From: Candidatus Marinacidobacterales bacterium
GTDB taxonomy: Bacteria > Acidobacteriota > Vicinamibacteria > Marinacidobacterales > DATDRI01
DNA: 64,000 nt
Assembly (NCBI GenBank): GCA_965226495.1
Contig: OZ245365.1
Location: 2,336,001 to 2,400,000 of the forward strand
Reading direction: 5' to 3'
The translations under genes and the position numbers were made by a program. Shown here piece by piece: positions 1 to 64,000 of the stretch. The notes under the pieces are model-generated. The model did no database searches. It saw only the letters and a program-made list of their open reading frames with translations, and was not told the origin of the DNA. Position 1 is the stretch's first letter, and the number at the start of each line of letters is the position of its first letter.

Positions 1-9
1 GGTGACGAA

Positions 10-174
10 TTACTGATCGGTGGACGCGCCTTCCTCTTCCGCTCGTCGTCTCTTCTCGTGGACGCCGCGTTCCGCGCGGGTCGGGCGTGCCTTGCTGCGG
101 CGGGAGAGCCCTTTGACGGCTTTGACTGTCCTTTTCCGGGCTGACGATTTCTTTTTCTTCTTGCGGCTGGCCAT
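10..174 (-). CDS. small Lys/Arg-rich hypothetical protein (54 aa)
   Basis: Read by hand (below the ORF-track cutoff): ATG at 174, TAA at 12-10, MASRKKKKKSSARKRTVKAVKGLSRRSKARPTRAERGVHEKRRRAEEEGASTDQ; -10-like CATAGT 7 nt upstream of the ATG. Confidence 0.45.
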   Translation of the reverse strand: MASRKKKKKSSARKRTVKAVKGLSRRSKARPTRAERGVHEKRRRAEEEGASTDQ

Positions 175-189
175 CGACGGCACTATGAG

Positions 190-489
190 TCAATGAATGA
201 TTTGGGGCTCCCCCGAGCCCTCGATAACCACGCGCGCCGCCGAACCCCGGGAGTCGACGAACAGAATGTGAATCGGAAGGGCGTGGAGACCGCCGGCCGA
301 GTGTTGGGCAAGAAACGTCGGCTTCAGATCCGCCGTCTCTCCGATTCGCTCGAAGCTTCCCATATCCATGGACCCGTTCGCAGCAATCGCTGAAAAGTAA
401 AGGGGAGCCTCGAATCCTTTCGCCTGGAGATTTTCGATGATCTCCGTAAACTCTTCAGAAGCCATGTATTCGCGAAGGTTGCGTTCCAT
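190..489 (-). CDS. hypothetical protein (about 99 aa)
   Basis: 3' part of ORF 190..696; start trimmed to MERNLRE (ATG 489) to avoid overlap with the + gene at 578; globular-looking composition. Confidence 0.55.
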   Translation of the reverse strand: MERNLREYMASEEFTEIIENLQAKGFEAPLYFSAIAANGSMDMGSFERIGETADLKPTFLAQHSAGGLHALPIHILFVDSRGSAARVVIEGSGEPQIIH

Positions 490-577
490 ATTCGTGTCTC
501 TGCGGCTGTTGGTAGCAGTTTCCCGGTTTCTTCGACTATAGTCAATTAGGCGAGGAGTCGCCGAAAGGAGCTCACTC

Positions 578-1156
578 ATGGCCTCCAACTCTCCGCGCGA
601 AATGTTGGAGTCACTGGCCCGGAACCTCCCCAACCGAACCGGCAAGACGCTCGAGCAATGGGCCCGCTTGGTCAAAACGAAAGGGCCTAAGACCACTAGG
701 GAGCGCGTTGCCTGGTTGCGGAAGCATCACAGTCTGGGCGGTCCCACCGCGGCGGTCATCGTTGCCAAGGCGGAGGGGCAAGATCTTGCCGCGCCCTATG
801 AGGCGGGTGATCAGCTCGTCGAGTCCATGTTTTCGGGAGGGAAGGCGGAGCTCAAACCGATTTACGAAGCGGCGGTGAGATCGGCCGCGACGCTTGGAAA
901 AGACGTCGTCGTTTCACCTCGCAAGACCTACGTGACGCTGACGCGCAAACGCCAATTCGCGGCAATCCAGCCGAGCACGCTCACGCGAGTGGACCTGGGA
1001 CTGGTGCTCCCCGGCGTCAAGGCTAAGGGGCGACTCCAAGAGTCCGATCGCGTTGGAGGTGGACGCGTCACTCACTGCATTGCGCTTACCAAGGTCGGCG
1101 ACTTCAATGCCGAAGTCAAGAAGTGGCTGAAGGCCGCCTACGAGCAAGACGCATAA
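578..1156 (+). CDS. DUF4287/DUF5655-type protein
   Basis: N-terminal 'NLPNRTGKTLEQW...WLRKHHSLG' and C-terminal 'SPRKTYVTLTRKRQFA...WLKAAYE' fit this two-domain family; AGGAG RBS. Confidence 0.8.
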   Translation: MASNSPREMLESLARNLPNRTGKTLEQWARLVKTKGPKTTRERVAWLRKHHSLGGPTAAVIVAKAEGQDLAAPYEAGDQLVESMFSGGKAELKPIYEAAVRSAATLGKDVVVSPRKTYVTLTRKRQFAAIQPSTLTRVDLGLVLPGVKAKGRLQESDRVGGGRVTHCIALTKVGDFNAEVKKWLKAAYEQDA

Positions 1157-1178
1157 ACGTCGAGGCTCATTAGATATT

Positions 1179-2513
1179 TTGTCAGTCCCAGCGCGCCACA
1201 CCAAAAAAATAGAGATAGCCCTCATCCTCATCGGTCTGGCAGTTCTCTTCTTCTGCCTTCCTCATTTCGTTTCCGGTGATGGATACCTTCGGTTTCGGGC
1301 GCTAAGACGCCTGAGCGAAACAGGGCAGATCGTGCGCACCGGGCATTCCATGATCGGCCCCCTGTTTGCGTTCCTGTTATGGCCGCTGGGCAAGTTATAT
1401 GAATCGGCGGAATGGTGGATTGCGAGGTTCAATTGTTTCGTTTTCGCCGGAGGGCTGTTCGTTTTCTATCGACTCCTGAAAGACAAGCTTGACCCGAGTG
1501 TAGTCCGGAAATTCTTGCTGATTCTTTTGATCGGTTCGATGTTTCCGAGTCATTTGAAGGACTTTTATGGAGAAGTGTTCACCGCGGTGGTGGTGGGTGC
1601 GGCCCTTCTCGCAACGCAGGTGGGTCATCCTCGATGGTCCCGATGGGCCGGCTGGGGATGGGCCGGGGTGGTCGTCGGTGCGGTCAACACGCCGGCTGCC
1701 ATGGTAGGCGTCGGGACCGTCGCTGCGTCGGAGACACTTTACAAGAAACGCTTTCGGTATCTTCTCGTGCCGGTCGCAGCGGCCGGATTGGTTCTCTTCG
1801 AGTCTTGGGTGAGGCGGGGCTCTCCGTGGCTCACAGGTTACGAAGGAAACGCGGGAGCGGAAACCATACTGACGTACTCCGGCCAACCGGGCTTCAGCTA
1901 TCCGCTTTTTCTCGGGGTTCTTTCACTCCTTTTTTCCTTTGGGAAGGGGTTGGTGTTCTTTGCCCCGGGACTCTTGCTCTCTTTTGGCGGCGCGATGGCG
2001 TCTCTCAAAGAGGAGCTGAGGCGCAGCTACCGTCTGTGGATCTGGTTCCTGGTTGGCTTGGTCCTCGTCTACTCGAAGTGGTGGGCGTGGTATGGGGGCT
2101 GGACGTGGGGGCCGAGGTTTCTCCTCTTCGCATCGATTCCGGCGTCGTTTGCACTCGCAGTGGGTTTGTCACGGGTCGGAAAGTCGGTAGGGAAGAACCT
2201 GCTCGTTCTTCTGCTGCTGGCCGCGTCGTTTTGGGTCGGCGCCAACGGTGCCGTCTTTGGGCTCGACTATCTGGAGGATTGCCGAGCCGCTGACTATGAG
2301 TTCTTGTGTTGGTACGTACCGGAGTTCAGCGTGCTGTGGCGGCCTTTCGTCGCCAGGGACCTCCCGGACGGTAGGGAAGCAGCACTCCTAGGCTACGGAC
2401 TTCTGGTGTTCGCGTACCTCGCGGGTCCTCTTGTCCGCGCGCTAGGTGGCGGGCTCCGAAAGGGCTTCTCCGATCTAGGGACGCGTTATCTGGGTACTGG
2501 CTGGCGTTTCTAG
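1179..2513 (+). CDS. multi-pass membrane protein, putative GT-C fold glycosyltransferase
   Basis: About 10-12 hydrophobic segments, first-loop SGDG, 'WWAWYGGWTWGPRFL' motif. Confidence 0.6.
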   Translation: MSVPARHTKKIEIALILIGLAVLFFCLPHFVSGDGYLRFRALRRLSETGQIVRTGHSMIGPLFAFLLWPLGKLYESAEWWIARFNCFVFAGGLFVFYRLLKDKLDPSVVRKFLLILLIGSMFPSHLKDFYGEVFTAVVVGAALLATQVGHPRWSRWAGWGWAGVVVGAVNTPAAMVGVGTVAASETLYKKRFRYLLVPVAAAGLVLFESWVRRGSPWLTGYEGNAGAETILTYSGQPGFSYPLFLGVLSLLFSFGKGLVFFAPGLLLSFGGAMASLKEELRRSYRLWIWFLVGLVLVYSKWWAWYGGWTWGPRFLLFASIPASFALAVGLSRVGKSVGKNLLVLLLLAASFWVGANGAVFGLDYLEDCRAADYEFLCWYVPEFSVLWRPFVARDLPDGREAALLGYGLLVFAYLAGPLVRALGGGLRKGFSDLGTRYLGTGWRF

Positions 2514-2539
2514 CGTCTCCCAAGACTTCCGTTTTTGAC

Positions 2540-2602
2540 TTGACAAGGAAGCCCCCCAGTTGTATATTTGCAGGGTACAACTAAAAGGCTTGTAGCATGC
2601 AA
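2540..2602 (+). promoter_or_regulatory. sigma70 promoter with overlapping candidate MarR operators
   Basis: TTGACA (2540-2545), 17 bp, TATATT (2563-2568); palindromes TTGCAGGGTACAA (2568-2580) and TTGTAGCATGCAA (2590-2602). Confidence 0.75.
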
Positions 2603-3085
2603 ATAACGAAAGAAGGCATCGCGGAAGCGACTCCAGAGCTCAAGCGCTCGGCCGTGACGCTCCATCGGGCCCTCACCGACTTCGTGCGGCAGTATCAATT
2701 CCGAAACCGCAACGAGATCTGCTGCTACGGCGTCACCGTGTCTCAGTGCTATTTACTCGACGCGCTGGCCACACGAGGTCCACTTTCCATGCAGGAGCTG
2801 GCGGGCCACCTGTGTTTGAAGATCAGCACCGTGACCCGGCTCGTCGATGGCCTGGTGAAGAAGAAGCTCGTCCGGCGCCAAAAGGATAGCGAGGACCGTC
2901 GGGTCGTACGCGCCGAGCTCACAGACGCGGGCCAGAAGACGCAGGAAAAGATTACCGGTGACCTGCTAGCGACGCAGGAGCAGATTCTTCTATCCATGCC
3001 CGAGAATGTGCGGGAGGAAGTCGTGCGGGCTATCTGCACTCTTGTTCGAAAGGTGAGTCCGGGGAGTAGCGAGTGCTGCGTTTGA
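2597..3085 (+). CDS. MarR-family transcriptional regulator with vicinal Cys pairs (candidate arsenic sensor)
   Basis: wHTH 'LSMQELAGHL...STVTRLVDGLVKKKLVRR..DSEDRRVV..ELTDAG'; EICC and C-terminal SECCV; directly upstream of arsM. Confidence 0.9.
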   Translation: MQITKEGIAEATPELKRSAVTLHRALTDFVRQYQFRNRNEICCYGVTVSQCYLLDALATRGPLSMQELAGHLCLKISTVTRLVDGLVKKKLVRRQKDSEDRRVVRAELTDAGQKTQEKITGDLLATQEQILLSMPENVREEVVRAICTLVRKVSPGSSECCV

Positions 3086-3106
3086 GCCCTTTTTTTGCGG
3101 CAATGC

Positions 3107-3119
3107 TTGCAGCATACAA
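3107..3119 (+). promoter_or_regulatory. third copy of candidate MarR operator
   Basis: TTGCAGCATACAA fits TTGYA-N3-TRCAA, just upstream of the arsM RBS. Confidence 0.55.
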
Positions 3120-3135
3120 ATAACAGGAGGCGAAG

Positions 3136-4041
3136 ATGACGAATGCGGTTCAGATCAAGGAAAAAGTAAAAGACCATTACACACGTGCTGTCGAGGGACG
3201 GGGTGGATGTTGCGGCCCTGCGCCTCATAAGACAAAACGAGAGGCCGGTGAGGCTTCGCCAAAGAGTGGTTGTTGCGGCGGCGGAACCGACCTCGTCAAC
3301 CTTTCCGGATACAAGAAAGACGAGCTCGCGAGTCTGCCGGAGGACGCCGTCCAGAGCTCCTTCGGCTGCGGTAACCCCGTTGCCTTTGCTGGCGTTCAAG
3401 AGGGACAAACGGTCGTCGATATCGGCTCCGGAGCGGGGATCGACTGTCTCCTAGCGGCGGAGCGAGTGGGCCCAGAAGGCCAGGTGATCGGTCTCGACAT
3501 GACCCCGTTGATGATCGAAAGGGCACGTGCCAACGTTCGCAAAGCGGGAGCCGACAACGTCGAGTTCCGCTTGGGCGACGCAGAGACGATGCCCATCGAG
3601 GACGGGGAAGCAGACTGGATCGTCTCCAATTGCGTCATCAACCTCGCGCCCGACAAGAAGAAGGTTTTTCGCGAAGCCTATCGCGTGTTGAAACCCGGGG
3701 GACGAGTTTCCGTCAGCGATATCGTCGCCCGCATTCCGCGCCCATTCCGAACCCCGACGCTTTATGCTTCTTGCTTGAGCGGAGCCCTGCCGGAAGAGGA
3801 TTACTTGGACGCGATCCAAAGCGCCGGTTTCACCGACGTCAAAGTGGTCGGGCGACACGTTTACGACACCGAGCAGCTTTCGGCTCTCTTCGGCGAGCAT
3901 GGATGGGTCGGCGCTTTCTTGCGACTTGCGGCAAGCCCGCGTTCCCGCGTGCTGAGACCATTGGCCAACCGCTTGCTGGGACGAGTAGCCAGCATCCAGG
4001 TCTCAGCGGTGAAGCCGACCCGGGAGCAAGCGGCAGCGTGA
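3136..4041 (+). CDS. arsM: arsenite S-adenosylmethionine methyltransferase
   Basis: SFGCGNP, VVDIGSGAGID, SNCVINL, ASCLSGA and N-terminal CC pairs. Confidence 0.9.
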   Translation: MTNAVQIKEKVKDHYTRAVEGRGGCCGPAPHKTKREAGEASPKSGCCGGGTDLVNLSGYKKDELASLPEDAVQSSFGCGNPVAFAGVQEGQTVVDIGSGAGIDCLLAAERVGPEGQVIGLDMTPLMIERARANVRKAGADNVEFRLGDAETMPIEDGEADWIVSNCVINLAPDKKKVFREAYRVLKPGGRVSVSDIVARIPRPFRTPTLYASCLSGALPEEDYLDAIQSAGFTDVKVVGRHVYDTEQLSALFGEHGWVGAFLRLAASPRSRVLRPLANRLLGRVASIQVSAVKPTREQAAA

Positions 4042-4520
4042 ACACCGCCATTCGAGCCGCGGACCAGAGCGAGCTCTCCGAAGTGCTCGCTCTAGTCAGC
4101 GACTGTGACCTTCCCGTCGACGGTGTCGAGGAGAACCTAGCCGGTTTTCTTGTCGCCCGAGAGAATGAAACGCTGGTCGGAACGATCGGGCTCGAATGCT
4201 ATGGTGAGGTGGGTCTCCTCCGCTCGCTGGCTGTGGCATCGAGCGGACGGGGCCAGGGATTGGGTGGAAGGTTGGTAGAGATGCTACTCGGTCACGCGAA
4301 GGAGCGGGGCGTGACTACGGTCTACTTGTTGACCGAAACGGCGGGAAATTTCTTCCCGCGTTTCGGCTTCAAGAAAATGCCTCGCGTGGAGCTCGACCCT
4401 GCTCTCGACGCTTCTCGGGAACTACAAGGGGTTTGCTCAGAAACCGCTGTGGCCATGCGCTTGAGGCTCGGCCAAGGTCCCTACTCCGTGATCGCCAGTA
4501 AATCCAACAGAAACGTGTAG
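4038..4520 (+). CDS. arsN2: arsenic-resistance GNAT N-acetyltransferase (ArsN2-like)
   Basis: GTG at 4038 overlaps the arsM stop (GTGA); 'GLLRSLAV...RGQGLG...YLLTETA..FF.RFGF...C...AVAM'. Confidence 0.8.
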   Translation: MNTAIRAADQSELSEVLALVSDCDLPVDGVEENLAGFLVARENETLVGTIGLECYGEVGLLRSLAVASSGRGQGLGGRLVEMLLGHAKERGVTTVYLLTETAGNFFPRFGFKKMPRVELDPALDASRELQGVCSETAVAMRLRLGQGPYSVIASKSNRNV

Positions 4521-6580
4521 GCGAGCGCGGTCTCCTGGTGACGCTTGAATCGTCCCGACGGCCCGCCGTGACCGGCGTCCATGTTGGTTTTCAATATCAG
4601 AACGTTGTCATCGGTCTTCAGGGCTCGTAGCTTCGCCACCCACTTTGCGGGCTCCCAGTACTGCACTTGGGAATCGTGGAGCCCGGCGGTGATCAGCAAG
4701 TGTGGGTAATCTTTAGCCTCGACGTTGTCATAGGGCGAGTAGGACAGCATGTAGTCGTAATATTCTTTGTCATTGGGATCGCCCCACTCGTCGTACTCGC
4801 CGGTGGTAAGGGGAATGTCGGGGTCGAGCATCGTTGTAACCACATCGACGAAAGGTACATCCGCGACCACTCCTTCGAAAAGCTCGGGTGCCATGTTTAC
4901 GACCGCACCTATCAGCAGGCCGCCGGCGCTTCCGCCCATCGCGAAAAGCCGGTCTTTACTCGTGTAACCTTCCGCGACCAAATACTCGCCACAGTCGATG
5001 AAGTCGGTGAAAGTGTTTTTCTTCGTGAGAAGCTTGCCATTTTCGTACCATTGACGTCCGAGCTCCTGGCCGCCACGAATATGGGCGATGGCGTAGGCGA
5101 AGCCGCGCTCCAGGAGGCTCAACCGCGACGAGCTGAAGGTGGGGTCCATCGACATGCCATAGGAACCGTACGCGTAGAGGAGTAGCGGCGCGCTCCCGTC
5201 CTTTTTCGTGCCCTTGGGGAAGACGATGGAGATGGGCACCTTCTTGCCGTCTCTCGCCACGGCGTGGAGACGCTCGGTGCGGTAGTCGGTGGAGTCAAAA
5301 TCACCGACCACCTCGTCCTGCTTGAGCAAAATTTTCTCCTTCGTCACCATGTCGTAATCGTAGGTCGACCACGGAGTGGCCATGGATGAATAGCCGTAGC
5401 GTAAGACCCGGCTGCCGAGCTCCCGGTTCGTGCTGGTGTAGGCGAAATAGGCCGGCTCTCCGAAATCCAGGTAGTGTTCATGACTACCGTCCCAAGGAAT
5501 GACGCGGATGTGATTGAGTCCGTCCTCGCGCTCGGTCACCACCAGGAAGTCCTGGAAGAGATCGTAGTCCCTCAAGAATACGTCGGTGCGGTGGGGGATG
5601 ACTTCGCGCCACTTCTTCTTGTCGGTGTTGGCGAGGGCAGTTTCCATGAGCCGGAAGTTCGGTGCTTCCCAGTTGGTTCGGATATAGAACTTGTCGGCCA
5701 GGTGCTCGACGGAATACTCGTGATTCGGCTCCCTCGGTAGGATAACCTTGAACTCACCGGTCGGGTTCGCCGCCTCGAGGTAGCGATACTCGGTGCTGAG
5801 CGTCTGGGAGGTGCCGATAATGAGGTACTTCCGCGACTTGGTCCTCGAGATGAAGCAGCTGAATTCTTCATCGGCTTCCTCGTATACCAAGGCATCTCTG
5901 GTCGGATCGGTGCCTAGGACGTGCCGATAGATTCGATCGGATCGCAGCGTCTCGGGGTCCTGCTTGGTGTAGAAGATCGTCTTGTTATCGTTGGCCCAGG
6001 CGACGTTCCCGGTCACGTCGGGAAGGACGTCGTCGTACATCTCCCCGGTTGTGAGGTTCTTGAAGCGCAGCGTATAGAACCGTCGCCCGACGGTATCGAC
6101 GCTGAAGGCGAGAACGTCCCGGCCCGAGCTCACCGACAGGGTGCCGAGCGAGAAGAAGTCGTGCCCCTGGGCGAGCTCGTTGGCGTTGACCATGATCTGC
6201 TCTGGCGCGTCGAGGGAGTCTTTCTTGCGGCCGTAGATGGCGTATTCCTCGTCTCCTTGATAGCGGTAGTAGTAGTAATAGCCGTCGTACGGGAAGGGGG
6301 CGGACGCGTCGTCTTTCTTGATGCGCCCCTTGATCTCCTCGAAGAGTGCGTCCTGCAGCTTCTCGGTGTGTTTCATAACGCCGTCGAGATAGGCGTTCTC
6401 GGCGGTTAGGTAGTCGATGACTTCTGGGTTTTCCCGCTCCTTCAGCCAGTAGTAGTTGTCGGTTCTCACGTCCCCGTGCATTTCGAGCTGATGGGGGACG
6501 ATCTTGGCTTTGGGAGGCGTGATTGTGTCCTTGGGTTCCACCAGGCTCAAGACTAGCACGGCCATTAGTAGAAGTCGCAA
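4481..6580 (-). CDS. ptrB: oligopeptidase B (S9A peptidase) with signal peptide
   Basis: DNYYWL, GGSAGG nucleophile, DSQVQYWEPAKWVAKLR, AGHGG. Confidence 0.95.
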   Translation of the reverse strand: MRLLLMAVLVLSLVEPKDTITPPKAKIVPHQLEMHGDVRTDNYYWLKERENPEVIDYLTAENAYLDGVMKHTEKLQDALFEEIKGRIKKDDASAPFPYDGYYYYYRYQGDEEYAIYGRKKDSLDAPEQIMVNANELAQGHDFFSLGTLSVSSGRDVLAFSVDTVGRRFYTLRFKNLTTGEMYDDVLPDVTGNVAWANDNKTIFYTKQDPETLRSDRIYRHVLGTDPTRDALVYEEADEEFSCFISRTKSRKYLIIGTSQTLSTEYRYLEAANPTGEFKVILPREPNHEYSVEHLADKFYIRTNWEAPNFRLMETALANTDKKKWREVIPHRTDVFLRDYDLFQDFLVVTEREDGLNHIRVIPWDGSHEHYLDFGEPAYFAYTSTNRELGSRVLRYGYSSMATPWSTYDYDMVTKEKILLKQDEVVGDFDSTDYRTERLHAVARDGKKVPISIVFPKGTKKDGSAPLLLYAYGSYGMSMDPTFSSSRLSLLERGFAYAIAHIRGGQELGRQWYENGKLLTKKNTFTDFIDCGEYLVAEGYTSKDRLFAMGGSAGGLLIGAVVNMAPELFEGVVADVPFVDVVTTMLDPDIPLTTGEYDEWGDPNDKEYYDYMLSYSPYDNVEAKDYPHLLITAGLHDSQVQYWEPAKWVAKLRALKTDDNVLILKTNMDAGHGGPSGRFKRHQETALAYTFLLDLLAITE

Positions 6581-6615
6581 CGAAGTGTCCTCTCTGTACG
6601 TTTAGCGCGATTTCC

Positions 6616-7629
6616 TCAGCGGCGCCAGCTCAGTCCGACGAAAGCCCCTCCGTTGCGGCGGCAAAGCTCTCGCATCAAGGTCGCGAACCGTACACCGGTG
6701 TTCTCCGGAAATCCCGACTGAGAGAACATGACCGGGAAGCCGATACCGTGGATTCGAACCAAGCGATTCCCTTGCGAATCTTCCTTGTTGATGCGATCGA
6801 CGGTCTCGACGACAGCGTCGATAGAGCGTCCGGTGAACTCGTCGCCGAAGACGTAGAGACTAATCTTCTTGTCGGGCGCGGCGTAGCGCCTAATGGCGCG
6901 CGTAATTCCTTCCACCGGGCTGCTGTTGCTGAAGGGAGACCATGTCCGGAGCCGGTCGAGAATCACTTGACGCCTCCCCGGAGTGTCCGGAATCCATCTG
7001 CCAGCGTAGTTGCTGAACATGTGCTGGCCCATGTCGTTCATGACCTGCAGACCCTTCACCTTGGGATAAATGTCGAGCGTCTCTTTCATCTTTCGGTTGA
7101 CCATGGACCAGGCGTAGTTGTGCATGCTGCCCGACGTATCGATGATAAAGATGACGTACTCACTGTCGACGGGTATCCCTCCGACGGTGGCGTCCTTGGG
7201 ATCGCGTCGATGGGCGAGACCGAGAAGCCGTTTCATCTCCTCGTTCAGCTCTTGACGTGCGGCGAGTAGGCGACCCTCCACGATATCGCTGACTTCCGAG
7301 AGCTCCTCGCTGGCCGCGTACTCCCCTCGAATCTTGGAGAAATCACCGCGGAGGCGAGCAATTCGGACGCGCTCCTTGGATACTTGCTCTTCCTTGGAGA
7401 TGAGCTTCCGATTCAGAACGTTCGTCTCGCCGCGGATCTCGTAGAGCTCTTCTTGAAGGCGGGCGACCAGGCCTTCGAGCTCGATCCGTAGCGCCTCGAG
7501 GGCGCGGGGCTCACCGATCTTGGTCAAGACCAACAACAGAATGATGGCGCCGAAGCCGCAGCAAATACAATCCAGGAAGGACAGGCTGAAGCCCGCACTA
7601 TCGCTTCGTCGTTTGGCCCTTCTCTTCAT
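6616..7629 (-). CDS. ExbD/MotB-like TM anchor + coiled coil + VWA domain protein
   Basis: 'SLSFLDCICCGFGAIILLLVL' TM with Asp; coiled coil; MIDAS IIDTSGSM; YVFGDE. Confidence 0.8.
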   Translation of the reverse strand: MKRRAKRRSDSAGFSLSFLDCICCGFGAIILLLVLTKIGEPRALEALRIELEGLVARLQEELYEIRGETNVLNRKLISKEEQVSKERVRIARLRGDFSKIRGEYAASEELSEVSDIVEGRLLAARQELNEEMKRLLGLAHRRDPKDATVGGIPVDSEYVIFIIDTSGSMHNYAWSMVNRKMKETLDIYPKVKGLQVMNDMGQHMFSNYAGRWIPDTPGRRQVILDRLRTWSPFSNSSPVEGITRAIRRYAAPDKKISLYVFGDEFTGRSIDAVVETVDRINKEDSQGNRLVRIHGIGFPVMFSQSGFPENTGVRFATLMRELCRRNGGAFVGLSWRR

Positions 7630-7631
7630 CC

Positions 7632-8723
7632 CTACGGCCAGTTCCGGGAAGGGCTCATGAAGGAGCCTCCGGTTGCGAGAGCGAGCTTCCAGTAGGCACT
7701 AGATGCCATCGGATCGCCCTCCATGGGAAAAAGAATGACGTTCATCGGTACCTTCGATTGAAGCGCCTTCACTGCTTCGTTGAAGAGCTTGATGCGGTCC
7801 TTGCCGGATATCGTGCTGCGCCGGGAGGGTGACCGACCCTGAGTGGGGAGGCCGTCCACGAGCAACATGATGTTGTCGGGCGCGGGTCGCAGCGTTCGGA
7901 TCGATTGAAGCGCTTGATACAGATTCGTTCCCCCCTGCGGCACGACGCTGCGAAGCTGCTGCACCGTTTCGTCGAGCACTTTTCGGTCACCGCCGTCCAG
8001 CCAGTCACCGTCCGTGCCCGGCATCACCGAGCTGACGCTGGTGTTGAAGGTGTAGATCTGAAAGCTCGAGTCCCTGGGGATTTGTGTGGTCAACCAATCG
8101 ACGGTGGCCAGCGTTTGTTGCCACTTGTCGGCGCGGATCTTGACGTGGTCGGGAAGGTTCCGGCGTCGCACTACGTTGACGATCGTCGACGCAAGCATGC
8201 TCGCGGATGCATCGACCAGGAACAGAATCCGGCGGCCTCCGACCTTGAGACCGGTGAGGTATTGCCGGTCTCCGTCCCCGACGAATGTTCGAATTTTGTC
8301 CCCGGGAGTCTCTTCGCTTGGAGCGGCTGCCGACAGTCGCTTGACGTCTTCCTCGAGAGATTTCAAATCCGCCTTCAGACGGTTGATGTGCTCTCGTTGT
8401 GCGACGGTTGAGTCCTGATAGGTGGCAAGTTCGACTCGGATCTCCTCGAGGGTTTCGATGAGGCGCCGGGAAAGTCCGGCGGTGACGACGTTTTCCTCAT
8501 CGATCTCGCGAAGCGAGTTTTTGACCTCGACGAGGTTCTGGTAGCCCTCGAGGACTTCTTCCTCCAATCGGTTGACTTCGCCCTGAAGCTCTCCGGTCAT
8601 GCGTCCCGAGATCCTGCCGAAGCTGGCGGTAACGATCATGAAGAACAGAACCACCGCGCCGAAGCCACAGGTCATGGCGTCCAAGAAGGACAGGCTGAGA
8701 ACGTTGATCCTACGGCGTGCCAT
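7632..8723 (-). CDS. ExbD/MotB-like TM anchor + coiled coil + VWA domain protein (paralogue)
   Basis: 'SLSFLDAMTCGFGAVVLFFMI'; LVDASASM; GGTNL; LLVDGLP. Confidence 0.8.
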   Translation of the reverse strand: MARRRINVLSLSFLDAMTCGFGAVVLFFMIVTASFGRISGRMTGELQGEVNRLEEEVLEGYQNLVEVKNSLREIDEENVVTAGLSRRLIETLEEIRVELATYQDSTVAQREHINRLKADLKSLEEDVKRLSAAAPSEETPGDKIRTFVGDGDRQYLTGLKVGGRRILFLVDASASMLASTIVNVVRRRNLPDHVKIRADKWQQTLATVDWLTTQIPRDSSFQIYTFNTSVSSVMPGTDGDWLDGGDRKVLDETVQQLRSVVPQGGTNLYQALQSIRTLRPAPDNIMLLVDGLPTQGRSPSRRSTISGKDRIKLFNEAVKALQSKVPMNVILFPMEGDPMASSAYWKLALATGGSFMSPSRNWP

Positions 8724-10173
8724 CCGAATCCATCACGGCGATGAGGCGCAGCTCGACGCCGGGAGTGCCGACTCTCAAGCGATCTCCCGCGGCGAGAACC
8801 GCCTTCGTTTCGATCCGTTTTTCGTTGAGAAAGCAACCGTAGCTGCTGTGATCCTCGAGCAAGACTCGATCGTCGAGACGATAGATGCTGCAATGGGAAT
8901 GTGAGATTCCGGCGGTCGATCCGGCTCGCTCTGCCAGGTCAATACCGCGCCTTCCCTCCGGCACCGTCAGTCCTATTACGAAAGGCTCCGACGTGATCGA
9001 GTGGGCGAGTCCTTCATATAGAACGTGTGTCGGTGCTCGCGAGCCTTGAGGGCGGTCCGTGACGACCGGAGCCGGGGGGCCCACGACGTCAGCGCTTCCT
9101 GGAATGGTATCGCTCTGTGTGATGCGGGTGACGAAGGGTAGCTCTTCTCCTGCCTCTCCAGGGTGAGCGGAGCGAAAGTGTTTGACCAACTTCAGGGCAC
9201 CTTTCGCACCGGCCGCGCCGGGGAGAGCCACTAGGTTCTCATTGGCCAGTCTCAAGAACTCCTCTAGCCCGGGAAGCTCGGTCATTCGTTTCGACAAGAG
9301 CAGGGTCGCTTGCTGCCCGGCGGGTTCCAGTGCTTTGGCGAGCCGCGCGAGGGTTTCATAGAGCGGTTGGGCACAGGCCACAATCTGCTCGCGGGTGATT
9401 TCGATTGCGTGATCCTTCCCCGCGGCCTCCATGACGAGAGTGACTCTGTCCTCTCGTTGAAGCTCGTCGAGCCATCCTGGCAGGCGAAGGTAGAGAGCTT
9501 GCTCGCTCTCACCTCGATGAAGGGGGTCGAAACGGGTGGTGCGGACGAAAACTTGAGCAATGAGCCTCACCCAAGCGTCGAACAACGCGACGAGACCGAC
9601 CTCGTCGTTTACCTCGATGCGTGCCCGCTTCACTTCGCCTCTCACTTGTGGGTCGCGCTCGACTCTCGTGGCCACCGTTCGATGCAGGTGAAGATCCAGG
9701 TGAATGGCCACGGGTGTCGGGCTGGACGCCTCGTCGGAGAGCCCGGACAGAGTGGAGGAAGCTACCGAAGAATCGATCATTCCCGTTACAGGCATCCCGC
9801 ACGCGCGGGCGATTCCTAAGACGAGTCCCAACTGTTTCTGCGAAAAACATCCGGGTATTGCCAAAACGACGTCATCGGTTCGTTCCCGAGTGGACTCCCA
9901 AATCTCTTTGAGATGGGCGTGAGCTAGATCGGCGCGCCGAAGGGTTTTGGGAAAAGGCCGAGGGAGGGGTGTCGTATCGAGCTCTTCCCAGAAGCGGTCG
10001 TATGTCCACCGCGGTTTCAGCCGGGCGCGGCTCGCCGCGTTACGTCCGGTGAGGAGGGTTTCTCCGTCCAGGACGACGACACCAGGACTAGGAGAAATGG
10101 CCCCGGTTTCCGGATCGGAATCGCGCACCGCTTCGATGCCGATGTCGTTGAGCTCTATCGCCAAAACACTCAT
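8710..10173 (-). CDS. degenerate Hsp70/actin-like fold + C-terminal FHA domain protein
   Basis: 'VVLAIPGCFSQKQLGLVLGIARACGM' resembles DnaK VITVPAYF..QR; C-terminal 'GISHSHC...LEDHSSYGCFLN...LAAGDRLRVG' is FHA. Confidence 0.7.
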   Translation of the reverse strand: MSVLAIELNDIGIEAVRDSDPETGAISPSPGVVVLDGETLLTGRNAASRARLKPRWTYDRFWEELDTTPLPRPFPKTLRRADLAHAHLKEIWESTRERTDDVVLAIPGCFSQKQLGLVLGIARACGMPVTGMIDSSVASSTLSGLSDEASSPTPVAIHLDLHLHRTVATRVERDPQVRGEVKRARIEVNDEVGLVALFDAWVRLIAQVFVRTTRFDPLHRGESEQALYLRLPGWLDELQREDRVTLVMEAAGKDHAIEITREQIVACAQPLYETLARLAKALEPAGQQATLLLSKRMTELPGLEEFLRLANENLVALPGAAGAKGALKLVKHFRSAHPGEAGEELPFVTRITQSDTIPGSADVVGPPAPVVTDRPQGSRAPTHVLYEGLAHSITSEPFVIGLTVPEGRRGIDLAERAGSTAGISHSHCSIYRLDDRVLLEDHSSYGCFLNEKRIETKAVLAAGDRLRVGTPGVELRLIAVMDSDGTP

Positions 10174-10178
10174 CGCGA

Positions 10179-10976
10179 CTATGAAACTCGAAGATGTTGG
10201 ATGAGGTGTTGGTCAAGGTAGGTCTCGGTGTCGGCTACCAGCCGTTCCTGTTGAAGCTGCAGCTGGTGAAGGAGGAACATGAGCACGATACTGATCAGGA
10301 GCGCGATAAAGGTGGAATTGAAAGCAACACCCAGACTTTGAGTGACGCCCGCGATGTCTCCTTCAACTGCCTTGTGCGCCTGCCCGAGGGCCTCGCCGAT
10401 ACCGCGGACGGTCCCGATGAATCCGATCGAAGGAATGGCCCACGCGATGTAGCGAACCATCGACAGCTCGGAGTCCAATCGCTCCGACTCCGCCTCGGCG
10501 ACGCCGTGAGCGGTCGTAGAGACGTCTTGAATGTTGCGTGTGGCACCGAAGCGGGCCAGCGCCGAGAGCACAGCGCGCGGAAGCAGCAGACGTTGCTGGG
10601 AATCCGGCAGGGCTTGGATCTGACGTGCATACTCGCGCGCATCTTCCGGCAAGATCTTGGTTCCCTCGGCGACGGGAACCAGATCTAGCTCGAGCAGTTT
10701 TTTCTCGCGTGCAGCGTCCGTCGCCTTGTGCGACATGATGGCCATGGCCCATAGCATCAAGACGAAACAAGATTCTTGCTCGAAGTCGCGGATGATCACG
10801 AAGACCGATCGCTCCGGAACATAGTTTTCGCCGGTCTCCATGAGTGCTTGTTGTTCAGCTAGGATGTAATCCGCTCGCGGACGAACAACGAGGACGTAGA
10901 TGGCATGCACGATGATGATGGCGACGATCAAGGACACGGTTTGGAACACGAACTCCACTGGGTATGCTTTCTTCAT
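10179..10976 (-). CDS. MotA/TolQ/ExbB proton-channel family protein
   Basis: 'WAIPSIGFIGTVRGI' and 'LGVAFNSTFIALLISIVL' TM pair, plus two N-terminal TMs. Confidence 0.9.
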   Translation of the reverse strand: MKKAYPVEFVFQTVSLIVAIIIVHAIYVLVVRPRADYILAEQQALMETGENYVPERSVFVIIRDFEQESCFVLMLWAMAIMSHKATDAAREKKLLELDLVPVAEGTKILPEDAREYARQIQALPDSQQRLLLPRAVLSALARFGATRNIQDVSTTAHGVAEAESERLDSELSMVRYIAWAIPSIGFIGTVRGIGEALGQAHKAVEGDIAGVTQSLGVAFNSTFIALLISIVLMFLLHQLQLQQERLVADTETYLDQHLIQHLRVS

Positions 10977-10990
10977 TCGCCAAGCACCTT

Positions 10991-11224
10991 TCAGATGTCT
11001 ACCGGGAACGAGATGGCGCTATCAACGGGAACCTTCTCCGAGGGGGTGAAGGACTCCAGCTCTTCTTCTTGTTGTGCTTTTGTTTTGGAGTCCTTCTCCT
11101 GTGAAGAGGGCTCCTCCGCTTCTTTGCTTTCAGGCGGTTCACTAGGTGGGGGTGACTGTTGGGTTCCCATCACCGCGCCACCCGCGATCGCGGTGGCCAG
11201 GATCGTATAGAGCAAATATCTCAT
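10991..11224 (-). CDS. small exported protein
   Basis: Signal peptide, acidic/Pro linker, C-terminal FTPSEKVPVDSAISFPVDI; GAGG RBS. Confidence 0.75.
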   Translation of the reverse strand: MRYLLYTILATAIAGGAVMGTQQSPPPSEPPESKEAEEPSSQEKDSKTKAQQEEELESFTPSEKVPVDSAISFPVDI

Positions 11225-11244
11225 CGGTCGTTCCTCGTCTTTAA

Positions 11245-11550
11245 TGCATCAGTGCGCGCTCACTCTTCGTTCGCGCGCTTGGCCTCGCTCCTCGCTCGGC
11301 TTCTCGCTGTCGGCCCACTCGGGCCGGGCTCGCTCCGCTCGCGAGGGTGCGGTGAATTTCGTGAGCACCCTCTCGTGCATCAGTGCGCGCTCAGTCATTA
11401 ATTGATGGCGCGGGGCCCCACCCCCACGCCTCATGCTCCGTCGACTGGCGACTGCGCATGGGCTCATGGCTGTCGCTTCCGCGGGGCGCCACCCCCACGG
11501 CTCGTCCCTTCGCCGACAAGCGGCTGCGGGACGGCTGACGGCTCTGCTCG
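11245..11550. repeat. structured intergenic repeat element (MITE/REP-like)
   Basis: 18-bp direct repeat TGCATCAGTGCGCGCTCA (11245-11262, 11376-11393); 20-bp repeat CGCGGGGC(C/G)CCACCCCCACG (11409-11428, 11480-11499); hairpin GAGGGTGC...GCACCCTC. Confidence 0.6.
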
Positions 11551-11557
11551 GCGTGTA

Positions 11558-13975
11558 TCATTCGGCGTATCGGGCTATTCTAAAGCCCAAATCGGGCCGT
11601 GGCTTATTGCCGTAGTCGCGATAGCTGAGCCGCAATTCGGTAACGCTGCCGTCCATCCAGCTCGACCCGCGGATCGCGTAGAGCTCGCCCTCTTTTGGCC
11701 CCAGTGGATCCTTGGCTATTTCGGCTCCGGATGGATAGATGGTGTAATAGTCGTGCATCCACTCCGCAACGTTCCCGCCCAAGTTCAATATTCCTAGCGG
11801 ATTAGGCGGAAAGCCCTCCGCCGGAGCCGTTGCGGGGTAAGAATCGTCGTACTGGGGGAGTGTGGTCGGGACCAAGCCGCGTGCAGACGCGTCGGCATAG
11901 TTGCCGGAGTTGGCGGCCACTGGGAGAGAGTCGCCCCATGGGTACTTTCGTCCCGCTTGACCGTCTGGGTAACGGGCGACGCGAACCCACTCGGCTTCCG
12001 TCGGCAGACGGTAACCCATGGTGGGCGGCACCACTGCGACGAGGCTTCCCCCGCGTGAGTCGTATGCCGGAGGCCACGATTCTTTTTGGCTCAGCCAATT
12101 GCAGTATCGCGCCGCGGCCGACCAGGTGACGCGGACGACGGGATGGTGATCGATATCCAAGTTCAGCCCGGCCACGCGTCCCGAACGATGCTTCGGATCG
12201 AGCTTACGAAACTGTTGGTTGGTCACTTCCTGCACCGCAAGATAATAACGTCGCGACAGCTCGACCTCGCGGAGGGTCTCGTTGGCACGCCGTCCTGGTT
12301 CGCGTCTCGACGCTCCCATGCGGAAACGGGCGGGCTGGATGAGACGTAACTGGTGGCCTTCCGAAGTGGTGATCACAGCCGGCGTCAATGCCGCCTTGGC
12401 TTCTTCGAGCGTTCTCAGGGTTACTTCGATCGATTGTGGAAAGCCTGGCCTTGGTGTGAGCGTGGTGGTAAACGCTTCGTAACCCTCTTTGCGTACTTCG
12501 ATCTGTTGGGGCAGGGCGACGAGGCTTAGTGTTTGGTTAGCCGAGCCTCGCTCCTCGCCATTCACATACAACACCGCATCCGGCGGATCGCTGACCACTT
12601 CCAATTTTCCGAGCAGAGGGGCGAGCTCGATACTCAGGGTTTGCTCACTCCCGGATTCGATTCGCGCTTCCTGTGTCTGCGTTTCGTAGCCAGCTCGGGA
12701 CACTTCGACTTGATGGCCCACTCTCGGCTGCAAGTCGACCGTCAACGGAGTCTCTCCGCTATAGACGCCATCGACTGTCACGGTGGCTCCGGGTGGGTTG
12801 CTCTCGACGGTCAGCAGTCCGTCCGCCACCGTGAGCCGAGCAGTGGGGAGAGTCTGCGCCTCACCCGCGACCACGGCGAGTCCACTTCGATACGGTTTAT
12901 GTCCTTTCAGCATAAGCGTGAAAGTGTGAGCGCCTTCCATGAGATCCGCCGTTAATGGCGTGCTGCCGATCCCCAGGCCGTTGACCTCCACGGTTGCGCC
13001 CGGAGGTTGGGATGTGAACGAGATAGCGCCCCAGCGCGGTTCGAGCACCGCGTCGAGAGTCTCGGTGCTTCCGGCGCCCTCAATGTGCACGCGGGTCAAG
13101 AAGTCTTTGTGGTTTTCGGCGCGGATCAACACTTCGTGCTCGCCAGGGGGAAGCTCTAGTTCCGCGACCGGGGTGACGCCGATCTCCTCGCCGTCTATCG
13201 TTACGACTGCGCCTTCCGATGGCACCGTCGATAACACGAGGACGCCGGGCCGTTTCGTGAGGACGAAGAGCAGGCGTTGGTTCCGCTCATCGGTGACGGT
13301 CACCTCCGTCTCGACCGGTCGATAACCTTCCTTTTCGATGACCACGGTGTGTTTGCCTTGTCGAAGCATGTATCGCCCACCGAGCTCGAGTTTGAAATAG
13401 GTGTTTTGGAAATCGATTTGCGCTTCCCCGGGCTCGGTTTCGACCAGGACCGATCGCGCGGTGAAGACGAAATACGCTGCCGCTGCCAAAAGAGCGAGAG
13501 ACGTCCAGAGAACAACCTCACGGGTGCGGATGGGGGGACGCTCCCGGTGGGTAGGCCCGACGCGGACTGGCTCGAACGCAATCGGTTTGACCGCTGCCCC
13601 GGAGATATCGGACGTCCCGGGCATCCCGGAAGGGGGGTGTTCGGTGGGAGGAAGGACCGGCGGATCGGTTTTCTGCGCCGTCTTCCATTTCTCGACGCGG
13701 AGGCGAATCTGCTCCTCTCCAAACTCGACGCTAACCTGCATCTTCCCGATCCGGACGACATCTCCGTCTCGCAGCCACCGAGATGTTTTCAGTAGCGTGC
13801 TATTGCAAAGGATCGGTAAATCGGAGCTCGCCGGCTGTACGAAGAGCTCTCCGTCGGCGGACCCGATATGGGCGCTGGTCTGGGCTCCGGGACTCCTGGG
13901 AAGCGCGAGCGGAAACTCGTCGGGTCTCACCCGTCGCGTGCCGCTTTCATCAACGAGGTAAACGGGTAGCATCAA
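11558..13975 (-). CDS. FHA-like + TM + PEGA repeats + SUMF1/FGE-sulfatase-like domain protein
   Basis: Repeated 'S.PPGATV.VNG...G.TPL' PEGA units; C-terminal FRMGAS, EVTNQQF, HPVVRVTW..AARYCNWLS, YRLPTEAEW, GNVAEW, GFRIAR. Confidence 0.9.
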   Translation of the reverse strand: MMLPVYLVDESGTRRVRPDEFPLALPRSPGAQTSAHIGSADGELFVQPASSDLPILCNSTLLKTSRWLRDGDVVRIGKMQVSVEFGEEQIRLRVEKWKTAQKTDPPVLPPTEHPPSGMPGTSDISGAAVKPIAFEPVRVGPTHRERPPIRTREVVLWTSLALLAAAAYFVFTARSVLVETEPGEAQIDFQNTYFKLELGGRYMLRQGKHTVVIEKEGYRPVETEVTVTDERNQRLLFVLTKRPGVLVLSTVPSEGAVVTIDGEEIGVTPVAELELPPGEHEVLIRAENHKDFLTRVHIEGAGSTETLDAVLEPRWGAISFTSQPPGATVEVNGLGIGSTPLTADLMEGAHTFTLMLKGHKPYRSGLAVVAGEAQTLPTARLTVADGLLTVESNPPGATVTVDGVYSGETPLTVDLQPRVGHQVEVSRAGYETQTQEARIESGSEQTLSIELAPLLGKLEVVSDPPDAVLYVNGEERGSANQTLSLVALPQQIEVRKEGYEAFTTTLTPRPGFPQSIEVTLRTLEEAKAALTPAVITTSEGHQLRLIQPARFRMGASRREPGRRANETLREVELSRRYYLAVQEVTNQQFRKLDPKHRSGRVAGLNLDIDHHPVVRVTWSAAARYCNWLSQKESWPPAYDSRGGSLVAVVPPTMGYRLPTEAEWVRVARYPDGQAGRKYPWGDSLPVAANSGNYADASARGLVPTTLPQYDDSYPATAPAEGFPPNPLGILNLGGNVAEWMHDYYTIYPSGAEIAKDPLGPKEGELYAIRGSSWMDGSVTELRLSYRDYGNKPRPDLGFRIARYAE

Positions 13976-16353
13976 ATCTCTTCCTCGCAGCGAACGACGA
14001 GTGGGGAAAGTGAGTTGCCGGCTTCGACGACGAGTTTCAGGCGAACATCGCGGTAGCCTGGCCGGCTTCCAACGACCGTGTAGGTGCCCGGACGAAGCTG
14101 GAGGGTATGTTGATCGAACCTACCCAACCGGCCGACTTTGTAGACGACGATTTCGGTTTTATTGTCCGATTGGAGTTGAACGGGAATCAGCGTCGACGCG
14201 TCGCGGATGGTTTTGTCGAGCGTACGTCGTTGTTGTTCGAGGCGCGGCCCCGACGGCTCGATTTGAGATGCGGTCTCGAGAACAGCAGACGCGGTTTGAA
14301 GCACCTTGATGTCAGAAAGGCGCTCGGCATTCTTGATATGGAAATCCAGTTGATCCGAGAGCGCGGCCCGACGGTCGGTCTTCTCCTTGCCCTCTTGAGC
14401 GAATCGAATCGTAGCGTCCAACTCGAGGACCGCGTCGTAGTGCTCGGCCGCCTTGTGCCACTCTTCTCTCGATTCGAGGTCCGCGGCGTTCTCGCGATGG
14501 AGGGCTATTACCTGAAGCCGCAGACCTTCTTCTGCTTGCGCGATCCCTTCTGCAACCTGGGCGGCGGCGCGCGGTTTGATACTGCCGGCTCGCTGGAAGG
14601 CTTCGCGCGCGGCTCGATAGTCTTCACGGTTGATAGCGGAGACACCCTCGGACATAGCCGCACGAAAGGCACCATCGGTCATGGCTCGTTCGACGCGGCC
14701 CAATGCGTCCCTGGCTGACCGCGACGCAGAGTCTAAAGAGAGTCCTTTCTTGTAGCTGTCAGCCGCTTGGTCTAGATCGCCATTCCTTTCGTGCTCCGCA
14801 CCCTGCGCGAGCAATGACACGACTTCATTGGAGACGCCCGCTCGCCTTAGACCGGCGAGCGCGGTTCGATTGTTGGGATCGACCTGCATGGCAAGCTCGA
14901 AGGCGACCCTGGCCGCGCCCGAGTCACCGCTGGCGAGGGCTGTCTGTCCATCGGCCAAGGCTTGACGTAAGACCTCTACGGCTCGAGAGGACAAGGTCTG
15001 AAAGCCGGCGACCGCCTCTTCATAGGCCTCGAGAGCGTGCGCATACTCGCGACCGCGGAGTTGATCGTCACCCCGATCGAGGGCGGCCATCGCGGCGGGG
15101 TATTTTTCGCCGCCCCAAATCGAGACGCTCTTTGCCTGGAGCTCGTCGCGCCACCGGACGGCGGCCTCGCGTGCTTGTTCGGCGAGTGTCTTAAGCTCCG
15201 CTTCCTGTCGCAGATCGGAAACGGCCGAGGGCTGGACGTTCTGAATTCGCTCAGGGGGGGGAAGGGATGACGCCGGTCCGTGGGACGGATCACCCTGCAT
15301 AGACTGCCTGGCCGGCGACCCGCTAGGTGCCCAACGGGGGAGGAAGACGAAGACGGCGATGGTGGCGAGAATGAGGACCCCGAGGGTGGCAATTGTCGTC
15401 CATCCCAAACCGCCGCCGGAGGATACTCTCGATCGAATCGGCGCAGCTCCGGGCGGGGCTGCCGGTTTGATCTTCTCGATGCGCGGCGGTGGCGTGACGT
15501 TTATTTTCGATGGCACTCTCGACGGGACTGCCGGCTTGGCCCTTGGAGAAATTGGCCCGACGACCGACTTCCTGATCGACGCCAGGGTTGCCTTGACCTC
15601 TGCCATATCGTTTGGACGGTCTGCGGGGTCGTCGCTGAATAAGGACGCCAATAGCGACGTGAGCTCCTCCGGCAACTGTGGGTGATCGCTCAAGAGATCA
15701 TAGAGGAGAGCGCCTAACGCATAAATGTCGTCGGCGCGCGTCGGCTCGTCGCCGGCGCGTTGCTGCGGGCTCATGCTGGAAGGCGATCCCCCACCGGAGA
15801 TTTCCGAAGGGGTCGACCGCGAGTCGAGCAACCCGGCGATGCCGAAGTCGAGCAACTGTGGCTCGCCGTGTCGATCCAACAAGACGTTGGCCGCTTTGAG
15901 ATCGCGGTGTACGACGCCTTGCCGGTGCGCGTAATCGAGCGCATGCGTCACCGGTAGCAGTACGTCCAAGATCTCTTCTAAGGGATGACCTCGAAGCTGA
16001 CCAATGTCTTCTCCCTCGACGTATGCCATGGAGATGAAGCGGACGCCTTCTTCGTCGTGCACGTCGTAGACGCGTACGATGTTCGGGTGAACGAGGCCAC
16101 GAGCATTCCGGCACTCGCGTTTGAGAAGCGCTACCCGTTCGTCGGAGTATCCCTGCGCATCATCCGGCGCGAGCACTTTGACGACGACCTGCTCTTCGAG
16201 CTCCTGGTCCTCGACCAGCCAGACTTCGCCCATTCCTCCCTGGCCGAGAGGACGGATTAGGGTAAAGCGTCGGCCGAGTGATTGGCCACGGGCCAGCGCC
16301 GCCATGGAGCTCCGGTCGCGCGCCTCAGGGATTGGATGGCCCCGGCTCGGCAA
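13972..16353 (-). CDS. membrane Ser/Thr protein kinase with extracytoplasmic TPR-like repeats
   Basis: GQGGMGEV, VVK, HRDLKAAN, DFG; TM 'IATLGVLILATIAVFVFL'; helical repeats; start may be ATG 16305. Confidence 0.9.
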   Translation of the reverse strand: MPSRGHPIPEARDRSSMAALARGQSLGRRFTLIRPLGQGGMGEVWLVEDQELEEQVVVKVLAPDDAQGYSDERVALLKRECRNARGLVHPNIVRVYDVHDEEGVRFISMAYVEGEDIGQLRGHPLEEILDVLLPVTHALDYAHRQGVVHRDLKAANVLLDRHGEPQLLDFGIAGLLDSRSTPSEISGGGSPSSMSPQQRAGDEPTRADDIYALGALLYDLLSDHPQLPEELTSLLASLFSDDPADRPNDMAEVKATLASIRKSVVGPISPRAKPAVPSRVPSKINVTPPPRIEKIKPAAPPGAAPIRSRVSSGGGLGWTTIATLGVLILATIAVFVFLPRWAPSGSPARQSMQGDPSHGPASSLPPPERIQNVQPSAVSDLRQEAELKTLAEQAREAAVRWRDELQAKSVSIWGGEKYPAAMAALDRGDDQLRGREYAHALEAYEEAVAGFQTLSSRAVEVLRQALADGQTALASGDSGAARVAFELAMQVDPNNRTALAGLRRAGVSNEVVSLLAQGAEHERNGDLDQAADSYKKGLSLDSASRSARDALGRVERAMTDGAFRAAMSEGVSAINREDYRAAREAFQRAGSIKPRAAAQVAEGIAQAEEGLRLQVIALHRENAADLESREEWHKAAEHYDAVLELDATIRFAQEGKEKTDRRAALSDQLDFHIKNAERLSDIKVLQTASAVLETASQIEPSGPRLEQQRRTLDKTIRDASTLIPVQLQSDNKTEIVVYKVGRLGRFDQHTLQLRPGTYTVVGSRPGYRDVRLKLVVEAGNSLSPLVVRCEEEI

Positions 16354-17551
16354 GCGGTGTCTCGGAGTTGGGATCTATGGGGAGTCCGGTTTCGGAAGCA
16401 AAGATTTTGCGAAGGAGATTACGCCAAGTCGTGTATTGGGTTTCGACGGATCCGGTTAGTCGGGTGACCTCGCCTTCCATATCGATGAGCAGGGGAGCGA
16501 TGTCCGCATCCAAGGAGGCGGCGAGCTCCTTGAGAGCCTCGCGGTGCATCTTGGCTTCTTCCATTTTGGACATCCCGTCGGCCATGACCATCCCGCCGAT
16601 GACGGACACACCGCCCCTTCTGGTGGCGATTCCACCGGCCATGGCTCCAACGCCGGCGAGCATTCTGATCCAGGCTTCTTTCCTCATCCGAGCAAGCCTG
16701 ACCTCTTCTTCGTAGCTGAAGGCTCTCCAGTCGTCATAGGGTGCGTCCATCTTCAAGTAGAAGTTGGCGTAGAACTCGTTCAGCGTGTCGATGAACATGA
16801 AATCCCGCTCGCGAATGTCGTTGACGCGCACCATCATCGGATCGCCGTGCGCCGGGAGCTTCTCGATCGAGTACCGCCCTTTCTTGTCGACTTTCAAATA
16901 TTCCTCGAACGGAGTCGGTGCTAGGTCCACCGCGAACTTGAGCTGTGACAGCAAGCGCACTTGCTGGATGTCTTTTTCGTCGAGCTTCCGTCGCTTCTCG
17001 AGGATATCGTTGGCGATCTCGTTATAAAGAAACTGATAAGGGTCTGGTTGCTCGGCGATACCCCTCTTCTTGGTGTAGGCGCTCACGCTGGCTTCTCGCT
17101 TGTACCGTTTCTTCAACCAACTTTGGCCGCGAGCGTCTAGGACGTGGATCTCGACCTCGAGGTTCTTTCCGTGCGACTTCCGGATGGTGCCGGACACCAT
17201 GACGTCCACCGCGTTCGCGGCGGGGACCACGCGAACCGCGCCCCAGTAACCCGTTGACTGAAGCGTTTGCTTCAACTGGAAGGGGATGTATCGAGCCTCG
17301 GATTTCCTCACGTCCGGAAAGACACCCTTTTCTTCCAAGTCGAAGAGGGCCTCCTCGTCTTCCGGCAAGCCGGGGTCGAACACGTGGATGCCGACGTCAA
17401 GAAGTTGTTCCTCGGGAATCTCGGTTTGCGCTTGGATGAGCTCAACCGGATCCTTGTTGCCGGCGTGTGTAGGCGAGGCGGTCAGGAACCCCAGCGCGAC
17501 AAAAGCCACAGGCACTATCAGTATTCGGGGTATGGAAAGTCGGCTCGGCAT
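16325..17551 (-). CDS. exported hypothetical protein with Gly-rich hydrophobic hairpin
   Basis: Signal peptide ending THA; 'MLAGVGAMAGGIATRRGGVSVIGGMVM' glycine-zipper-like segment; co-oriented in the operon. Confidence 0.75.
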   Translation of the reverse strand: MPSRLSIPRILIVPVAFVALGFLTASPTHAGNKDPVELIQAQTEIPEEQLLDVGIHVFDPGLPEDEEALFDLEEKGVFPDVRKSEARYIPFQLKQTLQSTGYWGAVRVVPAANAVDVMVSGTIRKSHGKNLEVEIHVLDARGQSWLKKRYKREASVSAYTKKRGIAEQPDPYQFLYNEIANDILEKRRKLDEKDIQQVRLLSQLKFAVDLAPTPFEEYLKVDKKGRYSIEKLPAHGDPMMVRVNDIRERDFMFIDTLNEFYANFYLKMDAPYDDWRAFSYEEEVRLARMRKEAWIRMLAGVGAMAGGIATRRGGVSVIGGMVMADGMSKMEEAKMHREALKELAASLDADIAPLLIDMEGEVTRLTGSVETQYTTWRNLLRKIFASETGLPIDPNSETPLAEPGPSNP

Positions 17552-17554
17552 CGT

Positions 17555-18595
17555 TTAGCTCCCTTTCTCGGTGCCTCGCTTATAGGCTCGGTACTCCTCC
17601 CATAGTCTCTCACGAAGTTTCGGGTCGTCTTCTTGCGTGGCCGCTTCGCGCAGCTGCCTGGCTACGATGTCATCGCCGCTACCGTCGCCAACGTCGGGGG
17701 GGACACGACCGTTGTCCGACTCGCCCTCGGCCCCTCCGACGGGAGCGCCTGGAGACGAGTCCACCGGCTCTCCGTCGGGGGCATCCGGTGATCCGCCGGT
17801 GCCACCCGCGATCTGTGTTGCGCGTCGTTCAGCATCGGCACCGTCGGCAGAGTCGGCACCGCCGTCGCCTACTCCACCCGAGGATCCCCCGGCCCCGCTG
17901 TCACCACTCGCCGCCGCGGCTGCTTCTCGCTGCTGCTCCAGGAGCTCTTGTTCGCTCAGGAGCAGCTTGTCGAACTCGCTGAGTGACGAGTCCAAGTCTT
18001 TATCGAGGCCGGCGCGTTTTTCTTCCGTCGTCTTGGGCCCGCCCCCGCCGCCTTTCGAAGCACCGCCGGGTTTGGCGCCCGACGGCGGTGTTCCTCCGGA
18101 AGTCTTTCCCGTCGCACCGGCGTTACCCGATTTACCTGCGCCAGCGGAGCTCGGTTTGGACGCGGTCGCCTCACCCTTGGAGGACTCCCCGGCTCCAGGC
18201 TGCGCCCCGGCTTCGGCGCTCGTTTCGGTCCCGGAGGATGAGCCGTCCTCGCTATCTTCGCCTTTCGCACCGTCTTCACTGGAGCTCGTGCCTCCGGCCT
18301 CCGTTCCTTCTCCCTTTTTCGTTTCGCTTGGGGTCGAAGGTTCGCTCGATGACGGTGTGGAAGGTGGCGTCGTGGATGGTGGCGCCGGCGAAGGTGAAGG
18401 CTTTGAGGGAGGGCTCGGCACCGACGGGGGCGAGGGTAAAGAAGGTACCGAAGGGGTCGATGAACGACTCGAGCATCCCGCCACAACGAAAAGCAGAATG
18501 CCTAAGCCAGCCAGTCTCACGGTCCCGTCAACGCTCTTTGTGACGTTCATTAGATGCACCTTTCCAGTGTGGACGCCCCATCGGAACACCCTCAT
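17555..18595 (-). CDS. low-complexity lipoprotein with folded C-terminal motif
   Basis: Lipobox VVAGC; long P/S/G/E disordered linker; C-terminal 'DDIVARQLREAATQEDDPKLRERLWEEYRAYK'; start uncertain. Confidence 0.7.
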   Translation of the reverse strand: MRVFRWGVHTGKVHLMNVTKSVDGTVRLAGLGILLFVVAGCSSRSSTPSVPSLPSPPSVPSPPSKPSPSPAPPSTTPPSTPSSSEPSTPSETKKGEGTEAGGTSSSEDGAKGEDSEDGSSSGTETSAEAGAQPGAGESSKGEATASKPSSAGAGKSGNAGATGKTSGGTPPSGAKPGGASKGGGGGPKTTEEKRAGLDKDLDSSLSEFDKLLLSEQELLEQQREAAAAASGDSGAGGSSGGVGDGGADSADGADAERRATQIAGGTGGSPDAPDGEPVDSSPGAPVGGAEGESDNGRVPPDVGDGSGDDIVARQLREAATQEDDPKLRERLWEEYRAYKRGTEKGS

Positions 18596-18917
18596 GGTAC
18601 CTCAAAGTGCAAATTCAAGGCCAGTAAGGGGGATCGGTGAGGCGCGGTAGGGGGGGACCCTAATCGATACTTATCTAATACTTTAGGGCTACGGGTCGCC
18701 GCGCCACGACTGCGTGTCAGGGTTCTCCCTCATCGGGATCCAGGACGAGCCGTCCACCCCCGATGACATTACCGCGAAAGCGCGATCCGTGGGCTTTTCA
18801 CCTCTCGCCCGCTGACGATGTATTAAAGCTCGCCTTTGCCTGAGCCGGGCCGACCGTCCATCCCCTCCTCAATGCGAGCATCGAGAAAAGGAGCCGAGTG
18901 ATCTGATGGCGGGCATG

Positions 18918-18946
18918 TTGACACAAAATCTGCCGCGGGGGACACT
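18918..18946 (+). promoter_or_regulatory. sigma70-type promoter
   Basis: TTGACA, 17 bp, GACACT upstream of the AGGAG RBS of the gene at 18980. Confidence 0.5.
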
Positions 18947-18979
18947 ACTTCTTAACCTTCTTATAAGGAGAACAACAGC

Positions 18980-19720
18980 GTGAAGCGCACGGAACGGCAT
19001 CATTTGAAGCAGAACGACCTGCTCCACTGGTTGGAACAATTCGCCGGTTGGGCCGCTGAGAACCGCTCCTCTCTGAAGACCGGGGCCATTGCGGTTCTGC
19101 TTGCGGCCGTCGTAGTTGGAGGCATCTACGTCTATCGCCACGGTCGGGATCAGACGGCAGATACCGCCCTCAGCGAAGCACTGGAGGTCTACCACGGGGT
19201 GGTGCGCGAGAACACGATCATCTCGGGACCCGACGCGGGACCGACCTTCAACAGCCAGGAGGAACGCTACATTGCGGCGCTCGAAGCGCTCGAGGAGGTC
19301 GAGCAGAAGTACACTGCCATCAAGCAAGGAAGGGAAGCGCGCTACTACATGGCACTTTCGAAGGCAGGGCTTGGCGAGCTCGAGGAGTCGGAAGGGCTCT
19401 TGGAACACGTCGTCGACAAGCGAGGAGATCTACTTTATTACCTCGCGTCTCAGACTCTGGCTACGGTGAAGGCGGATCGGGGGGATCACGCGGCTGCGGC
19501 AGAGGTGTATCGGACACTCGTGGACGATGCGAAGGGGCCGCTTCCGAAAGACCAACTCCTGTTCCGGATGGCAGAGCAGTTGGAAGCGGACGGCAAACTG
19601 CAGGAAGCGCGACAGGCTTATGAACGGTTTCTCGAAGAGTATCCGACATCTTCGCTTCGCAGCCAGGCGGAACAGAAAAGCGAGCTCCTGGAGTTTCGGT
19701 TGAATGGCTCTCCCGCATAG
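18980..19720 (+). CDS. membrane-anchored TPR protein (YfgM-like)
   Basis: 'MKRTERHHLKQND', single TM, TPR helices, 'EEYPTS'. Confidence 0.8.
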   Translation: MKRTERHHLKQNDLLHWLEQFAGWAAENRSSLKTGAIAVLLAAVVVGGIYVYRHGRDQTADTALSEALEVYHGVVRENTIISGPDAGPTFNSQEERYIAALEALEEVEQKYTAIKQGREARYYMALSKAGLGELEESEGLLEHVVDKRGDLLYYLASQTLATVKADRGDHAAAAEVYRTLVDDAKGPLPKDQLLFRMAEQLEADGKLQEARQAYERFLEEYPTSSLRSQAEQKSELLEFRLNGSPA

Positions 19721-19765
19721 CCTGCCTGTAATAGTCAAGACTGCCAAGACTGTCACGAGGGAATA

Positions 19766-21511
19766 ATGCGATCCAAGCGTTGGATTTTCTGGCTCTTCCT
19801 GATCGTGGGCTCGTTGGTGATGCTTTCAGCGGCGAGTGTCTACATGCTGGTTCAGAGCCTCAACCTGGCGGTTCCTGACGTCGTCAGCGGCTCGACCTTG
19901 ACGCTCGATATGACGGGACCACTGCCGGAGGACCGGCTGTTCGATCTCAGCGGACCCTTCTTTGACGTGGAGAACGTCACTTTCAGGGAAGTCTTGAACT
20001 CCGTCCGCCGAGCCAAGGACGATTCGCGAGTATCGAACCTCCTGCTGCATTTCCGGGGAACCGGTATCGGGTGGGCTAAAGCAGGGGAGCTCCGCTCGGC
20101 GCTCACGGATTTCGTCGCTTCGGGAAAGAATCTCGTTTCCTACGTCGAGTACGGCGGGACGTTGGACTATTACGTAGCTTCCGCCGCCGAGACGATCTAT
20201 ATCCATCCGCAAAGCATCCTGGATCTTCGTGGGCTCAATGCCGAAGTCACCTTCATGAAGTCCGCGCTCGACAAGCTGGGAGTAGAGGCCGAGTTCGAAC
20301 AGATCGGCGCATACAAGAACGCCCCCGACGTTTATAGGAGAGAATCGCTCAGCGAGCCCCACCGGGAGGCCCTCACGGCGATCGTAGACGATCTCTACGA
20401 CCGGTTGGTCGACTCCATTGCCATCGCGCGCAACATGACGAACGCGGAAGTGGTCGCCCTTTTCGATAGGGGACCGTTTCGAGCCGCAGACGCGCTAGAG
20501 CTGGGGCTGGTCGATGAGCTTCTGCATAAGGACGAAGTCGAGGCCCGCCTTGCAGAAGTCGGCGAGGATTTCGAACCGCTGACGGTCGCAGGTTACGAAG
20601 CGAACAGCGACGATGGTTTCGGTCTCACTGATCGCCCGAAGATCGCCCTCATATACGGGGTCGGCATGATCGTCAGCGGTCAAAACAGCGACGACCCTTT
20701 GTTCGGCCGAGTCATGGGTGCCGACACGCTGGCTTCTACGTTCAAGCAGGTTCGCGAGGATGACTCGATCGAAGCAGTGGTCTTTCGAATTCAAAGTCCC
20801 GGTGGCTCCGACGTCGCTTCCGATGTGATCTGGCGCGAAGCGTCGCTCACCATGGAGAAGAAGCCGGTGGTGGTGTCCATGTCGGACGTGGCGGCCTCGG
20901 GCGGCTATTGGATCGCCACCGCTTCGCATGCGATCGTCGCTGAGCCGTCCACGCTCACCGGGTCGATCGGAATCTTCGCGGGCAAATTCAACCTGGACGG
21001 TCTCTATGAGAAGATCGGGTTCAGCCATGATCGCGTCATAAGAGGTGCAAGCGCCGATTTCTGGAGCAGCTCTCGGTCCTTTAGCGCGGAGGAACGGCAG
21101 CGGCTCCGTGGCATTCTCGAGGGCGGCTACGAACGTTTCCTCGAAAGAGTGGCGACTTCCCGGAACATGTCGCGCGACGAAGTGGACGCCATCGCGCAAG
21201 GTCGAGTCTGGACCGGAGCGCAGGCCCTCGAGATCGGCTTGGTGGATGAGTTGGGCGGTTTGGATCGTGCGGTGGCTCTAGCCCGGGAAAAAGCGGACAT
21301 CGCCGAAGACGCAGAAATACGCTTGGAGATCTATCCGGAGAGGGGAACGTTCTTCGAGATGTTGGTCAACAAGATGGTTTACGGAGCGCCGGAAGTAACG
21401 GGTATCCGACGTTTCATTTCGGAGCGGTTGATCGCCGAATCACCCGTGCTGCGCCTCTTGACCGAGACACCCCGACTGGTTCTCATGCCCTTTGACGTGA
21501 CGATCCACTAG
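19766..21511 (+). CDS. sppA: signal peptide peptidase A (protease IV, tandem S49 domains)
   Basis: IGAYKNA, QSPGGS, AASGGYWIA, TGSIGI, AQGRVWTG. Confidence 0.95.
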   Translation: MRSKRWIFWLFLIVGSLVMLSAASVYMLVQSLNLAVPDVVSGSTLTLDMTGPLPEDRLFDLSGPFFDVENVTFREVLNSVRRAKDDSRVSNLLLHFRGTGIGWAKAGELRSALTDFVASGKNLVSYVEYGGTLDYYVASAAETIYIHPQSILDLRGLNAEVTFMKSALDKLGVEAEFEQIGAYKNAPDVYRRESLSEPHREALTAIVDDLYDRLVDSIAIARNMTNAEVVALFDRGPFRAADALELGLVDELLHKDEVEARLAEVGEDFEPLTVAGYEANSDDGFGLTDRPKIALIYGVGMIVSGQNSDDPLFGRVMGADTLASTFKQVREDDSIEAVVFRIQSPGGSDVASDVIWREASLTMEKKPVVVSMSDVAASGGYWIATASHAIVAEPSTLTGSIGIFAGKFNLDGLYEKIGFSHDRVIRGASADFWSSSRSFSAEERQRLRGILEGGYERFLERVATSRNMSRDEVDAIAQGRVWTGAQALEIGLVDELGGLDRAVALAREKADIAEDAEIRLEIYPERGTFFEMLVNKMVYGAPEVTGIRRFISERLIAESPVLRLLTETPRLVLMPFDVTIH

Positions 21512-21516
21512 ACGCG

Positions 21517-22407
21517 TCAAGTCAACTTCTCTTTGAAGATGTAACCCAGGAACTTGTAGACCAGCTTCGCGGCTAAGAAGTTGGGGGCGCCTTGCCCGGG
21601 TAGGGGGGCCAACTCGTTCACGTCGAAACCCACGATCGTGCGGTTCTCGGCGACTCGTTTCAACAAGTCGCAGGTCTCGTACCAGCCCAGACCGCCCGGT
21701 TCAGGGGTTCCTACCGCGGGCATGATCGAGGGGTCGAGCCCATCGAGATCGATGGTGACGTAGACCGGATCGCCTAACGCCTCGACGACTTCCTTCTGCC
21801 AATGCGGCGTCCGTTGGATCTGGTGAGCAAAAAAAGCCTTGGTGGGAAGCGAAGGCAAGGCTTCCAACTCTTCTCCGGATATGCTTCGGAGCCCCACCTG
21901 GACTCCACTCGCCATCTCCAGCACCCGCCTCATCGCGCAAGCGTGACTGTATTTACTTCCCTGGTAGGTGTCCCGAAGATCGGCGTGCGCGTCGATCTGC
22001 AAAACGGAGAGCTTCGGATTCTTTTCCACGATGGCTTTCACTAAAGGCGGGGTGATGGTGTGCTCGCCCCCGAGCGCCACCAAGAACTTGCCATCGTCCA
22101 GAACACTCCTGGCCGCCTGATGGATGCGGTCGATCATGTCGGCAGGCGATGTGGTTAAGGTCTCGATCTCCGGCAGGGTGTGTATTCCCAACCTTGACAC
22201 GTCACCTTCGATTTCCTCGTCATAGCTTTCGAGGTGACGCGAGGCGTTGATGATTTCTCGGGGGCCGTCACGGGTCCCCGCCATGTAGGAAGTCGTAGCC
22301 TCGTAAGGGATCGGGAGGACCGCGATGGCTGCTTCGCGGTACGAATGCTCCTCGCCCCCGACACCTAGGAAATTGAAGGGTTCCGCCCGTGGGTAGTCGA
22401 CTGTAAT
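21517..22407 (-). CDS. speB: agmatinase (296 aa with ATT start)
   Basis: GGEHTIT, DAHADLRD, SHAC, DLDGLDPS, GTPEPGG; the frame continues upstream of ATG 22284 through the conserved 'VLPIPYEATTSY' to ATT 22407, with GGAGG 9 nt upstream. Confidence 0.85.
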   Translation of the reverse strand: MTVDYPRAEPFNFLGVGGEEHSYREAAIAVLPIPYEATTSYMAGTRDGPREIINASRHLESYDEEIEGDVSRLGIHTLPEIETLTTSPADMIDRIHQAARSVLDDGKFLVALGGEHTITPPLVKAIVEKNPKLSVLQIDAHADLRDTYQGSKYSHACAMRRVLEMASGVQVGLRSISGEELEALPSLPTKAFFAHQIQRTPHWQKEVVEALGDPVYVTIDLDGLDPSIMPAVGTPEPGGLGWYETCDLLKRVAENRTIVGFDVNELAPLPGQGAPNFLAAKLVYKFLGYIFKEKLT

Positions 22408-22451
22408 GGTTTTGTGCCTCCGGGCAAGAAATGTAGCAGAAGTGCCGGGTG

Positions 22452-25082
22452 TTAGTCGAGGCGCTTCTTCAAGTCGCTCAGAACTTGCAGCGCCTCGAGG
22501 GGCGTCATCTTGTCGAGGTCCAGCTTTCGGAGCTCGGAGGCGACTCGGTCCTCTACTTCCGCGAACAAAGCGAGCTGCCTTTCGGAGCTGTCCGACGGCG
22601 CACCGGCCCCCACCGAGAGACGCGGTCGCCCTTCGAGGTCGAACTCAGTCTTTTCGAGATTCGTGAGAATCTCCTGAGCTCGGGTGATGAGAGAGGGCGG
22701 AAGGCCTGCAAGACGGGCGACCTGGATGCCGTAACTCCGATCGGAACCGCCACGGACCACCTTGCGGAGAAACACGATATCGTCTTTCCACTCACGCGCC
22801 GCTACGTGGTAGTTCGCTACGCCGGGGAGCTCGGCCGCTAAATCGGTGAGCTCGTGGTAATGCGTCGCAAAAATCGTCTTGCAGCTAAGCTTTTTGTTGC
22901 TCGCGATGTACTCCGCGACGGCCCAGGCTAGCGACAGGCCGTCGAAGGTTGCGGTGCCACGACCGATCTCGTCCAGCAGAACGAGGCTACTCGTCGTAGC
23001 GTGATGAAGAATGTGTGCCGTTTCCTGCATCTCCACCATGAAGGTGGAGCGACCGCGAAAAAGATTGTCCGAAGCCCCCACCCGCGTAAAGATGCGATCC
23101 ACGACTGGAAGCTTGGCCTCGAGAGCAGGAACGAACGAACCCATCTGCGCCATGATCACGACCAAAGCAGCTTGGCGAAGATAGGTCGACTTGCCGCCCA
23201 TGTTGGGTCCGGTGAGAATGATCAGGTGGTTGTCCTGATCGAGGTCGATATCGTTCGGAACGAAGGGCTCACCGAGTGTGGCTTCGATGACCGGGTGGCG
23301 CGCCTGCTTGACTTGGAGATCGAAGCCATCATGGAATCGAGGCTTGGTGTACTGTGAAGAGGCGGCGACTTCGGCGAGTGCGCCGAGCACGTCGATGGTG
23401 GCGATGGCCTGCGCGGTCTGCCGGATGCGAGCCGCTTCCGCGGCCACGCGCCCGCGAAGAGCTTCGAAGAGCTCGGCCTCCATGATCGAAATGCGTTCTT
23501 CAGCGGTCGTTATCTTCTCTTCATACTCCTTGAGCTCGGGCGTAATGTACCGTTCGGCTCCTACCAGCGTTTGCTTGCGAATGTAGTCATCGGGGACAGC
23601 ACCGAGTTTGGACTTGGTGACCTCGATGTAATAACCGAACACCTTGTTGAAGCGAACCTTCAAGGAACCGATGCCGGTGCGCTTACGTTCGCGCTCTTCG
23701 ATGTCGGCGAGAGTTTGCTTGCCTTCCGAGCGAAGACGCTGGAACTCGTCGAGCTCTGACGAGACGCCCTTTCGGATGACGCCGCCGTCTCGTATCGTGG
23801 CGGGAGGCTCCGAGATGATCGTGGTCTCGATGTCGGAGCGTACCTCTTCTAGCGGGTCCATCTCCTCAGTCACCCTCTTCAAGAGCGGTGCGCGAAGCTC
23901 CTCTAATAAGGACGACAAACGGGGTGTCACCGCCAAGGACTGGCCGAGTCCGACGAAGTCGCGCGGATTGGCGTTTCCCAACGTTATCCGCGAGAGAACG
24001 CGCTCGATGTCCACTAAGGGCTTTAGTGCGCCGGCGAGCTTGGTTCGTGTGACGGTATCGAAGGCCAGCTGTTCAACGGCATCCAGTCGCGCACTGATCG
24101 CGTCGATATCCAACAAGGGACGGAGCAGCCATTGCTTCAGCATCCGCGCGCCCATCGGGTTTTGGGTCTTGTCGAGGATCGAAAGGAGTGTTCCTTGTCG
24201 GCCGCCTTCGGAGAGGGAGTTGGTGAGCTCGAGATTCCGGAGTGTTACCGGGTCGAGAACGAGATGTTCGCCCTCCTCGCGGTAGCGCAGGCTCGATATA
24301 TGGGCCAGCCCAGTGTGCTGTGTCTCCTGAAGATACTGAAGGGCCGCCCCCGCCGCCGATACCGCGAGCCTCCGTCCCTCGCAGCCGAAACCGTCGAGCG
24401 AAACGGTACCGAACTGGCGAAGGAGTAGATCACGTGCGGCCTCGTACTCGAACCGCCAGGGCTCACGCGGAGTCTCCACCGGACGTTCCTCTCCGCCGAC
24501 ACCGTTGAGGATCTCGCTGCTGACGGTGGAATCTTCTGGGAAAACGATCTCACGCGGTCGATAGGTGGCGAGGGTGTCCTTGAGTTTTTGCCAACGTTCT
24601 TCACTTGAATCCTCAGAGGTGAAAAAGTCGCCGGTCGAGAGATCAACGAGGGACGTTCCGACTCCTTCCTTGCCTGGGGCGACCGCCATCAAATAACTAG
24701 CTTCCTTGTCTTCTAAGTAGCCCTGGTGGAGATAGGTCGAAGGGGTGACGATGCGGACCACCTCGCGGCGAACAATACCCTTTGCGTGGCGAGGATCTTC
24801 GACCTGTTCGCAGACCGCCACCTTGAAACCGCGGCGAATCAGGCGACCGATGTAAGTATCGGCCGCATGATGGGGGATACCGCACATCGGGATCCCGCCA
24901 CCGGTGGCGTCTTTTTGCCGAGAGGTCAGAGTCAGTTCCAAAGCGCGGGACGCGGTGAGGGCATCGTCATAGAACATTTCGTAGAAGTCGCCCATGCGGA
25001 AGAACACGATGGCGTCGCCAACCTGGCGTTTGGCTTCGTGAAACTGCCGCATGGCGGGCGTGACGGTGTTCTTGTCTGCCAT
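22452..25082 (-). CDS. mutS: DNA mismatch repair protein MutS
   Basis: TPAMRQF, FFRMGDFYE, TGPNMGGKST, STFMVEM, DEIGRGT, ATHYHEL, SYGIQVA. Confidence 0.98.
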   Translation of the reverse strand: MADKNTVTPAMRQFHEAKRQVGDAIVFFRMGDFYEMFYDDALTASRALELTLTSRQKDATGGGIPMCGIPHHAADTYIGRLIRRGFKVAVCEQVEDPRHAKGIVRREVVRIVTPSTYLHQGYLEDKEASYLMAVAPGKEGVGTSLVDLSTGDFFTSEDSSEERWQKLKDTLATYRPREIVFPEDSTVSSEILNGVGGEERPVETPREPWRFEYEAARDLLLRQFGTVSLDGFGCEGRRLAVSAAGAALQYLQETQHTGLAHISSLRYREEGEHLVLDPVTLRNLELTNSLSEGGRQGTLLSILDKTQNPMGARMLKQWLLRPLLDIDAISARLDAVEQLAFDTVTRTKLAGALKPLVDIERVLSRITLGNANPRDFVGLGQSLAVTPRLSSLLEELRAPLLKRVTEEMDPLEEVRSDIETTIISEPPATIRDGGVIRKGVSSELDEFQRLRSEGKQTLADIEERERKRTGIGSLKVRFNKVFGYYIEVTKSKLGAVPDDYIRKQTLVGAERYITPELKEYEEKITTAEERISIMEAELFEALRGRVAAEAARIRQTAQAIATIDVLGALAEVAASSQYTKPRFHDGFDLQVKQARHPVIEATLGEPFVPNDIDLDQDNHLIILTGPNMGGKSTYLRQAALVVIMAQMGSFVPALEAKLPVVDRIFTRVGASDNLFRGRSTFMVEMQETAHILHHATTSSLVLLDEIGRGTATFDGLSLAWAVAEYIASNKKLSCKTIFATHYHELTDLAAELPGVANYHVAAREWKDDIVFLRKVVRGGSDRSYGIQVARLAGLPPSLITRAQEILTNLEKTEFDLEGRPRLSVGAGAPSDSSERQLALFAEVEDRVASELRKLDLDKMTPLEALQVLSDLKKRLD

Positions 25083-25212
25083 CGGGCGGATTGTACCCTG
25101 AAACATATCTCTAGTACGGCCGTGCGTCGACGTGGTTGCTTAGTTGCCGCTTTGACGGGAGTCAGACGGCGATCGTTTGAATCCACCAAATGCTCTGCAT
25201 AAGATGCTCCGG

Positions 25213-25974
25213 ATGAGGATCTTGGCGGTCGATACCACCGGGCCCAACGCAAGCATGGCGCTGCTCGACGGCGACGCGCTCGCGGGCTTCGCAGGCTTCA
25301 CGACCCGTCAAGGCCACGCGCAGAAGCTCCTCCCGGAATTGGGCCGCCTCTTCGACCGGCTCGACTCGTCTCTCGACGTGGTCGATGGTTTCGCGGTCGC
25401 CGTGGGGCCGGGTTCGTTCACGGGGCTTCGAATCGGCATCGCCAGCGTCGAGGGACTCGCCTTCGCAACCGGCCGTCCGGTGGTAGGTGTTTCGACGCTG
25501 GAAGCAACCGCCTGCAGGTACCGGTCCCACGAGGGTCTCATAGCGTCCGTGTTGGACGCACGCCGCGGGGAGATCTTCGGCGCTTTGTTCCGAGGCGATG
25601 GGAACTCGGTCACCGCAATCGGCGAGCCGGTCTGCGAGTCGTTGGAAACGTTCCTTGCTGGGCTCCCAGCCGCGGGACAGGAGGAGCCCATTCTATTTGG
25701 TGGAAGCGGTCTGGAGATCTATGGAGACCGGATCCGTGAGTCTTTGGGTGCACGCGCCGAGCTTAGCGAAACGTTCTTGTTTCTGAGTGAGGAGGTGGCG
25801 CGCATCGGGAAGCGTCTCCACGAGCAAGGTGAGGCGGTTCCCCTGGGGGGACTAGAGGCTCTTTATCTGCGGCCTGCGGATGCGAAAAAGACACAGCGTG
25901 GGAATGGGACCCTCACCCTACCCTCTCCCAAAGGGAGAGGGAATAAAGGAAGGAAGCCAACATCGTTACGATGA
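25213..25974 (+). CDS. tsaB: tRNA threonylcarbamoyladenosine biosynthesis protein TsaB
   Basis: MRILAVDT, GPGSFTGLRIG, DARRGE, YLRP. Confidence 0.95.
   Translation: MRILAVDTTGPNASMALLDGDALAGFAGFTTRQGHAQKLLPELGRLFDRLDSSLDVVDGFAVAVGPGSFTGLRIGIASVEGLAFATGRPVVGVSTLEATACRYRSHEGLIASVLDARRGEIFGALFRGDGNSVTAIGEPVCESLETFLAGLPAAGQEEPILFGGSGLEIYGDRIRESLGARAELSETFLFLSEEVARIGKRLHEQGEAVPLGGLEALYLRPADAKKTQRGNGTLTLPSPKGRGNKGRKPTSLR
25910..25953 (+). repeat. CCCTCACCC..CCCTCTCCC-N3-GGGAGAGGG palindromic repeat inside the tsaB 3' end
   Basis: Same motif as the copies at 54451 and 54511; translated here as TLTLPSPKGRGNKGR. Confidence 0.75.
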
Positions 25975-26486
25975 GCGTCGAACGGAATCGCCACGCCGAT
26001 ACGGGCTCGCTTTACTGGCTCGAGTCGATGCGAGTGGAGGACATTCCGCAAATCCTTCTGATTGAGGAAGTCTCTTTCAGCAACCCATGGCCGGAGGAAG
26101 CGTTCAAAGACGAGATCGTGAAGGACGCCTTCAGCTATCCGGTGGTCGCCCGCCCGGAGTCCTCGGACTCGGATTTCGTCGCGGGGTATTGCATCAAGTG
26201 GGTCGTTTTCAATGAGCTCCAGGTGCAGAACGTGGCCGTCCATCCGCAACACCGCGGAAGAGGGCTCGGCAGGTTTCTCGTCGAAGAGGCTTTAGATTTC
26301 GGGAGAGTGGTCGGTTGCAGCGCGGCGTTTTTGGAGGTACGAGGGTCCAATACCAACGCTCGGCGACTCTACGTCTCGATGGGATTCCGCGAGGTCGGTC
26401 AGCGGAAGAATTATTACAGTCGGCCGCGGGAGGATGCGATCCAGTATCGAAAAGAACGCTTGATAGGGACGATTGAGAAAAGGTGA
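25971..26486 (+). CDS. rimI: ribosomal protein S18 alanine N-acetyltransferase
   Basis: IEEVSFSNPW, NVAVHPQHRGRGLG, LEVRGSN, RKNYY; follows tsaB. Confidence 0.92.
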   Translation: MSVERNRHADTGSLYWLESMRVEDIPQILLIEEVSFSNPWPEEAFKDEIVKDAFSYPVVARPESSDSDFVAGYCIKWVVFNELQVQNVAVHPQHRGRGLGRFLVEEALDFGRVVGCSAAFLEVRGSNTNARRLYVSMGFREVGQRKNYYSRPREDAIQYRKERLIGTIEKR

Positions 26487-28396
26487 TGGCGAGTCTCCTC
26501 CGAGTGGCGGCACGTCTCGCGGCCGATACCGCTCTTGCCGTGCTTATCGTTGTCGGAGTCTTCCGACCGCAGCTTCCCGACGCGTTGAAGGCCCATTGGG
26601 TTACCGTTGTCGTCTTCCTGGGGGTCACGGCTGCGGTCCTAAGGTTGATCGAAGCTCGCAAACAAAGACACCAGGGCCAAAAGGATCCGTTCCCATTGGT
26701 GCTGGGCGCCGTCTTCGCGCTCACCTTGGTCGCTTTGTACATCCAACCTCAGCGCGTGGCGAGCGACGGCGTGCACTATTTTGCGACTCTACGCTCGATC
26801 GTCGTGGACGGGGATCTGGATTTCGAGAACGAGTACCGCATTCTCGGCGCCCAAGAAGGGTACTTTCTCCCAACCGAAACCGGCCGGTTACCCAACAACT
26901 TTAGCGTCGGCCCTGCGCTCTTATGGAGTCCGACGTATTTATTAGTTCACGGCCTCGGGCACATTGGCCTCTTCCGTCCGACCGGCATCGGGTATCCGTA
27001 CTTCACCGCCATCTCCACTGTGACGGCGTTCGGTGGTTTTCTCGGAGTCTTGTGGCTATACGGCTTGGTACGCGTGTACTTTGAGCCTTCGGTGGCATTC
27101 AGCGCGTCACTGCTCATCTGGATGGGAACTTTTCATTTTTGGTACATGGTTTTCGAGCCTTCGATGTCTCACGCGTTCGGCATGGCTACCGTCACGGGAT
27201 TCTTACTCTTGTGTCACCGCCTACCGAAAAACCGTAGGGATTACGCCCTTCTGGGTCTTTCGGCAGGACTGGTCGCCTTGGTCCGTTGGCAAAATATCGT
27301 CTTCTTACCGGTGGGACTGGTCTTTGCTTGGAGGGGGGTTTGGAAAAAGGAGGGGTGGCCCAAGTGGCGGGAGCTTTCCGTTGTCGCGGGAACGGCGCTC
27401 GCGGCGTTCTTGCCGCAACTGATTTTCTGGAAGTTGATCTATGGCCATTTCGTTCTCGTGCCTCAGGGCGGCGGTTACATGGGTTGGACATCGCCCGAGC
27501 TCGAAGCCGTCCTCTTCTCGTCTCGTCACGGATTGCTTTCCTGGTCTCCGCTACTTTGGTTGGGAGTGCTAGGGTTGGTTGGTTTCACGCGGAGGGCTCC
27601 CGTCTTGGCGGGTGGGTTACTCGCCGCTCTGGCAGTGACGCTTTACGTGAATGCGGCGGTCCACGATTGGTGGGCCGGTGCTTCCTTCGGTGCACGGCGG
27701 TTCGATGGCGCGTTGGGGGGTTTTGGATTAGGGCTGGCGATGTCGATCGAATGGCTCGTACCGCGAATCCGGAAACATGCGCTCCTTGCGCTTTCTCTAG
27801 CACTCACGCCGTTTTTGGTCTGGAATCTTTCCCTGATGGGAGTTTATTCGCGAGGTGCGATTCCGATGGATGGTCCCGTTTCGTTTCGGTCTGCGGCCGG
27901 AGACGCGACGGAGCTCATCTATCGCTTGACGGGGTATCCTTTTTCTTGGCCTGCTGCGCTTTTTGAGCGGTATCGAAGCGGTGCCCCGATGGCTGTTTAC
28001 GATCTCGCGGGCGCCAAATACCTATCGAACAATGTCGAAATTCGAATGGGGGACACCGATGCGTTGCATTTGGGGCGAGGTTGGTCCCTGCCACAGCGAA
28101 AAAGAGGGCACACCGTACGTGAGGTGGGACGGGACGGAGCCTCAATCTATGTGGCCTTGCGAGAATCGGCTCCTTATCGACTGAAGCTCGAGGGGCGGTC
28201 GGAGGGACCACTGTCTCTGTCCTTTGGCACACATGTCTTGGGGAACGTGGATCTGGGAGCGCGTGGAGAGGGCGCGGAAGTTTCTGTGCCTGCGGAAGCC
28301 GTCGTCACAGGAATCAATGAGCTGATCCTCCTGCCGGCGGCGGGCTCGAGTGCCTGGGTCTCGCGTTTGTCCATGGTGCGTCCGGGCGATCCCTAA
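26483..28396 (+). CDS. multi-pass membrane protein, putative GT-C fold glycosyltransferase with C-terminal soluble domain
   Basis: ASDGVHYFA.LRS...DGDLDF.NEY loop, LFSSRHGLLSWSP, DWWAGASFGARRF. Confidence 0.65.
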   Translation: MMASLLRVAARLAADTALAVLIVVGVFRPQLPDALKAHWVTVVVFLGVTAAVLRLIEARKQRHQGQKDPFPLVLGAVFALTLVALYIQPQRVASDGVHYFATLRSIVVDGDLDFENEYRILGAQEGYFLPTETGRLPNNFSVGPALLWSPTYLLVHGLGHIGLFRPTGIGYPYFTAISTVTAFGGFLGVLWLYGLVRVYFEPSVAFSASLLIWMGTFHFWYMVFEPSMSHAFGMATVTGFLLLCHRLPKNRRDYALLGLSAGLVALVRWQNIVFLPVGLVFAWRGVWKKEGWPKWRELSVVAGTALAAFLPQLIFWKLIYGHFVLVPQGGGYMGWTSPELEAVLFSSRHGLLSWSPLLWLGVLGLVGFTRRAPVLAGGLLAALAVTLYVNAAVHDWWAGASFGARRFDGALGGFGLGLAMSIEWLVPRIRKHALLALSLALTPFLVWNLSLMGVYSRGAIPMDGPVSFRSAAGDATELIYRLTGYPFSWPAALFERYRSGAPMAVYDLAGAKYLSNNVEIRMGDTDALHLGRGWSLPQRKRGHTVREVGRDGASIYVALRESAPYRLKLEGRSEGPLSLSFGTHVLGNVDLGARGEGAEVSVPAEAVVTGINELILLPAAGSSAWVSRLSMVRPGDP

Positions 28397-28527
28397 GTTT
28401 TCGCGTTGTGGCTCGGTTGCATCGAGAGAAGGCTTTATGATATTTTTACTTATAAGCCCTTGCGCTACCGTAACTTTCTTCCCAGCCACAACTTAGCCGA
28501 TATAACCTATGACAGGAGAGGTGTTTC

Positions 28528-28800
28528 ATGCCGGAGAGCTCCGATGCAGTAAAAGAAGCCCTATTACAGGAGAACGAGGAGTTTCAGCGACTGGCCAAGA
28601 AGCATCAGGAACTAGAAGAACGGCTCATATTTCTGTCTGGCAAGATTTTCTTGAGCAACGAAGAGAAGCTCGAAGAAGTCACGCTCAAGAAGAAAAAGCT
28701 CGCACTAAAAGATAAGATGGCATCCTTGATTCGTGAGCACCAAGGCCATGAGACACCGGGGCATGGAGAGGCAGGTCACGCACGACCCGCCCCTGCTTAA
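28528..28800 (+). CDS. DUF465/YdcH-family coiled-coil protein
   Basis: 'EFQRLAKKHQELEERL...LKKKKLALKDKM'; GAGG RBS. Confidence 0.8.
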   Translation: MPESSDAVKEALLQENEEFQRLAKKHQELEERLIFLSGKIFLSNEEKLEEVTLKKKKLALKDKMASLIREHQGHETPGHGEAGHARPAPA

Positions 28801-28832
28801 CCGCCAGTGTCCGTGGAGTCTAGCTGAGTCAT

Positions 28833-28862
28833 ACAGGAGCGGATTGGCTGCTCCGCTCTTGT
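28833..28862 (+). terminator. GC-rich hairpin, possible terminator or processing site
   Basis: ACAGGAGCGGA / TCCGCTCTTGT stem with one G-U pair; no clear U-tract. Confidence 0.35.
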
Positions 28863-28906
28863 CAAGTTGAGGACTGCACGAGCCACCCCCGCCACACTTG
28901 GTTGAC

Positions 28907-29530
28907 ATGAGGATCGCGCAACAGGGTTTTCCATATATCGGTATTCTCCTCGCGGTCGCGCTCGGGCTGATGCTCTATCCGCCGACCCGCCCGCTTTCCA
29001 TCCCGTTTTTCGGTCTCGCGCTCTTCGTTACGTACTTTTTCCGTGATCCGGATAGGAAACCGCCCGAGGATCCTCGCTTGTGGGTCTCTCCCGCAGACGG
29101 GAAGGTCGTTTACGTGGGACCGGAAAAAGAAGGCACTGGGGACCGCGTCCAGGTCAGTATCTTCTTGTCCATCTTTAACGTGCATATCAATCGGTCACCG
29201 GCTTCCGGCACGATCACCAACGTGCGGTATACGGCAGGGCAGTTTCTGCCCGCCTATCGAGAGCAAGCGTCATCGCACAACGAGCAAAACGAGATGGAGC
29301 TTACCGTCGACGGGTCCTTGAAAATCACGGTTCGGCAGATCGCAGGATTGGTGGCTCGTAGGATCGTGTTTTCGAAGAAGAAGGACGACCATCTAGAAAG
29401 AGGCGAACGATTCGGCTTGATTCAATTCGGCTCGCGCGTCGACGTGCTCATGCCGGCGGGAACCAAAGTCCGGCTTTCGGAAGGGCAGCACGTCAAGGGC
29501 GGCGAGTCCATATTGGCGGAGAGACCATGA
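28907..29530 (+). CDS. psd: phosphatidylserine decarboxylase proenzyme
   Basis: FFRDPDR, SPADG, SIFLSIFNVHINRSP, QIAGLVARRI, FGSRVD cleavage site. Confidence 0.95.
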   Translation: MRIAQQGFPYIGILLAVALGLMLYPPTRPLSIPFFGLALFVTYFFRDPDRKPPEDPRLWVSPADGKVVYVGPEKEGTGDRVQVSIFLSIFNVHINRSPASGTITNVRYTAGQFLPAYREQASSHNEQNEMELTVDGSLKITVRQIAGLVARRIVFSKKKDDHLERGERFGLIQFGSRVDVLMPAGTKVRLSEGQHVKGGESILAERP

Positions 29531-30303
29531 GCACTGGTAGATCGAAATCACGCCGGGGGATCTACTTCTTACCGAGTCTGCTGACGGTAGGCAATATTTT
29601 TTGTGGCTTCTACTCCATCGTGAGCAGTATGAAGGGAGACCTCGAGCTCGCGGCGATGTTGATCGGCTGGGCCATCTTGTTGGATACCCTGGATGGTCGC
29701 GTGGCACGGCTGGCCAATGCCACGAGCGAGTTCGGGAGAGAGTTCGACTCGCTCGCCGATGTCGTCTCCTTTGGAGTTGCTCCGGGGGTTCTCGCATACG
29801 TCTGGGCCCTCAACCTATGGCCGCGGGTGGGTTGGTTGGCTTGTTTTTTGTTCCTCATCTGTGGGGCCATGCGGCTGGCACGCTTCAATATTCAGAAAAA
29901 AATGGACGACAAACGCTTCTTCGTGGGAATGCCGATTCCGGCGGCAGCCAGTCTGATCGCGGCGGTGGTGTTCATGTTTTCAAGGCCCCTCGAGACATTA
30001 GGACAGGCAATTCCCATCGCCGCCCTGGTCGTGGGGTTGGCGCTCCTCATGGTGAGCAACTTGCGGTACTACAGCTTCAAGGACATCGATCTCCGAGGGC
30101 GTCATCCGTATTTGGTGATTCTTCTGCTGGCGCTGCTCTTCGTGGCGATCGGTACTCATCCCCAAGTCATGCTGCTCAGCATGTCGGTCACTTACTTGGT
30201 GAGCGGGCTCGCGCTCAAAGCTTACTCGTTCATTCGTCGCACCCATTTGGCTGCGGCACCGGAGGAGCCGCTTCCCTCGGGACCCAAGGACACGGATGTA
30301 TGA
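29527..30303 (+). CDS. pssA: CDP-diacylglycerol--serine O-phosphatidyltransferase
   Basis: DTLDGRVAR..SEFG.EFDSLADVVSFGVAP; RLARFN; FVGMPIPAA. Confidence 0.95.
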   Translation: MSTGRSKSRRGIYFLPSLLTVGNIFCGFYSIVSSMKGDLELAAMLIGWAILLDTLDGRVARLANATSEFGREFDSLADVVSFGVAPGVLAYVWALNLWPRVGWLACFLFLICGAMRLARFNIQKKMDDKRFFVGMPIPAAASLIAAVVFMFSRPLETLGQAIPIAALVVGLALLMVSNLRYYSFKDIDLRGRHPYLVILLLALLFVAIGTHPQVMLLSMSVTYLVSGLALKAYSFIRRTHLAAAPEEPLPSGPKDTDV

Positions 30304-31313
30304 AGGGCTACCGCGCTGCAGTGGTAGGTCCACTCAGCCCGTTCGGTCAGCGAGTTCGCCGGTTCATCGAAGAGGGTGACTTCCCGGCTATCGAGCTCAA
30401 GCTTTTCGACTCCACACTCGAATCGGGCGCGACGGTCACACAGTTCCAAGGTGAAGTATTGGTGACGCAACTTCTCGACGCCGATCTGTTTCCGGATCTC
30501 GACGTGATGTTCGTGGGGGAGGGCGCGGGAGAGGACGTGCTGGCGCTTGCCGCCTCCGCATCGCGAGAGGGCTTGCTCACCTTCGTTGCCGATAACGTCG
30601 GTCTCTCGGTCCCGGTCGCGGCGCATGGGTTGAACGAAAGGTTTCTTTCTGATGACGTCCGGCTGGTGGGAGTTCCCAGCACCGCCTCCATTCTGATCGG
30701 GAAGGTGCTGGATAGCATCGCCGGCTCGTTCGAGATACAGCAGGCGTTCGCCACCGTCCTGTTGCCGGCTTCCGAGCTTGGTGATCGTGCCGCCGAAGAG
30801 CTCCATCAACAGGTGGTGCAGATTCTCAACTTCGGAGCTCCGTCGACGGAGGTCTTGGGAGGGCAGCTGGCGTTCAATCTCGTCCCGCCGCCCGAGGGTA
30901 GTGGGGAGAACGCGCCGGAAAACTTGGTGGCCAGGGAAGCCGCGGAGCTCTCCGGATTGGAAGCGAACATACTTTCGGTGTCCCTCGTGCGGGCGCCGGT
31001 GTTCCACAGCTACGCTGTTTCCCTTTGGGTGGAATTAGGCGCCGAGGCGACACCGGAAAGCATCGTCGCCGCAATGGGAGAGCGAGAGTGGATCGATGTC
31101 ACTCAAGCGTTGGAACACTCTGCCGCCATTGCGACACCGGTAAGCGTCGCGGGATCGGAGAAGGTGCACGTTGGCAGCCTACGTCCGGATAGTGCCCGAC
31201 CAGGATTCTTTCGGTTGTGGGTCGTCGCGGACTCGGTGGCAGTGGACGCGGCCGCCAACTCCCTAGCCCTTGCACAAAAGCTGCTGCAGCCGGGCGGCGT
31301 TGAGGCCGGCTAA
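30300..31313 (+). CDS. Asd/Usg-like protein lacking the catalytic Cys
   Basis: ATG 30300 overlaps the pssA stop; LAFNL, VRAPVFHSY, LWVVADS; VPSTAS in place of NPNCST. Confidence 0.8.
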   Translation: MKGYRAAVVGPLSPFGQRVRRFIEEGDFPAIELKLFDSTLESGATVTQFQGEVLVTQLLDADLFPDLDVMFVGEGAGEDVLALAASASREGLLTFVADNVGLSVPVAAHGLNERFLSDDVRLVGVPSTASILIGKVLDSIAGSFEIQQAFATVLLPASELGDRAAEELHQQVVQILNFGAPSTEVLGGQLAFNLVPPPEGSGENAPENLVAREAAELSGLEANILSVSLVRAPVFHSYAVSLWVELGAEATPESIVAAMGEREWIDVTQALEHSAAIATPVSVAGSEKVHVGSLRPDSARPGFFRLWVVADSVAVDAAANSLALAQKLLQPGGVEAG

Positions 31314-31324
31314 GCCCGCTAAAA

Positions 31325-31765
31325 ATGCTCCGCTCCTATCCGACCCAACCCGGCTTCGGGGTGGGGGCAGTCGTGATCGAAAACGGCAAAGTACTTCTCG
31401 CTCGCCGCGGGCAACCACCTCTCGAGGGGCGGTGGACGCTGCCCGGAGGCATGGTCGAGCTCGGTGAGACGCTCGAGGACGCGTTGAGACGGGAAGTTCT
31501 GGAAGAGACCGGATGGACGGTTCGTGTTAGGCAGCAGCTAGCACTTTTCGACTTCATCGAGAAGGACGAGGACGCTCGGATCCGCTACCACTACGTTCTT
31601 GCCGACTTTTTCTGTGAACGGATAGAGGGCACGCTCGTCGCAGGCTCCGACGTCACCGACGTGCGATTGGTCTCGCCCGAGAAACTTTCGGAATACGAGC
31701 TCACAACTAAGGCGCTCGATGTCATTCATGACGGTCTGAAGCTTGCGGGAGCCGCTCGGCTCTGA
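31325..31765 (+). CDS. NUDIX hydrolase
   Basis: Nudix box PGGMVELGETLEDALRREVLEETG. Confidence 0.92.
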   Translation: MLRSYPTQPGFGVGAVVIENGKVLLARRGQPPLEGRWTLPGGMVELGETLEDALRREVLEETGWTVRVRQQLALFDFIEKDEDARIRYHYVLADFFCERIEGTLVAGSDVTDVRLVSPEKLSEYELTTKALDVIHDGLKLAGAARL

Positions 31766-32844
31766 CTGAAATAGGCAGGCGCGGCTTCCCGCGCACAATT
31801 CCCTGACCGTCGGTACTTGTCCATAACCTCGTTGCCGTAGTCCATCTCCGCCATGTAGAGATTGTGCGGACCACACAAAAGTCTGACATTGTTGGCACTT
31901 CGATCGCCGCCGAGCCCGTAGGGATCGTGGTGATGGAACTGCAGCCCTAGGCGCTCGGGACATCGTCTACCGCCGCTGCTCTCAAACGTGCACTGACCCT
32001 GATCGCGCTCCCACACGAAACGCCTCACAGGAGCGGGGATTCCGCGCACTCCCGGCGCGGTGTCGGCATCTTCGAGTCTCTTTCTCGGATTCTTGACTTT
32101 GCCGAGGCGCCTGGTCTCGAGTCGTTCGAGTTTCTCCGTCACGGACGCTCCGATCATGGAAGCGAGGTCGGCACCCGGCATGAGCGCCGCGAGCCGTTGG
32201 AGCTTGTCGTGAAGCTCGGCGCTCGCGGTGAACTGCACTCGGTAGCGCGCAGGCGCCAGCGGTTCGACGAACGGCGGCTTGTCAGCCGTTTCGGGAGGCA
32301 GGGCGGGCTCGGGTTCACGGGCTGGACTCTTTCCGGACGGTGTAGTTTCGGCGCCTAACGTAAGGTGCTCGCTTTCCGGCTTCTGTCGCTGCTTCGGGAG
32401 CTTCCGGATGGAGGGCGAGACATCCGGCTTCGGCGCAATCTCCGCCACCAACACCAGGAGCTCACGCTTGGACTTGTGGGTTGCTCGAGCTAAGAGCTCC
32501 TCGCAATGGGTGTCGGTAAGATGCGGCGCCAGCACCGCGATGCCGCTCAAGTGAAGACGGCCATCGTTGAGCATCGTCAGCAGCGCCGGATGTCGGCGCG
32601 ACGCACGTGCGGCGGCTATCCGTAGGTAGGCTTCTGCCTCGGACAAGTGCAACACGTCGACGCAATACTGAAACATCGATGACGATGCTTCACGGGCATA
32701 CAGTCGTCGAGCATCGACTTCGGCGATATGCGCAACGAGAACCGATTCGACACGCCGCGACTGTTTCAAAACCTTCGACAGTCGGCCAAGAAGCTCGTCA
32801 TCCGATAGTCGGGAAAGCGATTTCAATTCGTCTTTTCTGTCCAT
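31726..32844 (-). CDS. DUF222-like/HNH endonuclease protein (selfish-element type)
   Basis: 'LSDDELL...LVAHIAEVDARRLY...SSMF.YC...LSE.EAYLRI' N-terminus; C-terminal VWERDQGQC...C...QFHH..PYGLGG....NVRLLC..HN. Confidence 0.85.
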   Translation of the reverse strand: MDRKDELKSLSRLSDDELLGRLSKVLKQSRRVESVLVAHIAEVDARRLYAREASSSMFQYCVDVLHLSEAEAYLRIAAARASRRHPALLTMLNDGRLHLSGIAVLAPHLTDTHCEELLARATHKSKRELLVLVAEIAPKPDVSPSIRKLPKQRQKPESEHLTLGAETTPSGKSPAREPEPALPPETADKPPFVEPLAPARYRVQFTASAELHDKLQRLAALMPGADLASMIGASVTEKLERLETRRLGKVKNPRKRLEDADTAPGVRGIPAPVRRFVWERDQGQCTFESSGGRRCPERLGLQFHHHDPYGLGGDRSANNVRLLCGPHNLYMAEMDYGNEVMDKYRRSGNCAREAAPAYFSQSRAAPASFRPS

Positions 32845-33131
32845 ACGTCATTTATAGCATGGACTTTTTCGACGCCCCGTGCTCGCGCGTGTTGAACGCG
32901 AATGCATCGAGGCACTTTCGAAGTCTATCTAGGCAAACGAGCGTGACTATCGTTTGTTTGTCGCACGTACAGGCTCACTCCAGATCGTCTCTGCGGTATT
33001 TTTCATATCGCCGCGAATAAGCTGTCAAGAAAAAAGTGAATTATTTTTCTCGGCGATCTTTAGCCTTGCAGAGCCGTGCACTCCATCTGGACCGAAGTTG
33101 CCATGGCGTGACCGGCTTACATTGCGGCTGC

Positions 33132-33258
33132 AGTAAACGCGCCGTGCGCGAGTGCGACGGGAGCCAATGGACGTTTGTGGATTCACACGCTACGAGCGCG
33201 ACCGACTTGAGTTCCACCACCGACAGCCCTTTGGACCACGGCGGCGACCACACCACGA
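33132..33258 (+). pseudogene. degenerate HNH-domain fragment
   Basis: Frameshifted pieces KRAVRECDGSQWTFVDS / YERDRLEFHHRQPFG / HGGDH align to the HNH motif of 31726..32844. Confidence 0.7.
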
Positions 33259-33262
33259 CTGT

Positions 33263-35860
33263 CTACTTTCTTTGGAGGCGAGTCAGCGGGACGTTCATCC
33301 GGCGGAGCAGATCTTCCAAACGTGGGTCGTCGCGCAACGGGCGGAACCAAGGATCGGTCCCGACCCAGGGAAGCATACTGTAGCGGAACTCGAACGCATC
33401 CTCCAGATGCCGGAACGCCTCATCCTTTTCCTCGAGGGCCGTGTAAACATGAGCTAGAGAGAAAGCATCCCCTGCGGTCGCGTCCTTCTGCATTTCCGCC
33501 AGTATCCTCCGCGCCTCGTTCCCCATGCCGGCCTGTGCGTAGGCGACCCCTAGTCCGTCTCGCAGGGGAGAAAAGATCCCGGTCGCTTTTTTGTGCGCCG
33601 CGATAGCCTCTTCATACATTCCTTTTCCTGCAAGGGCCAGCCCCAGAGTGTAGTGTCCTACCGGAAAATTCGGATTCATCTCTAGCGCCTTGCGGGCTTC
33701 CTCGAGGGCGTCATCGTATTGCCCCAGCGCCACATAATATCCTCCCAACCACGCGGTGAAGAGGGGCGATAGCGGATCGATCTCTTGGGCACGTTTCATT
33801 TCGGCGAGGGCGTCATCCCGGCGTCCCATCAGGTCGAGATACCAGCCATAGTGGTAGTGAGCCTCGGCCAAGCTTGGGTTGAGCTCCAGAGCACGCCGCA
33901 AGTCCCGTTCCGCACCTGGCCAGTCCCAATCGTAATAGAGCTTGACGTCTCCTAGGGCGAGGTAGGCTTCCGCCAGCGTGTCATCTAACTCCAGCGCCCT
34001 CAGAGCCGCTGCCTTGGCTCGTGGGAAGACCTCTTGTGGGATCGCTCCGGGCCCATGCCCCAAAATGGCGTAGCCGAGCGCGAGCCCGGCGTTGGCGAAC
34101 GGATCAGCGGGATCGTTTTCGACTGCCTCATGGAGATGACGGAGACCTTTTCGCATTCCTTCCGGTGTAGATTCGTGCAAGTAAAACATTCCTCTGAGAT
34201 AGGCTTGGTAGGATTCTGGGTTGACGGCGCGCTCAGTCGAAAGGCGGGCCTCTTCTTCGGGCGTTAGGGCTATTTCTATTCTGCGAGCGATCGATCGCGC
34301 TACATCGTTTTGGGCTACCAGCAGATTGCTGAGATTGCGCTGGTAGGCTTGCGACCAGAGTTGCTCTCCGCTGGCCGCATCGATCAGCCTCACCGTGATC
34401 CCCGCCTGCTGCCCGACGAGTTGGGCCGACCCTTCCACCACCGCTTCCACGCTCAACTGCCGTGCAATCTCCGCCAGGGGCGTATCCGTTCCCTTAAATC
34501 GCATCACCGAAGTCCGCGAAATCACCCTTAGCGCCCCGATCTTGCCCAAGTTCGTGATGAGTGCCTCAGTCATCCCGTCGGAAAAATACTCCTGCTCCGG
34601 ATCCCCCGAGACGTTCCTTAAAGGTAGAACCGCGACCGACTGAATTCCGCCAGGTCCGCCCAGAAGTCGGTCTCGAATCTCTCCCAGATTCAAAGCCACC
34701 ACGCCGAAAAGTGCAGCAAGAAAACCCACCATCGCAATCATCGCAGTCCGTCGCAGCCAGACGACGGTCAGCGCGCCGCCGACAGAATCCCGTACTTGCT
34801 CCAGCTCCTTCGCTAACTCATCCGTCGAGGCGTAGCGACCTTCGGGTTCCTTCACCAAACACCGCTCGACCGTGCGTCGAAAACTCCCCGGGAGGCTCGG
34901 ATCGAGTGGCGTCATGGGTTCGGCTTTGCCCTCGATGATAGCGGCCAGCGTTCCGGCGGCGGTGTCTCGCTTAAACGCCACCTTGCCCGTTGCCATTTCA
35001 TACAGAATCAATCCCAAGGAAAACTGATCCGAGCGATGATCCACGGACCGGCCGCTCGCTTGTTCCGGGGACATGTATTGCACCGTTCCTAGAATCGTGC
35101 CTATTTGCGTTCCCACCTTGGCCTTCGTCTCGGTCTCGGATTGGATTTCCACCGGCGGACCGGTCAGCTTGGCGAGACCAAAGTCCAGAATTTTCACAAG
35201 CCCATCGTCGGTAACCATCAGGTTCTCTGGCTTGAGATCTCGGTGCACGATCCGCGCGGCGTGCGCCTTAGCCAATCCTTCGCCAATCTGGGTGGCGATC
35301 TGTAGCAGCTTCTTGGTGGGTAGGGGAGCCTCGGCCAGAATGTCCCTCAAGGTTTCACCCTCCACATGCTCCATCGCAATGAAGGGCGTCCCTTCGTACT
35401 CTCCGATTTCGTAGATGGTAACAATGTTCGGATGGTTGAGGGCGGATGCGGAGCGCGCTTCTTGCTCGAAGCGTCTCAGCCGGTCCGGATCTGAAGTCCA
35501 CTTCTGCCGCAAGACTTTGATGGCGACATCACGGCCTAGCGTCTCGTCTCTTGCTTGGTACACTTCTCCCATTCCGCCGTGGCCCCTCTTCGCGAGGATC
35601 TTGTAATGCGAGAGAGTTTGCCCAACGAGCTGGGGTCCTTTTCCGATATCCGATGGGTGTTCTCCCAATCCGCTCGCGGGGGGTCCCTCGAGAAAGCTCT
35701 CCGCCGGTTTCCGGTAGGCGAGAAGCGAGTCGACCTCTTTTCTTAGCTCCGAAGAATCGTCGGCGCAGGCTTTATCCAGGTAGTCGTCCCTCTTGTCGGG
35801 TGGCAGCTCCAACGCGGCTTCCAGAATCGTTCGGACCTGCTGCCACCGCTCCGGCTTCAC
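33263..35860 (-). CDS. ECF-associated Ser/Thr kinase + TM + TolB-N-like + TPR
   Basis: Start GTG (KPERWQQV) by analogy to the paralogue; HRDLKPEN, DFGLAK, YMSPEQ; SVAVLPL.N...EQEYFSDGMTE; TPRs ending LRDDPR. Confidence 0.92.
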   Translation of the reverse strand: MKPERWQQVRTILEAALELPPDKRDDYLDKACADDSSELRKEVDSLLAYRKPAESFLEGPPASGLGEHPSDIGKGPQLVGQTLSHYKILAKRGHGGMGEVYQARDETLGRDVAIKVLRQKWTSDPDRLRRFEQEARSASALNHPNIVTIYEIGEYEGTPFIAMEHVEGETLRDILAEAPLPTKKLLQIATQIGEGLAKAHAARIVHRDLKPENLMVTDDGLVKILDFGLAKLTGPPVEIQSETETKAKVGTQIGTILGTVQYMSPEQASGRSVDHRSDQFSLGLILYEMATGKVAFKRDTAAGTLAAIIEGKAEPMTPLDPSLPGSFRRTVERCLVKEPEGRYASTDELAKELEQVRDSVGGALTVVWLRRTAMIAMVGFLAALFGVVALNLGEIRDRLLGGPGGIQSVAVLPLRNVSGDPEQEYFSDGMTEALITNLGKIGALRVISRTSVMRFKGTDTPLAEIARQLSVEAVVEGSAQLVGQQAGITVRLIDAASGEQLWSQAYQRNLSNLLVAQNDVARSIARRIEIALTPEEEARLSTERAVNPESYQAYLRGMFYLHESTPEGMRKGLRHLHEAVENDPADPFANAGLALGYAILGHGPGAIPQEVFPRAKAAALRALELDDTLAEAYLALGDVKLYYDWDWPGAERDLRRALELNPSLAEAHYHYGWYLDLMGRRDDALAEMKRAQEIDPLSPLFTAWLGGYYVALGQYDDALEEARKALEMNPNFPVGHYTLGLALAGKGMYEEAIAAHKKATGIFSPLRDGLGVAYAQAGMGNEARRILAEMQKDATAGDAFSLAHVYTALEEKDEAFRHLEDAFEFRYSMLPWVGTDPWFRPLRDDPRLEDLLRRMNVPLTRLQRK

Positions 35861-35919
35861 GGTGTCTGGCTCCAATTGGTGAGCAACTGGGTTACGTCGT
35901 GAGGCGGGGGTGTAGTCAT
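35857..35919 (-). pseudogene. internally deleted ECF sigma relic (20 codons)
   Basis: MTTPPPHDVTQLLTNWSQTP* matches the ECF N-terminus MTEASSNEVTQLLIDWS; its TGA overlaps the kinase GTG. Confidence 0.75.
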
Positions 35920-35923
35920 GCGT

Positions 35924-38529
35924 CTACTCGGGGAAGTTCATGCGCCGCAGCAGGTCTTGGAAGCGAGGGTCGGAGCGCAGTGGGTTCCAATACGGGTATG
36001 CCTTAATCATCGTGAAGCCACCGCCGCTGTGTGCTACGGTAAACGCTGTCTCCAGCCATGCAAGGGCTTGCTCCCGCTCGCCCAAGCCGACGTAGATGAG
36101 CGCGATCGTTATGGGCGCCCACTCTTGGCGACTTTCGTTCCAGCGCGCCTTCCATAGCTCAATCGTCTCGCTAGCTTTCTCGGTGTCGCCAGCTTTCGCG
36201 TACGCATAGCCGAGCCAAACACTCCAACTTTCGTCCGAGGTACCGGACTTGATTTCAGCAATGGCCTGCTCGTATTGCCCCGTTTCCGCGTAGGCGAGGC
36301 CGAGCATGCTATGCGCGGGTCGAAAATCTGGGTCTAACTCAAGCGTCATGCGGTAGACGTCGATGGCGTCGTCATAGCGCTGAGCGAAGTAGTACGCTCG
36401 TCCCAAATCGACGTTCATACGGAGCGAAAGCGGATCTAGCAGCAGGGCTATGCGCATCGCCGCGATGCCTTCTTCTTGTCGGCCCATAGCCGCCAAGAAG
36501 CTAGCGTACCGGTGGTGGGCCATCGCGTAGTTGGGCTTCAGCTCATCGCTCTCAGCAGCTCCCTTTCTCCGCTCAGATAGTCACGCTCGTACTCCCAGAG
36601 CACTGCACCCAAGGAGACATGTGCTTCCGCCAGGGTCTCGTCTAGCTCCAGCGCCTTCAGAGCGACGGCTTTGGCTTGGGGCTTCACCTCGTCACTCGGG
36701 CGTTCTCCATAATTGCCGAGGAGGATATAGGTGTCGGCCAGCGCGACATAACCAAGGGCGTATTGTGGGTCCACTCTAACGGTGTACTCAAAATGCTCAA
36801 CCGCTGACTTTAGCCCCTCGGGGGACCTCTTTTCGAAGAAATACCGGCCCTTGAGATAGGCCTGGTAAGCCTCGGGGTTGACCGGGCGTGCGCCGGTCAG
36901 CTGCTTCAACTCAGCCGGCGTCAACCGGATTTGAATCGCCTGAGCGATGGCCTGGGTCACCTCGCCTTGTACGGAAAAAATGTCCCGGACGTCGCGTTCA
37001 TAATCGTCCGCCCATAGTTTCCGCTCCGTTTCCGCCTCGATGAGCTGCGCCGTGATCTGCACCCGGTCTCCCGCCAGCAGAATCGAGCCCTCCAACACCG
37101 CATCCACATTCAGCTCACGGGCAATCTCCGGCAGAGTCTTCCCCGTGCCTTTGTACCGCATCGCCGAGGTTCTCGAGATCACTTTCAGTGCTCCGATCTG
37201 CGCCAGGTCAGAAATCAGCGCCTCGGTTATCCCGTCGGAAAAATACTCCTGCTCCGGATCGCCGGAAACGTTCTTCAGTGGCAAAACCGCGACCGATCGA
37301 ATCCCACTCACCCCGCCCAGATTCCGGTCTCGAATTTCGCCGACGTTCAAACCGACCACGGCAAGAAGCGTTGCAAGTAAACCGCCCATGGCGATCATCG
37401 CGCTGCGTCGCAGCCATAACCCAGGCGCCATCCCGCTGAGACCATCCCGGACCTGCTCCAGCTGCTTCGCTACGTCATCCGTTGAGGCGTAGCGACCTTC
37501 GGGCTCCTTCACTAGGCACCGCGCGACCGTACGCCGGAAACTCCCTGGGAGACTTGGATCGAGCCGCGTCATCGGTTCGGCTTTCCGCTCGATAATGGCA
37601 GCCAGCGTCGCGGCTGCCGTGTCCCGCTTGAACGGCGGTTTTCCGGTCGCCATTTCGTACAGAATCAATCCCAAGGAAAACTGATCGGAGCGATAATCCA
37701 CGGAACGTCCGCTCGCCTGCTCCGGGGACATGTACTTCACCGTTCCTAGAATCATGCCCGCCTGCGTGTCCACCTTGATCTCCGTCTCGGATTGGATTTC
37801 CACCAGCGGACCCGTCAGCTTGGCCAGCCCGAAGTCCAGAATTTTCACCAACCCGTCGCTCGTCACCATCAGGTTCTCGGGCTTGAGATCCCGATGCACG
37901 ATCCCCGCGGCGTGAGCCTTAGCCAAGCCCTCGGCAATTTGGGTGGCGATTGGCAGAAGCTTCTTGGTGGGCAGGGGAGCGCCGCCGAGAATGTCCCTCA
38001 GCGTCTTGCCCTCCACGTGCTCCATCGCGATGAAGGGCGTGCCTTCGTACTCTCCGATTTCGTAGATAGTAATGATATTCGGATGGTTGAGAGCGGATGC
38101 CGATCGGGCTTCTTGCTCGAATCGCCTCAGCCCGTCCGGGTCTGAAGTCCACTTTTGCCGCAAGACTTTGATGGCGACATCACGGCCCAGCGCTTGGTCT
38201 CTTGCTAGGTACACTTCCCCCATGCCGCCACGGCCCTTCTTCGCTAGGATTTTGTAATGCGAGAGAACTCGTCCAACGAGCTCGGGTTCTTCCCCGACGT
38301 CGGATGTCGCTGACCCTGAGGGGCCCCTAGGATCTCGCAGTCCGCTAGCGGGGGGCCCTTCGAGAAAGCTCTCCGCCGCTTCCCGGTAGGCGAGAAGCGA
38401 GTCGACTTCTTCCCTAAGTTCCGGGTCGCCGGCACAAGCTTTCTCCAGGTAGTGGCTCCTCTTGTTAGGTGGCAGCTCCAACGCGTCTTCCAGAATTGTT
38501 CTGACCCGCTGCCATCGGTCCGGCTTCAT
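35924..38529 (-). pseudogene. ECF-associated Ser/Thr kinase + TolB-N-like + TPR, split by a 1-nt frameshift near 36545
   Basis: ORFs 36538..38529 and 35924..36523 join as ELLRA(M/I)ELKPNYAMAHHRY if one base is restored; may be a sequencing error. Confidence 0.85.
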
Positions 38530-39107
38530 CGCGTCGGACTCCCTTCGATCTCGCGGCGCAGCCAGATCTTGGCCGTAAGCCATCCCCGTTTGACCGTGGC
38601 GGGCGAAATATCAAGGACCTCCGCCGTCTCCGGGATAGTCAACCCCCCAAAAAATTTCAACTCGACCAGTCGGCTCAGCGTGGAGTCTCTGTCGGAGAGG
38701 CGATTCAAAGCTTCGTCGAGAGCCACCAGATCCAATCCCTTCTGATCATTGACGACTCCAATCGCTTCGTTAAACACGACGGTGCTCTCGCCGCCGCCGC
38801 GCTTCTGCGCCCGTTTACGACGAGCGTTGTCGACCAGGATGTTGCGCATGGTCTGCGCAGCAATGCCAAAAAAATGAGCCCGATTCTGCCAGCCGATCTG
38901 TTTCTGATCGATCAGCCGAATAAACGCTTCATTGATCAGGGCGGTGGTTTGCAAAGAGTGTCCGGCAGGCTGTCGTCTCAGGAATCCATGAGCCAGTCGT
39001 CGCAGCTCCGCATAAACGAGGGGAATCAGCTTGTCGAGTGCGTCACGGTTCCCGTTGCTCCAATCGATGAGCAACTGGGTTACTTCGTTTGACGAAGCTT
39101 CTGTCAT
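38526..39107 (-). CDS. ECF sigma-70 factor (kinase-associated, TIGR02999-like)
   Basis: EVTQLL.DWS.G...ALDKLIPLVYAELRRLA, HSLQTTALINEA, WQNRAHFFG.AA..MR.ILVD.AR, FFGGLT..ETAEVL..S.ATVKR.W. Confidence 0.93.
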   Translation of the reverse strand: MTEASSNEVTQLLIDWSNGNRDALDKLIPLVYAELRRLAHGFLRRQPAGHSLQTTALINEAFIRLIDQKQIGWQNRAHFFGIAAQTMRNILVDNARRKRAQKRGGGESTVVFNEAIGVVNDQKGLDLVALDEALNRLSDRDSTLSRLVELKFFGGLTIPETAEVLDISPATVKRGWLTAKIWLRREIEGSPTR

Positions 39108-39226
39108 GGCGTACTCACGGGAGCTCCGGGCGCTCCCGGACAGGCGGGTCAGGGACGATGAAAATATCACCTGGGTTCAATAGAATCAAACCCTTCCAAC
39201 TCATCCGCGACAAACTTTGACCGGGC

Positions 39227-39282
39227 GTGAGCCGATCCGGCGTTCGAATACGAATTAGTTCAATAGAGGAGCGGACGCTCGG
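39227..39282 (+). promoter_or_regulatory. 56-bp motif copy 1, candidate ECF promoter
   Basis: GTGAGCCGATCCGGCGTTCGAATACGAATTAGTTCAATAGAGGAGCGGACGCTCGG, upstream of 39395 and divergent from the ECF gene. Confidence 0.75.
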
Positions 39283-39394
39283 GGTAAGAGCGGGCTAAAT
39301 GGGAATGGTGTTCTGGTCCACGAAGGCCTGACGAGTCTCCGCGCCTTATCCTAGCCAACCTGCCGACGCGGACCGACGAAGCAGGGAGGGTTTC

Positions 39395-42300
39395 GTGAAA
39401 AGCAGAGGAAAGATATCCGCGCGTCCTCTCCAAGGCACGAGTGGGCGAAAGTGCCGGCGCTTAGGCCGACGGGCGCGAGCCAGCACCATCCCAGTTCTGG
39501 CGGCGCTTGTTTTCTCCATGCTCGTTCCGAGGGTTGGCGAGGCCGCCTTCACCAAAGATCGGATGAGCAAGACCCCGATCACCGCGGGGCTTCGCACCAG
39601 CTTCTCGCTGCATGACGGCCAGGTGTTGGGTTGGGGCCTTGATCTGGTGGGCAGCATGGGTACCGGCCTTCCACCACAGTCCAACCGGCCCCTGCCGACT
39701 CCAGTCGCAGGACTCGACAGCGTGGTGGCCATATCGACGACTTACTTGCACACCCTTGCCCTCAAGGACGACGGGACGGTGTGGGCCTGGGGCTTCAATC
39801 AAACCGGGCAGTTGGGCACGGGCGACACCTCGTCCAGCGACGTCCCGATCCAGGTACTAGGACTCCCTCCGATCAAAGCCGTCGCCGCAGGGAAGGCGCA
39901 CAGCCTAGCCGTGGACGAGGCCGGGGCCGTCTGGGCATGGGGATGCAACGCCTTCGGTGAGCTGGGCCTCGGCACGTCGGGCGGGGGGTTCGTCACCTTT
40001 ACGACGACTCCGGCAAAGATCCCGACGCTTTCCAACATCACGGAGGTCGCCGCCGGATGGTTTCACAGCCTGGCTGTCGACGACTCGGGGCAAGTCTGGG
40101 CGTGGGGCCGGAATGGTTTCGGGCAGATCGGGATCGGCACCTTCTCGTTCGACGAGCCCGTTCCCAAGCTAGCGACCGGGCTCAGCGGAATCGTCCAGGT
40201 GCGTGCAGGGAAAAGCCACAGCCTGGCGCTCGACGACTCTTGGCAAGTCTGGGCATTCGGCCGCGATATTTTGGGCCAATTGGGAGAGGGGTCGACGTGG
40301 ATCGATCGAAACACTCCGACCCTCCTGCCAACGCTTCCGCCCATCGTCTCGATCGCCGCCGGGGAAGACCACAACCTCGCGGCCGATGTCGACGGCAGGG
40401 TATGGGCCTGGGGCGACGATTCGTCGGGCCAGCTCGGCGACGGGGGAGGGCCGAACCGGTTCACGCCGATCGAGGTTACGGGGTTGCGGGACGTGATCGT
40501 CGACGTCGCCGCCGGGTCCGATCACAGCCACGCCGTGAGCATCCATGGAGTGGACTACGGTTGGGGGGACAATTTCCACGGCCAGGTCGGAAACGGCACC
40601 GCCAGTCTGAACCACATTCCGTTTTTCCCGACCAAGGCCGTCTTCCACTTCCCCTACCAAGTTCTCGTGGTGATGCTGACTGCCGCGCCGGTCACGGACA
40701 TTTCCGGGATCGAAGGCGATATGTCTCGGTTGGCGGAGGACATCGGGCGGTTGTCATTCGGCAAGGTTTTGATGGAGTTCGATTACGCGGGCCCCTTCGT
40801 CGCCGACCCGATTGCCGACATCGGTTGTAACCGGGACAGCGGCGACTCGGCGCTAACGAAGCAGTACACGGTCGAGCGCGCCTTCGTAGAAGGCTTCGAA
40901 GTAGAAAAGTATGCACATATCTACATTCGGTGGCACCAGAATCTGAGTCCCCCGTGCCGGGCCGGTCAGAATGGCAGTATCCCTTCGATCGACTACAGCG
41001 GAGGTACGTTGATTGGTACCGGCATCTCCGTTGCATCGGGGATCGACTTTCGCAGCACTAAGAACCGTCACGTTTTGGCACACGAGTTCCTGCACGGTTA
41101 CGGCTCGGGTCCTCCGGGCGCCGTGGTGCCCGAAGTCGCCGGGCTGTCTTGCTTCCCCGGTCCCGCCTTTGAGTTCTCGAGTTCTACCGCCGGCAGCTCG
41201 GGCCATCCGTGCACGGGTCTCCGTTTTCTCGCCCCCATGGATGTCTTAACCGATGGCGCGACCCAGGCGTCAAACACCGACGCCGCACCGAACCTGAACG
41301 GCGTCCTCAAGAACTGGTTTCGATGGGTGTCTCCGGCGGACACGGCGTTTGTGGAAACCGGCGGGATCTTCGACTTATATCCACTCGATGATGACGCCTT
41401 GCAGGAAGAGACTTACGTGATCCGGATGCCGGTGACCGGGACGGTGCCGGCCGGGAGAATCCAAGAATACGTCTTGGAATACAGGAAGCAGGCCCGGGTG
41501 GGACTCCCGCCCGACAACGCTATTCGAGCCGGTGTGTATCTCTTCCTAAGTCAGTCCTTCCCAGACCGCGTACCCAAGTCTCTCGTTCTAAGGACGCAGG
41601 ACGATCTAACCACCGTGGATTCGATCACGCCCCTTTCGACGATCGTGCCGACCATCGTGGATCCGAGCGGCCTGTTGGTGGAGGTCGTGGAGATCAACCC
41701 CGATTTCGCCAGGGTCTGCATCGGGTTTTCGTCCTTCTGCGATTCGGATAACGATGGGATCGCGAGCGTTATTGATACCGAGCCGAACGTCTTCTCCGAC
41801 GATTTTGACGACGGAACGACTACGGGGACCATCACAAGTCGGGGCGATCAGGTACTTTCCCTAACCGATTCCACAGAACCTTCTCCCGACGACGGGGTCC
41901 GAGTCGCAGCGGATCCCTCGGGCGGATCCACCGCGGCGATGATCAGCGCCTGCGGGGGAGCCGCTCAGTACACCGTGAATGCCGGGGAGAACGTCTTCAT
42001 CGCGACGTGCGGTAGCGTCACCACGACGGTGATCGAGGGCATCGTCGCCGTCGGGCTTTTGGCCGATGACGGCACGAGCTCTGCCACGGCGAGCCTGAGC
42101 AGTGGCACCACGCTCGTCTTCGATCCGGAGACCTTTACGATGTCCGCACCGCCAACGAATCTCGGTATCGCATCGGTCGTGATCCTCGGACAGCAATACC
42201 TGCTGGCTCCCGGTGCAGCAGTGAGGGGAGTGGATATCGATATCAAGCCCGGCAGCGATCCCAACTGTTTCACCAGTGATGGTCACGGCAGTATTCCGAT

Positions 42301-42568
42301 CGCTATTTTGAGCAGTGTCGACTTCGACGCTAGGGAAGTTGACCCGTCGACGGTTAATCTGGATGGACAAGACGTCCGAGTCGTAGGGAAGGGCAACATG
42401 CAAGCACACATCGAGGATGTAAACAATGATGGGCTTGACGACCTACTGGTTCAAATAGAAGACCTGGACGGGACCTTTCAAGAGGGAGATTCAACCGCAA
42501 CGGTCACCGGCGAACTGTTCGATGGCACACTTATCCAGGGGACCGATTCTATCTGTATCGTTCCGTAG
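39395..42568 (+). CDS. secreted RCC1-repeat beta-propeller + HExxH zinc metallopeptidase + shared C-terminal domain
   Basis: About 7 repeats AAG..HSLA.D..G.VWAWG.N..GQLG; VLAHEFLHGYG; C-terminal IDIKPG...GTDSICIVP; GGAGG RBS before GTG. Confidence 0.85.
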   Translation: MKSRGKISARPLQGTSGRKCRRLGRRARASTIPVLAALVFSMLVPRVGEAAFTKDRMSKTPITAGLRTSFSLHDGQVLGWGLDLVGSMGTGLPPQSNRPLPTPVAGLDSVVAISTTYLHTLALKDDGTVWAWGFNQTGQLGTGDTSSSDVPIQVLGLPPIKAVAAGKAHSLAVDEAGAVWAWGCNAFGELGLGTSGGGFVTFTTTPAKIPTLSNITEVAAGWFHSLAVDDSGQVWAWGRNGFGQIGIGTFSFDEPVPKLATGLSGIVQVRAGKSHSLALDDSWQVWAFGRDILGQLGEGSTWIDRNTPTLLPTLPPIVSIAAGEDHNLAADVDGRVWAWGDDSSGQLGDGGGPNRFTPIEVTGLRDVIVDVAAGSDHSHAVSIHGVDYGWGDNFHGQVGNGTASLNHIPFFPTKAVFHFPYQVLVVMLTAAPVTDISGIEGDMSRLAEDIGRLSFGKVLMEFDYAGPFVADPIADIGCNRDSGDSALTKQYTVERAFVEGFEVEKYAHIYIRWHQNLSPPCRAGQNGSIPSIDYSGGTLIGTGISVASGIDFRSTKNRHVLAHEFLHGYGSGPPGAVVPEVAGLSCFPGPAFEFSSSTAGSSGHPCTGLRFLAPMDVLTDGATQASNTDAAPNLNGVLKNWFRWVSPADTAFVETGGIFDLYPLDDDALQEETYVIRMPVTGTVPAGRIQEYVLEYRKQARVGLPPDNAIRAGVYLFLSQSFPDRVPKSLVLRTQDDLTTVDSITPLSTIVPTIVDPSGLLVEVVEINPDFARVCIGFSSFCDSDNDGIASVIDTEPNVFSDDFDDGTTTGTITSRGDQVLSLTDSTEPSPDDGVRVAADPSGGSTAAMISACGGAAQYTVNAGENVFIATCGSVTTTVIEGIVAVGLLADDGTSSATASLSSGTTLVFDPETFTMSAPPTNLGIASVVILGQQYLLAPGAAVRGVDIDIKPGSDPNCFTSDGHGSIPIAILSSVDFDAREVDPSTVNLDGQDVRVVGKGNMQAHIEDVNNDGLDDLLVQIEDLDGTFQEGDSTATVTGELFDGTLIQGTDSICIVP

Positions 42569-42646
42569 GGTACCGGACTGATGACGGAGCGGTCCACGCC
42601 TGCCTGAAGGAGCATCACGGCCCTGGTGTGACGAAGCAGGTGAAGT

Positions 42647-42702
42647 GTGAGCCGATCCGGCGTTCGAATACGAACTAGTTAGATAGAGGAGCGGACACTC
42701 GG
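42647..42702 (+). promoter_or_regulatory. 56-bp motif copy 2
   Basis: 4 mismatches to copy 1; upstream of 42768. Confidence 0.75.
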
Positions 42703-42767
42703 GAGAAAAGCCGCGCTATCTCGCCGTCAACGTCCCACAGGTGTCGTAAACCGCATAGGAGGAAGCC

Positions 42768-45700
42768 ATGAAGTTTCTGCGTGTGATTCTCTTGATTGGG
42801 TCAACGATGCTGGTTCCAACATCCCTTGCGAGTGCTCATCAATCCCCGGAACAGAGCTTTACCGGGCCGATCAACCAGTCGCTCAATATCAACGCTTTCC
42901 AGCTGGCGCAAGAGTTCACCCCAACCGTATCGAACCTCGTTGCTGTAGACATTCTGCTGGATGAGCCGACTCGGCCTATTGGCCAGACGGGCACCATAAC
43001 GGTAATTATCAAATCAGGGGACGGGACGGAACTCGGCTCAACGAGCCAGCTTGTGACCACCATTGGAGGCAGTTTTGCCAACCCGCACACCGTCCACTTC
43101 GACTTCGCGGCACCCGTCATCTTGACCCCGGAGCAAACCCACCTCATCGAGGTTCAGTCAGCGGAGCTCCTCTTCAACTGGGGCGCTCAAGCAGCTTTCA
43201 CCGACCCTTATACACGGGGACGTGCAATCGTTGACGGTAATCCCGAGCCGACCTTGGGACGACCAGAACCGACCCGGGACTTTGGCTTCACAACGTACTC
43301 TGAAGAGCCTCCTCCTCCTCCGTGCACCGAAACCATTGCGTTTGTGACCGAGCGCGACGCCGGTAGGCTCTCCGCGGTCGACCTTGCTTCGGGCAACATC
43401 CCTTTTCTGATTGGCCCACCGCGTTTGAGCAAGCCTCGGGGTGTTACCCTCAATGCGGCAGAGTCCAATGTCTTCATGACCGACCTCGACACTGGTCAGA
43501 TCGCGATCTTCGACTTCGCCACGGGCGTTCTCTCCCAGTTGTCTTTCGGGTTGACGACCCCGGTTGGGTTGGCCCTCAACGACGATGAAGACACCCTCTT
43601 CGTGACCGACCGCGACACCGGCGGGCTCTCGGCAGTCGATCCCCTCACGCGCGCGACCACCCCAGTGACGAGCAGCCTGAGTGGGCCGAGAAACGTCGTC
43701 CTCAACGCCGCCGAAGACACTGCTTTCGTGACGGAGGCGGACCGGCTCGTGGCGGTCAACCTCACCGCCGGGCCGACATTTGGCGCCATCATGCCGATCG
43801 CAGAAGGGCTCGATATGGCGGATGGTTTGGCCATCAACGCCGCCGAAACGACGGCATTCGTGACACAAGTCGCGAGTGGTGAGCTCTCCGCGATCGATCT
43901 CACCGCCGGGCCGACATTTGGCACCGTCTCCACGATAACGACCAACCTGACGACTCCCGTGGGTCTCGCCCTAAGTTCCGATGAGACCACTGTCTTCGTG
44001 GTCGAGCGCGACAGCGGAGAGCTGTCGGCGGTCGACGTGACCCCGGATGGCATGGGCGGGGTTACGCTTATTGCGGCCGGCCTGACCACCCCGGTCGGTG
44101 TGGCCCTCGGTTGTGGGGCGGGCACGATACAGATCCCGCTCCGGTGGTGCGCAGTGGATAGAGCTCCATCAATCGACAATCCCGGGCAGGTCCTTGAGAG
44201 CAGCACGGATGACGTCCTCGTGAGGCGTCATGAGCGGGTGAACGACAACATCTTTCTCCACCAGTCCCGAATAGCCTTCCGTTCTGGAGCCACCGTGGAC
44301 CTACCTCATCTGCCGATCATCCCAGATCCCGACACGAGTATAGGACTGCCAGGCGACGTATTCTTCCTCACCGACTTGTCTGGCCCCAAGGATGTTGCCC
44401 TCAACACTGCGGAGACGAAGTTGTTCGTGAACGAATCCAATACAGGTGAGCTCTCCGAATTCGACCTCACCATGAGAACGATCACAACAAAAGCCTCCGG
44501 TCTGAGGTCCCCGTCCGGACTTGCCCTCTTCGCCGGGGGTTCGAAAGCCTTGGTGACCGAGAATGTCTCGCGCTTGTTGGGTGGGCAGCTCTCGGAGGTC
44601 GACCTCGACAGCGGGATGGTCAGGACAGTTGTCCCCGCCGATTTGAGTCTGGGCTTTGGACTCGGCGGGGTTGCTTTGAACGCCGCCGAGACGAAGGCCT
44701 ATGTGGCCGAGGGGGAGAGCGGCAAGCTATCAGAGATCGTCCTTGCCACGGGCAGCATCAGGGTCATTGCCTCCGGTCTGAGTAGCCCCTTCGGGGTTGC
44801 CCTCAAGGCCCCCGAGTCACCTGTTGAGGATGAGACGCATGCGTTTGTGACCGAACGGGGCAGTCCCGGTAAGCTCTCGGAGGTCGAGCTCCTCACGGGC
44901 AACGTCCGCGAGATCACTTCGGCTCTTCGTTTCCCCGGTGACCTCGCCCTCATCGCCGGGGAGACGAAGGCCTTGGTGGCCGACTTCACGGAGCTGGTGG
45001 AGGTCGATCTCGAAAGCGGCATGATCACCACCAAGGCCTCCAGTCTAAATGGGGTGGCATCGACACTCGCCGTCAACAATGCAGAGACGAAGGCCTTCGT
45101 ACTAGAGGTCCAAACGCGCGAGATCTCGGAGGTTGACCTCACCACCACCACGCCCCCAAACGTTACCAACCTCTTCACACCCACGATGGATTACAACGAG
45201 TCTCAACGTCTCACAAACGCCTGTAGGACGGTATGGGAGGCCGGAGATCCGACCGTAACTGGCATTCCGGCTGTTCACATAAGGCTGTTTGTCGACGCCG
45301 ACGGAGATCCAATAGGCACGATAGGGCTTGCCTTGGGAGGCGCCATTGTGATCGATAACGCATTCCTACTCCCGTGCACGCAGCAACCCACCTCCTCCTG
45401 TTTGGCGGTTAATAACGATCCTGTGGACAAACTGCTGGGCCATGAGCTGGGCCACGAGCTCGGCCTGGGGCATGGCAACGGCCTAGACGACGACGGTGAC
45501 GGCCAGATAGACGAGCCCGGCGAACTCGAACCACCCGGCGATCGGAACCTCATGGAAAGCAACCTCCCCGCGATTGAGATAACCACGGCCCAAAGCCTCA
45601 TAATGCGCGGTGTGGCTCAGTCGATTCCGGACGCGGAGGTGAATCCCTCACCGCTAACACTCGCTAGCAGTCGCACGGACCCACTTGGCGATGTACCGGC

Positions 45701-46844
45701 GGGACAGGAGTTCATCGACATTGATAGCTTTGGCGTGAGCCAGCACAAGGGAATAACTACGCTGTCTCTGTCCGTCGCGGGACTCTTTCCTGAGAGCATT
45801 GCCGACCTGAAGTACTTTTTCGTGGCGGACCTAGATGACGATCCGTCCACGGGAGGCTCACCCCCCGGAGTTCCCAGCAGCTTTGCAGGGGCAGAGCTCG
45901 CCGGTTCGGTTCGAGTCGACGTAAGCGAAGGGATTGCGACGGCGACCCCCACGGTCTTGAAGTTTCAGGCGAGCTCGAGCTCTTTCGTCACGGTTGTAGA
46001 CCCAAGCATCCAGGCGCGGGTCCTGACGCGGCGCGTCCGATTCCAGGGACTGCCTCTCCCGGGAGCGCTGACCGAGGACGACGTCGGACAGGAGATTCGA
46101 TTGGAGTTCGCTAACGCGGTGAGCGGTCCGTTGGCCAACGACATTCGACTCGAAGCTATCGCCGAAGGCCCGGGCGGGAGCGACACGGCTTCCGCGTCGC
46201 TGACGTTCCGCAAGCCCCTCTTCGCCAGCTGTACGGCCGATCCCCCATCGACGCCCACCGCGACCCAGGTGACGGTCACTGCCCAAGGCCTTCCCCCTTT
46301 TGGAATCGGTGAGGTTTTTCTCGGCACCGACCTTGTGGCGGATGGCGCCATCGACGGCGTCGGCCGCGCCAGCTTCAGTTTCGACATCCCGATCGACAGC
46401 CCAGGCGGGACCCGCTCGGTGACCGTCCACGTGGTCGATACGGCCATCACCGCCGATTGCGCCGTCACCGTGGAGGCAGCGTCTGTCGGCATCGACATCA
46501 AGCCAGGCAAGCTCCCGAACAGCGTCTCCTTGAATGACAGGGGCAACCTCCCGGTGGCCATCTTGGGGAGCGCCGAGCTCGATGTCACGACGATCGATCC
46601 GGACACGATCGAGCTTGGGGGCGTGAAGCCAGCCACCCGCGGATCGGCGCGCAATCCGAAGCCGGCCATCTCCTATAAGGACGTCAACTCAGACGGCGAC
46701 ACCGACCTGATCGCCTTCTTCAGGGTGCAGGACCTAGTCGATGCAGGCGTGCTGAGCCCGACGACAGCGCGCATGACCCTGGGGGCGAAAATCGTCGACG
46801 GAGGACCGTTAGAAGGAACCGACTCGGTCAATGTGGTTCCATAA
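42768..46844 (+). CDS. secreted YVTN/NHL-like beta-propeller metzincin with shared C-terminal domain
   Basis: Signal peptide ASA; repeats L..P.G.ALN..E..AFVTE..SG.LS.VDL; HELGHELGLGH + NLM Met-turn; C-terminal IDIKPG...GTDSVNVVP. Confidence 0.85.
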   Translation: MKFLRVILLIGSTMLVPTSLASAHQSPEQSFTGPINQSLNINAFQLAQEFTPTVSNLVAVDILLDEPTRPIGQTGTITVIIKSGDGTELGSTSQLVTTIGGSFANPHTVHFDFAAPVILTPEQTHLIEVQSAELLFNWGAQAAFTDPYTRGRAIVDGNPEPTLGRPEPTRDFGFTTYSEEPPPPPCTETIAFVTERDAGRLSAVDLASGNIPFLIGPPRLSKPRGVTLNAAESNVFMTDLDTGQIAIFDFATGVLSQLSFGLTTPVGLALNDDEDTLFVTDRDTGGLSAVDPLTRATTPVTSSLSGPRNVVLNAAEDTAFVTEADRLVAVNLTAGPTFGAIMPIAEGLDMADGLAINAAETTAFVTQVASGELSAIDLTAGPTFGTVSTITTNLTTPVGLALSSDETTVFVVERDSGELSAVDVTPDGMGGVTLIAAGLTTPVGVALGCGAGTIQIPLRWCAVDRAPSIDNPGQVLESSTDDVLVRRHERVNDNIFLHQSRIAFRSGATVDLPHLPIIPDPDTSIGLPGDVFFLTDLSGPKDVALNTAETKLFVNESNTGELSEFDLTMRTITTKASGLRSPSGLALFAGGSKALVTENVSRLLGGQLSEVDLDSGMVRTVVPADLSLGFGLGGVALNAAETKAYVAEGESGKLSEIVLATGSIRVIASGLSSPFGVALKAPESPVEDETHAFVTERGSPGKLSEVELLTGNVREITSALRFPGDLALIAGETKALVADFTELVEVDLESGMITTKASSLNGVASTLAVNNAETKAFVLEVQTREISEVDLTTTTPPNVTNLFTPTMDYNESQRLTNACRTVWEAGDPTVTGIPAVHIRLFVDADGDPIGTIGLALGGAIVIDNAFLLPCTQQPTSSCLAVNNDPVDKLLGHELGHELGLGHGNGLDDDGDGQIDEPGELEPPGDRNLMESNLPAIEITTAQSLIMRGVAQSIPDAEVNPSPLTLASSRTDPLGDVPAGQEFIDIDSFGVSQHKGITTLSLSVAGLFPESIADLKYFFVADLDDDPSTGGSPPGVPSSFAGAELAGSVRVDVSEGIATATPTVLKFQASSSSFVTVVDPSIQARVLTRRVRFQGLPLPGALTEDDVGQEIRLEFANAVSGPLANDIRLEAIAEGPGGSDTASASLTFRKPLFASCTADPPSTPTATQVTVTAQGLPPFGIGEVFLGTDLVADGAIDGVGRASFSFDIPIDSPGGTRSVTVHVVDTAITADCAVTVEAASVGIDIKPGKLPNSVSLNDRGNLPVAILGSAELDVTTIDPDTIELGGVKPATRGSARNPKPAISYKDVNSDGDTDLIAFFRVQDLVDAGVLSPTTARMTLGAKIVDGGPLEGTDSVNVVP

Positions 46845-46927
46845 GGTTGCGGCTCCGAAAGGGGCTGGCGGAGACGCAACTCTGTCCGGACCAGTCCGAC
46901 TTTTCCCACCACAAACTTTGGCGCTCC

Positions 46928-46983
46928 GTGAGCCGATCCGGCGCGCGAATACGAATTAGTTAGATAGAGGAGCCGACGCTCGG
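46928..46983 (+). promoter_or_regulatory. 56-bp motif copy 3
   Basis: 5 mismatches to each of the other copies; upstream of 47106. Confidence 0.75.
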
Positions 46984-47008
46984 CGGAAAGCGACGCTATG
47001 GAAGTATC

Positions 47009-47037
47009 TTGACATGTGGAAAGCGCGCCAATACACT
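47009..47037 (+). promoter_or_regulatory. sigma70-type promoter
   Basis: TTGACA, 17 bp, TACACT. Confidence 0.6.
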
Positions 47038-47105
47038 CCGCCGCAGCAGGTCGCCCAACCGGCCGCCACCACGTCTAGCCAGAAGCCTGAAAATTTAGGT
47101 TTCCC

Positions 47106-49283
47106 ATGAGGAGAAAAACTCCTTCGCCCGGGCTTACCAGGCCGCTGGGCGTTCTTCTGTTTCCTTCGCTCATTTTTTCGCTAGCTCCTGCGACAAGCTG
47201 GGCCCAAGCTCCGGATCCCGACCTGAACAACGACGGCACGGTCAATATCCTCGATGTTTCCCTGGTCAGTAGCTGTTTCGGTCAACAGCCACCGCTTCCT
47301 CCTCAACTCTCCATTGTCGATCCAACGGACGGGAGCGTTGTCAATGTGGTGACGGTGGATGTCTCGGGGACCGTCGCCCCAGAGAACGTTGCGGTTGACG
47401 TGAATGGCGTTGAGGCCTCTTTGGACCAGGGCACGTTCTCCGCCATCGGGATTGCCCTTCAGGAAGGGCCGAACACGGTAATCGCTACCGCCACCACGGA
47501 GTCCAACGCGTGCATTCCCGCCGACACGAATGTGGACGGCGCGGTGGACATGACGGACCTTAACTTCGTCACGGGGAGTTTCGGCCAAGGCGGTTTTCCT
47601 GTCGGGCCTCCACCCGCGGCCACACGGACGGAAACGGCACGCATCAACCTCATCGCAGATATACCGCTCACCATAACCATCACCGAGCCTGAGGAGGGTG
47701 CCGTCTTCGGCATGTCCCCTATCACGGTCCGGGGCACGGTCAGCGACTCGGATGCGCGGGTCATTGTTGAGGACATCATCGCCACCGTCTCGGGTACGAG
47801 TTTCGAGGTAGTCGAAGTCCCCCTAACGGAGGGGCCGGAGACTCTGACGGCTCGAGCCCTCAACGGCGCCCGTGAAGAGGCCGTCGCGACGCGCCACGTA
47901 TTTCTCGATACGAGGCCTCCGACCCTCAGCATCCTCTCCCCCGGCGACCGTTCCGTCTTCATCGAACCTACGGTGACGGTGTCGGGGTTCGTGAACGACG
48001 CGACCGCTCTCACGGCGAGTATTAATGATGACCCCGTGACGGTTGAAGAGAGTCGACTCGATGGGACAGTGATCCTCGATCCTGGGGAAAATCTCCTTAT
48101 GGTCACCGTCGAAGATGCCGCGGGGAATAGCACGAGTCGCCGACTCACGCTTTACCTCGACACGGTGCCGCTCGCCATCACCGCGGTCGAGCCGCCGGAC
48201 GGAGAAGACCAGGTCGACCCTGCAAGTGGCGTCACCGTCACTTTCTCCGAAGCCGTCAATCCGGGAACGTTCGGCGCCACTTCCTTCTTCCTTCAAGCCG
48301 GTTCCCGTGTCCTGGCGGCCGACGTTCTGGTTTCCCCGGACGGGCTCACGGGTAGTCTGATCCCTTCAGCGGTCTTTCCTTCCGGGACGATGATCGAAGT
48401 GAGAGTCACCACGGCCGTGACCGACGTCGCCGGCAACCCCCTCCCTACGCCCTTCACCAGTCGTTTCATCACCTCGGGCGATGTGGCCGAGGCGGGCGTG
48501 GTCATCGGGGAAGTCTATGACGACACGCTGGGGCTGCCCCTCAAGGGCGCATTCGTCGAAGCGCTGACGACGGATACCGGCATCAGCGTCGACCAAGCGC
48601 AGACCGACGAACGGGGCCGCTATTTCCTCTCTCCCGGACGGAGCGACGTTTCGATTCGGGCCTCGAAGCCCGGATTCACGGTCGTGGAGCGGGCGATACA
48701 GATCCGGGAGGCATCCTTTGCAGAGGCCTTGGATGCGAGGCTGACTCCGTTGGGCAGGCCTCAGAATGTCGAAGCGGTGCTCGGCGCCGAAGTGGGAACC
48801 CCCGAAGGGGACTCGCTTCAAATCCCCGCCGGAGCCATCGATTCGGATGGAGAGGTGACTCTGACTTCGGTAAGCCAGCAAGGGCCCCGCGCGGCGTTCC
48901 CCCCAGGCTGGACCCCCCTCGCCATCGTCGATATCGCGTCACCGGAACCCTTTACCCCACCGGCCACGGTAGCGGTGATCGACCGTGCCGGCGCTCTCCC
49001 GGGATCGGAAGCCATCTTTGCGCAATTCGATGAAGCTTCCGCCACCTGGGTTGCCAAGGCCCATGCGATCCTGCCCGTGGAAGGAGCCACCGAGCTCGAT
49101 GACGTCTCGGGACCGGGCCAGTACGCGCTCGTCGTTCCCGATACAGGAGACGGCGCACCGATCGAAGCGGTACTAGGTGAAGCCCCTCGGCTCCGGCAGC
49201 TTGGTTCCCATCCCGGAAGGCTCGGAGGCATTCGGCACGGTGACAAGATCCCGAAATATCTACAAGTTCTTGAGACATTATGA
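47106..49283 (+). pseudogene. large surface protein (dockerin-like repeats, Ig-like domains, carboxypeptidase-regulatory-like), 3'-truncated
   Basis: DLNNDGTVNILD and DTNVDGAVDMTD; several DT.PP Ig units; TFSEAVNP; QTDERGRY; ends by reading into an IS fragment on the opposite strand. Confidence 0.75.
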
Positions 49284-49420
49284 GTTGTTTCGGCTGCGTG
49301 ACGAATGATCTTCATTCGCCAATTCACTAGCCGCTGTCGTTCCGTCTTCTTCATGTTGCACTACCTCCCTGCAGCACTTAAAAGAAGACTAGTGTGTCAC
49401 CTCTGTCCTGGGGTTTTACA
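49245..49420 (-). mobile_element. IS481-family left-end remnant
   Basis: Terminal TGTAAAACCCCAGGACAGAGGTGACAC at 49420, GGAGG RBS, then MKKTERQRLVNWRMKIIRHAAETTHNVSRTCRYFGI (HTH start), then broken. Confidence 0.8.
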
Positions 49421-49461
49421 GTGATCTTTTTTTGGTCGTCCGTACAGTCCAGATACGCAGT

Positions 49462-52400
49462 TCAGCTAGCGTCGACCGAGACTTGGCCAGACTCAACAGG
49501 AAGTTTTATCAGTACGCGAGTACCCTTGCCGACTTCACTCTCCACCGAAATGTCTCCTCCGTGCTCTTCCACCGCTTTGTGCACGATGGCGAGCCCGAGT
49601 CCGGTCCCTGCGGCGCGAGTCGAAAAGTAAGGCTCGAAAATACGGGCGAGAGTCTCGGCATCGATCCCTACGCCGGTGTCGGAAATTTCCATCTCCACCC
49701 AATCGTGTCCATCCGAATGGCTGGGGCGCAGCGTGACGAGAACACGCCCGTCGCCGTTCTTTGAGCTGAGGGCGTTCAGAGAGTTCTCTACCAGGTTAAT
49801 GATCGCGCGCTGGATGATGCGGCGATCTAATGTAATCGTCGGAAGGGAAGGGGACGACTCAATCTCGATACTCACTCCCGGGGGAGGGGCCTGCCGGTAA
49901 GGCTCGAGTGTCTCTTTGAGCAATTGCTCGAGGTCCGTGGGCTCGGGGCTGAGCGGAAATGGGGACGCGAAGGAAGAAAACTCCATCGAGATCCTGCGGA
50001 GGTTTTGTATTTGCTGGAGGATTGTATCGGAACAGCCCTTCAGCACTTCATCGAAATCGACATTCGGATCCTGGTAGACGCGCAGAAGGTGCTCGGTGGA
50101 GAGCTGAATCGGGGTCAGGGGATTCTTGATCTCGTGCGCGACTTGACGGGCCATCTCGGCCCAAGCTTCCAGTTTCTTGCTTCGCTCCAGATGTTCGCGC
50201 TGGCGTTTCAAATCGGTCGTCATTTGGTTGAAGCTTCGGAAGAGGGCACCGATTTCATCCCGGGAGGAGGTATCGAGACTCACGTCGAAGTCGCCTTGGG
50301 CGACGGCATGGGTGGTGGCGGTTAAGGTGTTGATGGGACCGGCGATCCTGCGTGCCAACAAGTAAGCCAACGTCGCCGCAATCAAGAAGAAACAGAGGGC
50401 GGCCAACAACACCATCTGATTAAGCTCGGCCACCCGTTCGTCGATCTCGCGTTGCCGGCTGGCCAAGGGAAGGGAGAGGATTCCCGGTTCCCGCCAACGT
50501 TCGAGCGCGATCGGAACCGACACCACGAGGTACTGGAACGCACCCACTGACTCGCGGTGGATGGAGTGACTAGCTCGCCGTATGACGACCTCCCGATAGA
50601 CCGCGGGGACGGCGCGGGTGGGGAGCAGTCCGCTGTCGAAAAGCTCTCGCTCGCTGGTGGCTACCAGCTCGCCGCGGCTATAGAGATCGACGTCGGCCTT
50701 GACCAGGCTGCTGACCCATTCCAAAAGAGGGTCGCTCACGGCGGCGACGCCTCTTTCGCTGGCGTCGATTCGGTCCAGCAATAGGTAGTCACGGACAAAG
50801 CGACTGACGACTCTCGCCCGTGCGATGCCTTCTTGTTCTACGTCTTGTTGGAGCTGCTGCACCATGATCCCGCGCACGAGAAAGGCAAGAGACGCAATGG
50901 GGATGAGCGCTAGGAGAACGAAGGCGACGAAGAGCTTGCCGTAGAAACTGGTCCCAACGTCGGCCCAGAAGTCACTCGGTCGGAGGGTTTTCGGACCCCC
51001 CAAGAGTCCGATCCACATCGGAATCGATAAACAAAATAGGGCGATAAGCGCGACGAGAATCGCCCAGCTAGCAACATCGGCCCCGTACCCAAGAAACGCT
51101 TTCGCGGGAAAGGCCAGGGCATAGACGTACTGAGGATCGGAAAAAATGAGGGTGTGATAACGATTGCCCTCTAGATACTTGTCGGTCCAGCGGGGCTCGG
51201 ATTCTACCGAGTCCTTCGCTCCCCAGCCCATTACGTCGAGCGAAAGCGCTGGGTCCGGTGGAAAGATCGGGCTGCCGTCCTGATCGAGCACATAGAGCGC
51301 GAGCTCTCGATGCGGGAATGGCAAGGGGGCATCGGCGGTGGGAGAACGAAACAAATCGATGTACGGATTCGGAGTATCGATGAATGCCAAGTTGCTCCAG
51401 TCCGCTACCAACCTGATCTGAAAGTCCCATTGGCTCCCGTCCTCGGCAGGGAAGCCACGGCGGGCGTGAAAGACTCGTGGGCGGTTAGGCTCACCCGGGT
51501 AGGTCTCCTCGTCGATAACCCACTCTTGCGGAGTTGGGCCTTCCGGTTGGTGCCACCCGAGCTCGGTGTCTGGAAAGTTCAGCGCGAATCGGGAAACGAG
51601 AGTTCCCTCCTCGTCGAATACCTCGACCGCCGAGCTCAAAGCGAAGACCGAGAGATCCGACCCGGACCACACGCGATAGGCGATCTGATTGCGGTCGGGC
51701 GAGGCGAGTTGGCCGGCCACGTGCATGCGCTCAATCGCCCTGAGGGTCTCGCGCATGACGTAGAGTTGGGAGTCACCATGGTGAAGTACGAGCGGAGCAA
51801 CCGTTCCCTGAATGAACTCCCGGGCGATGCGGTTCTCGTAGTAGGCGATCGCGGGGTAGAACGCAAGAACAGGAACGAATAAGGCCAGAAAGAGAGTGGC
51901 GAACCGGGAATAGACACCGCCCTGTTGTAGCTTGCCGACGAACCACGTCCGAGCGAAGGCCAGGAATTCGAAGGCTAACAAGAGTGGCAACGCGAGAGCG
52001 AGCGTCGCCGAATCGGAACCGCGCGAGAAGATGGAATAGGCGAAGGCGAAAACCAAAACATCCAACGCCCAATACCGGGCGAGCCTATGGAGCGAACGGC
52101 TGCTGCTCCCCTCGCTCGTCTTTTCAACGAGCGCTATGAGTAAGACGATGAGGATCCCGGCAGTGAACAAAAACATGAGCAACGCCAGTTGTACTGCCAG
52201 GCGAGGGAGAGCCGGTGGAATGAGGCCGGGCGAGGCCAAGGGCAAGTTGGAATTGCTCCACGTGTTGGAAAGGATTCCCAAAGTCAGGAGCAGTAGAGCG
52301 AGCGCGCCGACGCGAGTGGACACGTGTGCCAGGAAGGCACCTAGCCATCCTTGGAGGCCTTGCAGGCCTTGCAGGCCTCGCAGACTCCGGACGGGTTCGC

Positions 52401-53703
52401 CCCGCTTCTTCAGAAGGGGGAAACAAAGCGTTGCCGTGGACAAAAGGATGAACAGGCCGCTGACAAAAAAATCTATGGGTGAGCCGAAAAAATCGTAGAA
52501 AAGGTCGGACGCATAGTGCGCAGGATTGTCGAGTGCGGTGCCGAAACCCAATGGCAGCCTGGCCGACAAGAGGATCAAGCGCAGGCCCCACAAACTGCCC
52601 ACGAAGAGAAAAGCGTTCAGGAGATCGGACTGGCGCCAAAATTTGATGCCTAACCAAATGACAGTGAAGAGCGCCGCCAGGCTCAGGGTGAGGCCCGCTA
52701 CATGTTGAGTCGCGCGCCTGCGTTCGAGGAGCGCCGCAGCAGGAGCTTCGGCCGCCAACGAGACGACCCCTAGCAACTCACCCGAAGGCGGACGCAGCGG
52801 GAAATAAAACACCGGAGCTGAGTCTGTTCCTCCCCAGTAGCGGTCCTCGCTTCTATCGAAGAACAGCGCGAGCTCGGGTGTCGCTTCGCGAACGTCGACG
52901 TAATCCGTCGACACGCTCTTTTGGGACCAACTGCTAACTACATCGAAGTCGCGAAGGTAGCGATTGTCGATACGGCGCCGGGCGTCAAGGGGGATCTCGA
53001 TGCTCAGTCTTCCACCTCCACTCACGAGCGGTTCGATCACGATCAAGTGAGTGAAGACACCTTGCTCGAAAATGAAGATCTGACTGGTCGCTGCCCCATC
53101 GAGAGTTTCGAAGTAGGGCGCAAGGTCGACGGTCTTACCGGTCCACGCAAGGGGGTCGAGGTATTGGTCGTACAGGACCGCACCGGGAACGGTCTCGATG
53201 TTCTCTGCCAGTGGCCGGGGGAGTCGGGCGTTCTCCAGTTTTTGAAAGGCCGCCGCGACGAGTTCGCGAGACTCCGGCTCGGCAACTGCCTCGAGGAGCG
53301 TTGGCTCGGCGGCGAGCCTTTTTGCGATGAGGCTTGCGCGGTGACTCAGATCGGCGAAATGTTCCGTCACTCGCGTCGCCAGTGATTCGCCGTACTGTTG
53401 GTTGAGCTCCCTCCACTCTTCGGGCGAGCGTCGAGCGACCGTTTCGTAGCCACCGAAGCGGATGGCGAGTGCTAGTAGGACGCTGGCGAAGAGCACAAAC
53501 GGAACGGGTTGGTGAGCGAAATCGACCGAGCGGGCCAGAGCGGCCAACGAGACAATGGAAAGACCTCCGACGATCGCGGCGCCCTGAAGCGAAAGCAGTG
53601 TGTGGCCGGAAGCCAAGTCCGCCAGTGTAATCAGGAAGACGAGGAAGGCGATGGCGAGGAAGACGCGGGCGGTATTGGACGTTGGTTTCGCTCCGTTATT
53701 CAT
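49462..53703 (-). CDS. very large multi-TM HAMP sensor histidine kinase (NtrY-like core)
   Basis: HAMP DEIGALFRSFNQM; H-box ARQVAHEIKNPLTPI; NLVENS, DTGVGI, FEPYFST, GTGLGL. Confidence 0.93.
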   Translation of the reverse strand: MNNGAKPTSNTARVFLAIAFLVFLITLADLASGHTLLSLQGAAIVGGLSIVSLAALARSVDFAHQPVPFVLFASVLLALAIRFGGYETVARRSPEEWRELNQQYGESLATRVTEHFADLSHRASLIAKRLAAEPTLLEAVAEPESRELVAAAFQKLENARLPRPLAENIETVPGAVLYDQYLDPLAWTGKTVDLAPYFETLDGAATSQIFIFEQGVFTHLIVIEPLVSGGGRLSIEIPLDARRRIDNRYLRDFDVVSSWSQKSVSTDYVDVREATPELALFFDRSEDRYWGGTDSAPVFYFPLRPPSGELLGVVSLAAEAPAAALLERRRATQHVAGLTLSLAALFTVIWLGIKFWRQSDLLNAFLFVGSLWGLRLILLSARLPLGFGTALDNPAHYASDLFYDFFGSPIDFFVSGLFILLSTATLCFPLLKKRGEPVRSLRGLQGLQGLQGWLGAFLAHVSTRVGALALLLLTLGILSNTWSNSNLPLASPGLIPPALPRLAVQLALLMFLFTAGILIVLLIALVEKTSEGSSSRSLHRLARYWALDVLVFAFAYSIFSRGSDSATLALALPLLLAFEFLAFARTWFVGKLQQGGVYSRFATLFLALFVPVLAFYPAIAYYENRIAREFIQGTVAPLVLHHGDSQLYVMRETLRAIERMHVAGQLASPDRNQIAYRVWSGSDLSVFALSSAVEVFDEEGTLVSRFALNFPDTELGWHQPEGPTPQEWVIDEETYPGEPNRPRVFHARRGFPAEDGSQWDFQIRLVADWSNLAFIDTPNPYIDLFRSPTADAPLPFPHRELALYVLDQDGSPIFPPDPALSLDVMGWGAKDSVESEPRWTDKYLEGNRYHTLIFSDPQYVYALAFPAKAFLGYGADVASWAILVALIALFCLSIPMWIGLLGGPKTLRPSDFWADVGTSFYGKLFVAFVLLALIPIASLAFLVRGIMVQQLQQDVEQEGIARARVVSRFVRDYLLLDRIDASERGVAAVSDPLLEWVSSLVKADVDLYSRGELVATSERELFDSGLLPTRAVPAVYREVVIRRASHSIHRESVGAFQYLVVSVPIALERWREPGILSLPLASRQREIDERVAELNQMVLLAALCFFLIAATLAYLLARRIAGPINTLTATTHAVAQGDFDVSLDTSSRDEIGALFRSFNQMTTDLKRQREHLERSKKLEAWAEMARQVAHEIKNPLTPIQLSTEHLLRVYQDPNVDFDEVLKGCSDTILQQIQNLRRISMEFSSFASPFPLSPEPTDLEQLLKETLEPYRQAPPPGVSIEIESSPSLPTITLDRRIIQRAIINLVENSLNALSSKNGDGRVLVTLRPSHSDGHDWVEMEISDTGVGIDAETLARIFEPYFSTRAAGTGLGLAIVHKAVEEHGGDISVESEVGKGTRVLIKLPVESGQVSVDAS

Positions 53704-53858
53704 TCCCTCTCCCGCTAGGAGGGTTCGGCGCTAAAAAGTGTCCTGTCCTTCTGGACGCCAAAACAGCAAGTTGCCAACATCAAACTAGCCAGGCGTCGGG
53801 CGCGAGTTCTTTAAAAGACGGGGCGCCGGAGCCAGGGAGCCCGGGCCAACATGTCAGG

Positions 53859-54383
53859 TTACTTAGAGACAGACTTGAGCTCGAAGATCCGCCAGTCGCC
53901 TTTTTCTTTCTCGAAGGAAAAGTGCAAATGCTCGGTCACTACCGTATCCGAGCCCAACACCATATAGGTCCACTCGGAGCGGAAGAAGGCCCTTCCGTCT
54001 TTGGAGATGGTGATGTCGCTTGGCGAGTACTCGAAAGTGCGAGTCTGCAGATCCTCGAAAAGATTGTCGAAAATGAAGTGCAGCTGGCTGCGGGTGTAAT
54101 ACCCGGCCTCGGTCTTCTTTGACCTCAGGGAGATGAACACCTTCTTGCCGCTGAAACACTCTTCCAGGCGTTCGGTCTCTCGTTCCATGAAAGAAAGCTG
54201 CACCTGGTGGATTCTTTGCTGGAGTCCTTCATCTCGATCCCGGTCGGAATCCGATACCAGACGCTTTACGGAATAGTACTGGCGAGGGGCCTCTTGGGCA
54301 GCCACTGATCCAGTTGAAGGGGCACCTAGCGTGAAAACCATGACCAGCAGCACCGAGAGGGCTACACGTTGAAAGTATCGCAT
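53859..54383 (-). CDS. exported NTF2-like (DUF4783-like) protein
   Basis: Signal peptide; 'GYYTRSQLHFIF', C-terminal 'FEKEKGDWRIFEL'; start uncertain (54383 or 54425). Confidence 0.65.
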   Translation of the reverse strand: MRYFQRVALSVLLVMVFTLGAPSTGSVAAQEAPRQYYSVKRLVSDSDRDRDEGLQQRIHQVQLSFMERETERLEECFSGKKVFISLRSKKTEAGYYTRSQLHFIFDNLFEDLQTRTFEYSPSDITISKDGRAFFRSEWTYMVLGSDTVVTEHLHFSFEKEKGDWRIFELKSVSK

Positions 54384-54450
54384 CTTGTAGAAACCCAACC
54401 CCCATTTTAACTTTCCCCTGCTCATGCTGTCAAAGCTTCCTGATGAACCA

Positions 54451-54596
54451 CCCTCACCCCGGCCCTCTCCCTGAGGGAGAGGGGGTAAAGGAAAACGACC
54501 TCAATTACCACCCTCACCCGGCGTCTGACTACGTTCATTCCTAGCTACACCCTGTCTTGACGCCCCCGCCCCTGAGGGAGAGGGAGTAAAGGAAGG
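54451..54596 (+). repeat. two tandem CCCTCACCC...GGGAGAGGG..TAAAGGAA palindromic repeats
   Basis: 54451-54493 intact; 54511-54596 has an internal insert flanked by GGCGTC/GACGCC. Confidence 0.75.
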
Positions 54597-54694
54597 TAGG
54601 CATTGCAGGTTCCGTTCCAAGGTCCCAGCGATGTCTGGCGTGCGATTTCGGGTATTTAGGCCTGCGGAGAGTCTCTCTCTAGGACACTTCTGTC

Positions 54695-56137
54695 CTACGG
54701 CGGAGTGATCGGAACAGTGGGCGGGTTTTCGCTGGGCGGGCTGGGCGGGGTTTCGCTGGGCGGGGTTTCGCTGGGCGGGGTCTCGCTGGGCGGGGTCTCG
54801 CTGGGCGGGGTTTCGCCGGTTGGCGTCTCGCCTTCCAGCGCGCCTTCTTCGCCGGGCGTGATTTTGGGAGGGGGAGCCATGGTTTGTAGAAGGAGCAATT
54901 GACCGGAGCGTAACGGTAGGGCGAGGCCCCCAGGCGTCAGAGTAGGCGCCGGAAGTATCTCCGTCGGCGCCGTGTAAATGGGGGTGTCACTCGTTCCTCC
55001 GGAGCCGTACTCGGCCACTTGACCGTCGAAGGTCACCACGACGACGCGTCGCCGTGCTCGTTCGGGTGAGGCAGCGGGTCGGCCCGGTAGATTGGCTCTC
55101 CAAAGCTCGTGACCGTTCCCGGGACGGTAGCAAAAAAGAGTATTGGCAAATGTCGCGACGTAGACTCGATCCTCCTCGACCAGCGGTGACAACGGGATCG
55201 CCGCACCGGTTGGCCATCGGTAGTGGACTTTGCCGTTCCGGGCGGAAAGGGAATAGAAGACGCCCTTGGTGTCCCCGATGAAGATTCTTTCGTTCTTGGA
55301 ATCGAAAACGGCGGGTGCCGGGAAGGTTCCACGTCCCTGAAACTGCCATCGCATGAGGCCCGATTTCGAGTCCAGGGCGTGTAGAGCGCCCGCCTGATCG
55401 GAGACGACGAGTAAGTCGCCCCCGACGGCCATCGCCAGTGGCGTGTCTTGGACCGCGGCACGCCAAATTTCCTGCGTCTTGTCGATGTCATAGCCGATGA
55501 TCACTGCGTCGGGGGTGGCCAAGAAAACGACGTTTTCCTGCCAAGTGGGCGGGAGGGAAGGGGAGATACCCGTCGAGAGCTCCTTCGCTATCACTCCCGT
55601 GGCGGGATCAACCAGAAACAGGGTGCCCGAGCGGTCGACGATGAGAAGCGTCTCGGACATTAGAGAAGGCGGAAGGAGCCTGCTGCCGGGAAGGCCGAGC
55701 TTCCATAACAGCTCGCCCGTCTTGCTGTCGAGCCGCATCGCTGCCGCGGCTTCTGTGACAACGATGAGGGAGTCCTCGAAGAGGAGGGCGGGTCCCACAG
55801 GGAGAGCGCCCAGATCGACTTGCGCGAGACGCTGGAGAGGAAGCAAGCCGGGCTGCCTCGTGGGTCCTTTGTCTTCGTCGCCCTCCGCGTCGTTTGCCTC
55901 TTCCTTATGTTCGGACTCCGCCGCTGGAGTCTGTTTTGTCTCCGGGGCCTGTTCAGCCTGTTCAGCCTGTTCAGCCTGCCCAGCCTGTTGAGCCTGTTCA
56001 GATTGTCGGGGTTCTTGCTGTGATTGGGCAGGGGGGTGGCCGAAGGCCGACGCGCGCGCATTCAGTAAGAGGAGTGCCAGGACGATGGAATGCATCAGGT
56101 TCGACATCATAGGTGTCAACGGTGGGAAGTCAAGCAC
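54695..56137 (-). CDS. PQQ-type (BamB-like) beta-propeller protein with PPSET tail repeats
   Basis: Repeats LD.KTG.L.W; N-terminal signal peptide and QAE repeats; C-terminal 15-bp tandem repeats; start uncertain. Confidence 0.8.
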   Translation of the reverse strand: MLDFPPLTPMMSNLMHSIVLALLLLNARASAFGHPPAQSQQEPRQSEQAQQAGQAEQAEQAEQAPETKQTPAAESEHKEEANDAEGDEDKGPTRQPGLLPLQRLAQVDLGALPVGPALLFEDSLIVVTEAAAAMRLDSKTGELLWKLGLPGSRLLPPSLMSETLLIVDRSGTLFLVDPATGVIAKELSTGISPSLPPTWQENVVFLATPDAVIIGYDIDKTQEIWRAAVQDTPLAMAVGGDLLVVSDQAGALHALDSKSGLMRWQFQGRGTFPAPAVFDSKNERIFIGDTKGVFYSLSARNGKVHYRWPTGAAIPLSPLVEEDRVYVATFANTLFCYRPGNGHELWRANLPGRPAASPERARRRVVVVTFDGQVAEYGSGGTSDTPIYTAPTEILPAPTLTPGGLALPLRSGQLLLLQTMAPPPKITPGEEGALEGETPTGETPPSETPPSETPPSETPPSETPPSPPSENPPTVPITPP

Positions 56138-56180
56138 TCCACAAGATATTGTTGGGGTCGCCGTCTTCCATAACTAGTTC

Positions 56181-56209
56181 TTGTGATCCGGAGCCCACAT
56201 GCATATAAT
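56181..56209 (+). promoter_or_regulatory. sigma70 promoter of guaA
   Basis: TTGTGA, 17 bp, TATAAT. Confidence 0.6.
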
Positions 56210-56229
56210 GCCTGCCTTCAACAGAGTCT

Positions 56230-57804
56230 ATGGCAGTCAGGGCGCACGAAACCGTTCTCATACTTGATTTCGGCTCCCAGTATACGCAGTTGATCGCCCG
56301 CCGCCTCCGCGAGATGTCGGTCTACTGCGAGATTCTTCCTTTCTCCACGCCGCTTGATGAGATCCGCCGGCGCCTGCAAGGTCCGCAAAACCCGCAAAAT
56401 AAGCTGCGAGGGCTCATTCTTTCCGGTGGCCCCCAAAGCGTCTATGAGCCCGACGCACCGCGCTGCAGCCCGAGTCTTCTGGACCTCGAGGTTCCGGTCC
56501 TGGGCATCTGTTACGGCATGCAACTGATGAGTCAGTTTCTGGGCTCCGAAGTTCGCCCCGCCGGGCGTCGCGAGTATGGCTTCGCGAACCTCCACTTTAA
56601 CGGCTCGAGTCGCTTGTTCGCCGGCATCGGCTCTCCGCTTCGAGTCTGGGCTAGCCACGGGGACTCCATCGAGAAAGCACCGGACGGATTCCGGGTCACC
56701 GCCCACACCGAGTCGGCGCCGGTCGCTGCATTCGAGGAGGTTGACCGCGGGCTATTCGGAGTGCAATTTCATCCCGAAGTCGCGCACACCGAACAGGGCA
56801 CGGCGATCTTGCGAAACTTCGCGTTCGATGTGTGTGGGCTCGCCGGGGATTGGAGCATGAGCTCCTTCACGCGCGAGTCTGTGGAAAGGATTAGCGAAAC
56901 GGTTGGTTCAGACTCGGTACTATGTGCGCTCTCCGGTGGAGTGGACTCCGCGGTCACGGCGCTTCTGGTGCACCGAGCCATCGGCGACCGGCTCACATGC
57001 GTTTTCGTGGACAACGGCCTTTTGAGGAAGAACGAAGCTGCACAGGTGATGGAGCGGTTCGGAGATAGGCTTCATCTTAAAGTCATTCATGCTGATGCCG
57101 CCGCACGTTTTCTCCGACGACTGAAGAACGTGGCCGATCCCGAAAAGAAACGAAAGATCATCGGCAGAGAGTTCATCGCGGTCTTCAAGGAAGAGGCCCG
57201 CAAGATCCCCGACGCCCGTTTCTTGGCCCAAGGGACTTTGTATCCGGACGTGATCGAGAGCGTGTCCCTCCGAGGTGCTTCCGACGTGATCAAAAGCCAT
57301 CACAACGTCGGTGGTCTTCCGCGCCGGCTCAAGTTCAAGCTCATCGAACCGCTCCGGGAGCTCTTCAAAGATGAAGTGCGCCAATTGGGTCTCGAGCTCG
57401 GACTAGATAAGATGTTCGTCCACCGCCAACCGTTCCCCGGCCCTGGCTTGGCGGTGCGAATTCTCGGTGGCGTGACCGCGGAGAGGTGCGCCATTCTCCG
57501 CGAGGCGGACGATGTTCTCCAGTCGGAAATCAAGAGGGCCGGTCTATACGAGAAAATATGGCAATCCTTCGCGGTCCTGCTGCCGGTGAAAAGTGTAGGC
57601 GTGATGGGAGACGCTCGGACTTATGAGAACGCGATTGCGATCCGGGCTGTGGAGAGCGTAGACGGCATGACCGCGGATTGGGCGAAGCTGCCAGCGGAGC
57701 TCCTGGAAAGAGTATCCAGCCGGATCATCGGTGAGGTCCGAGGGGTCAACCGCGTGGTATACGATATCTCGTCCAAGCCACCGGCCACCATCGAATGGGA
57801 GTAG
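56230..57804 (+). CDS. guaA: GMP synthase (glutamine-hydrolysing)
   Basis: [43 protein letters not shown]. Confidence 0.98.
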
Positions 57805-57810
57805 GCGAGC

Positions 57811-60800
57811 GTGCGGCCTTTCATACACCTTCACAACCATAGCGATTTCTCACTGCTCGACGGGGCGAGTCGCATTGAGGAAATCGTCGACCTCGCTGCG
57901 CGATTGAAGATGCCTGCGGTAGCACTCACCGACCACGGGAACATGTTCGGCGCCATCGCGTTTTTTCAAGCCGCTAAGGCAAAAGGCGTCAAGCCGATTC
58001 TAGGTTGTGAGATCTACGTCGCGCCGGGTAGTCGCTTCGACCGCACCCCCGGAGGCGGCATTTCCGATACCAACAACCACTTGGTCCTGCTGGCGGAAAG
58101 TTACAAAGGCTACACCAACCTCGTGAAGTTGGTGACCGCGGGTTACCTCGAGGGTTTTTACTATAGGCCACGAATCGACAAAGAGCTTCTCGCGACCCAC
58201 TCGGAGGGCCTGATCGGGCTCTCCGCATGTCTCAAAGGGGAAGTGCCTTCGGCCGCGCTCCGGGGCGCCGAGGCTGCCATGCTAAAGGCAGCCGGGACCT
58301 ACGAAGATATCCTAGGCAAGGGCAATTTCTTCCTCGAGATCCAAGACCAAGGGCTCGAAGAAGAAGTGACCGTGAATACGAGACTGATGACCTTGGCTCG
58401 GCAAACGGGTCTGCCGACGGTTGCTACCAACGACTGTCATTACATACGCCGCGAAGACGCCGTGGCCCACGACATTCTGCTTTGTATCGGGACCGGCAAG
58501 AAAGTAGCCGACGCGGAGCGGATGCGCTACCGGGGCGAGGAGTTCTACTTCAAGTCCTCGGAAGAGATGGCGGAGGTGTTCCAGGGCTACCAAGAAGCCT
58601 ACGACAACACACTGGCCATCGCGGAACGGGTCAGCTTGGATTTGGAACGTGACAACTTCCACCTCCCGCAGTTCGACGTACCCGAAGGAGAGACCCTCGA
58701 AGGGTACTTCGAAAAGGTCGTCACCGAGGGGTTCCTGGAGCGGATGAAACGGGTCGAGGAGCGCCACGCTGCCGGAGAGCTCCGCACCGGGACCGCCGAC
58801 TACGAGCCCCGGCTCAAGAGAGAGCTCGAAATCATCAAGAAAATGGGCTTCCCTGGCTACTTCCTCATCGTCTGGGATTTCATCCGCTTCGCGCGGGAGA
58901 AGGGGATTCCCGTCGGACCAGGTCGTGGTTCCGCCGCAGGGAGCCTCGTCGCCTTTTCTCTTCGCATCACCGACATCGATCCGTTGGAACACGGACTCAT
59001 CTTCGAGCGCTTCTTGAATCCCGAACGCATCAGCATGCCGGATATCGACATCGACTTCTGCGAGGCGCGCCGCGGGGAAGTCATCGACTACGTTACGCAG
59101 CGCTACGGCCGGGACAACGTCGCGCAGATCATTACCTTCGGGACGATGAAGGCCCGCGCTGTGACACGAGACGTGGGACGCGTTCTGGACGTGCCCTACG
59201 CGGAGGTGGATCGCATTGCGAAGATGATACCGGCGGCGCTGGATACGACGCTCGAGAAAGCGCTAGAAGAAGTGCCGCAGCTTCGCGAGGCCGCCGAAGC
59301 CGACCCGAGAATCGGCCGCCTCCTGGATGCGGCGAAACGTCTGGAAGGGGTCAGTCGGCACGCTTCGACGCACGCCGCGGGGGTCGTGATCGCGCCGAAA
59401 CCTCTCACCGAGTTTCTACCGCTTTACCGCGGGAGCCGAGGTGAAATCACGACCCAGTATGCGATGAAGGACATCGAAGACATCGGTCTTCTGAAGATGG
59501 ACTTCCTGGGTCTTCGCACCCTCACACTTATCGACAACTGCGTGAAGCTCATCGACAAGCAACTGGGAGAGCAGATCCAGCTCGACCGCTTGCCGCTCGA
59601 CGACGCTAAGACCTATCAGCTGTTTGCCGATGGGCAAACCTTTGGCATCTTCCAATTTGAAAGCGACGGGATGCGGGACATACTGCGTCGCTTCAAACCG
59701 GAAAAGCTATCGGACTTGACCGCATTGAATGCGCTCTACCGGCCCGGGCCCATCCGCAGCGGCATGATCGATGACTTCATCAAGCGTAAGCACGGCAAAG
59801 TCCCGGTGCGTTACGAAGTGCCGGAGCTGCAGGACATCCTCGAGGACACGCTGGGAGTGATGGTCTATCAGGAGCAGGTGATGCAGATCGCCTCGCGCCT
59901 GGCAGGTTTCAGCCTCGGTCAGGCGGATCTCCTCCGAAAGGCCATGGGTAAAAAGAAGGCCGATGTCATGGAGGCGCAACGAGAGAAGTTCATCACTGGG
60001 GCGGTCGCCAACAAAATCCCGGAGAAGAAGGCCAAGAAAATATTCGAATTGATGGAGCATTTCGGAGGTTACGGTTTCAACCGCTCGCACTCCGCCGCCT
60101 ATGCGCTCTTGGCTTTCCAAACCGCCTATCTGAAGGCGAACTTTCCGGTTTTCTTCATGGCGGCTCTGCTGACCTCGGAAAGACAAAACACCGATAAGGT
60201 GGTTCACTATTTGAGTGTTGGGCGAAAGATGGGTATCAAGATTCTCCCTCCCGACATCAACAAAAGCGCTTTGGATTTCACAGTGGTGGAAGGGGATATT
60301 CGTTTCGGCCTCGCCGCCATCAAGAACGTCGGAGAATCGGCCATCGAGTCGATCCTCGAGGCGCGGGCGACACGGGGAGGTAGCTTCGAGTCGCTCGTCG
60401 ATCTTTGCGAGGATGCGGATCTGCGTTTGGTGAACAAGAGAGTGCTCGAGGCGCTCATTAAGTCCAGCAGCCTCGACTCATTCGGAGGCCAACGCTCCCA
60501 GCTCTACGCGATGATCGACCGCGCCCTCGACCACGGACAGCGAGTCCAGCGGGAACGGGAGAGCGGGCAGGCGAACCTCTTCGGTGACGCCGAAACGACG
60601 CGGCGGCATCCTGAACTGATGAAGCTCCCCGACCTTCCCGAATGGAGTGAGAGAGAGCGGCTGGGTTTCGAAAAGGCGACGTTGGGTTTTTTCTTGAGCG
60701 GTCATCCGCTAGAGAGGTTTCGCGCTGAGCTCGAAAGCTACGCGAGTTGCACCACCGGCCAGATCATGGAGAAGGTCGGTGAGCGCCAAGTGGCTGTGGG

Positions 60801-61305
60801 AGGACTCATCGCGAGTGTGAAGACCCTCCGAACTCGCAAGGGAGACCCGATGGCGATCGTGCGACTGGAAGACCAAGAGGGCGCCGCAGAAGTCGTGGTA
60901 TTTCCAGACGCCTACAAGGAGTACTACGGGCTATTGAGTACCGACACTGAGGTGCTCGTCAAAGGAAAGCCGGAGGGCGGCGAAGATTTGCCCAAGATCT
61001 TGGCGAGCGAGCTCGTACTGCTCGAAGAAATGGGGCAGAGAGAAGCCTCCTCCATGACGGTGCGAGTTCAGATCGAGTCGTTCCTGGAAGACACGGTCCC
61101 GCACCTGCGGGAGCTTTTGGAGGCCAATCGAGGCGAGTGTCCCATCCGGTTCGAGCTCTTTCGTGACCACGAATTCTCGTTGGCTATGAAACCCCATCCT
61201 TATTTGAGGGTACAACCGAGCCCAGAGTTCGTCTCCAGCCTCGAGGCCATCTGCGGCCCGGGCTCGGTTCAGCTCTTCCGACAGGCGTCTGACCACGTTG
61301 ATTAG
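57811..61305 (+). CDS. dnaE: DNA polymerase III alpha subunit
   Basis: PHP domain HLHNHSDFSLLDG; GPGRGSAAGS; MPDIDIDF; no intein seen. Confidence 0.98.
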   Translation: MRPFIHLHNHSDFSLLDGASRIEEIVDLAARLKMPAVALTDHGNMFGAIAFFQAAKAKGVKPILGCEIYVAPGSRFDRTPGGGISDTNNHLVLLAESYKGYTNLVKLVTAGYLEGFYYRPRIDKELLATHSEGLIGLSACLKGEVPSAALRGAEAAMLKAAGTYEDILGKGNFFLEIQDQGLEEEVTVNTRLMTLARQTGLPTVATNDCHYIRREDAVAHDILLCIGTGKKVADAERMRYRGEEFYFKSSEEMAEVFQGYQEAYDNTLAIAERVSLDLERDNFHLPQFDVPEGETLEGYFEKVVTEGFLERMKRVEERHAAGELRTGTADYEPRLKRELEIIKKMGFPGYFLIVWDFIRFAREKGIPVGPGRGSAAGSLVAFSLRITDIDPLEHGLIFERFLNPERISMPDIDIDFCEARRGEVIDYVTQRYGRDNVAQIITFGTMKARAVTRDVGRVLDVPYAEVDRIAKMIPAALDTTLEKALEEVPQLREAAEADPRIGRLLDAAKRLEGVSRHASTHAAGVVIAPKPLTEFLPLYRGSRGEITTQYAMKDIEDIGLLKMDFLGLRTLTLIDNCVKLIDKQLGEQIQLDRLPLDDAKTYQLFADGQTFGIFQFESDGMRDILRRFKPEKLSDLTALNALYRPGPIRSGMIDDFIKRKHGKVPVRYEVPELQDILEDTLGVMVYQEQVMQIASRLAGFSLGQADLLRKAMGKKKADVMEAQREKFITGAVANKIPEKKAKKIFELMEHFGGYGFNRSHSAAYALLAFQTAYLKANFPVFFMAALLTSERQNTDKVVHYLSVGRKMGIKILPPDINKSALDFTVVEGDIRFGLAAIKNVGESAIESILEARATRGGSFESLVDLCEDADLRLVNKRVLEALIKSSSLDSFGGQRSQLYAMIDRALDHGQRVQRERESGQANLFGDAETTRRHPELMKLPDLPEWSERERLGFEKATLGFFLSGHPLERFRAELESYASCTTGQIMEKVGERQVAVGGLIASVKTLRTRKGDPMAIVRLEDQEGAAEVVVFPDAYKEYYGLLSTDTEVLVKGKPEGGEDLPKILASELVLLEEMGQREASSMTVRVQIESFLEDTVPHLRELLEANRGECPIRFELFRDHEFSLAMKPHPYLRVQPSPEFVSSLEAICGPGSVQLFRQASDHVD

Positions 61306-61377
61306 TGCGCCGACGTGTTTTGACGCCAAACATGAAAGACACGCAACTCTGACGGAGCAGGTTAGCAGGAGGTCGAC

Positions 61378-62208
61378 ATGATTAGCACTCTCATTCTGAG
61401 TAGCTGGCTTTTGTTCTCGGCTCAGGAAGAAACCATCATTAAGGTGGATAAGCTCGCGGATAACGTTTACCTGTACACGCACAACGCCCACCGCTCACTC
61501 TTCGTCGTGACCGATGACGGGATCTTGGTGACCGACCCACAGTCATCCGAAAGTGCGCCGCGCTATTTGGAGGAGGTGCGAAAGATCAGTCAGGCACCTA
61601 TCCGCTATGTGGTCTATAGCCACCACCACGATGATCACATCTCTGGCGGGGCGGTGTTCGGCGGTGAGGCGGTCGTCGTCGGACACGCCAATGTTCCAGG
61701 GCATCTTTCTGGCGATTCCGCGGGGAGCATCGTCCCGGTCGACGTGACGTTTTCGAACCTCATGTCGTTTCACCTTGGCGAACTGGAAGTGCAGCTCATC
61801 TACCCCGGCCCGTCCGAGACGGACAGCAACATCGTTGTGCTAGTCCCCGAACGCAAGGTCGCGTTCATGGTGGACGCGATCGCGTCTCGGAGGCTCCCCT
61901 GGCGCACGCTCGGAAACGCGGATCCCTACGAGTGGCTCGCCGCCCTCAAGGAGCTAGACGAGCTCGATTTCGAAATTCTGGCACCGGGCCACGGACCCAC
62001 CGGCACCAAGGCCAACGTGGGAGAGTACGTCCAGTACTTCACGGATCTCATCGAGGCGGTCAAAAAACGCGTGGACCAAGGGCAGACTTTGACGGAGATT
62101 CAGGAATCGCTGCAGCTCCCGGCCTACTCTGATTGGTTCCGCTACGATGAGCACCTGAAGCTCAACATAGAAGGCGTCTACCGGACACTCACGACCGACA
62201 CCGAGTAG
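61378..62208 (+). CDS. exported MBL-fold metallo-hydrolase
   Basis: YSHHHDDHISG, APGHG; AGGAGG RBS. Confidence 0.85.
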   Translation: MISTLILSSWLLFSAQEETIIKVDKLADNVYLYTHNAHRSLFVVTDDGILVTDPQSSESAPRYLEEVRKISQAPIRYVVYSHHHDDHISGGAVFGGEAVVVGHANVPGHLSGDSAGSIVPVDVTFSNLMSFHLGELEVQLIYPGPSETDSNIVVLVPERKVAFMVDAIASRRLPWRTLGNADPYEWLAALKELDELDFEILAPGHGPTGTKANVGEYVQYFTDLIEAVKKRVDQGQTLTEIQESLQLPAYSDWFRYDEHLKLNIEGVYRTLTTDTE

Positions 62209-62255
62209 CGGCGCGTCTTCTTCAGCAGGCTTCAATTGGCGCAGCCGGTGTCTTG

Positions 62256-63272
62256 TCAATATTGGCAACGGACGGCGGAAACCCACCCTTCTCCCGCCAT
62301 GAGGGCGGACGGAGTACGGACGTTCCTATCGTTATCGGGGAACTCGTTTCTCGGGAGTCGTTGAAGCATGAGGCGCATCGTGAGCTCCTCACGGCCGGAG
62401 AATCGCTCGACGGTGCCCCGGCGCCGGAAGGTATTCATAATGTCTTTCGTGCCGTCGGAATGGCCGAGGCCGAACATGTGCCCCAGCTCGTGAGGGGTGG
62501 TGGACGTGCGGACCCTCTCGATGGAATCGAATATCGCCGTTCCTCCGACGATCCCAAAGCCCTGGAATCGGCGCTTGGCGATCGCGGCGGCGCCTACCAT
62601 GTCGGGATCGTTGGGATCGACGACCATGTCGAAGACGACCGCACCGGGCGGTGGGTTGTCGGTGACGACGAAGAGGAGCTCGCCCCGTGTCGCCTTCCCG
62701 ATGTTGTCGGCGGCGGCGTTCACGGCTCGCATGGCGCGGAGGTCAGCTCTTATCTGCGAAGAGGGTACAACGTACGCCGCCGACTCGCCTAGAGGGATGC
62801 GTATCATGCCGCGCACCGTGCCATCTCCGGTGCCATACACGATGAGTCTTGTAAACTCTTCGTTGAGGCTATTCGCGTGGTCAAGCGGCCATAGAGTTAA
62901 CCGTGTAGTGTCGGGCATACGAAGGAGGGTTCGCCGACGGAGAAAGCCCTCGGCGATGATGTCCAGCCGGGTGTCCCGTCCGACTCCGCTAGATAGGGTT
63001 ACGCGACCGTTCTCGTCGGTTTCGTAGAGGGTTCCCTCGACCTTCACCTGGGCAGCGACGACGGGCGCCCCACCCGCACCGGACACGATTCGCAGAACCG
63101 TCCCGGCGGGGAGCGTGCCAGTAGAAAGGAGATTCGGGGTACTGCTTGTACCGGGGGACGTCGTACTGCGAGACAGCAGCGTCGGCGAGGTTGGGGTGTC
63201 GTCGCTGCAGCTCACCATGAGGGCGAGGATGAGCAGGAGCCTGACTCTTCGTGCCAGAGGCATCACGGCCAT
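62256..63272 (-). CDS. lipoprotein matrixin-family (M10-like) metalloprotease
   Basis: Lipobox LMVSC; HELGHMFGLGH; DIM Met-turn. Confidence 0.8.
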   Translation of the reverse strand: MAVMPLARRVRLLLILALMVSCSDDTPTSPTLLSRSTTSPGTSSTPNLLSTGTLPAGTVLRIVSGAGGAPVVAAQVKVEGTLYETDENGRVTLSSGVGRDTRLDIIAEGFLRRRTLLRMPDTTRLTLWPLDHANSLNEEFTRLIVYGTGDGTVRGMIRIPLGESAAYVVPSSQIRADLRAMRAVNAAADNIGKATRGELLFVVTDNPPPGAVVFDMVVDPNDPDMVGAAAIAKRRFQGFGIVGGTAIFDSIERVRTSTTPHELGHMFGLGHSDGTKDIMNTFRRRGTVERFSGREELTMRLMLQRLPRNEFPDNDRNVRTPSALMAGEGWVSAVRCQY

Positions 63273-63434
63273 TTGTCGTCCGAATATGACATCTTTTCGT
63301 ATCGCAAATGGAGTTGAAGCGCAAATGGAACAGGGGGGGCCCGTTGGGTCGGGTACATCTTCTTGATCGGGCCAAAAGGCCAGGCTAGGACCGCCCTTCC
63401 AGTGCCTCGCGGTTTCCTGCTAGACTGGGCTGTT

Positions 63435-64000
63435 ATGGTAGCGGAATCGCTTGGATTCGAAGCACCTCTGGTAGCTCTCCAGAAGGAAATCGAATCGCTC
63501 ACCGGCTACCCGAAAGAGGCCAACAAGGAGCAAGAAGTTGCCCGGCTCCAGGAAAAGCTGGAGCGGATGCGGCGGGACATCTACTCCCGGCTCACCCCCT
63601 GGCAAAAAGTGCAGGTAGCACGGCACCCGCAGAGACCCTACCTGCGAGATTTCATTCAGCTGCTTTTCCGCGATTTCATCGAAATCCACGGCGATCGCCG
63701 CTTCGGAGACGATCCGGCGATGGTCGCGGGAATGGCTTGGTATCACGACCGCCCGGTCTTCGTGGTGGGGCACCAAAAGGGACGGGACACCAACCAGAAG
63801 ATTTTTCGCAATTTCGGGATGTCCAAGCCGGAGGGGTATCGCAAGGCGCTCCGCGTGATGCGCTTGGCGGAAAAGTTCCAACGTCCGGTCTTCGCGTTCG
63901 TCGATACACCGGGAGCCTATCCGGGCCTTGACGCGGAGGAACGCGGGCAGGCAGAGGCAATCGCCTACAACATCCGCGAGATCTCTCGCCTCGATACGCC
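63435..64000 (+). CDS. accA: acetyl-CoA carboxylase carboxyltransferase alpha (runs off the window)
   Basis: Read by hand: LTPWQKVQVARHPQRP, HGDRRFGDD, GHQKGRDT, PEGYRKALR, DTPGAYPG..AEERGQ. Confidence 0.95.
   Translation, partial: MVAESLGFEAPLVALQKEIESLTGYPKEANKEQEVARLQEKLERMRRDIYSRLTPWQKVQVARHPQRPYLRDFIQLLFRDFIEIHGDRRFGDDPAMVAGMAWYHDRPVFVVGHQKGRDTNQKIFRNFGMSKPEGYRKALRVMRLAEKFQRPVFAFVDTPGAYPGLDAEERGQAEAIAYNIREISRLDT

Follow-up and report, generated by a model that had tools for sequence, protein, structure and literature searches.

A conserved nine-gene cluster encoding a putative TolQ-like motor with paired vWA subunits in a Candidatus Marinacidobacterales bacterium

Organization and gene content of the cluster

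The window analyzed here is a stretch of 64,000 nucleotides from Candidatus Marinacidobacterales bacterium (GCA_965226495.1, OZ245365.1:2336001-2400000), and positions are counted from its first letter. Nine intact ORFs without internal stops, all on the minus strand, occupy positions 6616–18595 and are referred to as g1 to g9, starting from the high-coordinate end. As the original prediction had described, these genes were co-oriented and mostly abutting, and the domains it had named agreed with our Pfam and fold assignments. Neighboring genes were separated by gaps of 2–14 nt or overlapped by 4–29 nt, with the exception of g4 and g5, between which a gap of 333 nt (11225–11557) contains short GC-rich direct repeats (D1, 24 nt, and D2, 21 nt, each in two copies). 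The repeat motif occurs only twice in the whole window. No match was obtained when this gap was scanned against Rfam, no promoter- or terminator-like site was found in it, and the number of such sites across the region was at chance level. In this lineage, the gap may separate two transcription units. The junctions between g6 and g7 (5-nt gap), g7 and g8 (14-nt overlap), and g8 and g9 (2-nt gap) were tight, and thus fit the production of a stoichiometric complex. Hydropathy analysis showed a single N-terminal hydrophobic segment in each of the g1, g2, g8, and g9 proteins and a single internal transmembrane (TM) segment in each of g3 and g4.

The g1 gene (17555–18595) encodes a predicted lipoprotein with a lipobox (VVAGC), a hydrophobic segment at residues 24–42, and a long low-complexity linker rich in Ser, Pro, Gly, and Ala. 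It matched no family in Pfam, NCBIfam, or PADLOC, and its conservation was limited to a C-terminal segment of about 50 residues (~294–345), which was 53–81% identical across phyla. The exported g2 protein (16325–17551), for which no Pfam family was found, combines an alpha/beta domain of the PelC, TolB-N, FlgT, or LptE type with a long helical hairpin and a Gly-rich segment. Its AF2 model (pLDDT 83, pTM 0.81) gave weak Foldseek matches (E 9e-5 and worse), and comparison of residues ~42–190 with VIA-align returned an LPHT ring chain (Z 9.5), TolB-N (9.1), PelC (9.0), and the CsgG complex (8.2). A 'GC' follows the signal sequence in the consensus of 42 g2 orthologues, pointing to a lipoprotein in most of them. 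The g5 gene (10991–11224) encodes a small secreted protein in which a signal peptide and an acidic, Pro-rich linker precede an invariant C-terminal peptide (F-x-P-[ST]-E-...-F-P-x-D-I-COOH).

The g3 gene (13972–16353) encodes a Hanks-type Ser/Thr kinase (Pkinase, 2.2e-31), in whose sequence the HRDLKAAN and DFG motifs could be read, with a TM segment at residues 320–338, a periplasmic TPR region (TPR_2, 5.2e-10), and a C-terminal beta domain. The g4 protein (11558–13975) has an N-terminus that is FHA-like by profile comparison only (hhalign against the FHA domain of g7: probability 65.6%, E 5.8e-5), a TM segment at residues 154–172 and no lipobox, five PEGA stretches (2.3e-60), and a C-terminal domain of the FGE/SUMF1 fold (FGE-sulfatase, 2.8e-37). 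Compared with the PDB, this last domain matched human formylglycine-generating enzyme (FGE; 2.3e-17) and PorK (5e-10). It shares the fold of FGE but lacks its pair of catalytic cysteines: the FGE motif GGSYMC aligned to GSSWMD, leaving one catalytic position without Cys, and no Cys was present in the last 35 residues of g4 ('SSWMDGSVTELRLSYRDY...').

The g6 gene (10179–10976) encodes a channel subunit of 265 aa belonging to the TolQ/ExbB/MotA family (MotA_ExbB, PF01618, 8.2e-14). It represents a discrete subfamily, with 302 representatives at E<=1e-30 among 1.84 billion, and its orthologues were 57–94% identical across phyla. It is very distant from the solved motors, TolQ being the sole match of its profile to a solved structure (8odt, E 0.005). 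In an ungapped alignment, T145 and T178, the functional threonines of TolQ, fell on T189 and T222 of g6, both of which were invariant in 42 of 42 orthologues. Among the three PF01618 genes of the genome, g6 alone lacks an adjacent ExbD gene; the three ExbD matches of the genome all lie beside the other two. No match to the ExbD/TolR family (PF02472) or to TonB_C (PF03544), both present elsewhere in the genome, and none to the OmpA domain (PF00691) was found in the window. The proposed lack of TonB, TonB-dependent receptor, and Pal-type neighbors was likewise confirmed, as none of the genome matches (3 for ExbD, 18 for TonB_C, 9 for OmpA, and 21 for TonB-dependent receptors) fell within the window.

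The g8 (7632–8723) and g9 (6616–7629) proteins are paralogues (hhalign probability 99.6%, E 3e-24, residues 8–269) with 26% identity, and their similarity spans the TM helix, the coiled coil, and the vWA domain. Whereas g8 matched VWA_3 (2.7e-7), g9 on its own gave no Pfam match. In both, an Arg-rich N-terminus precedes a TM helix (residues 13–31 in g8 and 18–36 in g9) carrying an Asp that was invariant in all orthologues (Asp15 in 40/40 for g8; Asp20 in 39/39 for g9), and no His occurs in the sequence of either helix. The coiled coil of g8 extends over about 95 residues, with SMC coiled-coil matches over residues 45–136. The MIDAS residues were invariant in both heads, the head of g8 containing a complete MIDAS and that of g9 a DxSxS motif; in the same sets of orthologues, D171, S173, S175, T266, and D290 of g8 and D164, S166, S168, and D263 of g9 were invariant. 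Judged from their sequences, g8 and g9 look like two Asp-bearing inner motor subunits with vWA heads, and g6, which presumably supplies the motor's pentamer, looks like a 5:2 ion-motor channel. The invariant Asp and Thr residues and the absence of an adjacent ExbD gene thus lend support to the roles that had been suggested for these three proteins.

The g7 gene (8710–10173) encodes a cytoplasmic protein whose N-terminal domain (residues 1 to ~345; AF2 pLDDT 92) has the fold of an Hsp70 nucleotide-binding domain (NBD), followed by a linker and a C-terminal FHA domain (residues ~385–480; Pfam, 2.1e-9). Foldseek matched the N-terminal domain to the NBDs of Ssz1, DnaK, and Hsp70 (E 1e-16 to 3e-18, target-normalized TM-score ~0.7), and a profile search of the PDB returned the SSB1 NBD (2.4e-5) and an FHA domain of the Rv0020c type (1.1e-6). 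However, unlike Hsp70 chaperones, g7 bears an FHA domain instead of a substrate-binding domain, and its phosphate-2 loop is degenerate, the Gly-rich DLGGGTFD of Hsp70 aligning to LDLHLHRAV.

Conservation and distribution

The g6 to g9 genes co-occurred in all 69 loci with room for all four, and together with g3 and g4 they were found in 46 of 46 well-flanked loci from several phyla; the latter count refers to the periplasmic part of g3 and the NBD part of g7. In the same 46 loci, g1 was detected in 39 and g2 in 43, and all eight genes searched were present in 39, with an identical order in 39/39. An ORF ending in (F/L)PxDI was found between g4 and g6 in each of the 62 loci holding both genes, and F59, P61, E63, F73, P74, D76, and I77 of g5 were invariant in the 37 of them that were aligned. 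The conserved synteny that had been predicted was therefore recovered, and since identical genes in identical order are found in other phyla, their clustering is far beyond chance.

The cluster was carried by Acidobacteriota, Pseudomonadota, and Thermodesulfobacteriota, and by single bins labelled Nitrospirota, Gemmatimonadota, and Myxococcota. Within the phylum, the system was present in five of 151 sampled genomes. Among families of the same order, it was found in 16 of 17 genomes of one and five of seven of a further one, and in none of the 16 genomes (89–95% complete) of another. The low frequency in the phylum and the absence from this last family show that the system is dispensable.

The kinase domain of g3 was present in 33 of 58 loci and missing in 25, and FHA domains remained in 16 of these 25. 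When seven independent pairs of loci differing in kinase state were considered, the kinase domain and the FHA domain of g7 varied in the same direction in ~1.4 of them (p = 1). The kinase domain is thus accessory, and no significant association with the FHA domains is left when relatedness is allowed for. No phosphatase gene was detected in the immediate neighborhood of the cluster. Gating by phosphorylation, as initially proposed, is plausible at this locus, which encodes two FHA domains and a kinase with intact HRD and DFG motifs, but it does not hold for the system in general, and phospho-control is a weak part of the model presented below.

Relation to described motor systems

The motor core has already been predicted in print. 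Pentamers of TolQ-like proteins around paired Asp-bearing 'TPH-vWA' proteins were predicted independently with AF3 (PMC12204202; Mol Biol Evol 2025;42:msaf138, section 8 and legend of Fig. 4c–d) for a family found mainly in Proteobacteria and Verrucomicrobia, for whose members no phenotypes were reported. The seed of that family comes from Idiomarina, and no record from this genus appeared in the set of 80 retained loci. The features given for this family are a tolQ-like PF01618 gene without adjacent tolR, exbD, or motB, corresponding here to g6; a heterologous pair of membrane-anchored vWA genes, corresponding to g8 and g9; a trans-pore helix with the Asp of MotB, ExbD, and TolR but without the SHLS/His motif, as in g8 and g9; and a conserved ring of Thr in the channel, which T189 and T222 of g6 fit. 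Since this core was published as TPH-vWA genes beside tolQ-like genes, the locus is a member of a described family whose function is a prediction only. The words kinase, Hsp70, DnaK, PEGA, sulfatase, and Acidobacter are absent from the main text of PMC12204202, which thus describes neither the other six conserved genes nor the occurrence in Acidobacteriota. The claim of an uncharacterized system does not hold as worded, since g6, g8, and g9 had been predicted before. As PMC12204202 covers three of the nine genes and is a prediction only, no one-to-one mapping onto a characterized system was found.

Among characterized systems, Tol-Pal shows parallels in two proteins: g6 has no solved relative other than TolQ, with the pore Thr residues kept, and the alpha/beta domain of g2 resembles the TolB N-domain. 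Like Tol-Pal, the cluster probably encodes a machine that uses proton flow to connect the inner membrane with the outer envelope. However, TolR, TolA, the TolB beta-propeller, and Pal are all missing here, and the inner subunits are predicted to form a heterodimer with vWA heads. The ExbD/TolR partner and the TolA- or TonB-type transducer expected in a Tol-Pal or Ton operon were not found in the window, and a putative Tol-Pal cluster of the genome's own, with matches to PF01618, ExbD, TonB_C, and OmpA, lies ~70 kb away (G000 2416277–2419960). The flagellar stator MotAB also differs, as no MotB with an OmpA-like peptidoglycan-binding domain was detected and the Asp-bearing partners of g6 end in vWA domains.

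A proposed envelope motor and alternative readings

We consider it likely that the products of the cluster form a machine spanning the envelope, with a 5:2-type motor driven by protons or another ion at its center. We infer its 5:2 assembly, its binding partners, and its cellular role as follows. In the inner membrane, the TolQ-like g6 would form a ring of five around a single g8 and a single g9, the latter two standing in for TolR, ExbD, or MotB, and their N-terminal helices would place the ion-binding Asp residues within the threonine ring of g6. Coiled-coil stalks of ~90–95 residues would end in metal-dependent vWA heads in the periplasm, so that ion flow could turn or pull the g8/g9 axle and the heads could apply force to a ligand in the periplasm or the outer membrane. 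Likely partners are the small secreted g5, through its invariant acidic C-terminal peptide; the ring-former-like g2 together with the lipoprotein g1; the inner-membrane protein g4, whose five PEGA domains would form a rod bearing the non-catalytic SUMF1 domain; and g3, through its periplasmic TPR region. In the cytoplasm, g7, with its Hsp70 fold devoid of the glycine phosphate loop, probably docks on the motor, and in this lineage the FHA domains of g7 and g4 may read phospho-threonine deposited by the g3 kinase and thereby tune the motor.

Our best guess for the role of such a machine is to tether the outer membrane or peptidoglycan and to maintain the envelope, much as Tol-Pal does. It is a more tentative and rather doubtful proposal that the nine genes constitute one complete, undescribed trans-envelope machine, in which the two MIDAS heads of a proton-driven (g6)5(g8/g9) rotor would grip and pull the invariant g5 peptide or a g2/g1 ring in the outer membrane, g4 and g3 would serve as a periplasmic scaffold, and the pseudo-ATPase g7 would act on the cytoplasmic face of the motor as a clutch controlled by phospho-threonine. 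If true, this nine-gene machine would add a fourth functional class to the 5:2 motor machines, beside flagella, Tol/Ton, and the type IX/gliding motors.

Alternatively, g6, g8, and g9 might form an ion-gated or mechanosensitive envelope sensor whose output passes through g7 and the FHA domains and kinase. The threonine-phosphorylation pathway of type VI secretion (T6SS), which comprises PpkA, PppA, Fha1, and TagR, offers a precedent, since TagQRST-PpkA-Fha1 senses envelope damage. That pathway combines a Hanks kinase that senses through a periplasmic part with an FHA reader, a periplasmic protein of the SUMF1 fold, lipoproteins, and a vWA domain, a set resembling the kinase, the two FHA domains, the non-catalytic SUMF1 domain, and the lipoproteins found here, and g7, without the Gly loop of Hsp70, looks more like an adaptor than an enzyme. 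However, the vWA domain is on the kinase in that pathway and on the motor subunits here, and no tss gene or PP2C phosphatase was found among the neighbors examined. The motor genes were always kept where the kinase domain was lost, and the invariance of the motor residues across phyla fits ion-coupled work. No transcription factor, cyclase, or other output domain was found in the cluster. Overall, a signaling device appears unlikely. A motor for surface motility, adhesion, or secretion, with g4 in the place of PorK/GldK, is about equally improbable. In its favor, the C-terminal domain of g4 matched PorK structures and the GldK model (TIGR03525, 2.3e-24), and PorKLMN (GldKLMN) also has a SUMF1-fold protein beside a 5:2-type motor with two periplasm-spanning inner subunits, so that the order of SUMF1 protein, channel, and periplasm-spanning TM proteins echoes gldK-L-M. 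However, the GldK score of 86.5 bits is far below the cut-off of 350, g4 is TM-anchored rather than lipid-anchored, and no match to GldL, GldM, or GldN was obtained at E<=0.01 among the ten proteins scanned; g6 belongs to PF01618, and its partners have coiled coils and vWA domains as their periplasmic parts. Agl-Glt offers another model, for in the available part of PMC11761067 it unites in one envelope-spanning machine a TolQ/R-type motor, TPR proteins, lipoproteins, a vWA adhesin, and GltG, an FHA-TMH protein with a long periplasmic extension that is comparable to g4 and for which binding to the TolQ-like AglR pentamer has been predicted. According to the same part of that paper, however, CglB, which carries the vWA domain, serves as an adhesin in the outer membrane and not as an inner motor subunit, AglQ/S are ordinary TolR-like proteins, and an Hsp70-like partner, a PEGA/SUMF1 protein, or a g5-type peptide is not described. 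Moreover, genes for an outer-membrane barrel, a secretin, or an adhesin were not conserved beside the cluster.

A Zorya-type anti-phage defense, in which a MotA-like motor would sense envelope perturbation, shares with the present cluster a MotA-family channel outside flagella and would be consistent with the patchy distribution within the phylum, and the g3 kinase matched kinase models of defense systems. These kinase matches were, however, generic to the kinase domain. In agreement with the original claim that no zorC or zorD gene is nearby, PADLOC reported only a weak ZorA match for g6 (15.8 bits, E 1.3e-3) and no ZorB, ZorC, ZorD, or other Zor protein, and g6 is only 265 aa long, whereas a ZorA with a long tail would be expected. 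No nuclease or other effector was found. Defense is in our view very improbable: the system is near-universal in two families of the order, unlike typical defense islands, the tree of g6, g8, and g9 largely tracks phyla (8 label changes versus 29.4 when shuffled), and the neighbors of the cluster are housekeeping genes.

Gene order and surroundings of the cluster

All nine co-oriented ORFs of the original prediction were found on the minus strand at 6616-18595 (g1 to g9, numbered in transcription order), and all are intact. The domains claimed for them were borne out by Pfam for g3, g4, g6, g7 and g8, and the topologies agree with hydropathy. The genes are tightly packed, with gaps of 3 nt (g1/g2), 14 nt (g5/g6), 5 nt (g6/g7) and 2 nt (g8/g9), and overlaps of 29 nt (g2/g3, given the listed TTG start), 4 nt (g3/g4) and 14 nt (g7/g8). 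The sole exception is a 333 nt gap between g4 and g5 (11225-11557) that contains short GC-rich repeats: a unit of 24 nt occurs at 11409-11432 and again at 11480-11503, and one of 21 nt at 11245-11265 and 11376-11396; the repeat motif has no copy elsewhere in the window. The same interval in most other lineages measures 160-300 nt and is mostly taken up by the g5 ORF. Site scans of the gap detected neither a promoter-like nor a terminator-like site, and no Rfam match was obtained at E ≤ 0.1 in window positions 4000-21000, which include the gap. Over the region, promoter-like sites (1 observed, 2.4 expected) and terminator-like sites (12 observed, 11.6 expected) were found at chance level. A search of expression data returned the locus DNA in 20 rows from 8 studies, with no RNA dataset among them.

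A gene encoding an S9 prolyl oligopeptidase (4481-6580, minus strand; Peptidase_S9_N, 6.7e-112) lies co-oriented 35 nt downstream of g9. It was retained beside the cluster only in the two closest relatives (loci L010 and L011, 86-87% identity) and is thus not part of the system, although it may be co-transcribed with the cluster in the lineage of this genome only. On the other side, divergent from g1, genes for a TPR_21 (YfgM-like) protein and an S49 signal-peptide peptidase (SppA-like) occupy 18980-21511 on the plus strand; at other loci they do not accompany the cluster.

The predicted motor core

Few kinds of 5:2 ion-driven motor, in which a pentameric channel surrounds two Asp-bearing inner subunits, have been characterised (flagellar stators, Ton, Tol, type IX/gliding, Agl and Zorya), and each of them powers a major envelope function. 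The channel candidate of the cluster, g6, matched MotA_ExbB (8.2e-14, Pfam), and a profile of 42 of its orthologues searched against solved structures matched TolQ alone (E 0.005). T145 and T178 of TolQ, which we take to be its pore threonines, align without gaps to T189 and T222 of g6, both invariant in 42/42 orthologues. The g6 subfamily is small and discrete, with 302 representatives at E ≤ 1e-30 among 1.84 billion; relaxing the cut-off to E ≤ 1e-3 raises the number to 3663.

The N-termini of g8 and g9 consist of an Arg-rich tail followed by a helix of the type LSFLD...CGFGA, the Asp of which is invariant in 40/40 g8 and 39/39 g9 orthologues. A coiled coil follows the helix in both proteins, with SMC-type matches at residues 45-136 of g8, and both end in a C-terminal vWA head with invariant residues at the metal site (MIDAS). 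The g8 head was recognised by Pfam (VWA, 2.7e-7); g9 has no Pfam match, yet it is a clear g8 paralogue (hhalign 99.6%, E 3e-24). In this predicted core, the inner "axle" subunits themselves bear adhesion-type vWA heads.

As originally stated, Tol/Ton-type partners are missing nearby: no match to ExbD, TonB_C, OmpA or TonB-dependent receptors was found in the window. The cluster is present in a single copy in the genome (G000), where three genes match PF01618; the two others each directly adjoin ExbD-family genes. One of these sets, about 70 kb from g6 and outside the window (G000:C1:2416277-2419960), combines adjacent PF01618, ExbD, TonB_C-like and OmpA matches and, judged from these domains, looks like the genome's own Tol-Pal cluster. 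The second (4777194-4779056) contains PF01618, two ExbD and TonB_C matches. From these two sets it follows that g6 belongs to a third, separate motor. Elsewhere in the genome, a TonB-dependent-receptor match carries one in-frame TGA (G000:C1:3579544-3580839, minus strand), perhaps because of a sequencing error or because the gene is a pseudogene.

Section 8 of PMC12204202 (Mol Biol Evol 2025) sets out a "second family" of vWA genes with a TM tether. Mostly arranged as heterologous pairs, these genes lie in close linkage with tolQ homologues that have no tolR/exbD, and they encode a trans-pore helix with a conserved Asp, placed by AF3 within a Thr ring; the general point of a Thr ring in the channel pore is also stated there, and no phenotypes are given. 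The present locus is a member of this family, which is in print as a prediction only. The claim of an uncharacterised envelope motor thus stands in part: the core fits the 5:2-motor family, but it had already been predicted. For the wider gene arrangement, PMC12204202 was the only literature found by full-text search, and it covers the motor core; its term "TPH-vWA" is confined to that paper. Two other candidates, eLife 2020 PMC7159879 and a Ferrigenium preprint, were irrelevant to the arrangement. The words kinase, Hsp70, DnaK, PEGA, sulfatase and Acidobacter are all absent from the main text of PMC12204202, and what is new relative to that text is the conserved nine-gene context and the peptide-bearing small protein g5.

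Conservation and distribution

The g6 gene was detected in 5 of 151 sampled genomes of the phylum, G000 included, and in each of the 4 other carriers the full set of nine is syntenic. Within the order, two families have g6 in 5/7 and 16/17 of their genomes, and no relative was found in 16 genomes of a third (f63; 2.7-4.2 Mb, 89-95% complete). Genomes of the sister family with 16/17 carriers span 2.8-10 Mb, mostly at least 5 Mb, and the system may have been shed along with genome reduction in f63. In metagenomes, close g6 relatives number in the thousands: every one of the 8000 candidates scored passed, the top 120 at 77-98% identity.

A pattern scan with one genome per species yielded at least 592 cluster loci. 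The best 80 belong to Acidobacteriota, Gammaproteobacteria and Desulfobacterales, with single bins labelled Polyangiaceae, Gemmatimonadetes and Thermodesulfovibrionia; the system is common in soil and sediment members of the first three groups. Three loci (L006, L007 and L009), duplicates of L019, L025 and L045, were excluded from the counts. In the 46 of these 80 loci with enough flank, g3, g4 and g6-g9 were always present (46/46), g2 was found in 43 and g1 in 39; the full set of eight searched genes was found in 39/46, with one gene order shared by 39/39. Wherever there was room for it, the g6-g9 block was complete (69/69 loci). The putative vWA motor is accompanied by six constant partner genes, kept across several diderm phyla. 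In a g6+g8+g9 tree (FastTree, 72 rows, L065 and L062 being excluded since g9 is cut by a contig end), the topology largely tracks phylum labels (8 changes versus 29.4 when shuffled), which points to mainly vertical inheritance, apart from a few early transfers or wrongly binned contigs.

Partner proteins, phospho-signalling and alternative readings

The original prediction also proposed gating by phosphorylation. In this cluster the g3 kinase (2.2e-31, with TPR) retains the HRD and DFG motifs, and two FHA domains accompany it, one in g7 (2.1e-9) and one at the FHA-like N-terminus of g4 (hhalign 65.6%). A kinase domain was found in 33 of the 58 loci with room for it. Kinase-bearing loci carry the g7 FHA in 33/33 cases and the g4 FHA in 31/33, compared with 16 and 15 of the 25 kinase-less loci, as called by tblastn at E ≤ 1e-3, which diverged FHA domains can escape. 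These raw counts are striking, but the co-variation was rejected as evidence of coupling: among seven independent pairs differing in kinase state, the g7 FHA changed in the same direction in about 1.4 and was unchanged in 5.6 (p = 1). With its patchy presence and at least nine state changes on the tree, the kinase is a labile add-on. In the minimal variants L008 (G022:C73), L040 and L059, the g3 orthologue is without a kinase domain, neither FHA domain was detected and all motor genes are kept; the g7 orthologue is short in L008 and L040 (338-345 aa), versus 453 aa in L059. The components for gating are present here, but the co-variation gives no demonstration that the kinase gates the motor.

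The predicted fold of g7 (pLDDT 92) combines an Hsp70 nucleotide-binding domain with the FHA domain, and the Hsp70 loop DLGGGTFD is aligned with LDLHLHRAV, so that canonical ATP hydrolysis is doubtful. In g4, one TM segment (hydropathy) accompanies five PEGA domains (2.3e-60) and an FGE-sulfatase domain (2.8e-37) matching human FGE (2.3e-17) and PorK (5e-10), which has no cysteines at the positions of the FGE catalytic pair. The g2 model (pLDDT 83) shows a long helical hairpin and an alpha/beta domain resembling FlgT-type ring proteins, TolB-N, PelC, CsgG and LptE (Z 8.2-9.5, modestly above background), and most g2 orthologues have a lipobox. Conservation of the g1 lipoprotein is confined to its last ~50 residues. 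ESM Atlas provided leads only: clusters auto-named "DUF2884 family" with no common Pfam nearest to g2, and unnamed clusters for the g1 C-terminus.

At first sight a throw-away ORF, g5 is, on alignment, the most sharply defined element of the cluster. In 62/62 loci the interval from g4 to g6 contains an ORF with the ending (F/L)PxDI. Among the 37 of these that were aligned, seven residues never vary (F59, P61, E63, F73, P74, D76 and, at the C-terminus, I77); the remainder is a low-complexity acidic/Pro-rich linker. A joint complex prediction of g5 residues 25-77 (as partner) with the g4 SUMF1 domain and the g8 and g9 heads scored 0.77, 0.68 and 0.69 in its runs, and two partner-replaced controls 0.00. 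A SUMF1-replaced control scored 0.66; the score is therefore not specific to that set-up and speaks neither for nor against any of these contacts.

The best reading of the cluster is a 5:2 ion motor machine; residues and synteny are observed, and from them we infer its assembly, contacts and role. A g6 pentamer would enclose a g8/g9 heterodimer, whose coiled-coil stalks would bring two MIDAS heads into the periplasm, where they would work on a periplasmic or outer-membrane partner from among the co-conserved proteins, with g7 as a putative cytoplasmic adaptor and g3/g4 as a possible scaffold and sensor. A rival reading, for which the kinase and FHA domains speak and against which the invariant pore and helix residues do, is a sensor instead of a motor; another, for which the PorK similarity of g4 speaks, is a motor for gliding or secretion. 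The weakest of the rivals is a defence system: PADLOC gave generic kinase-domain and coiled-coil matches and a 15.8-bit ZorA match only, and the anti-phage reading was rejected.

For the motor machine, the partner set offers concrete handles on its target, namely the small secreted g5 with its invariant C-terminal peptide, the SUMF1/PEGA protein g4, the ring-former-like lipoprotein g2 and the Hsp70-fold/FHA protein g7, types of protein that go unmentioned in the main text of the sole paper predicting the motor (PMC12204202). Should its function resemble that of Tol-Pal, it would serve envelope maintenance as a second, optional system.

Follow-up and report, generated by a model that had tools for sequence, protein, structure and literature searches.

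Flagella, TonB-dependent uptake, Tol-Pal envelope maintenance, gliding and type IX secretion all run on ion-driven motors of the 5:2 type, and no channel of the MotA/TolQ/ExbB type is known to work without an Asp-bearing partner. In the Myxococcus gliding motor the axle proteins AglQ and AglS are short and TolR-like, and a separate outer-membrane lipoprotein carries the VWA domain. Zorya combines ZorA, which has a long tail, with ZorB, which has a PG-binding domain, and with the effectors ZorC and ZorD. A further kind of motor was predicted computationally in 2025 (PMC12204202, section 8 and the legend of Fig. 4), in the form of "TPH-vWA" pairs encoded beside lone tolQ-like genes, mainly in Proteobacteria and Verrucomicrobia. 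The word stem 'Acidobacteri' is absent from the main text of that paper, and its passages on these pairs mention neither a kinase, FHA readers or an FGE protein nor an invariant Cys or a small FPxDI protein. It was the only paper found when literature from 2024 on was searched for TolQ-like proteins together with vWA and a transpore helix; a study of conflict systems (PMC7159879; eLife 2020) treats MoxR-vWA systems, and 'MotA' does not occur in its account of them.

Against this background we examined two genes, here called VwaA and VwaB, in a window of 64,000 nucleotides (the whole stretch of DNA analysed). Their features are as follows.

6616..7629, minus strand: VwaA gene, 337 aa; basic N-terminus, transmembrane (TM) helix (D20, C24), coiled-coil stalk, VWA domain
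7126-7140: DTSGS of VwaA; MIDAS residues D164-T-S166-G-S168 plus D263
7522..7590, minus strand: VwaA transmembrane segment FSLSFLDCICCGFGAIILLLVLT; Asp codon 7570-7572, invariant Cys codon 7558-7560
7632..8723, minus strand: VwaB gene, 363 aa, VwaA paralogue; TM helix (D15, C19), helix 8-133, VWA domain
8199-8213: DASAS of VwaB; MIDAS residues D171-A-S173-A-S175, T266 and D290
8625..8699, minus strand: VwaB transmembrane segment LSLSFLDAMTCGFGAVVLFFMIVTA; Asp codon 8679-8681, invariant Cys codon 8667-8669

A first-pass annotation, made from the letters alone, had described two paralogous minus-strand genes here, and the open reading frames together with a BLASTP alignment of the products (29% identity over 196 aa, E 1e-14) confirm it. 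The order of parts it had read is likewise present in both proteins, whose N-terminal sequences are MKRRAKRRSDSAGFSLSFLDCICCGFGAIILLLVLT (VwaA) and MARRRINVLSLSFLDAMTCGFGAVVLFFMIVTA (VwaB): a basic N-terminus, a TM helix with SFLD-x3-CGFGA, a long coiled-coil stalk (about 100 residues) and a VWA domain whose MIDAS is intact. For each protein at least 7931 of the 8000 candidates scored qualify as relatives at E<=0.001, and VwaA matches 1382 clusters at 50% identity. Conservation of the MIDAS goes far beyond chance: D164, S166, S168 and D263 are invariant in 48 VwaA relatives, as are D171, S173, S175, T266 and D290 in 46 VwaB relatives. At the MIDAS Thr position VwaA apparently has Ser, the invariant S236, judging from two alignments compared by eye. 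Identity across phyla is 53-70%, the carriers including Microbulbifer echini, Pseudoalteromonas denitrificans, Seongchinamella unica and Peristeroidobacter soli, and both genes are found in related loci, save for one solo case (L063) and those at contig edges. The VwaA and VwaB clades separate with 100% support in a tree, so the pair is ancient and has been kept.

Conservation of the Asp in the TM helix, on which the first-pass annotation had made its reading depend, was upheld. Counted at an anchor independent of both Asp and Cys, the residue is present in 486 of 488 N-termini (78+1 VwaA and 71 VwaB sequences from loci, with 114, 117 and 107 database proteins; another 58 sequences without N-terminus or anchor fall outside this count), the two exceptions being P0257, which has Ser, and P0166, which has Thr and an N-terminus without a starting Met. 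Several cysteines in the helices had been flagged as unusual; one of them, four residues after the Asp (C24 in VwaA, C19 in VwaB), proved invariant, at 488 of 488 after anchor correction of a single open reading frame (L012), and the remaining ones vary. Neither helix contains His.

A basic n-region followed by a hydrophobic stretch could also mark an ordinary cleaved signal peptide, from which soluble, periplasmic VWA proteins would mature. Signal peptides are not strongly kept, yet this segment (F, L, D, C, G, F, G, A) is, both between phyla and between paralogues; the residues that follow it are variable and offer no small-x-small site, and the structural model of VwaB has an unbroken helix from 8 to 102. 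The strongly conserved 19-residue helix passes directly into the stalk and a conserved cleavage motif is absent. This disposes of the cleaved signal peptide that the first-pass annotation had named as a refutation, and we give cleavage practically no credence. On reading the two sequences we saw no lipobox, and a prepilin-type signal was rejected by eye, as the Phe is not preceded by a conserved Gly.

The AF2 model of VwaB (pLDDT 79.2) places a second helix at 107-133 after the first (8-102), then an alpha/beta domain with pLDDT of about 90 that matches solved VWA structures (among them CLCA1 6pyo, BatB 3ibs and CMG2 1shu; E ~1e-6 to 1e-7). Pfam recognises VWA_3 and VWA_2 in VwaB and no family in VwaA. 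The length of the stalk is conserved: the TM Asp and the MIDAS Asp are 141-145 residues apart in 71 of 72 VwaA sequences and 150-158 apart in all 69 VwaB sequences. Modelled together, VwaA and VwaB are predicted to form a parallel, in-register heterodimer (ipSAE 0.72, 0.70 and 0.72, against 0.00 for the best control), in line with the heterodimeric axle suggested at first pass. Among 80 solved complexes 58 attain this ipSAE mark, as do 2 among 110 mismatched pairs; both counts apply only roughly because self-made alignments were used. The runs share at least 67% of contacts, with partner pLDDT of at least 73, and the modelled interface comprises a heptad-spaced coiled coil (A 44-128 with B 39-127) and VWA-VWA strand pairing (A 327-336 with B 352-362); confident contacts start only past the membrane helices.

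VwaA and VwaB lie within a nine-gene envelope operon that is kept across phyla, related loci including many Gammaproteobacteria that share the gene order. Its other members in the window are listed here.

8710..10173, minus strand: cytoplasmic protein, 487 aa; Hsp70 nucleotide-binding-domain fold with non-canonical phosphate loops, C-terminal FHA domain
10179..10976, minus strand: MotA/TolQ/ExbB-like channel subunit, 265 aa; invariant GTVRGIG (T189, R191) and AFNST (T222); no ExbD/MotB gene nearby
10991..11224, minus strand: small secreted protein, 77 aa; signal peptide, acidic low-complexity linker
11558..13975, minus strand: membrane protein, 805 aa; FHA-like cytoplasmic N-domain, one TM helix, five PEGA domains
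13972..16353, minus strand: Hanks-type Ser/Thr kinase; one TM helix, periplasmic TPR region
16325..17551, minus strand: exported protein, 408 aa; Gly-rich hydrophobic C-terminal segment, lipoprotein in orthologues, no Pfam family
17555..18595, minus strand: lipoprotein, 346 aa; lipobox VAGC

The channel protein matches PF01618 (E 8.2e-14) and, weakly, the TolQ/ExbB models of NCBIfam, which on VwaB returned only SMC coiled-coil noise. GTVR and AFNxT are at least 95% conserved across 60 channel orthologues; T189 and T222 are invariant and correspond in alignment to the threonines of GTV and ATA in the genome's own TolQ and ExbB and in solved TolQ 8odt (E 0.0046). Three PF01618 genes occur in the genome, two adjoining ExbD genes and the window's alone without one; the genome's three PF02472 matches all lie outside the window, and MotB_plug has no match anywhere in it. 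A MotA-like open reading frame lies upstream in 63 of the 66 related loci that have at least 3.3 kb of upstream sequence, the exceptions being L007 (a contig edge), L063 and L071. An ExbD HMM that found 31 matches in 30 control ExbD loci found none at E<=10 among the open reading frames of 80 related loci, and direct reading of the other TM helices of the operon (kinase, PEGA-FGE protein, small protein) found no Asp in them.

How far VwaA and VwaB resemble the missing partner can be stated in two ways. In depth within the helix the Asp occupies the ExbD-like place that had been claimed for it: the last K/R precedes it by a median of 11 residues in the VWA proteins versus 13 in ExbD, and the next charged residue follows after 17-19 versus 18. 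A profile comparison of the N-terminus with ExbD and MotB_plug, which the first-pass annotation had offered as a check, came out negative. Pfam gave nothing for the first 50 residues of either protein even at E<=10, and hhalign, comparing an N-terminal profile built from 143 sequences with a self-built profile of 33 ExbD sequences (taken at full length and as the N-terminus alone), gave probabilities of 4.5-6.9% over 9 columns with the Asp residues unaligned, no better than a reversed control (2.2%). 'ExbD-like' is therefore a working analogy rather than a demonstrated homology, and the likeness is one of geometry and gene context.

The same observations bear on a different arrangement, in which VwaA and VwaB would be membrane-anchored periplasmic VWA proteins of an envelope complex, lying outside the channel pore; the Asp/Cys/GFGA helix would then serve helix packing, metal binding or contact with the outside of the pentamer in the way of TolA/TonB, and the channel would work alone or with an unseen partner. 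Such an arrangement is compatible with the lack of detectable profile similarity to ExbD and with the invariant Cys and GFGA small-residue face, which are not ExbD features, yet the depth of the Asp matches that in ExbD, and the helices have no counterpart of the His in the SHLS motif described for side-binding TolA/TonB-type transducers (PMC12204202). The heterodimer model shows no confident contacts between the membrane helices, and L063 and L071 have VWA gene(s) with no channel gene within 9 kb; against this, no channel of the family is known to do without an Asp-bearing partner, and neither another candidate in the operon nor an unpaired ExbD gene in the genome is available to supply it. 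We regard a position outside the pore as unlikely. The sequence features, conservation, folds and operon, with the absence of a canonical partner, are direct observations, all of them computational, and they indirectly support the reading that VwaA and VwaB together serve the neighbouring MotA/TolQ-like channel as a heterodimeric axle with an Asp in each helix. That this heterodimer replaces ExbD/TolR/MotB in an ion-driven motor encoded by the nine-gene operon is, in our judgement, probable.

Comparison with described motors sets out what such an axle would share with them. [quoted passage not shown] Unlike them, VwaA and VwaB have neither an ExbD-family profile match nor an ExbD periplasmic domain, bearing a long coiled coil and a VWA head instead; the channel has Arg (GTVR) where TolQ/ExbB have Trp/Leu; and no third protein of the TonB/TolA type, as in Ton and Tol, was seen at the locus. 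The MotA-MotB and PomA-PomB stators also pair a channel with an Asp-bearing single-helix partner that reaches the periplasm, but VwaA and VwaB have no MotB_plug and no peptidoglycan-binding OmpA-like domain. AglR-AglQ-AglS similarly uses two differing axle paralogues per one channel protein, and the gliding system around it is described as using a VWA adhesin, CglB, whereas VwaA and VwaB carry the VWA domain on the putative axle protein itself. GldL-GldM and PorL-PorM of type IX secretion are alike in an axle with a long periplasmic extension, and the operon in the window, as in PorK/GldK systems, co-encodes a protein of FGE-sulfatase fold, but with no GldM-type periplasmic domain and no type IX genes seen here the likeness is a resemblance only.

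Agreement is closest with the TPH-vWA motors (PMC12204202). As described for that class, the vWA domain is tethered by one N-terminal TM helix; a tolQ/motA-like gene co-occurs closely (63 of 66 loci) in a neighbourhood without a tolR, exbD or motB gene; the gene pair is heterologous, its paralogues being 29% identical; the helix has a conserved Asp and no SHLS/His motif; and the channel has a conserved Thr ring (T189, T222). The published class, which includes seed proteins from Idiomarina, has its helices modelled within the channel pentamer (5:2); the modelling here covered the VwaA-VwaB heterodimer. Since that prediction already exists, we take the locus, on its sequence, to be a fresh putative member of a known predicted kind.

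The remaining genes place this core within a larger envelope system. The gene for the Hsp70-fold/FHA protein lies between the channel gene and VwaB and is missing from a subset of related loci, and the small-protein gene is a constant partner, always directly upstream of the channel gene. The C-terminus of the small protein is invariant (FxP[ST]Ex[IV]xxDxxVxFPxDI-stop); its 20 close relatives found are all unnamed or 'hypothetical' and without a Pfam domain, and a literature search on the FPVDI motif found nothing related. The 805-aa protein ends in an FGE-sulfatase domain of PorK/GldK type, which matches solved PorK at E 5.8e-10, and the 346-aa lipoprotein has a long disordered region rich in Pro, Ser, Gly and acidic residues before a conserved helical C-terminus.

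A motor joined to signalling proteins invites comparison with anti-phage or conflict systems in the manner of Zorya, in which a MotA-like motor with an unusual partner would act as a sensor of envelope damage, a response following by way of kinase/FHA signalling. VwaA is patchily distributed, in 5 of 151 sampled genomes of its own phylum (E<=1e-20), though with the identity across phyla noted above; yet own-phylum sequences cluster together within each paralogue in the tree, so recent transfer is not required. PADLOC gives the channel a weak match to ZorA (E 0.0013), but the channel's tail is only about 20 residues, against the long tail of ZorA, and the operon contains no ZorB, ZorC, ZorD, nuclease or other effector. 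For VwaA PADLOC gives no match and for VwaB only weak coiled-coil matches to LmuB (E 0.0025-0.0054); it recognised no defence system in the operon. The set of kinase, FHA, FGE and lipoprotein recalls, by analogy, the threonine-phosphorylation sensor pathway of type VI secretion. Taken together we consider a defence role highly improbable.

Returning to the axle reading, what we infer beyond these observations concerns pentamer insertion, ion coupling, the ligand and the biological role. VwaA and VwaB would form a parallel heterodimer in which each subunit threads an N-terminal helix with its buried Asp into a pentamer of the adjacent MotA/TolQ-like protein, the two helices taking the place of ExbD/TolR/MotB in a motor of the 5:2 type. 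Ion flow via the Asp/Thr site would turn or shift the axle, and the rigid coiled-coil stalk, of fixed length at about 100 residues or roughly 15 nm, would carry the movement to the periplasm, where the dimer of VWA heads may grip an acidic ligand with its two intact MIDAS sites. Besides this putative motor the operon specifies a Ser/Thr kinase in the membrane, two readers of the FHA type, a PEGA/FGE scaffold, a pair of lipoproteins and the small secreted acidic protein, and the kinase/FHA layer probably gates the motor. More speculatively, and in our judgement unlikely, the nine genes could constitute a kinase-gated ion-driven trans-envelope force transducer with its load supplied by the operon itself, in which the small acidic protein (...E....D..V.FPxDI-COOH) is the MIDAS ligand, the motor pulls or turns a flexible periplasmic tether, and the invariant Asp-x3-Cys facing the invariant channel Arg (GTVR) forms an ion-coupling site unlike those of Ton, Tol and flagellar stators.

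The locus extends the predicted TPH-vWA class to Acidobacteriota and indicates that, in this lineage, the motor core is always accompanied by a kinase/FHA layer. It also supplies concrete residues (the Asp, the Cys, the MIDAS and the channel Arg) and a candidate ligand in the FPxDI tail. If the reading is true, these proteins would represent a widespread further class of motor, with an axle ending in an integrin-type metal-dependent binding head, and would provide a new route by which membrane energy reaches the periplasm or outer membrane.

The neighbouring ORFs VwaA and VwaB are paralogues (29% identity across 196 residues, E 1e-14, BLASTP), and both open, as the first-pass annotation had read them, with a basic stretch followed by a hydrophobic helix bearing SFLD-x3-CGFGA; the helix region reads FSLSFLDCICCGFGAIILLLVLT in VwaA and LSLSFLDAMTCGFGAVVLFFMIVTA in VwaB. 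These genes and the others considered here are as follows.

Features of the VwaA/VwaB locus, in window coordinates
4481-6580, minus strand: oligopeptidase B (Peptidase_S9_N + S9), directly downstream of VwaA
7629..6616, minus strand: VwaA, ORF of 337 aa
8723..7632, minus strand: VwaB, ORF of 363 aa, adjacent to VwaA
7558-7560 (VwaA) and 8667-8669 (VwaB), minus strand: codons of the invariant Cys at Asp+4
8710-10173, minus strand: Hsp70-like/FHA protein, 487 aa, between the channel gene and VwaB
10976..10179, minus strand: channel gene, PF01618 (MotA_ExbB), 8.2e-14
10404-10415, minus strand: GTVR of the channel protein, with an invariant Arg two residues past the first pore Thr
11224..10991, minus strand: small secreted protein, 77 aa, directly upstream of the channel gene
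11558-13975, minus strand: PEGA-FGE protein, 805 aa, with an FHA-like N-domain, TM helix, five PEGA domains and an FGE-sulfatase domain
13972-16353, minus strand: Hanks (Ser/Thr) kinase with one TM helix and periplasmic TPRs

Both proteins had also been credited with a VWA domain carrying an intact DxSxS, and the MIDAS residues prove invariant in each family: D164, S166, S168 and D263 in VwaA (n = 48 relatives), and D171, S173, S175, T266 and D290 in VwaB (n = 46 relatives). The AF2 model of VwaB (mean pLDDT 79.2) places one helix (residues 8-102) and a second (107-133) before an alpha/beta domain (pLDDT ~90) that matches the solved VWA domains of TFIIH p44, CLCA1 (6pyo), BatB (3ibs) and CMG2 (1shu) with E ~1e-6 to 1e-7; Pfam finds VWA_3 and VWA_2 in VwaB and no domain in VwaA. 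At E<=0.001, relatives number at least 8000 for VwaA (8000/8000 candidates scored) and at least 7931 for VwaB (of 8000), and a comparison of VwaA with 50%-identity clusters yields 1382 matches at E<=0.001, falling to 339 at E<=1e-30. The feature is genuine, and its conservation is strong.

The conservation of the helix Asp that the axle reading calls for was borne out across homologues. Using a helix anchor that specified neither Asp nor Cys, and demanding DxSxS 100-175 residues downstream, we obtained 488 N-termini (58 further sequences, fragments or lacking the anchor, were left out), 486 of which keep the Asp. The exceptions are two sequences, P0257 (Ser) and P0166 (Thr; an N-terminus without its initial Met); the related locus L012, whose over-long ORF was mis-anchored in the raw count, carries SFLDCVCCGFGA and is counted as Asp-bearing. 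The Cys at Asp+4 is kept in all 488 N-termini and shares a helix face with the buried Asp, at a position where ExbD has Val or Leu; of the TM cysteines flagged earlier as unusual, it alone is invariant, in VwaA and VwaB alike, and the others vary.

The proposal that the Asp sits as in an ExbD-type axle holds in geometry. Its depth is similar, the median distance from the last Lys or Arg to the Asp being 11 residues in VwaA and VwaB against 13 in ExbD, with the next charged residue 17 and 19 residues past the Asp, respectively, against 18. However, a 143-sequence profile of the VWA-protein N-terminus matched a 33-sequence ExbD profile (own genome plus the ExbD control loci L081-L110) with 4.5% probability (6.9% against the ExbD N-terminus alone), across 9 hydrophobic columns that left the two Asp unaligned, and the reversed-profile control scored 2.2%; Pfam returned zero matches within residues 1-50 with the cutoff relaxed to E<=10. 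The N-terminus is thus ExbD-like by geometry, not by sequence profile. A cleaved signal peptide was considered for the same segment and rejected: the segment is conserved residue by residue across phyla and between paralogues, no cleavage-site-like sequence follows it, and the AF2 model runs it into the stalk as a single helix.

Modelling favours the heterodimer that had been proposed for the pair, predicting a parallel complex with ipSAE of 0.72, 0.70 and 0.72 against 0.00 for the best control. Of 80 solved complexes 58 score as high as this pair, as do 2 of 110 mismatched pairs (approximate counts, because our own alignments were used). At least 67% of contacts agree between runs, with partner pLDDT of at least 73. 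The modelled interface comprises a parallel, in-register, heptad-spaced coiled coil along the stalk (A 44-128 with B 39-127) and paired C-terminal strands of the VWA heads (A 327-336 with B 352-362); none of its confident contacts involves the membrane helices. Stalk length is held: from TM Asp to MIDAS Asp there are 141-145 residues in 71 of 72 VwaA and 150-158 in all 69 VwaB, and 124-159, mostly 133-146, in 106 more distant VwaA representatives.

The host genome (94.8% complete) contains three MotA_ExbB (PF01618) and three ExbD (PF02472) genes, with one ExbD gene beside one channel gene and two beside another; the channel gene of the window is alone among the three in having no adjoining ExbD. 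MotB_plug gave zero matches at E<=0.1 in this genome, and a reading of the operon sequence found no Asp in its other TM helices. The channel motifs GTVRGIG (T189) and AFNST (T222) are invariant among 20 orthologues and at least 95% conserved among 60, and their threonines align with those of GTV and ATA in the genome's own TolQ and ExbB, as well as with solved TolQ (8odt; E 0.0046). Such pore threonines are essential in TolQ/ExbB, as is also stated in a 2025 computational prediction of helix-tethered vWA pairs beside tolQ-like genes ("TPH-vWA"; PMC12204202). The invariant Arg of GTVR, replaced by Trp or Leu in TolQ/ExbB, could pair with the axle Asp.

A scan at one genome per species gave 216 confirmed loci, the best 80 of which were analysed; these 80, with VwaA identities of 53-70%, come from Acidobacteriota, many Gammaproteobacteria, Desulfobacterota and relatives, and one Verrucomicrobia bin. 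Gene order, traced by tblastn with the window proteins, is constant across loci: lipoprotein (346 aa), exported protein (408 aa), Ser/Thr kinase, PEGA-FGE protein, small ORF, channel, Hsp70-like/FHA protein (missing from about ten loci), VwaB and VwaA. Oligopeptidase B falls outside the system, since none of the 80 loci has it there. A channel HMM detected a MotA-like ORF in 63 of the 66 loci whose upstream sequence spans 3.3 kb or more, the misses being L007, which ends too early, L063, a lone VwaA, and L071, a VwaB-VwaA pair only. An ExbD HMM found nothing at E<=10 among the ORFs of all 80 loci, against 31 ORFs in 30 control loci. In a tree of 143 sequences (FastTree, local support only) the A and B clades split with 100% support, so the duplication is older than all sampled lineages; the window copies lie nearest to others from Acidobacteriota, a phylum in which few genomes have the system (5 of 151 sampled, at E<=1e-20). 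The lone VwaA of the Verrucomicrobia bin (L063:9001-10002) and the VwaB-VwaA pair of Peristeroidobacter soli (L071:7901-10026) have neither a channel nor an FPxDI gene within 9 kb.

The 77-aa ORF, at first noise-like, is a genuine conserved gene, encoding a signal peptide, a variable, mostly acidic linker and an invariant C-terminal tail. Of the 62 loci whose sequence extends 700 bp or more beyond the channel gene on its upstream side, 58 have an ORF with the tail pattern [FY]xP[ST]Ex[IV]xxDxxVxFPxDI-stop that ends just before that gene, mostly by 0-50 nt. A slightly wider pattern has a single match in each of 64 loci and none in the other 16, which comprise 12 that lack the region (contig edge), L063 and L071, without a channel gene, and L044 and L050, whose variant tails end DLSVSFPVDI. 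Wherever a related locus covers the region upstream of the channel gene, a copy is there. The pattern is unique to this ORF in six frames of the 6.34-Mb genome, and database copies are unnamed or "hypothetical", with no Pfam domains. Its three invariant acidic residues and free C-terminus make the tail an obvious candidate MIDAS ligand; it could equally be a ligand of the kinase TPRs, because TPR clamps bind C-terminal peptides.

The 487-aa protein (model pLDDT 90.1) has the fold of an Hsp70 nucleotide-binding domain (Ssz1, 6sr6, E 8e-19; many Hsp70 NBDs at TM ~0.7), fused to an FHA domain (Pfam, 2.1e-9). Where Hsp70 has its glycine-rich phosphate loops, this protein has ELNDIG and HLDLHLH, so that, judged by sequence, ordinary ATPase activity is unlikely. 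That FHA domain resembles the cytoplasmic domain at the N-terminus of the 805-aa protein (hhalign 95.7%, E 8.6e-9), beyond which Pfam assigns the five PEGA and the FGE-sulfatase domains after the single TM helix; the latter domain matches solved FGE (2.8e-17) and PorK (5.8e-10). Upstream of the kinase, the 346-aa lipoprotein has a long disordered region, and orthologues of the 408-aa exported protein are lipoproteins. In its combination of a Hanks kinase, FHA readers, an FGE-fold periplasmic domain and lipoproteins, the operon is reminiscent of the type VI secretion threonine-phosphorylation sensor pathway; no type VI secretion genes were seen in the examined part of the window.

PMC12204202 (Mol Biol Evol 2025) reports, mainly from Proteobacteria and Verrucomicrobia, a second family of vWA proteins tethered by a helix. 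They are mostly heterologous pairs, co-occur tightly with tolQ homologues with no tolR/exbD gene, and carry, in what the paper calls a "transpore helix", a conserved Asp that AF3 places against a Thr ring. VwaA and VwaB show all of the testable defining features given there. The paper's main text contains neither "kinase" nor "formylglycine", "FHA" only within FhaC, and no word with the stem "Acidobacteri"; a literature search found no follow-up papers. The first-pass interpretation of the pair, as a heterodimeric axle coupling ion flow to a metal-dependent grip, is the best available, and the locus adds another member to a class for which a published prediction exists, extending this predicted vWA motor class to Acidobacteriota and filling in some detail about its partners.
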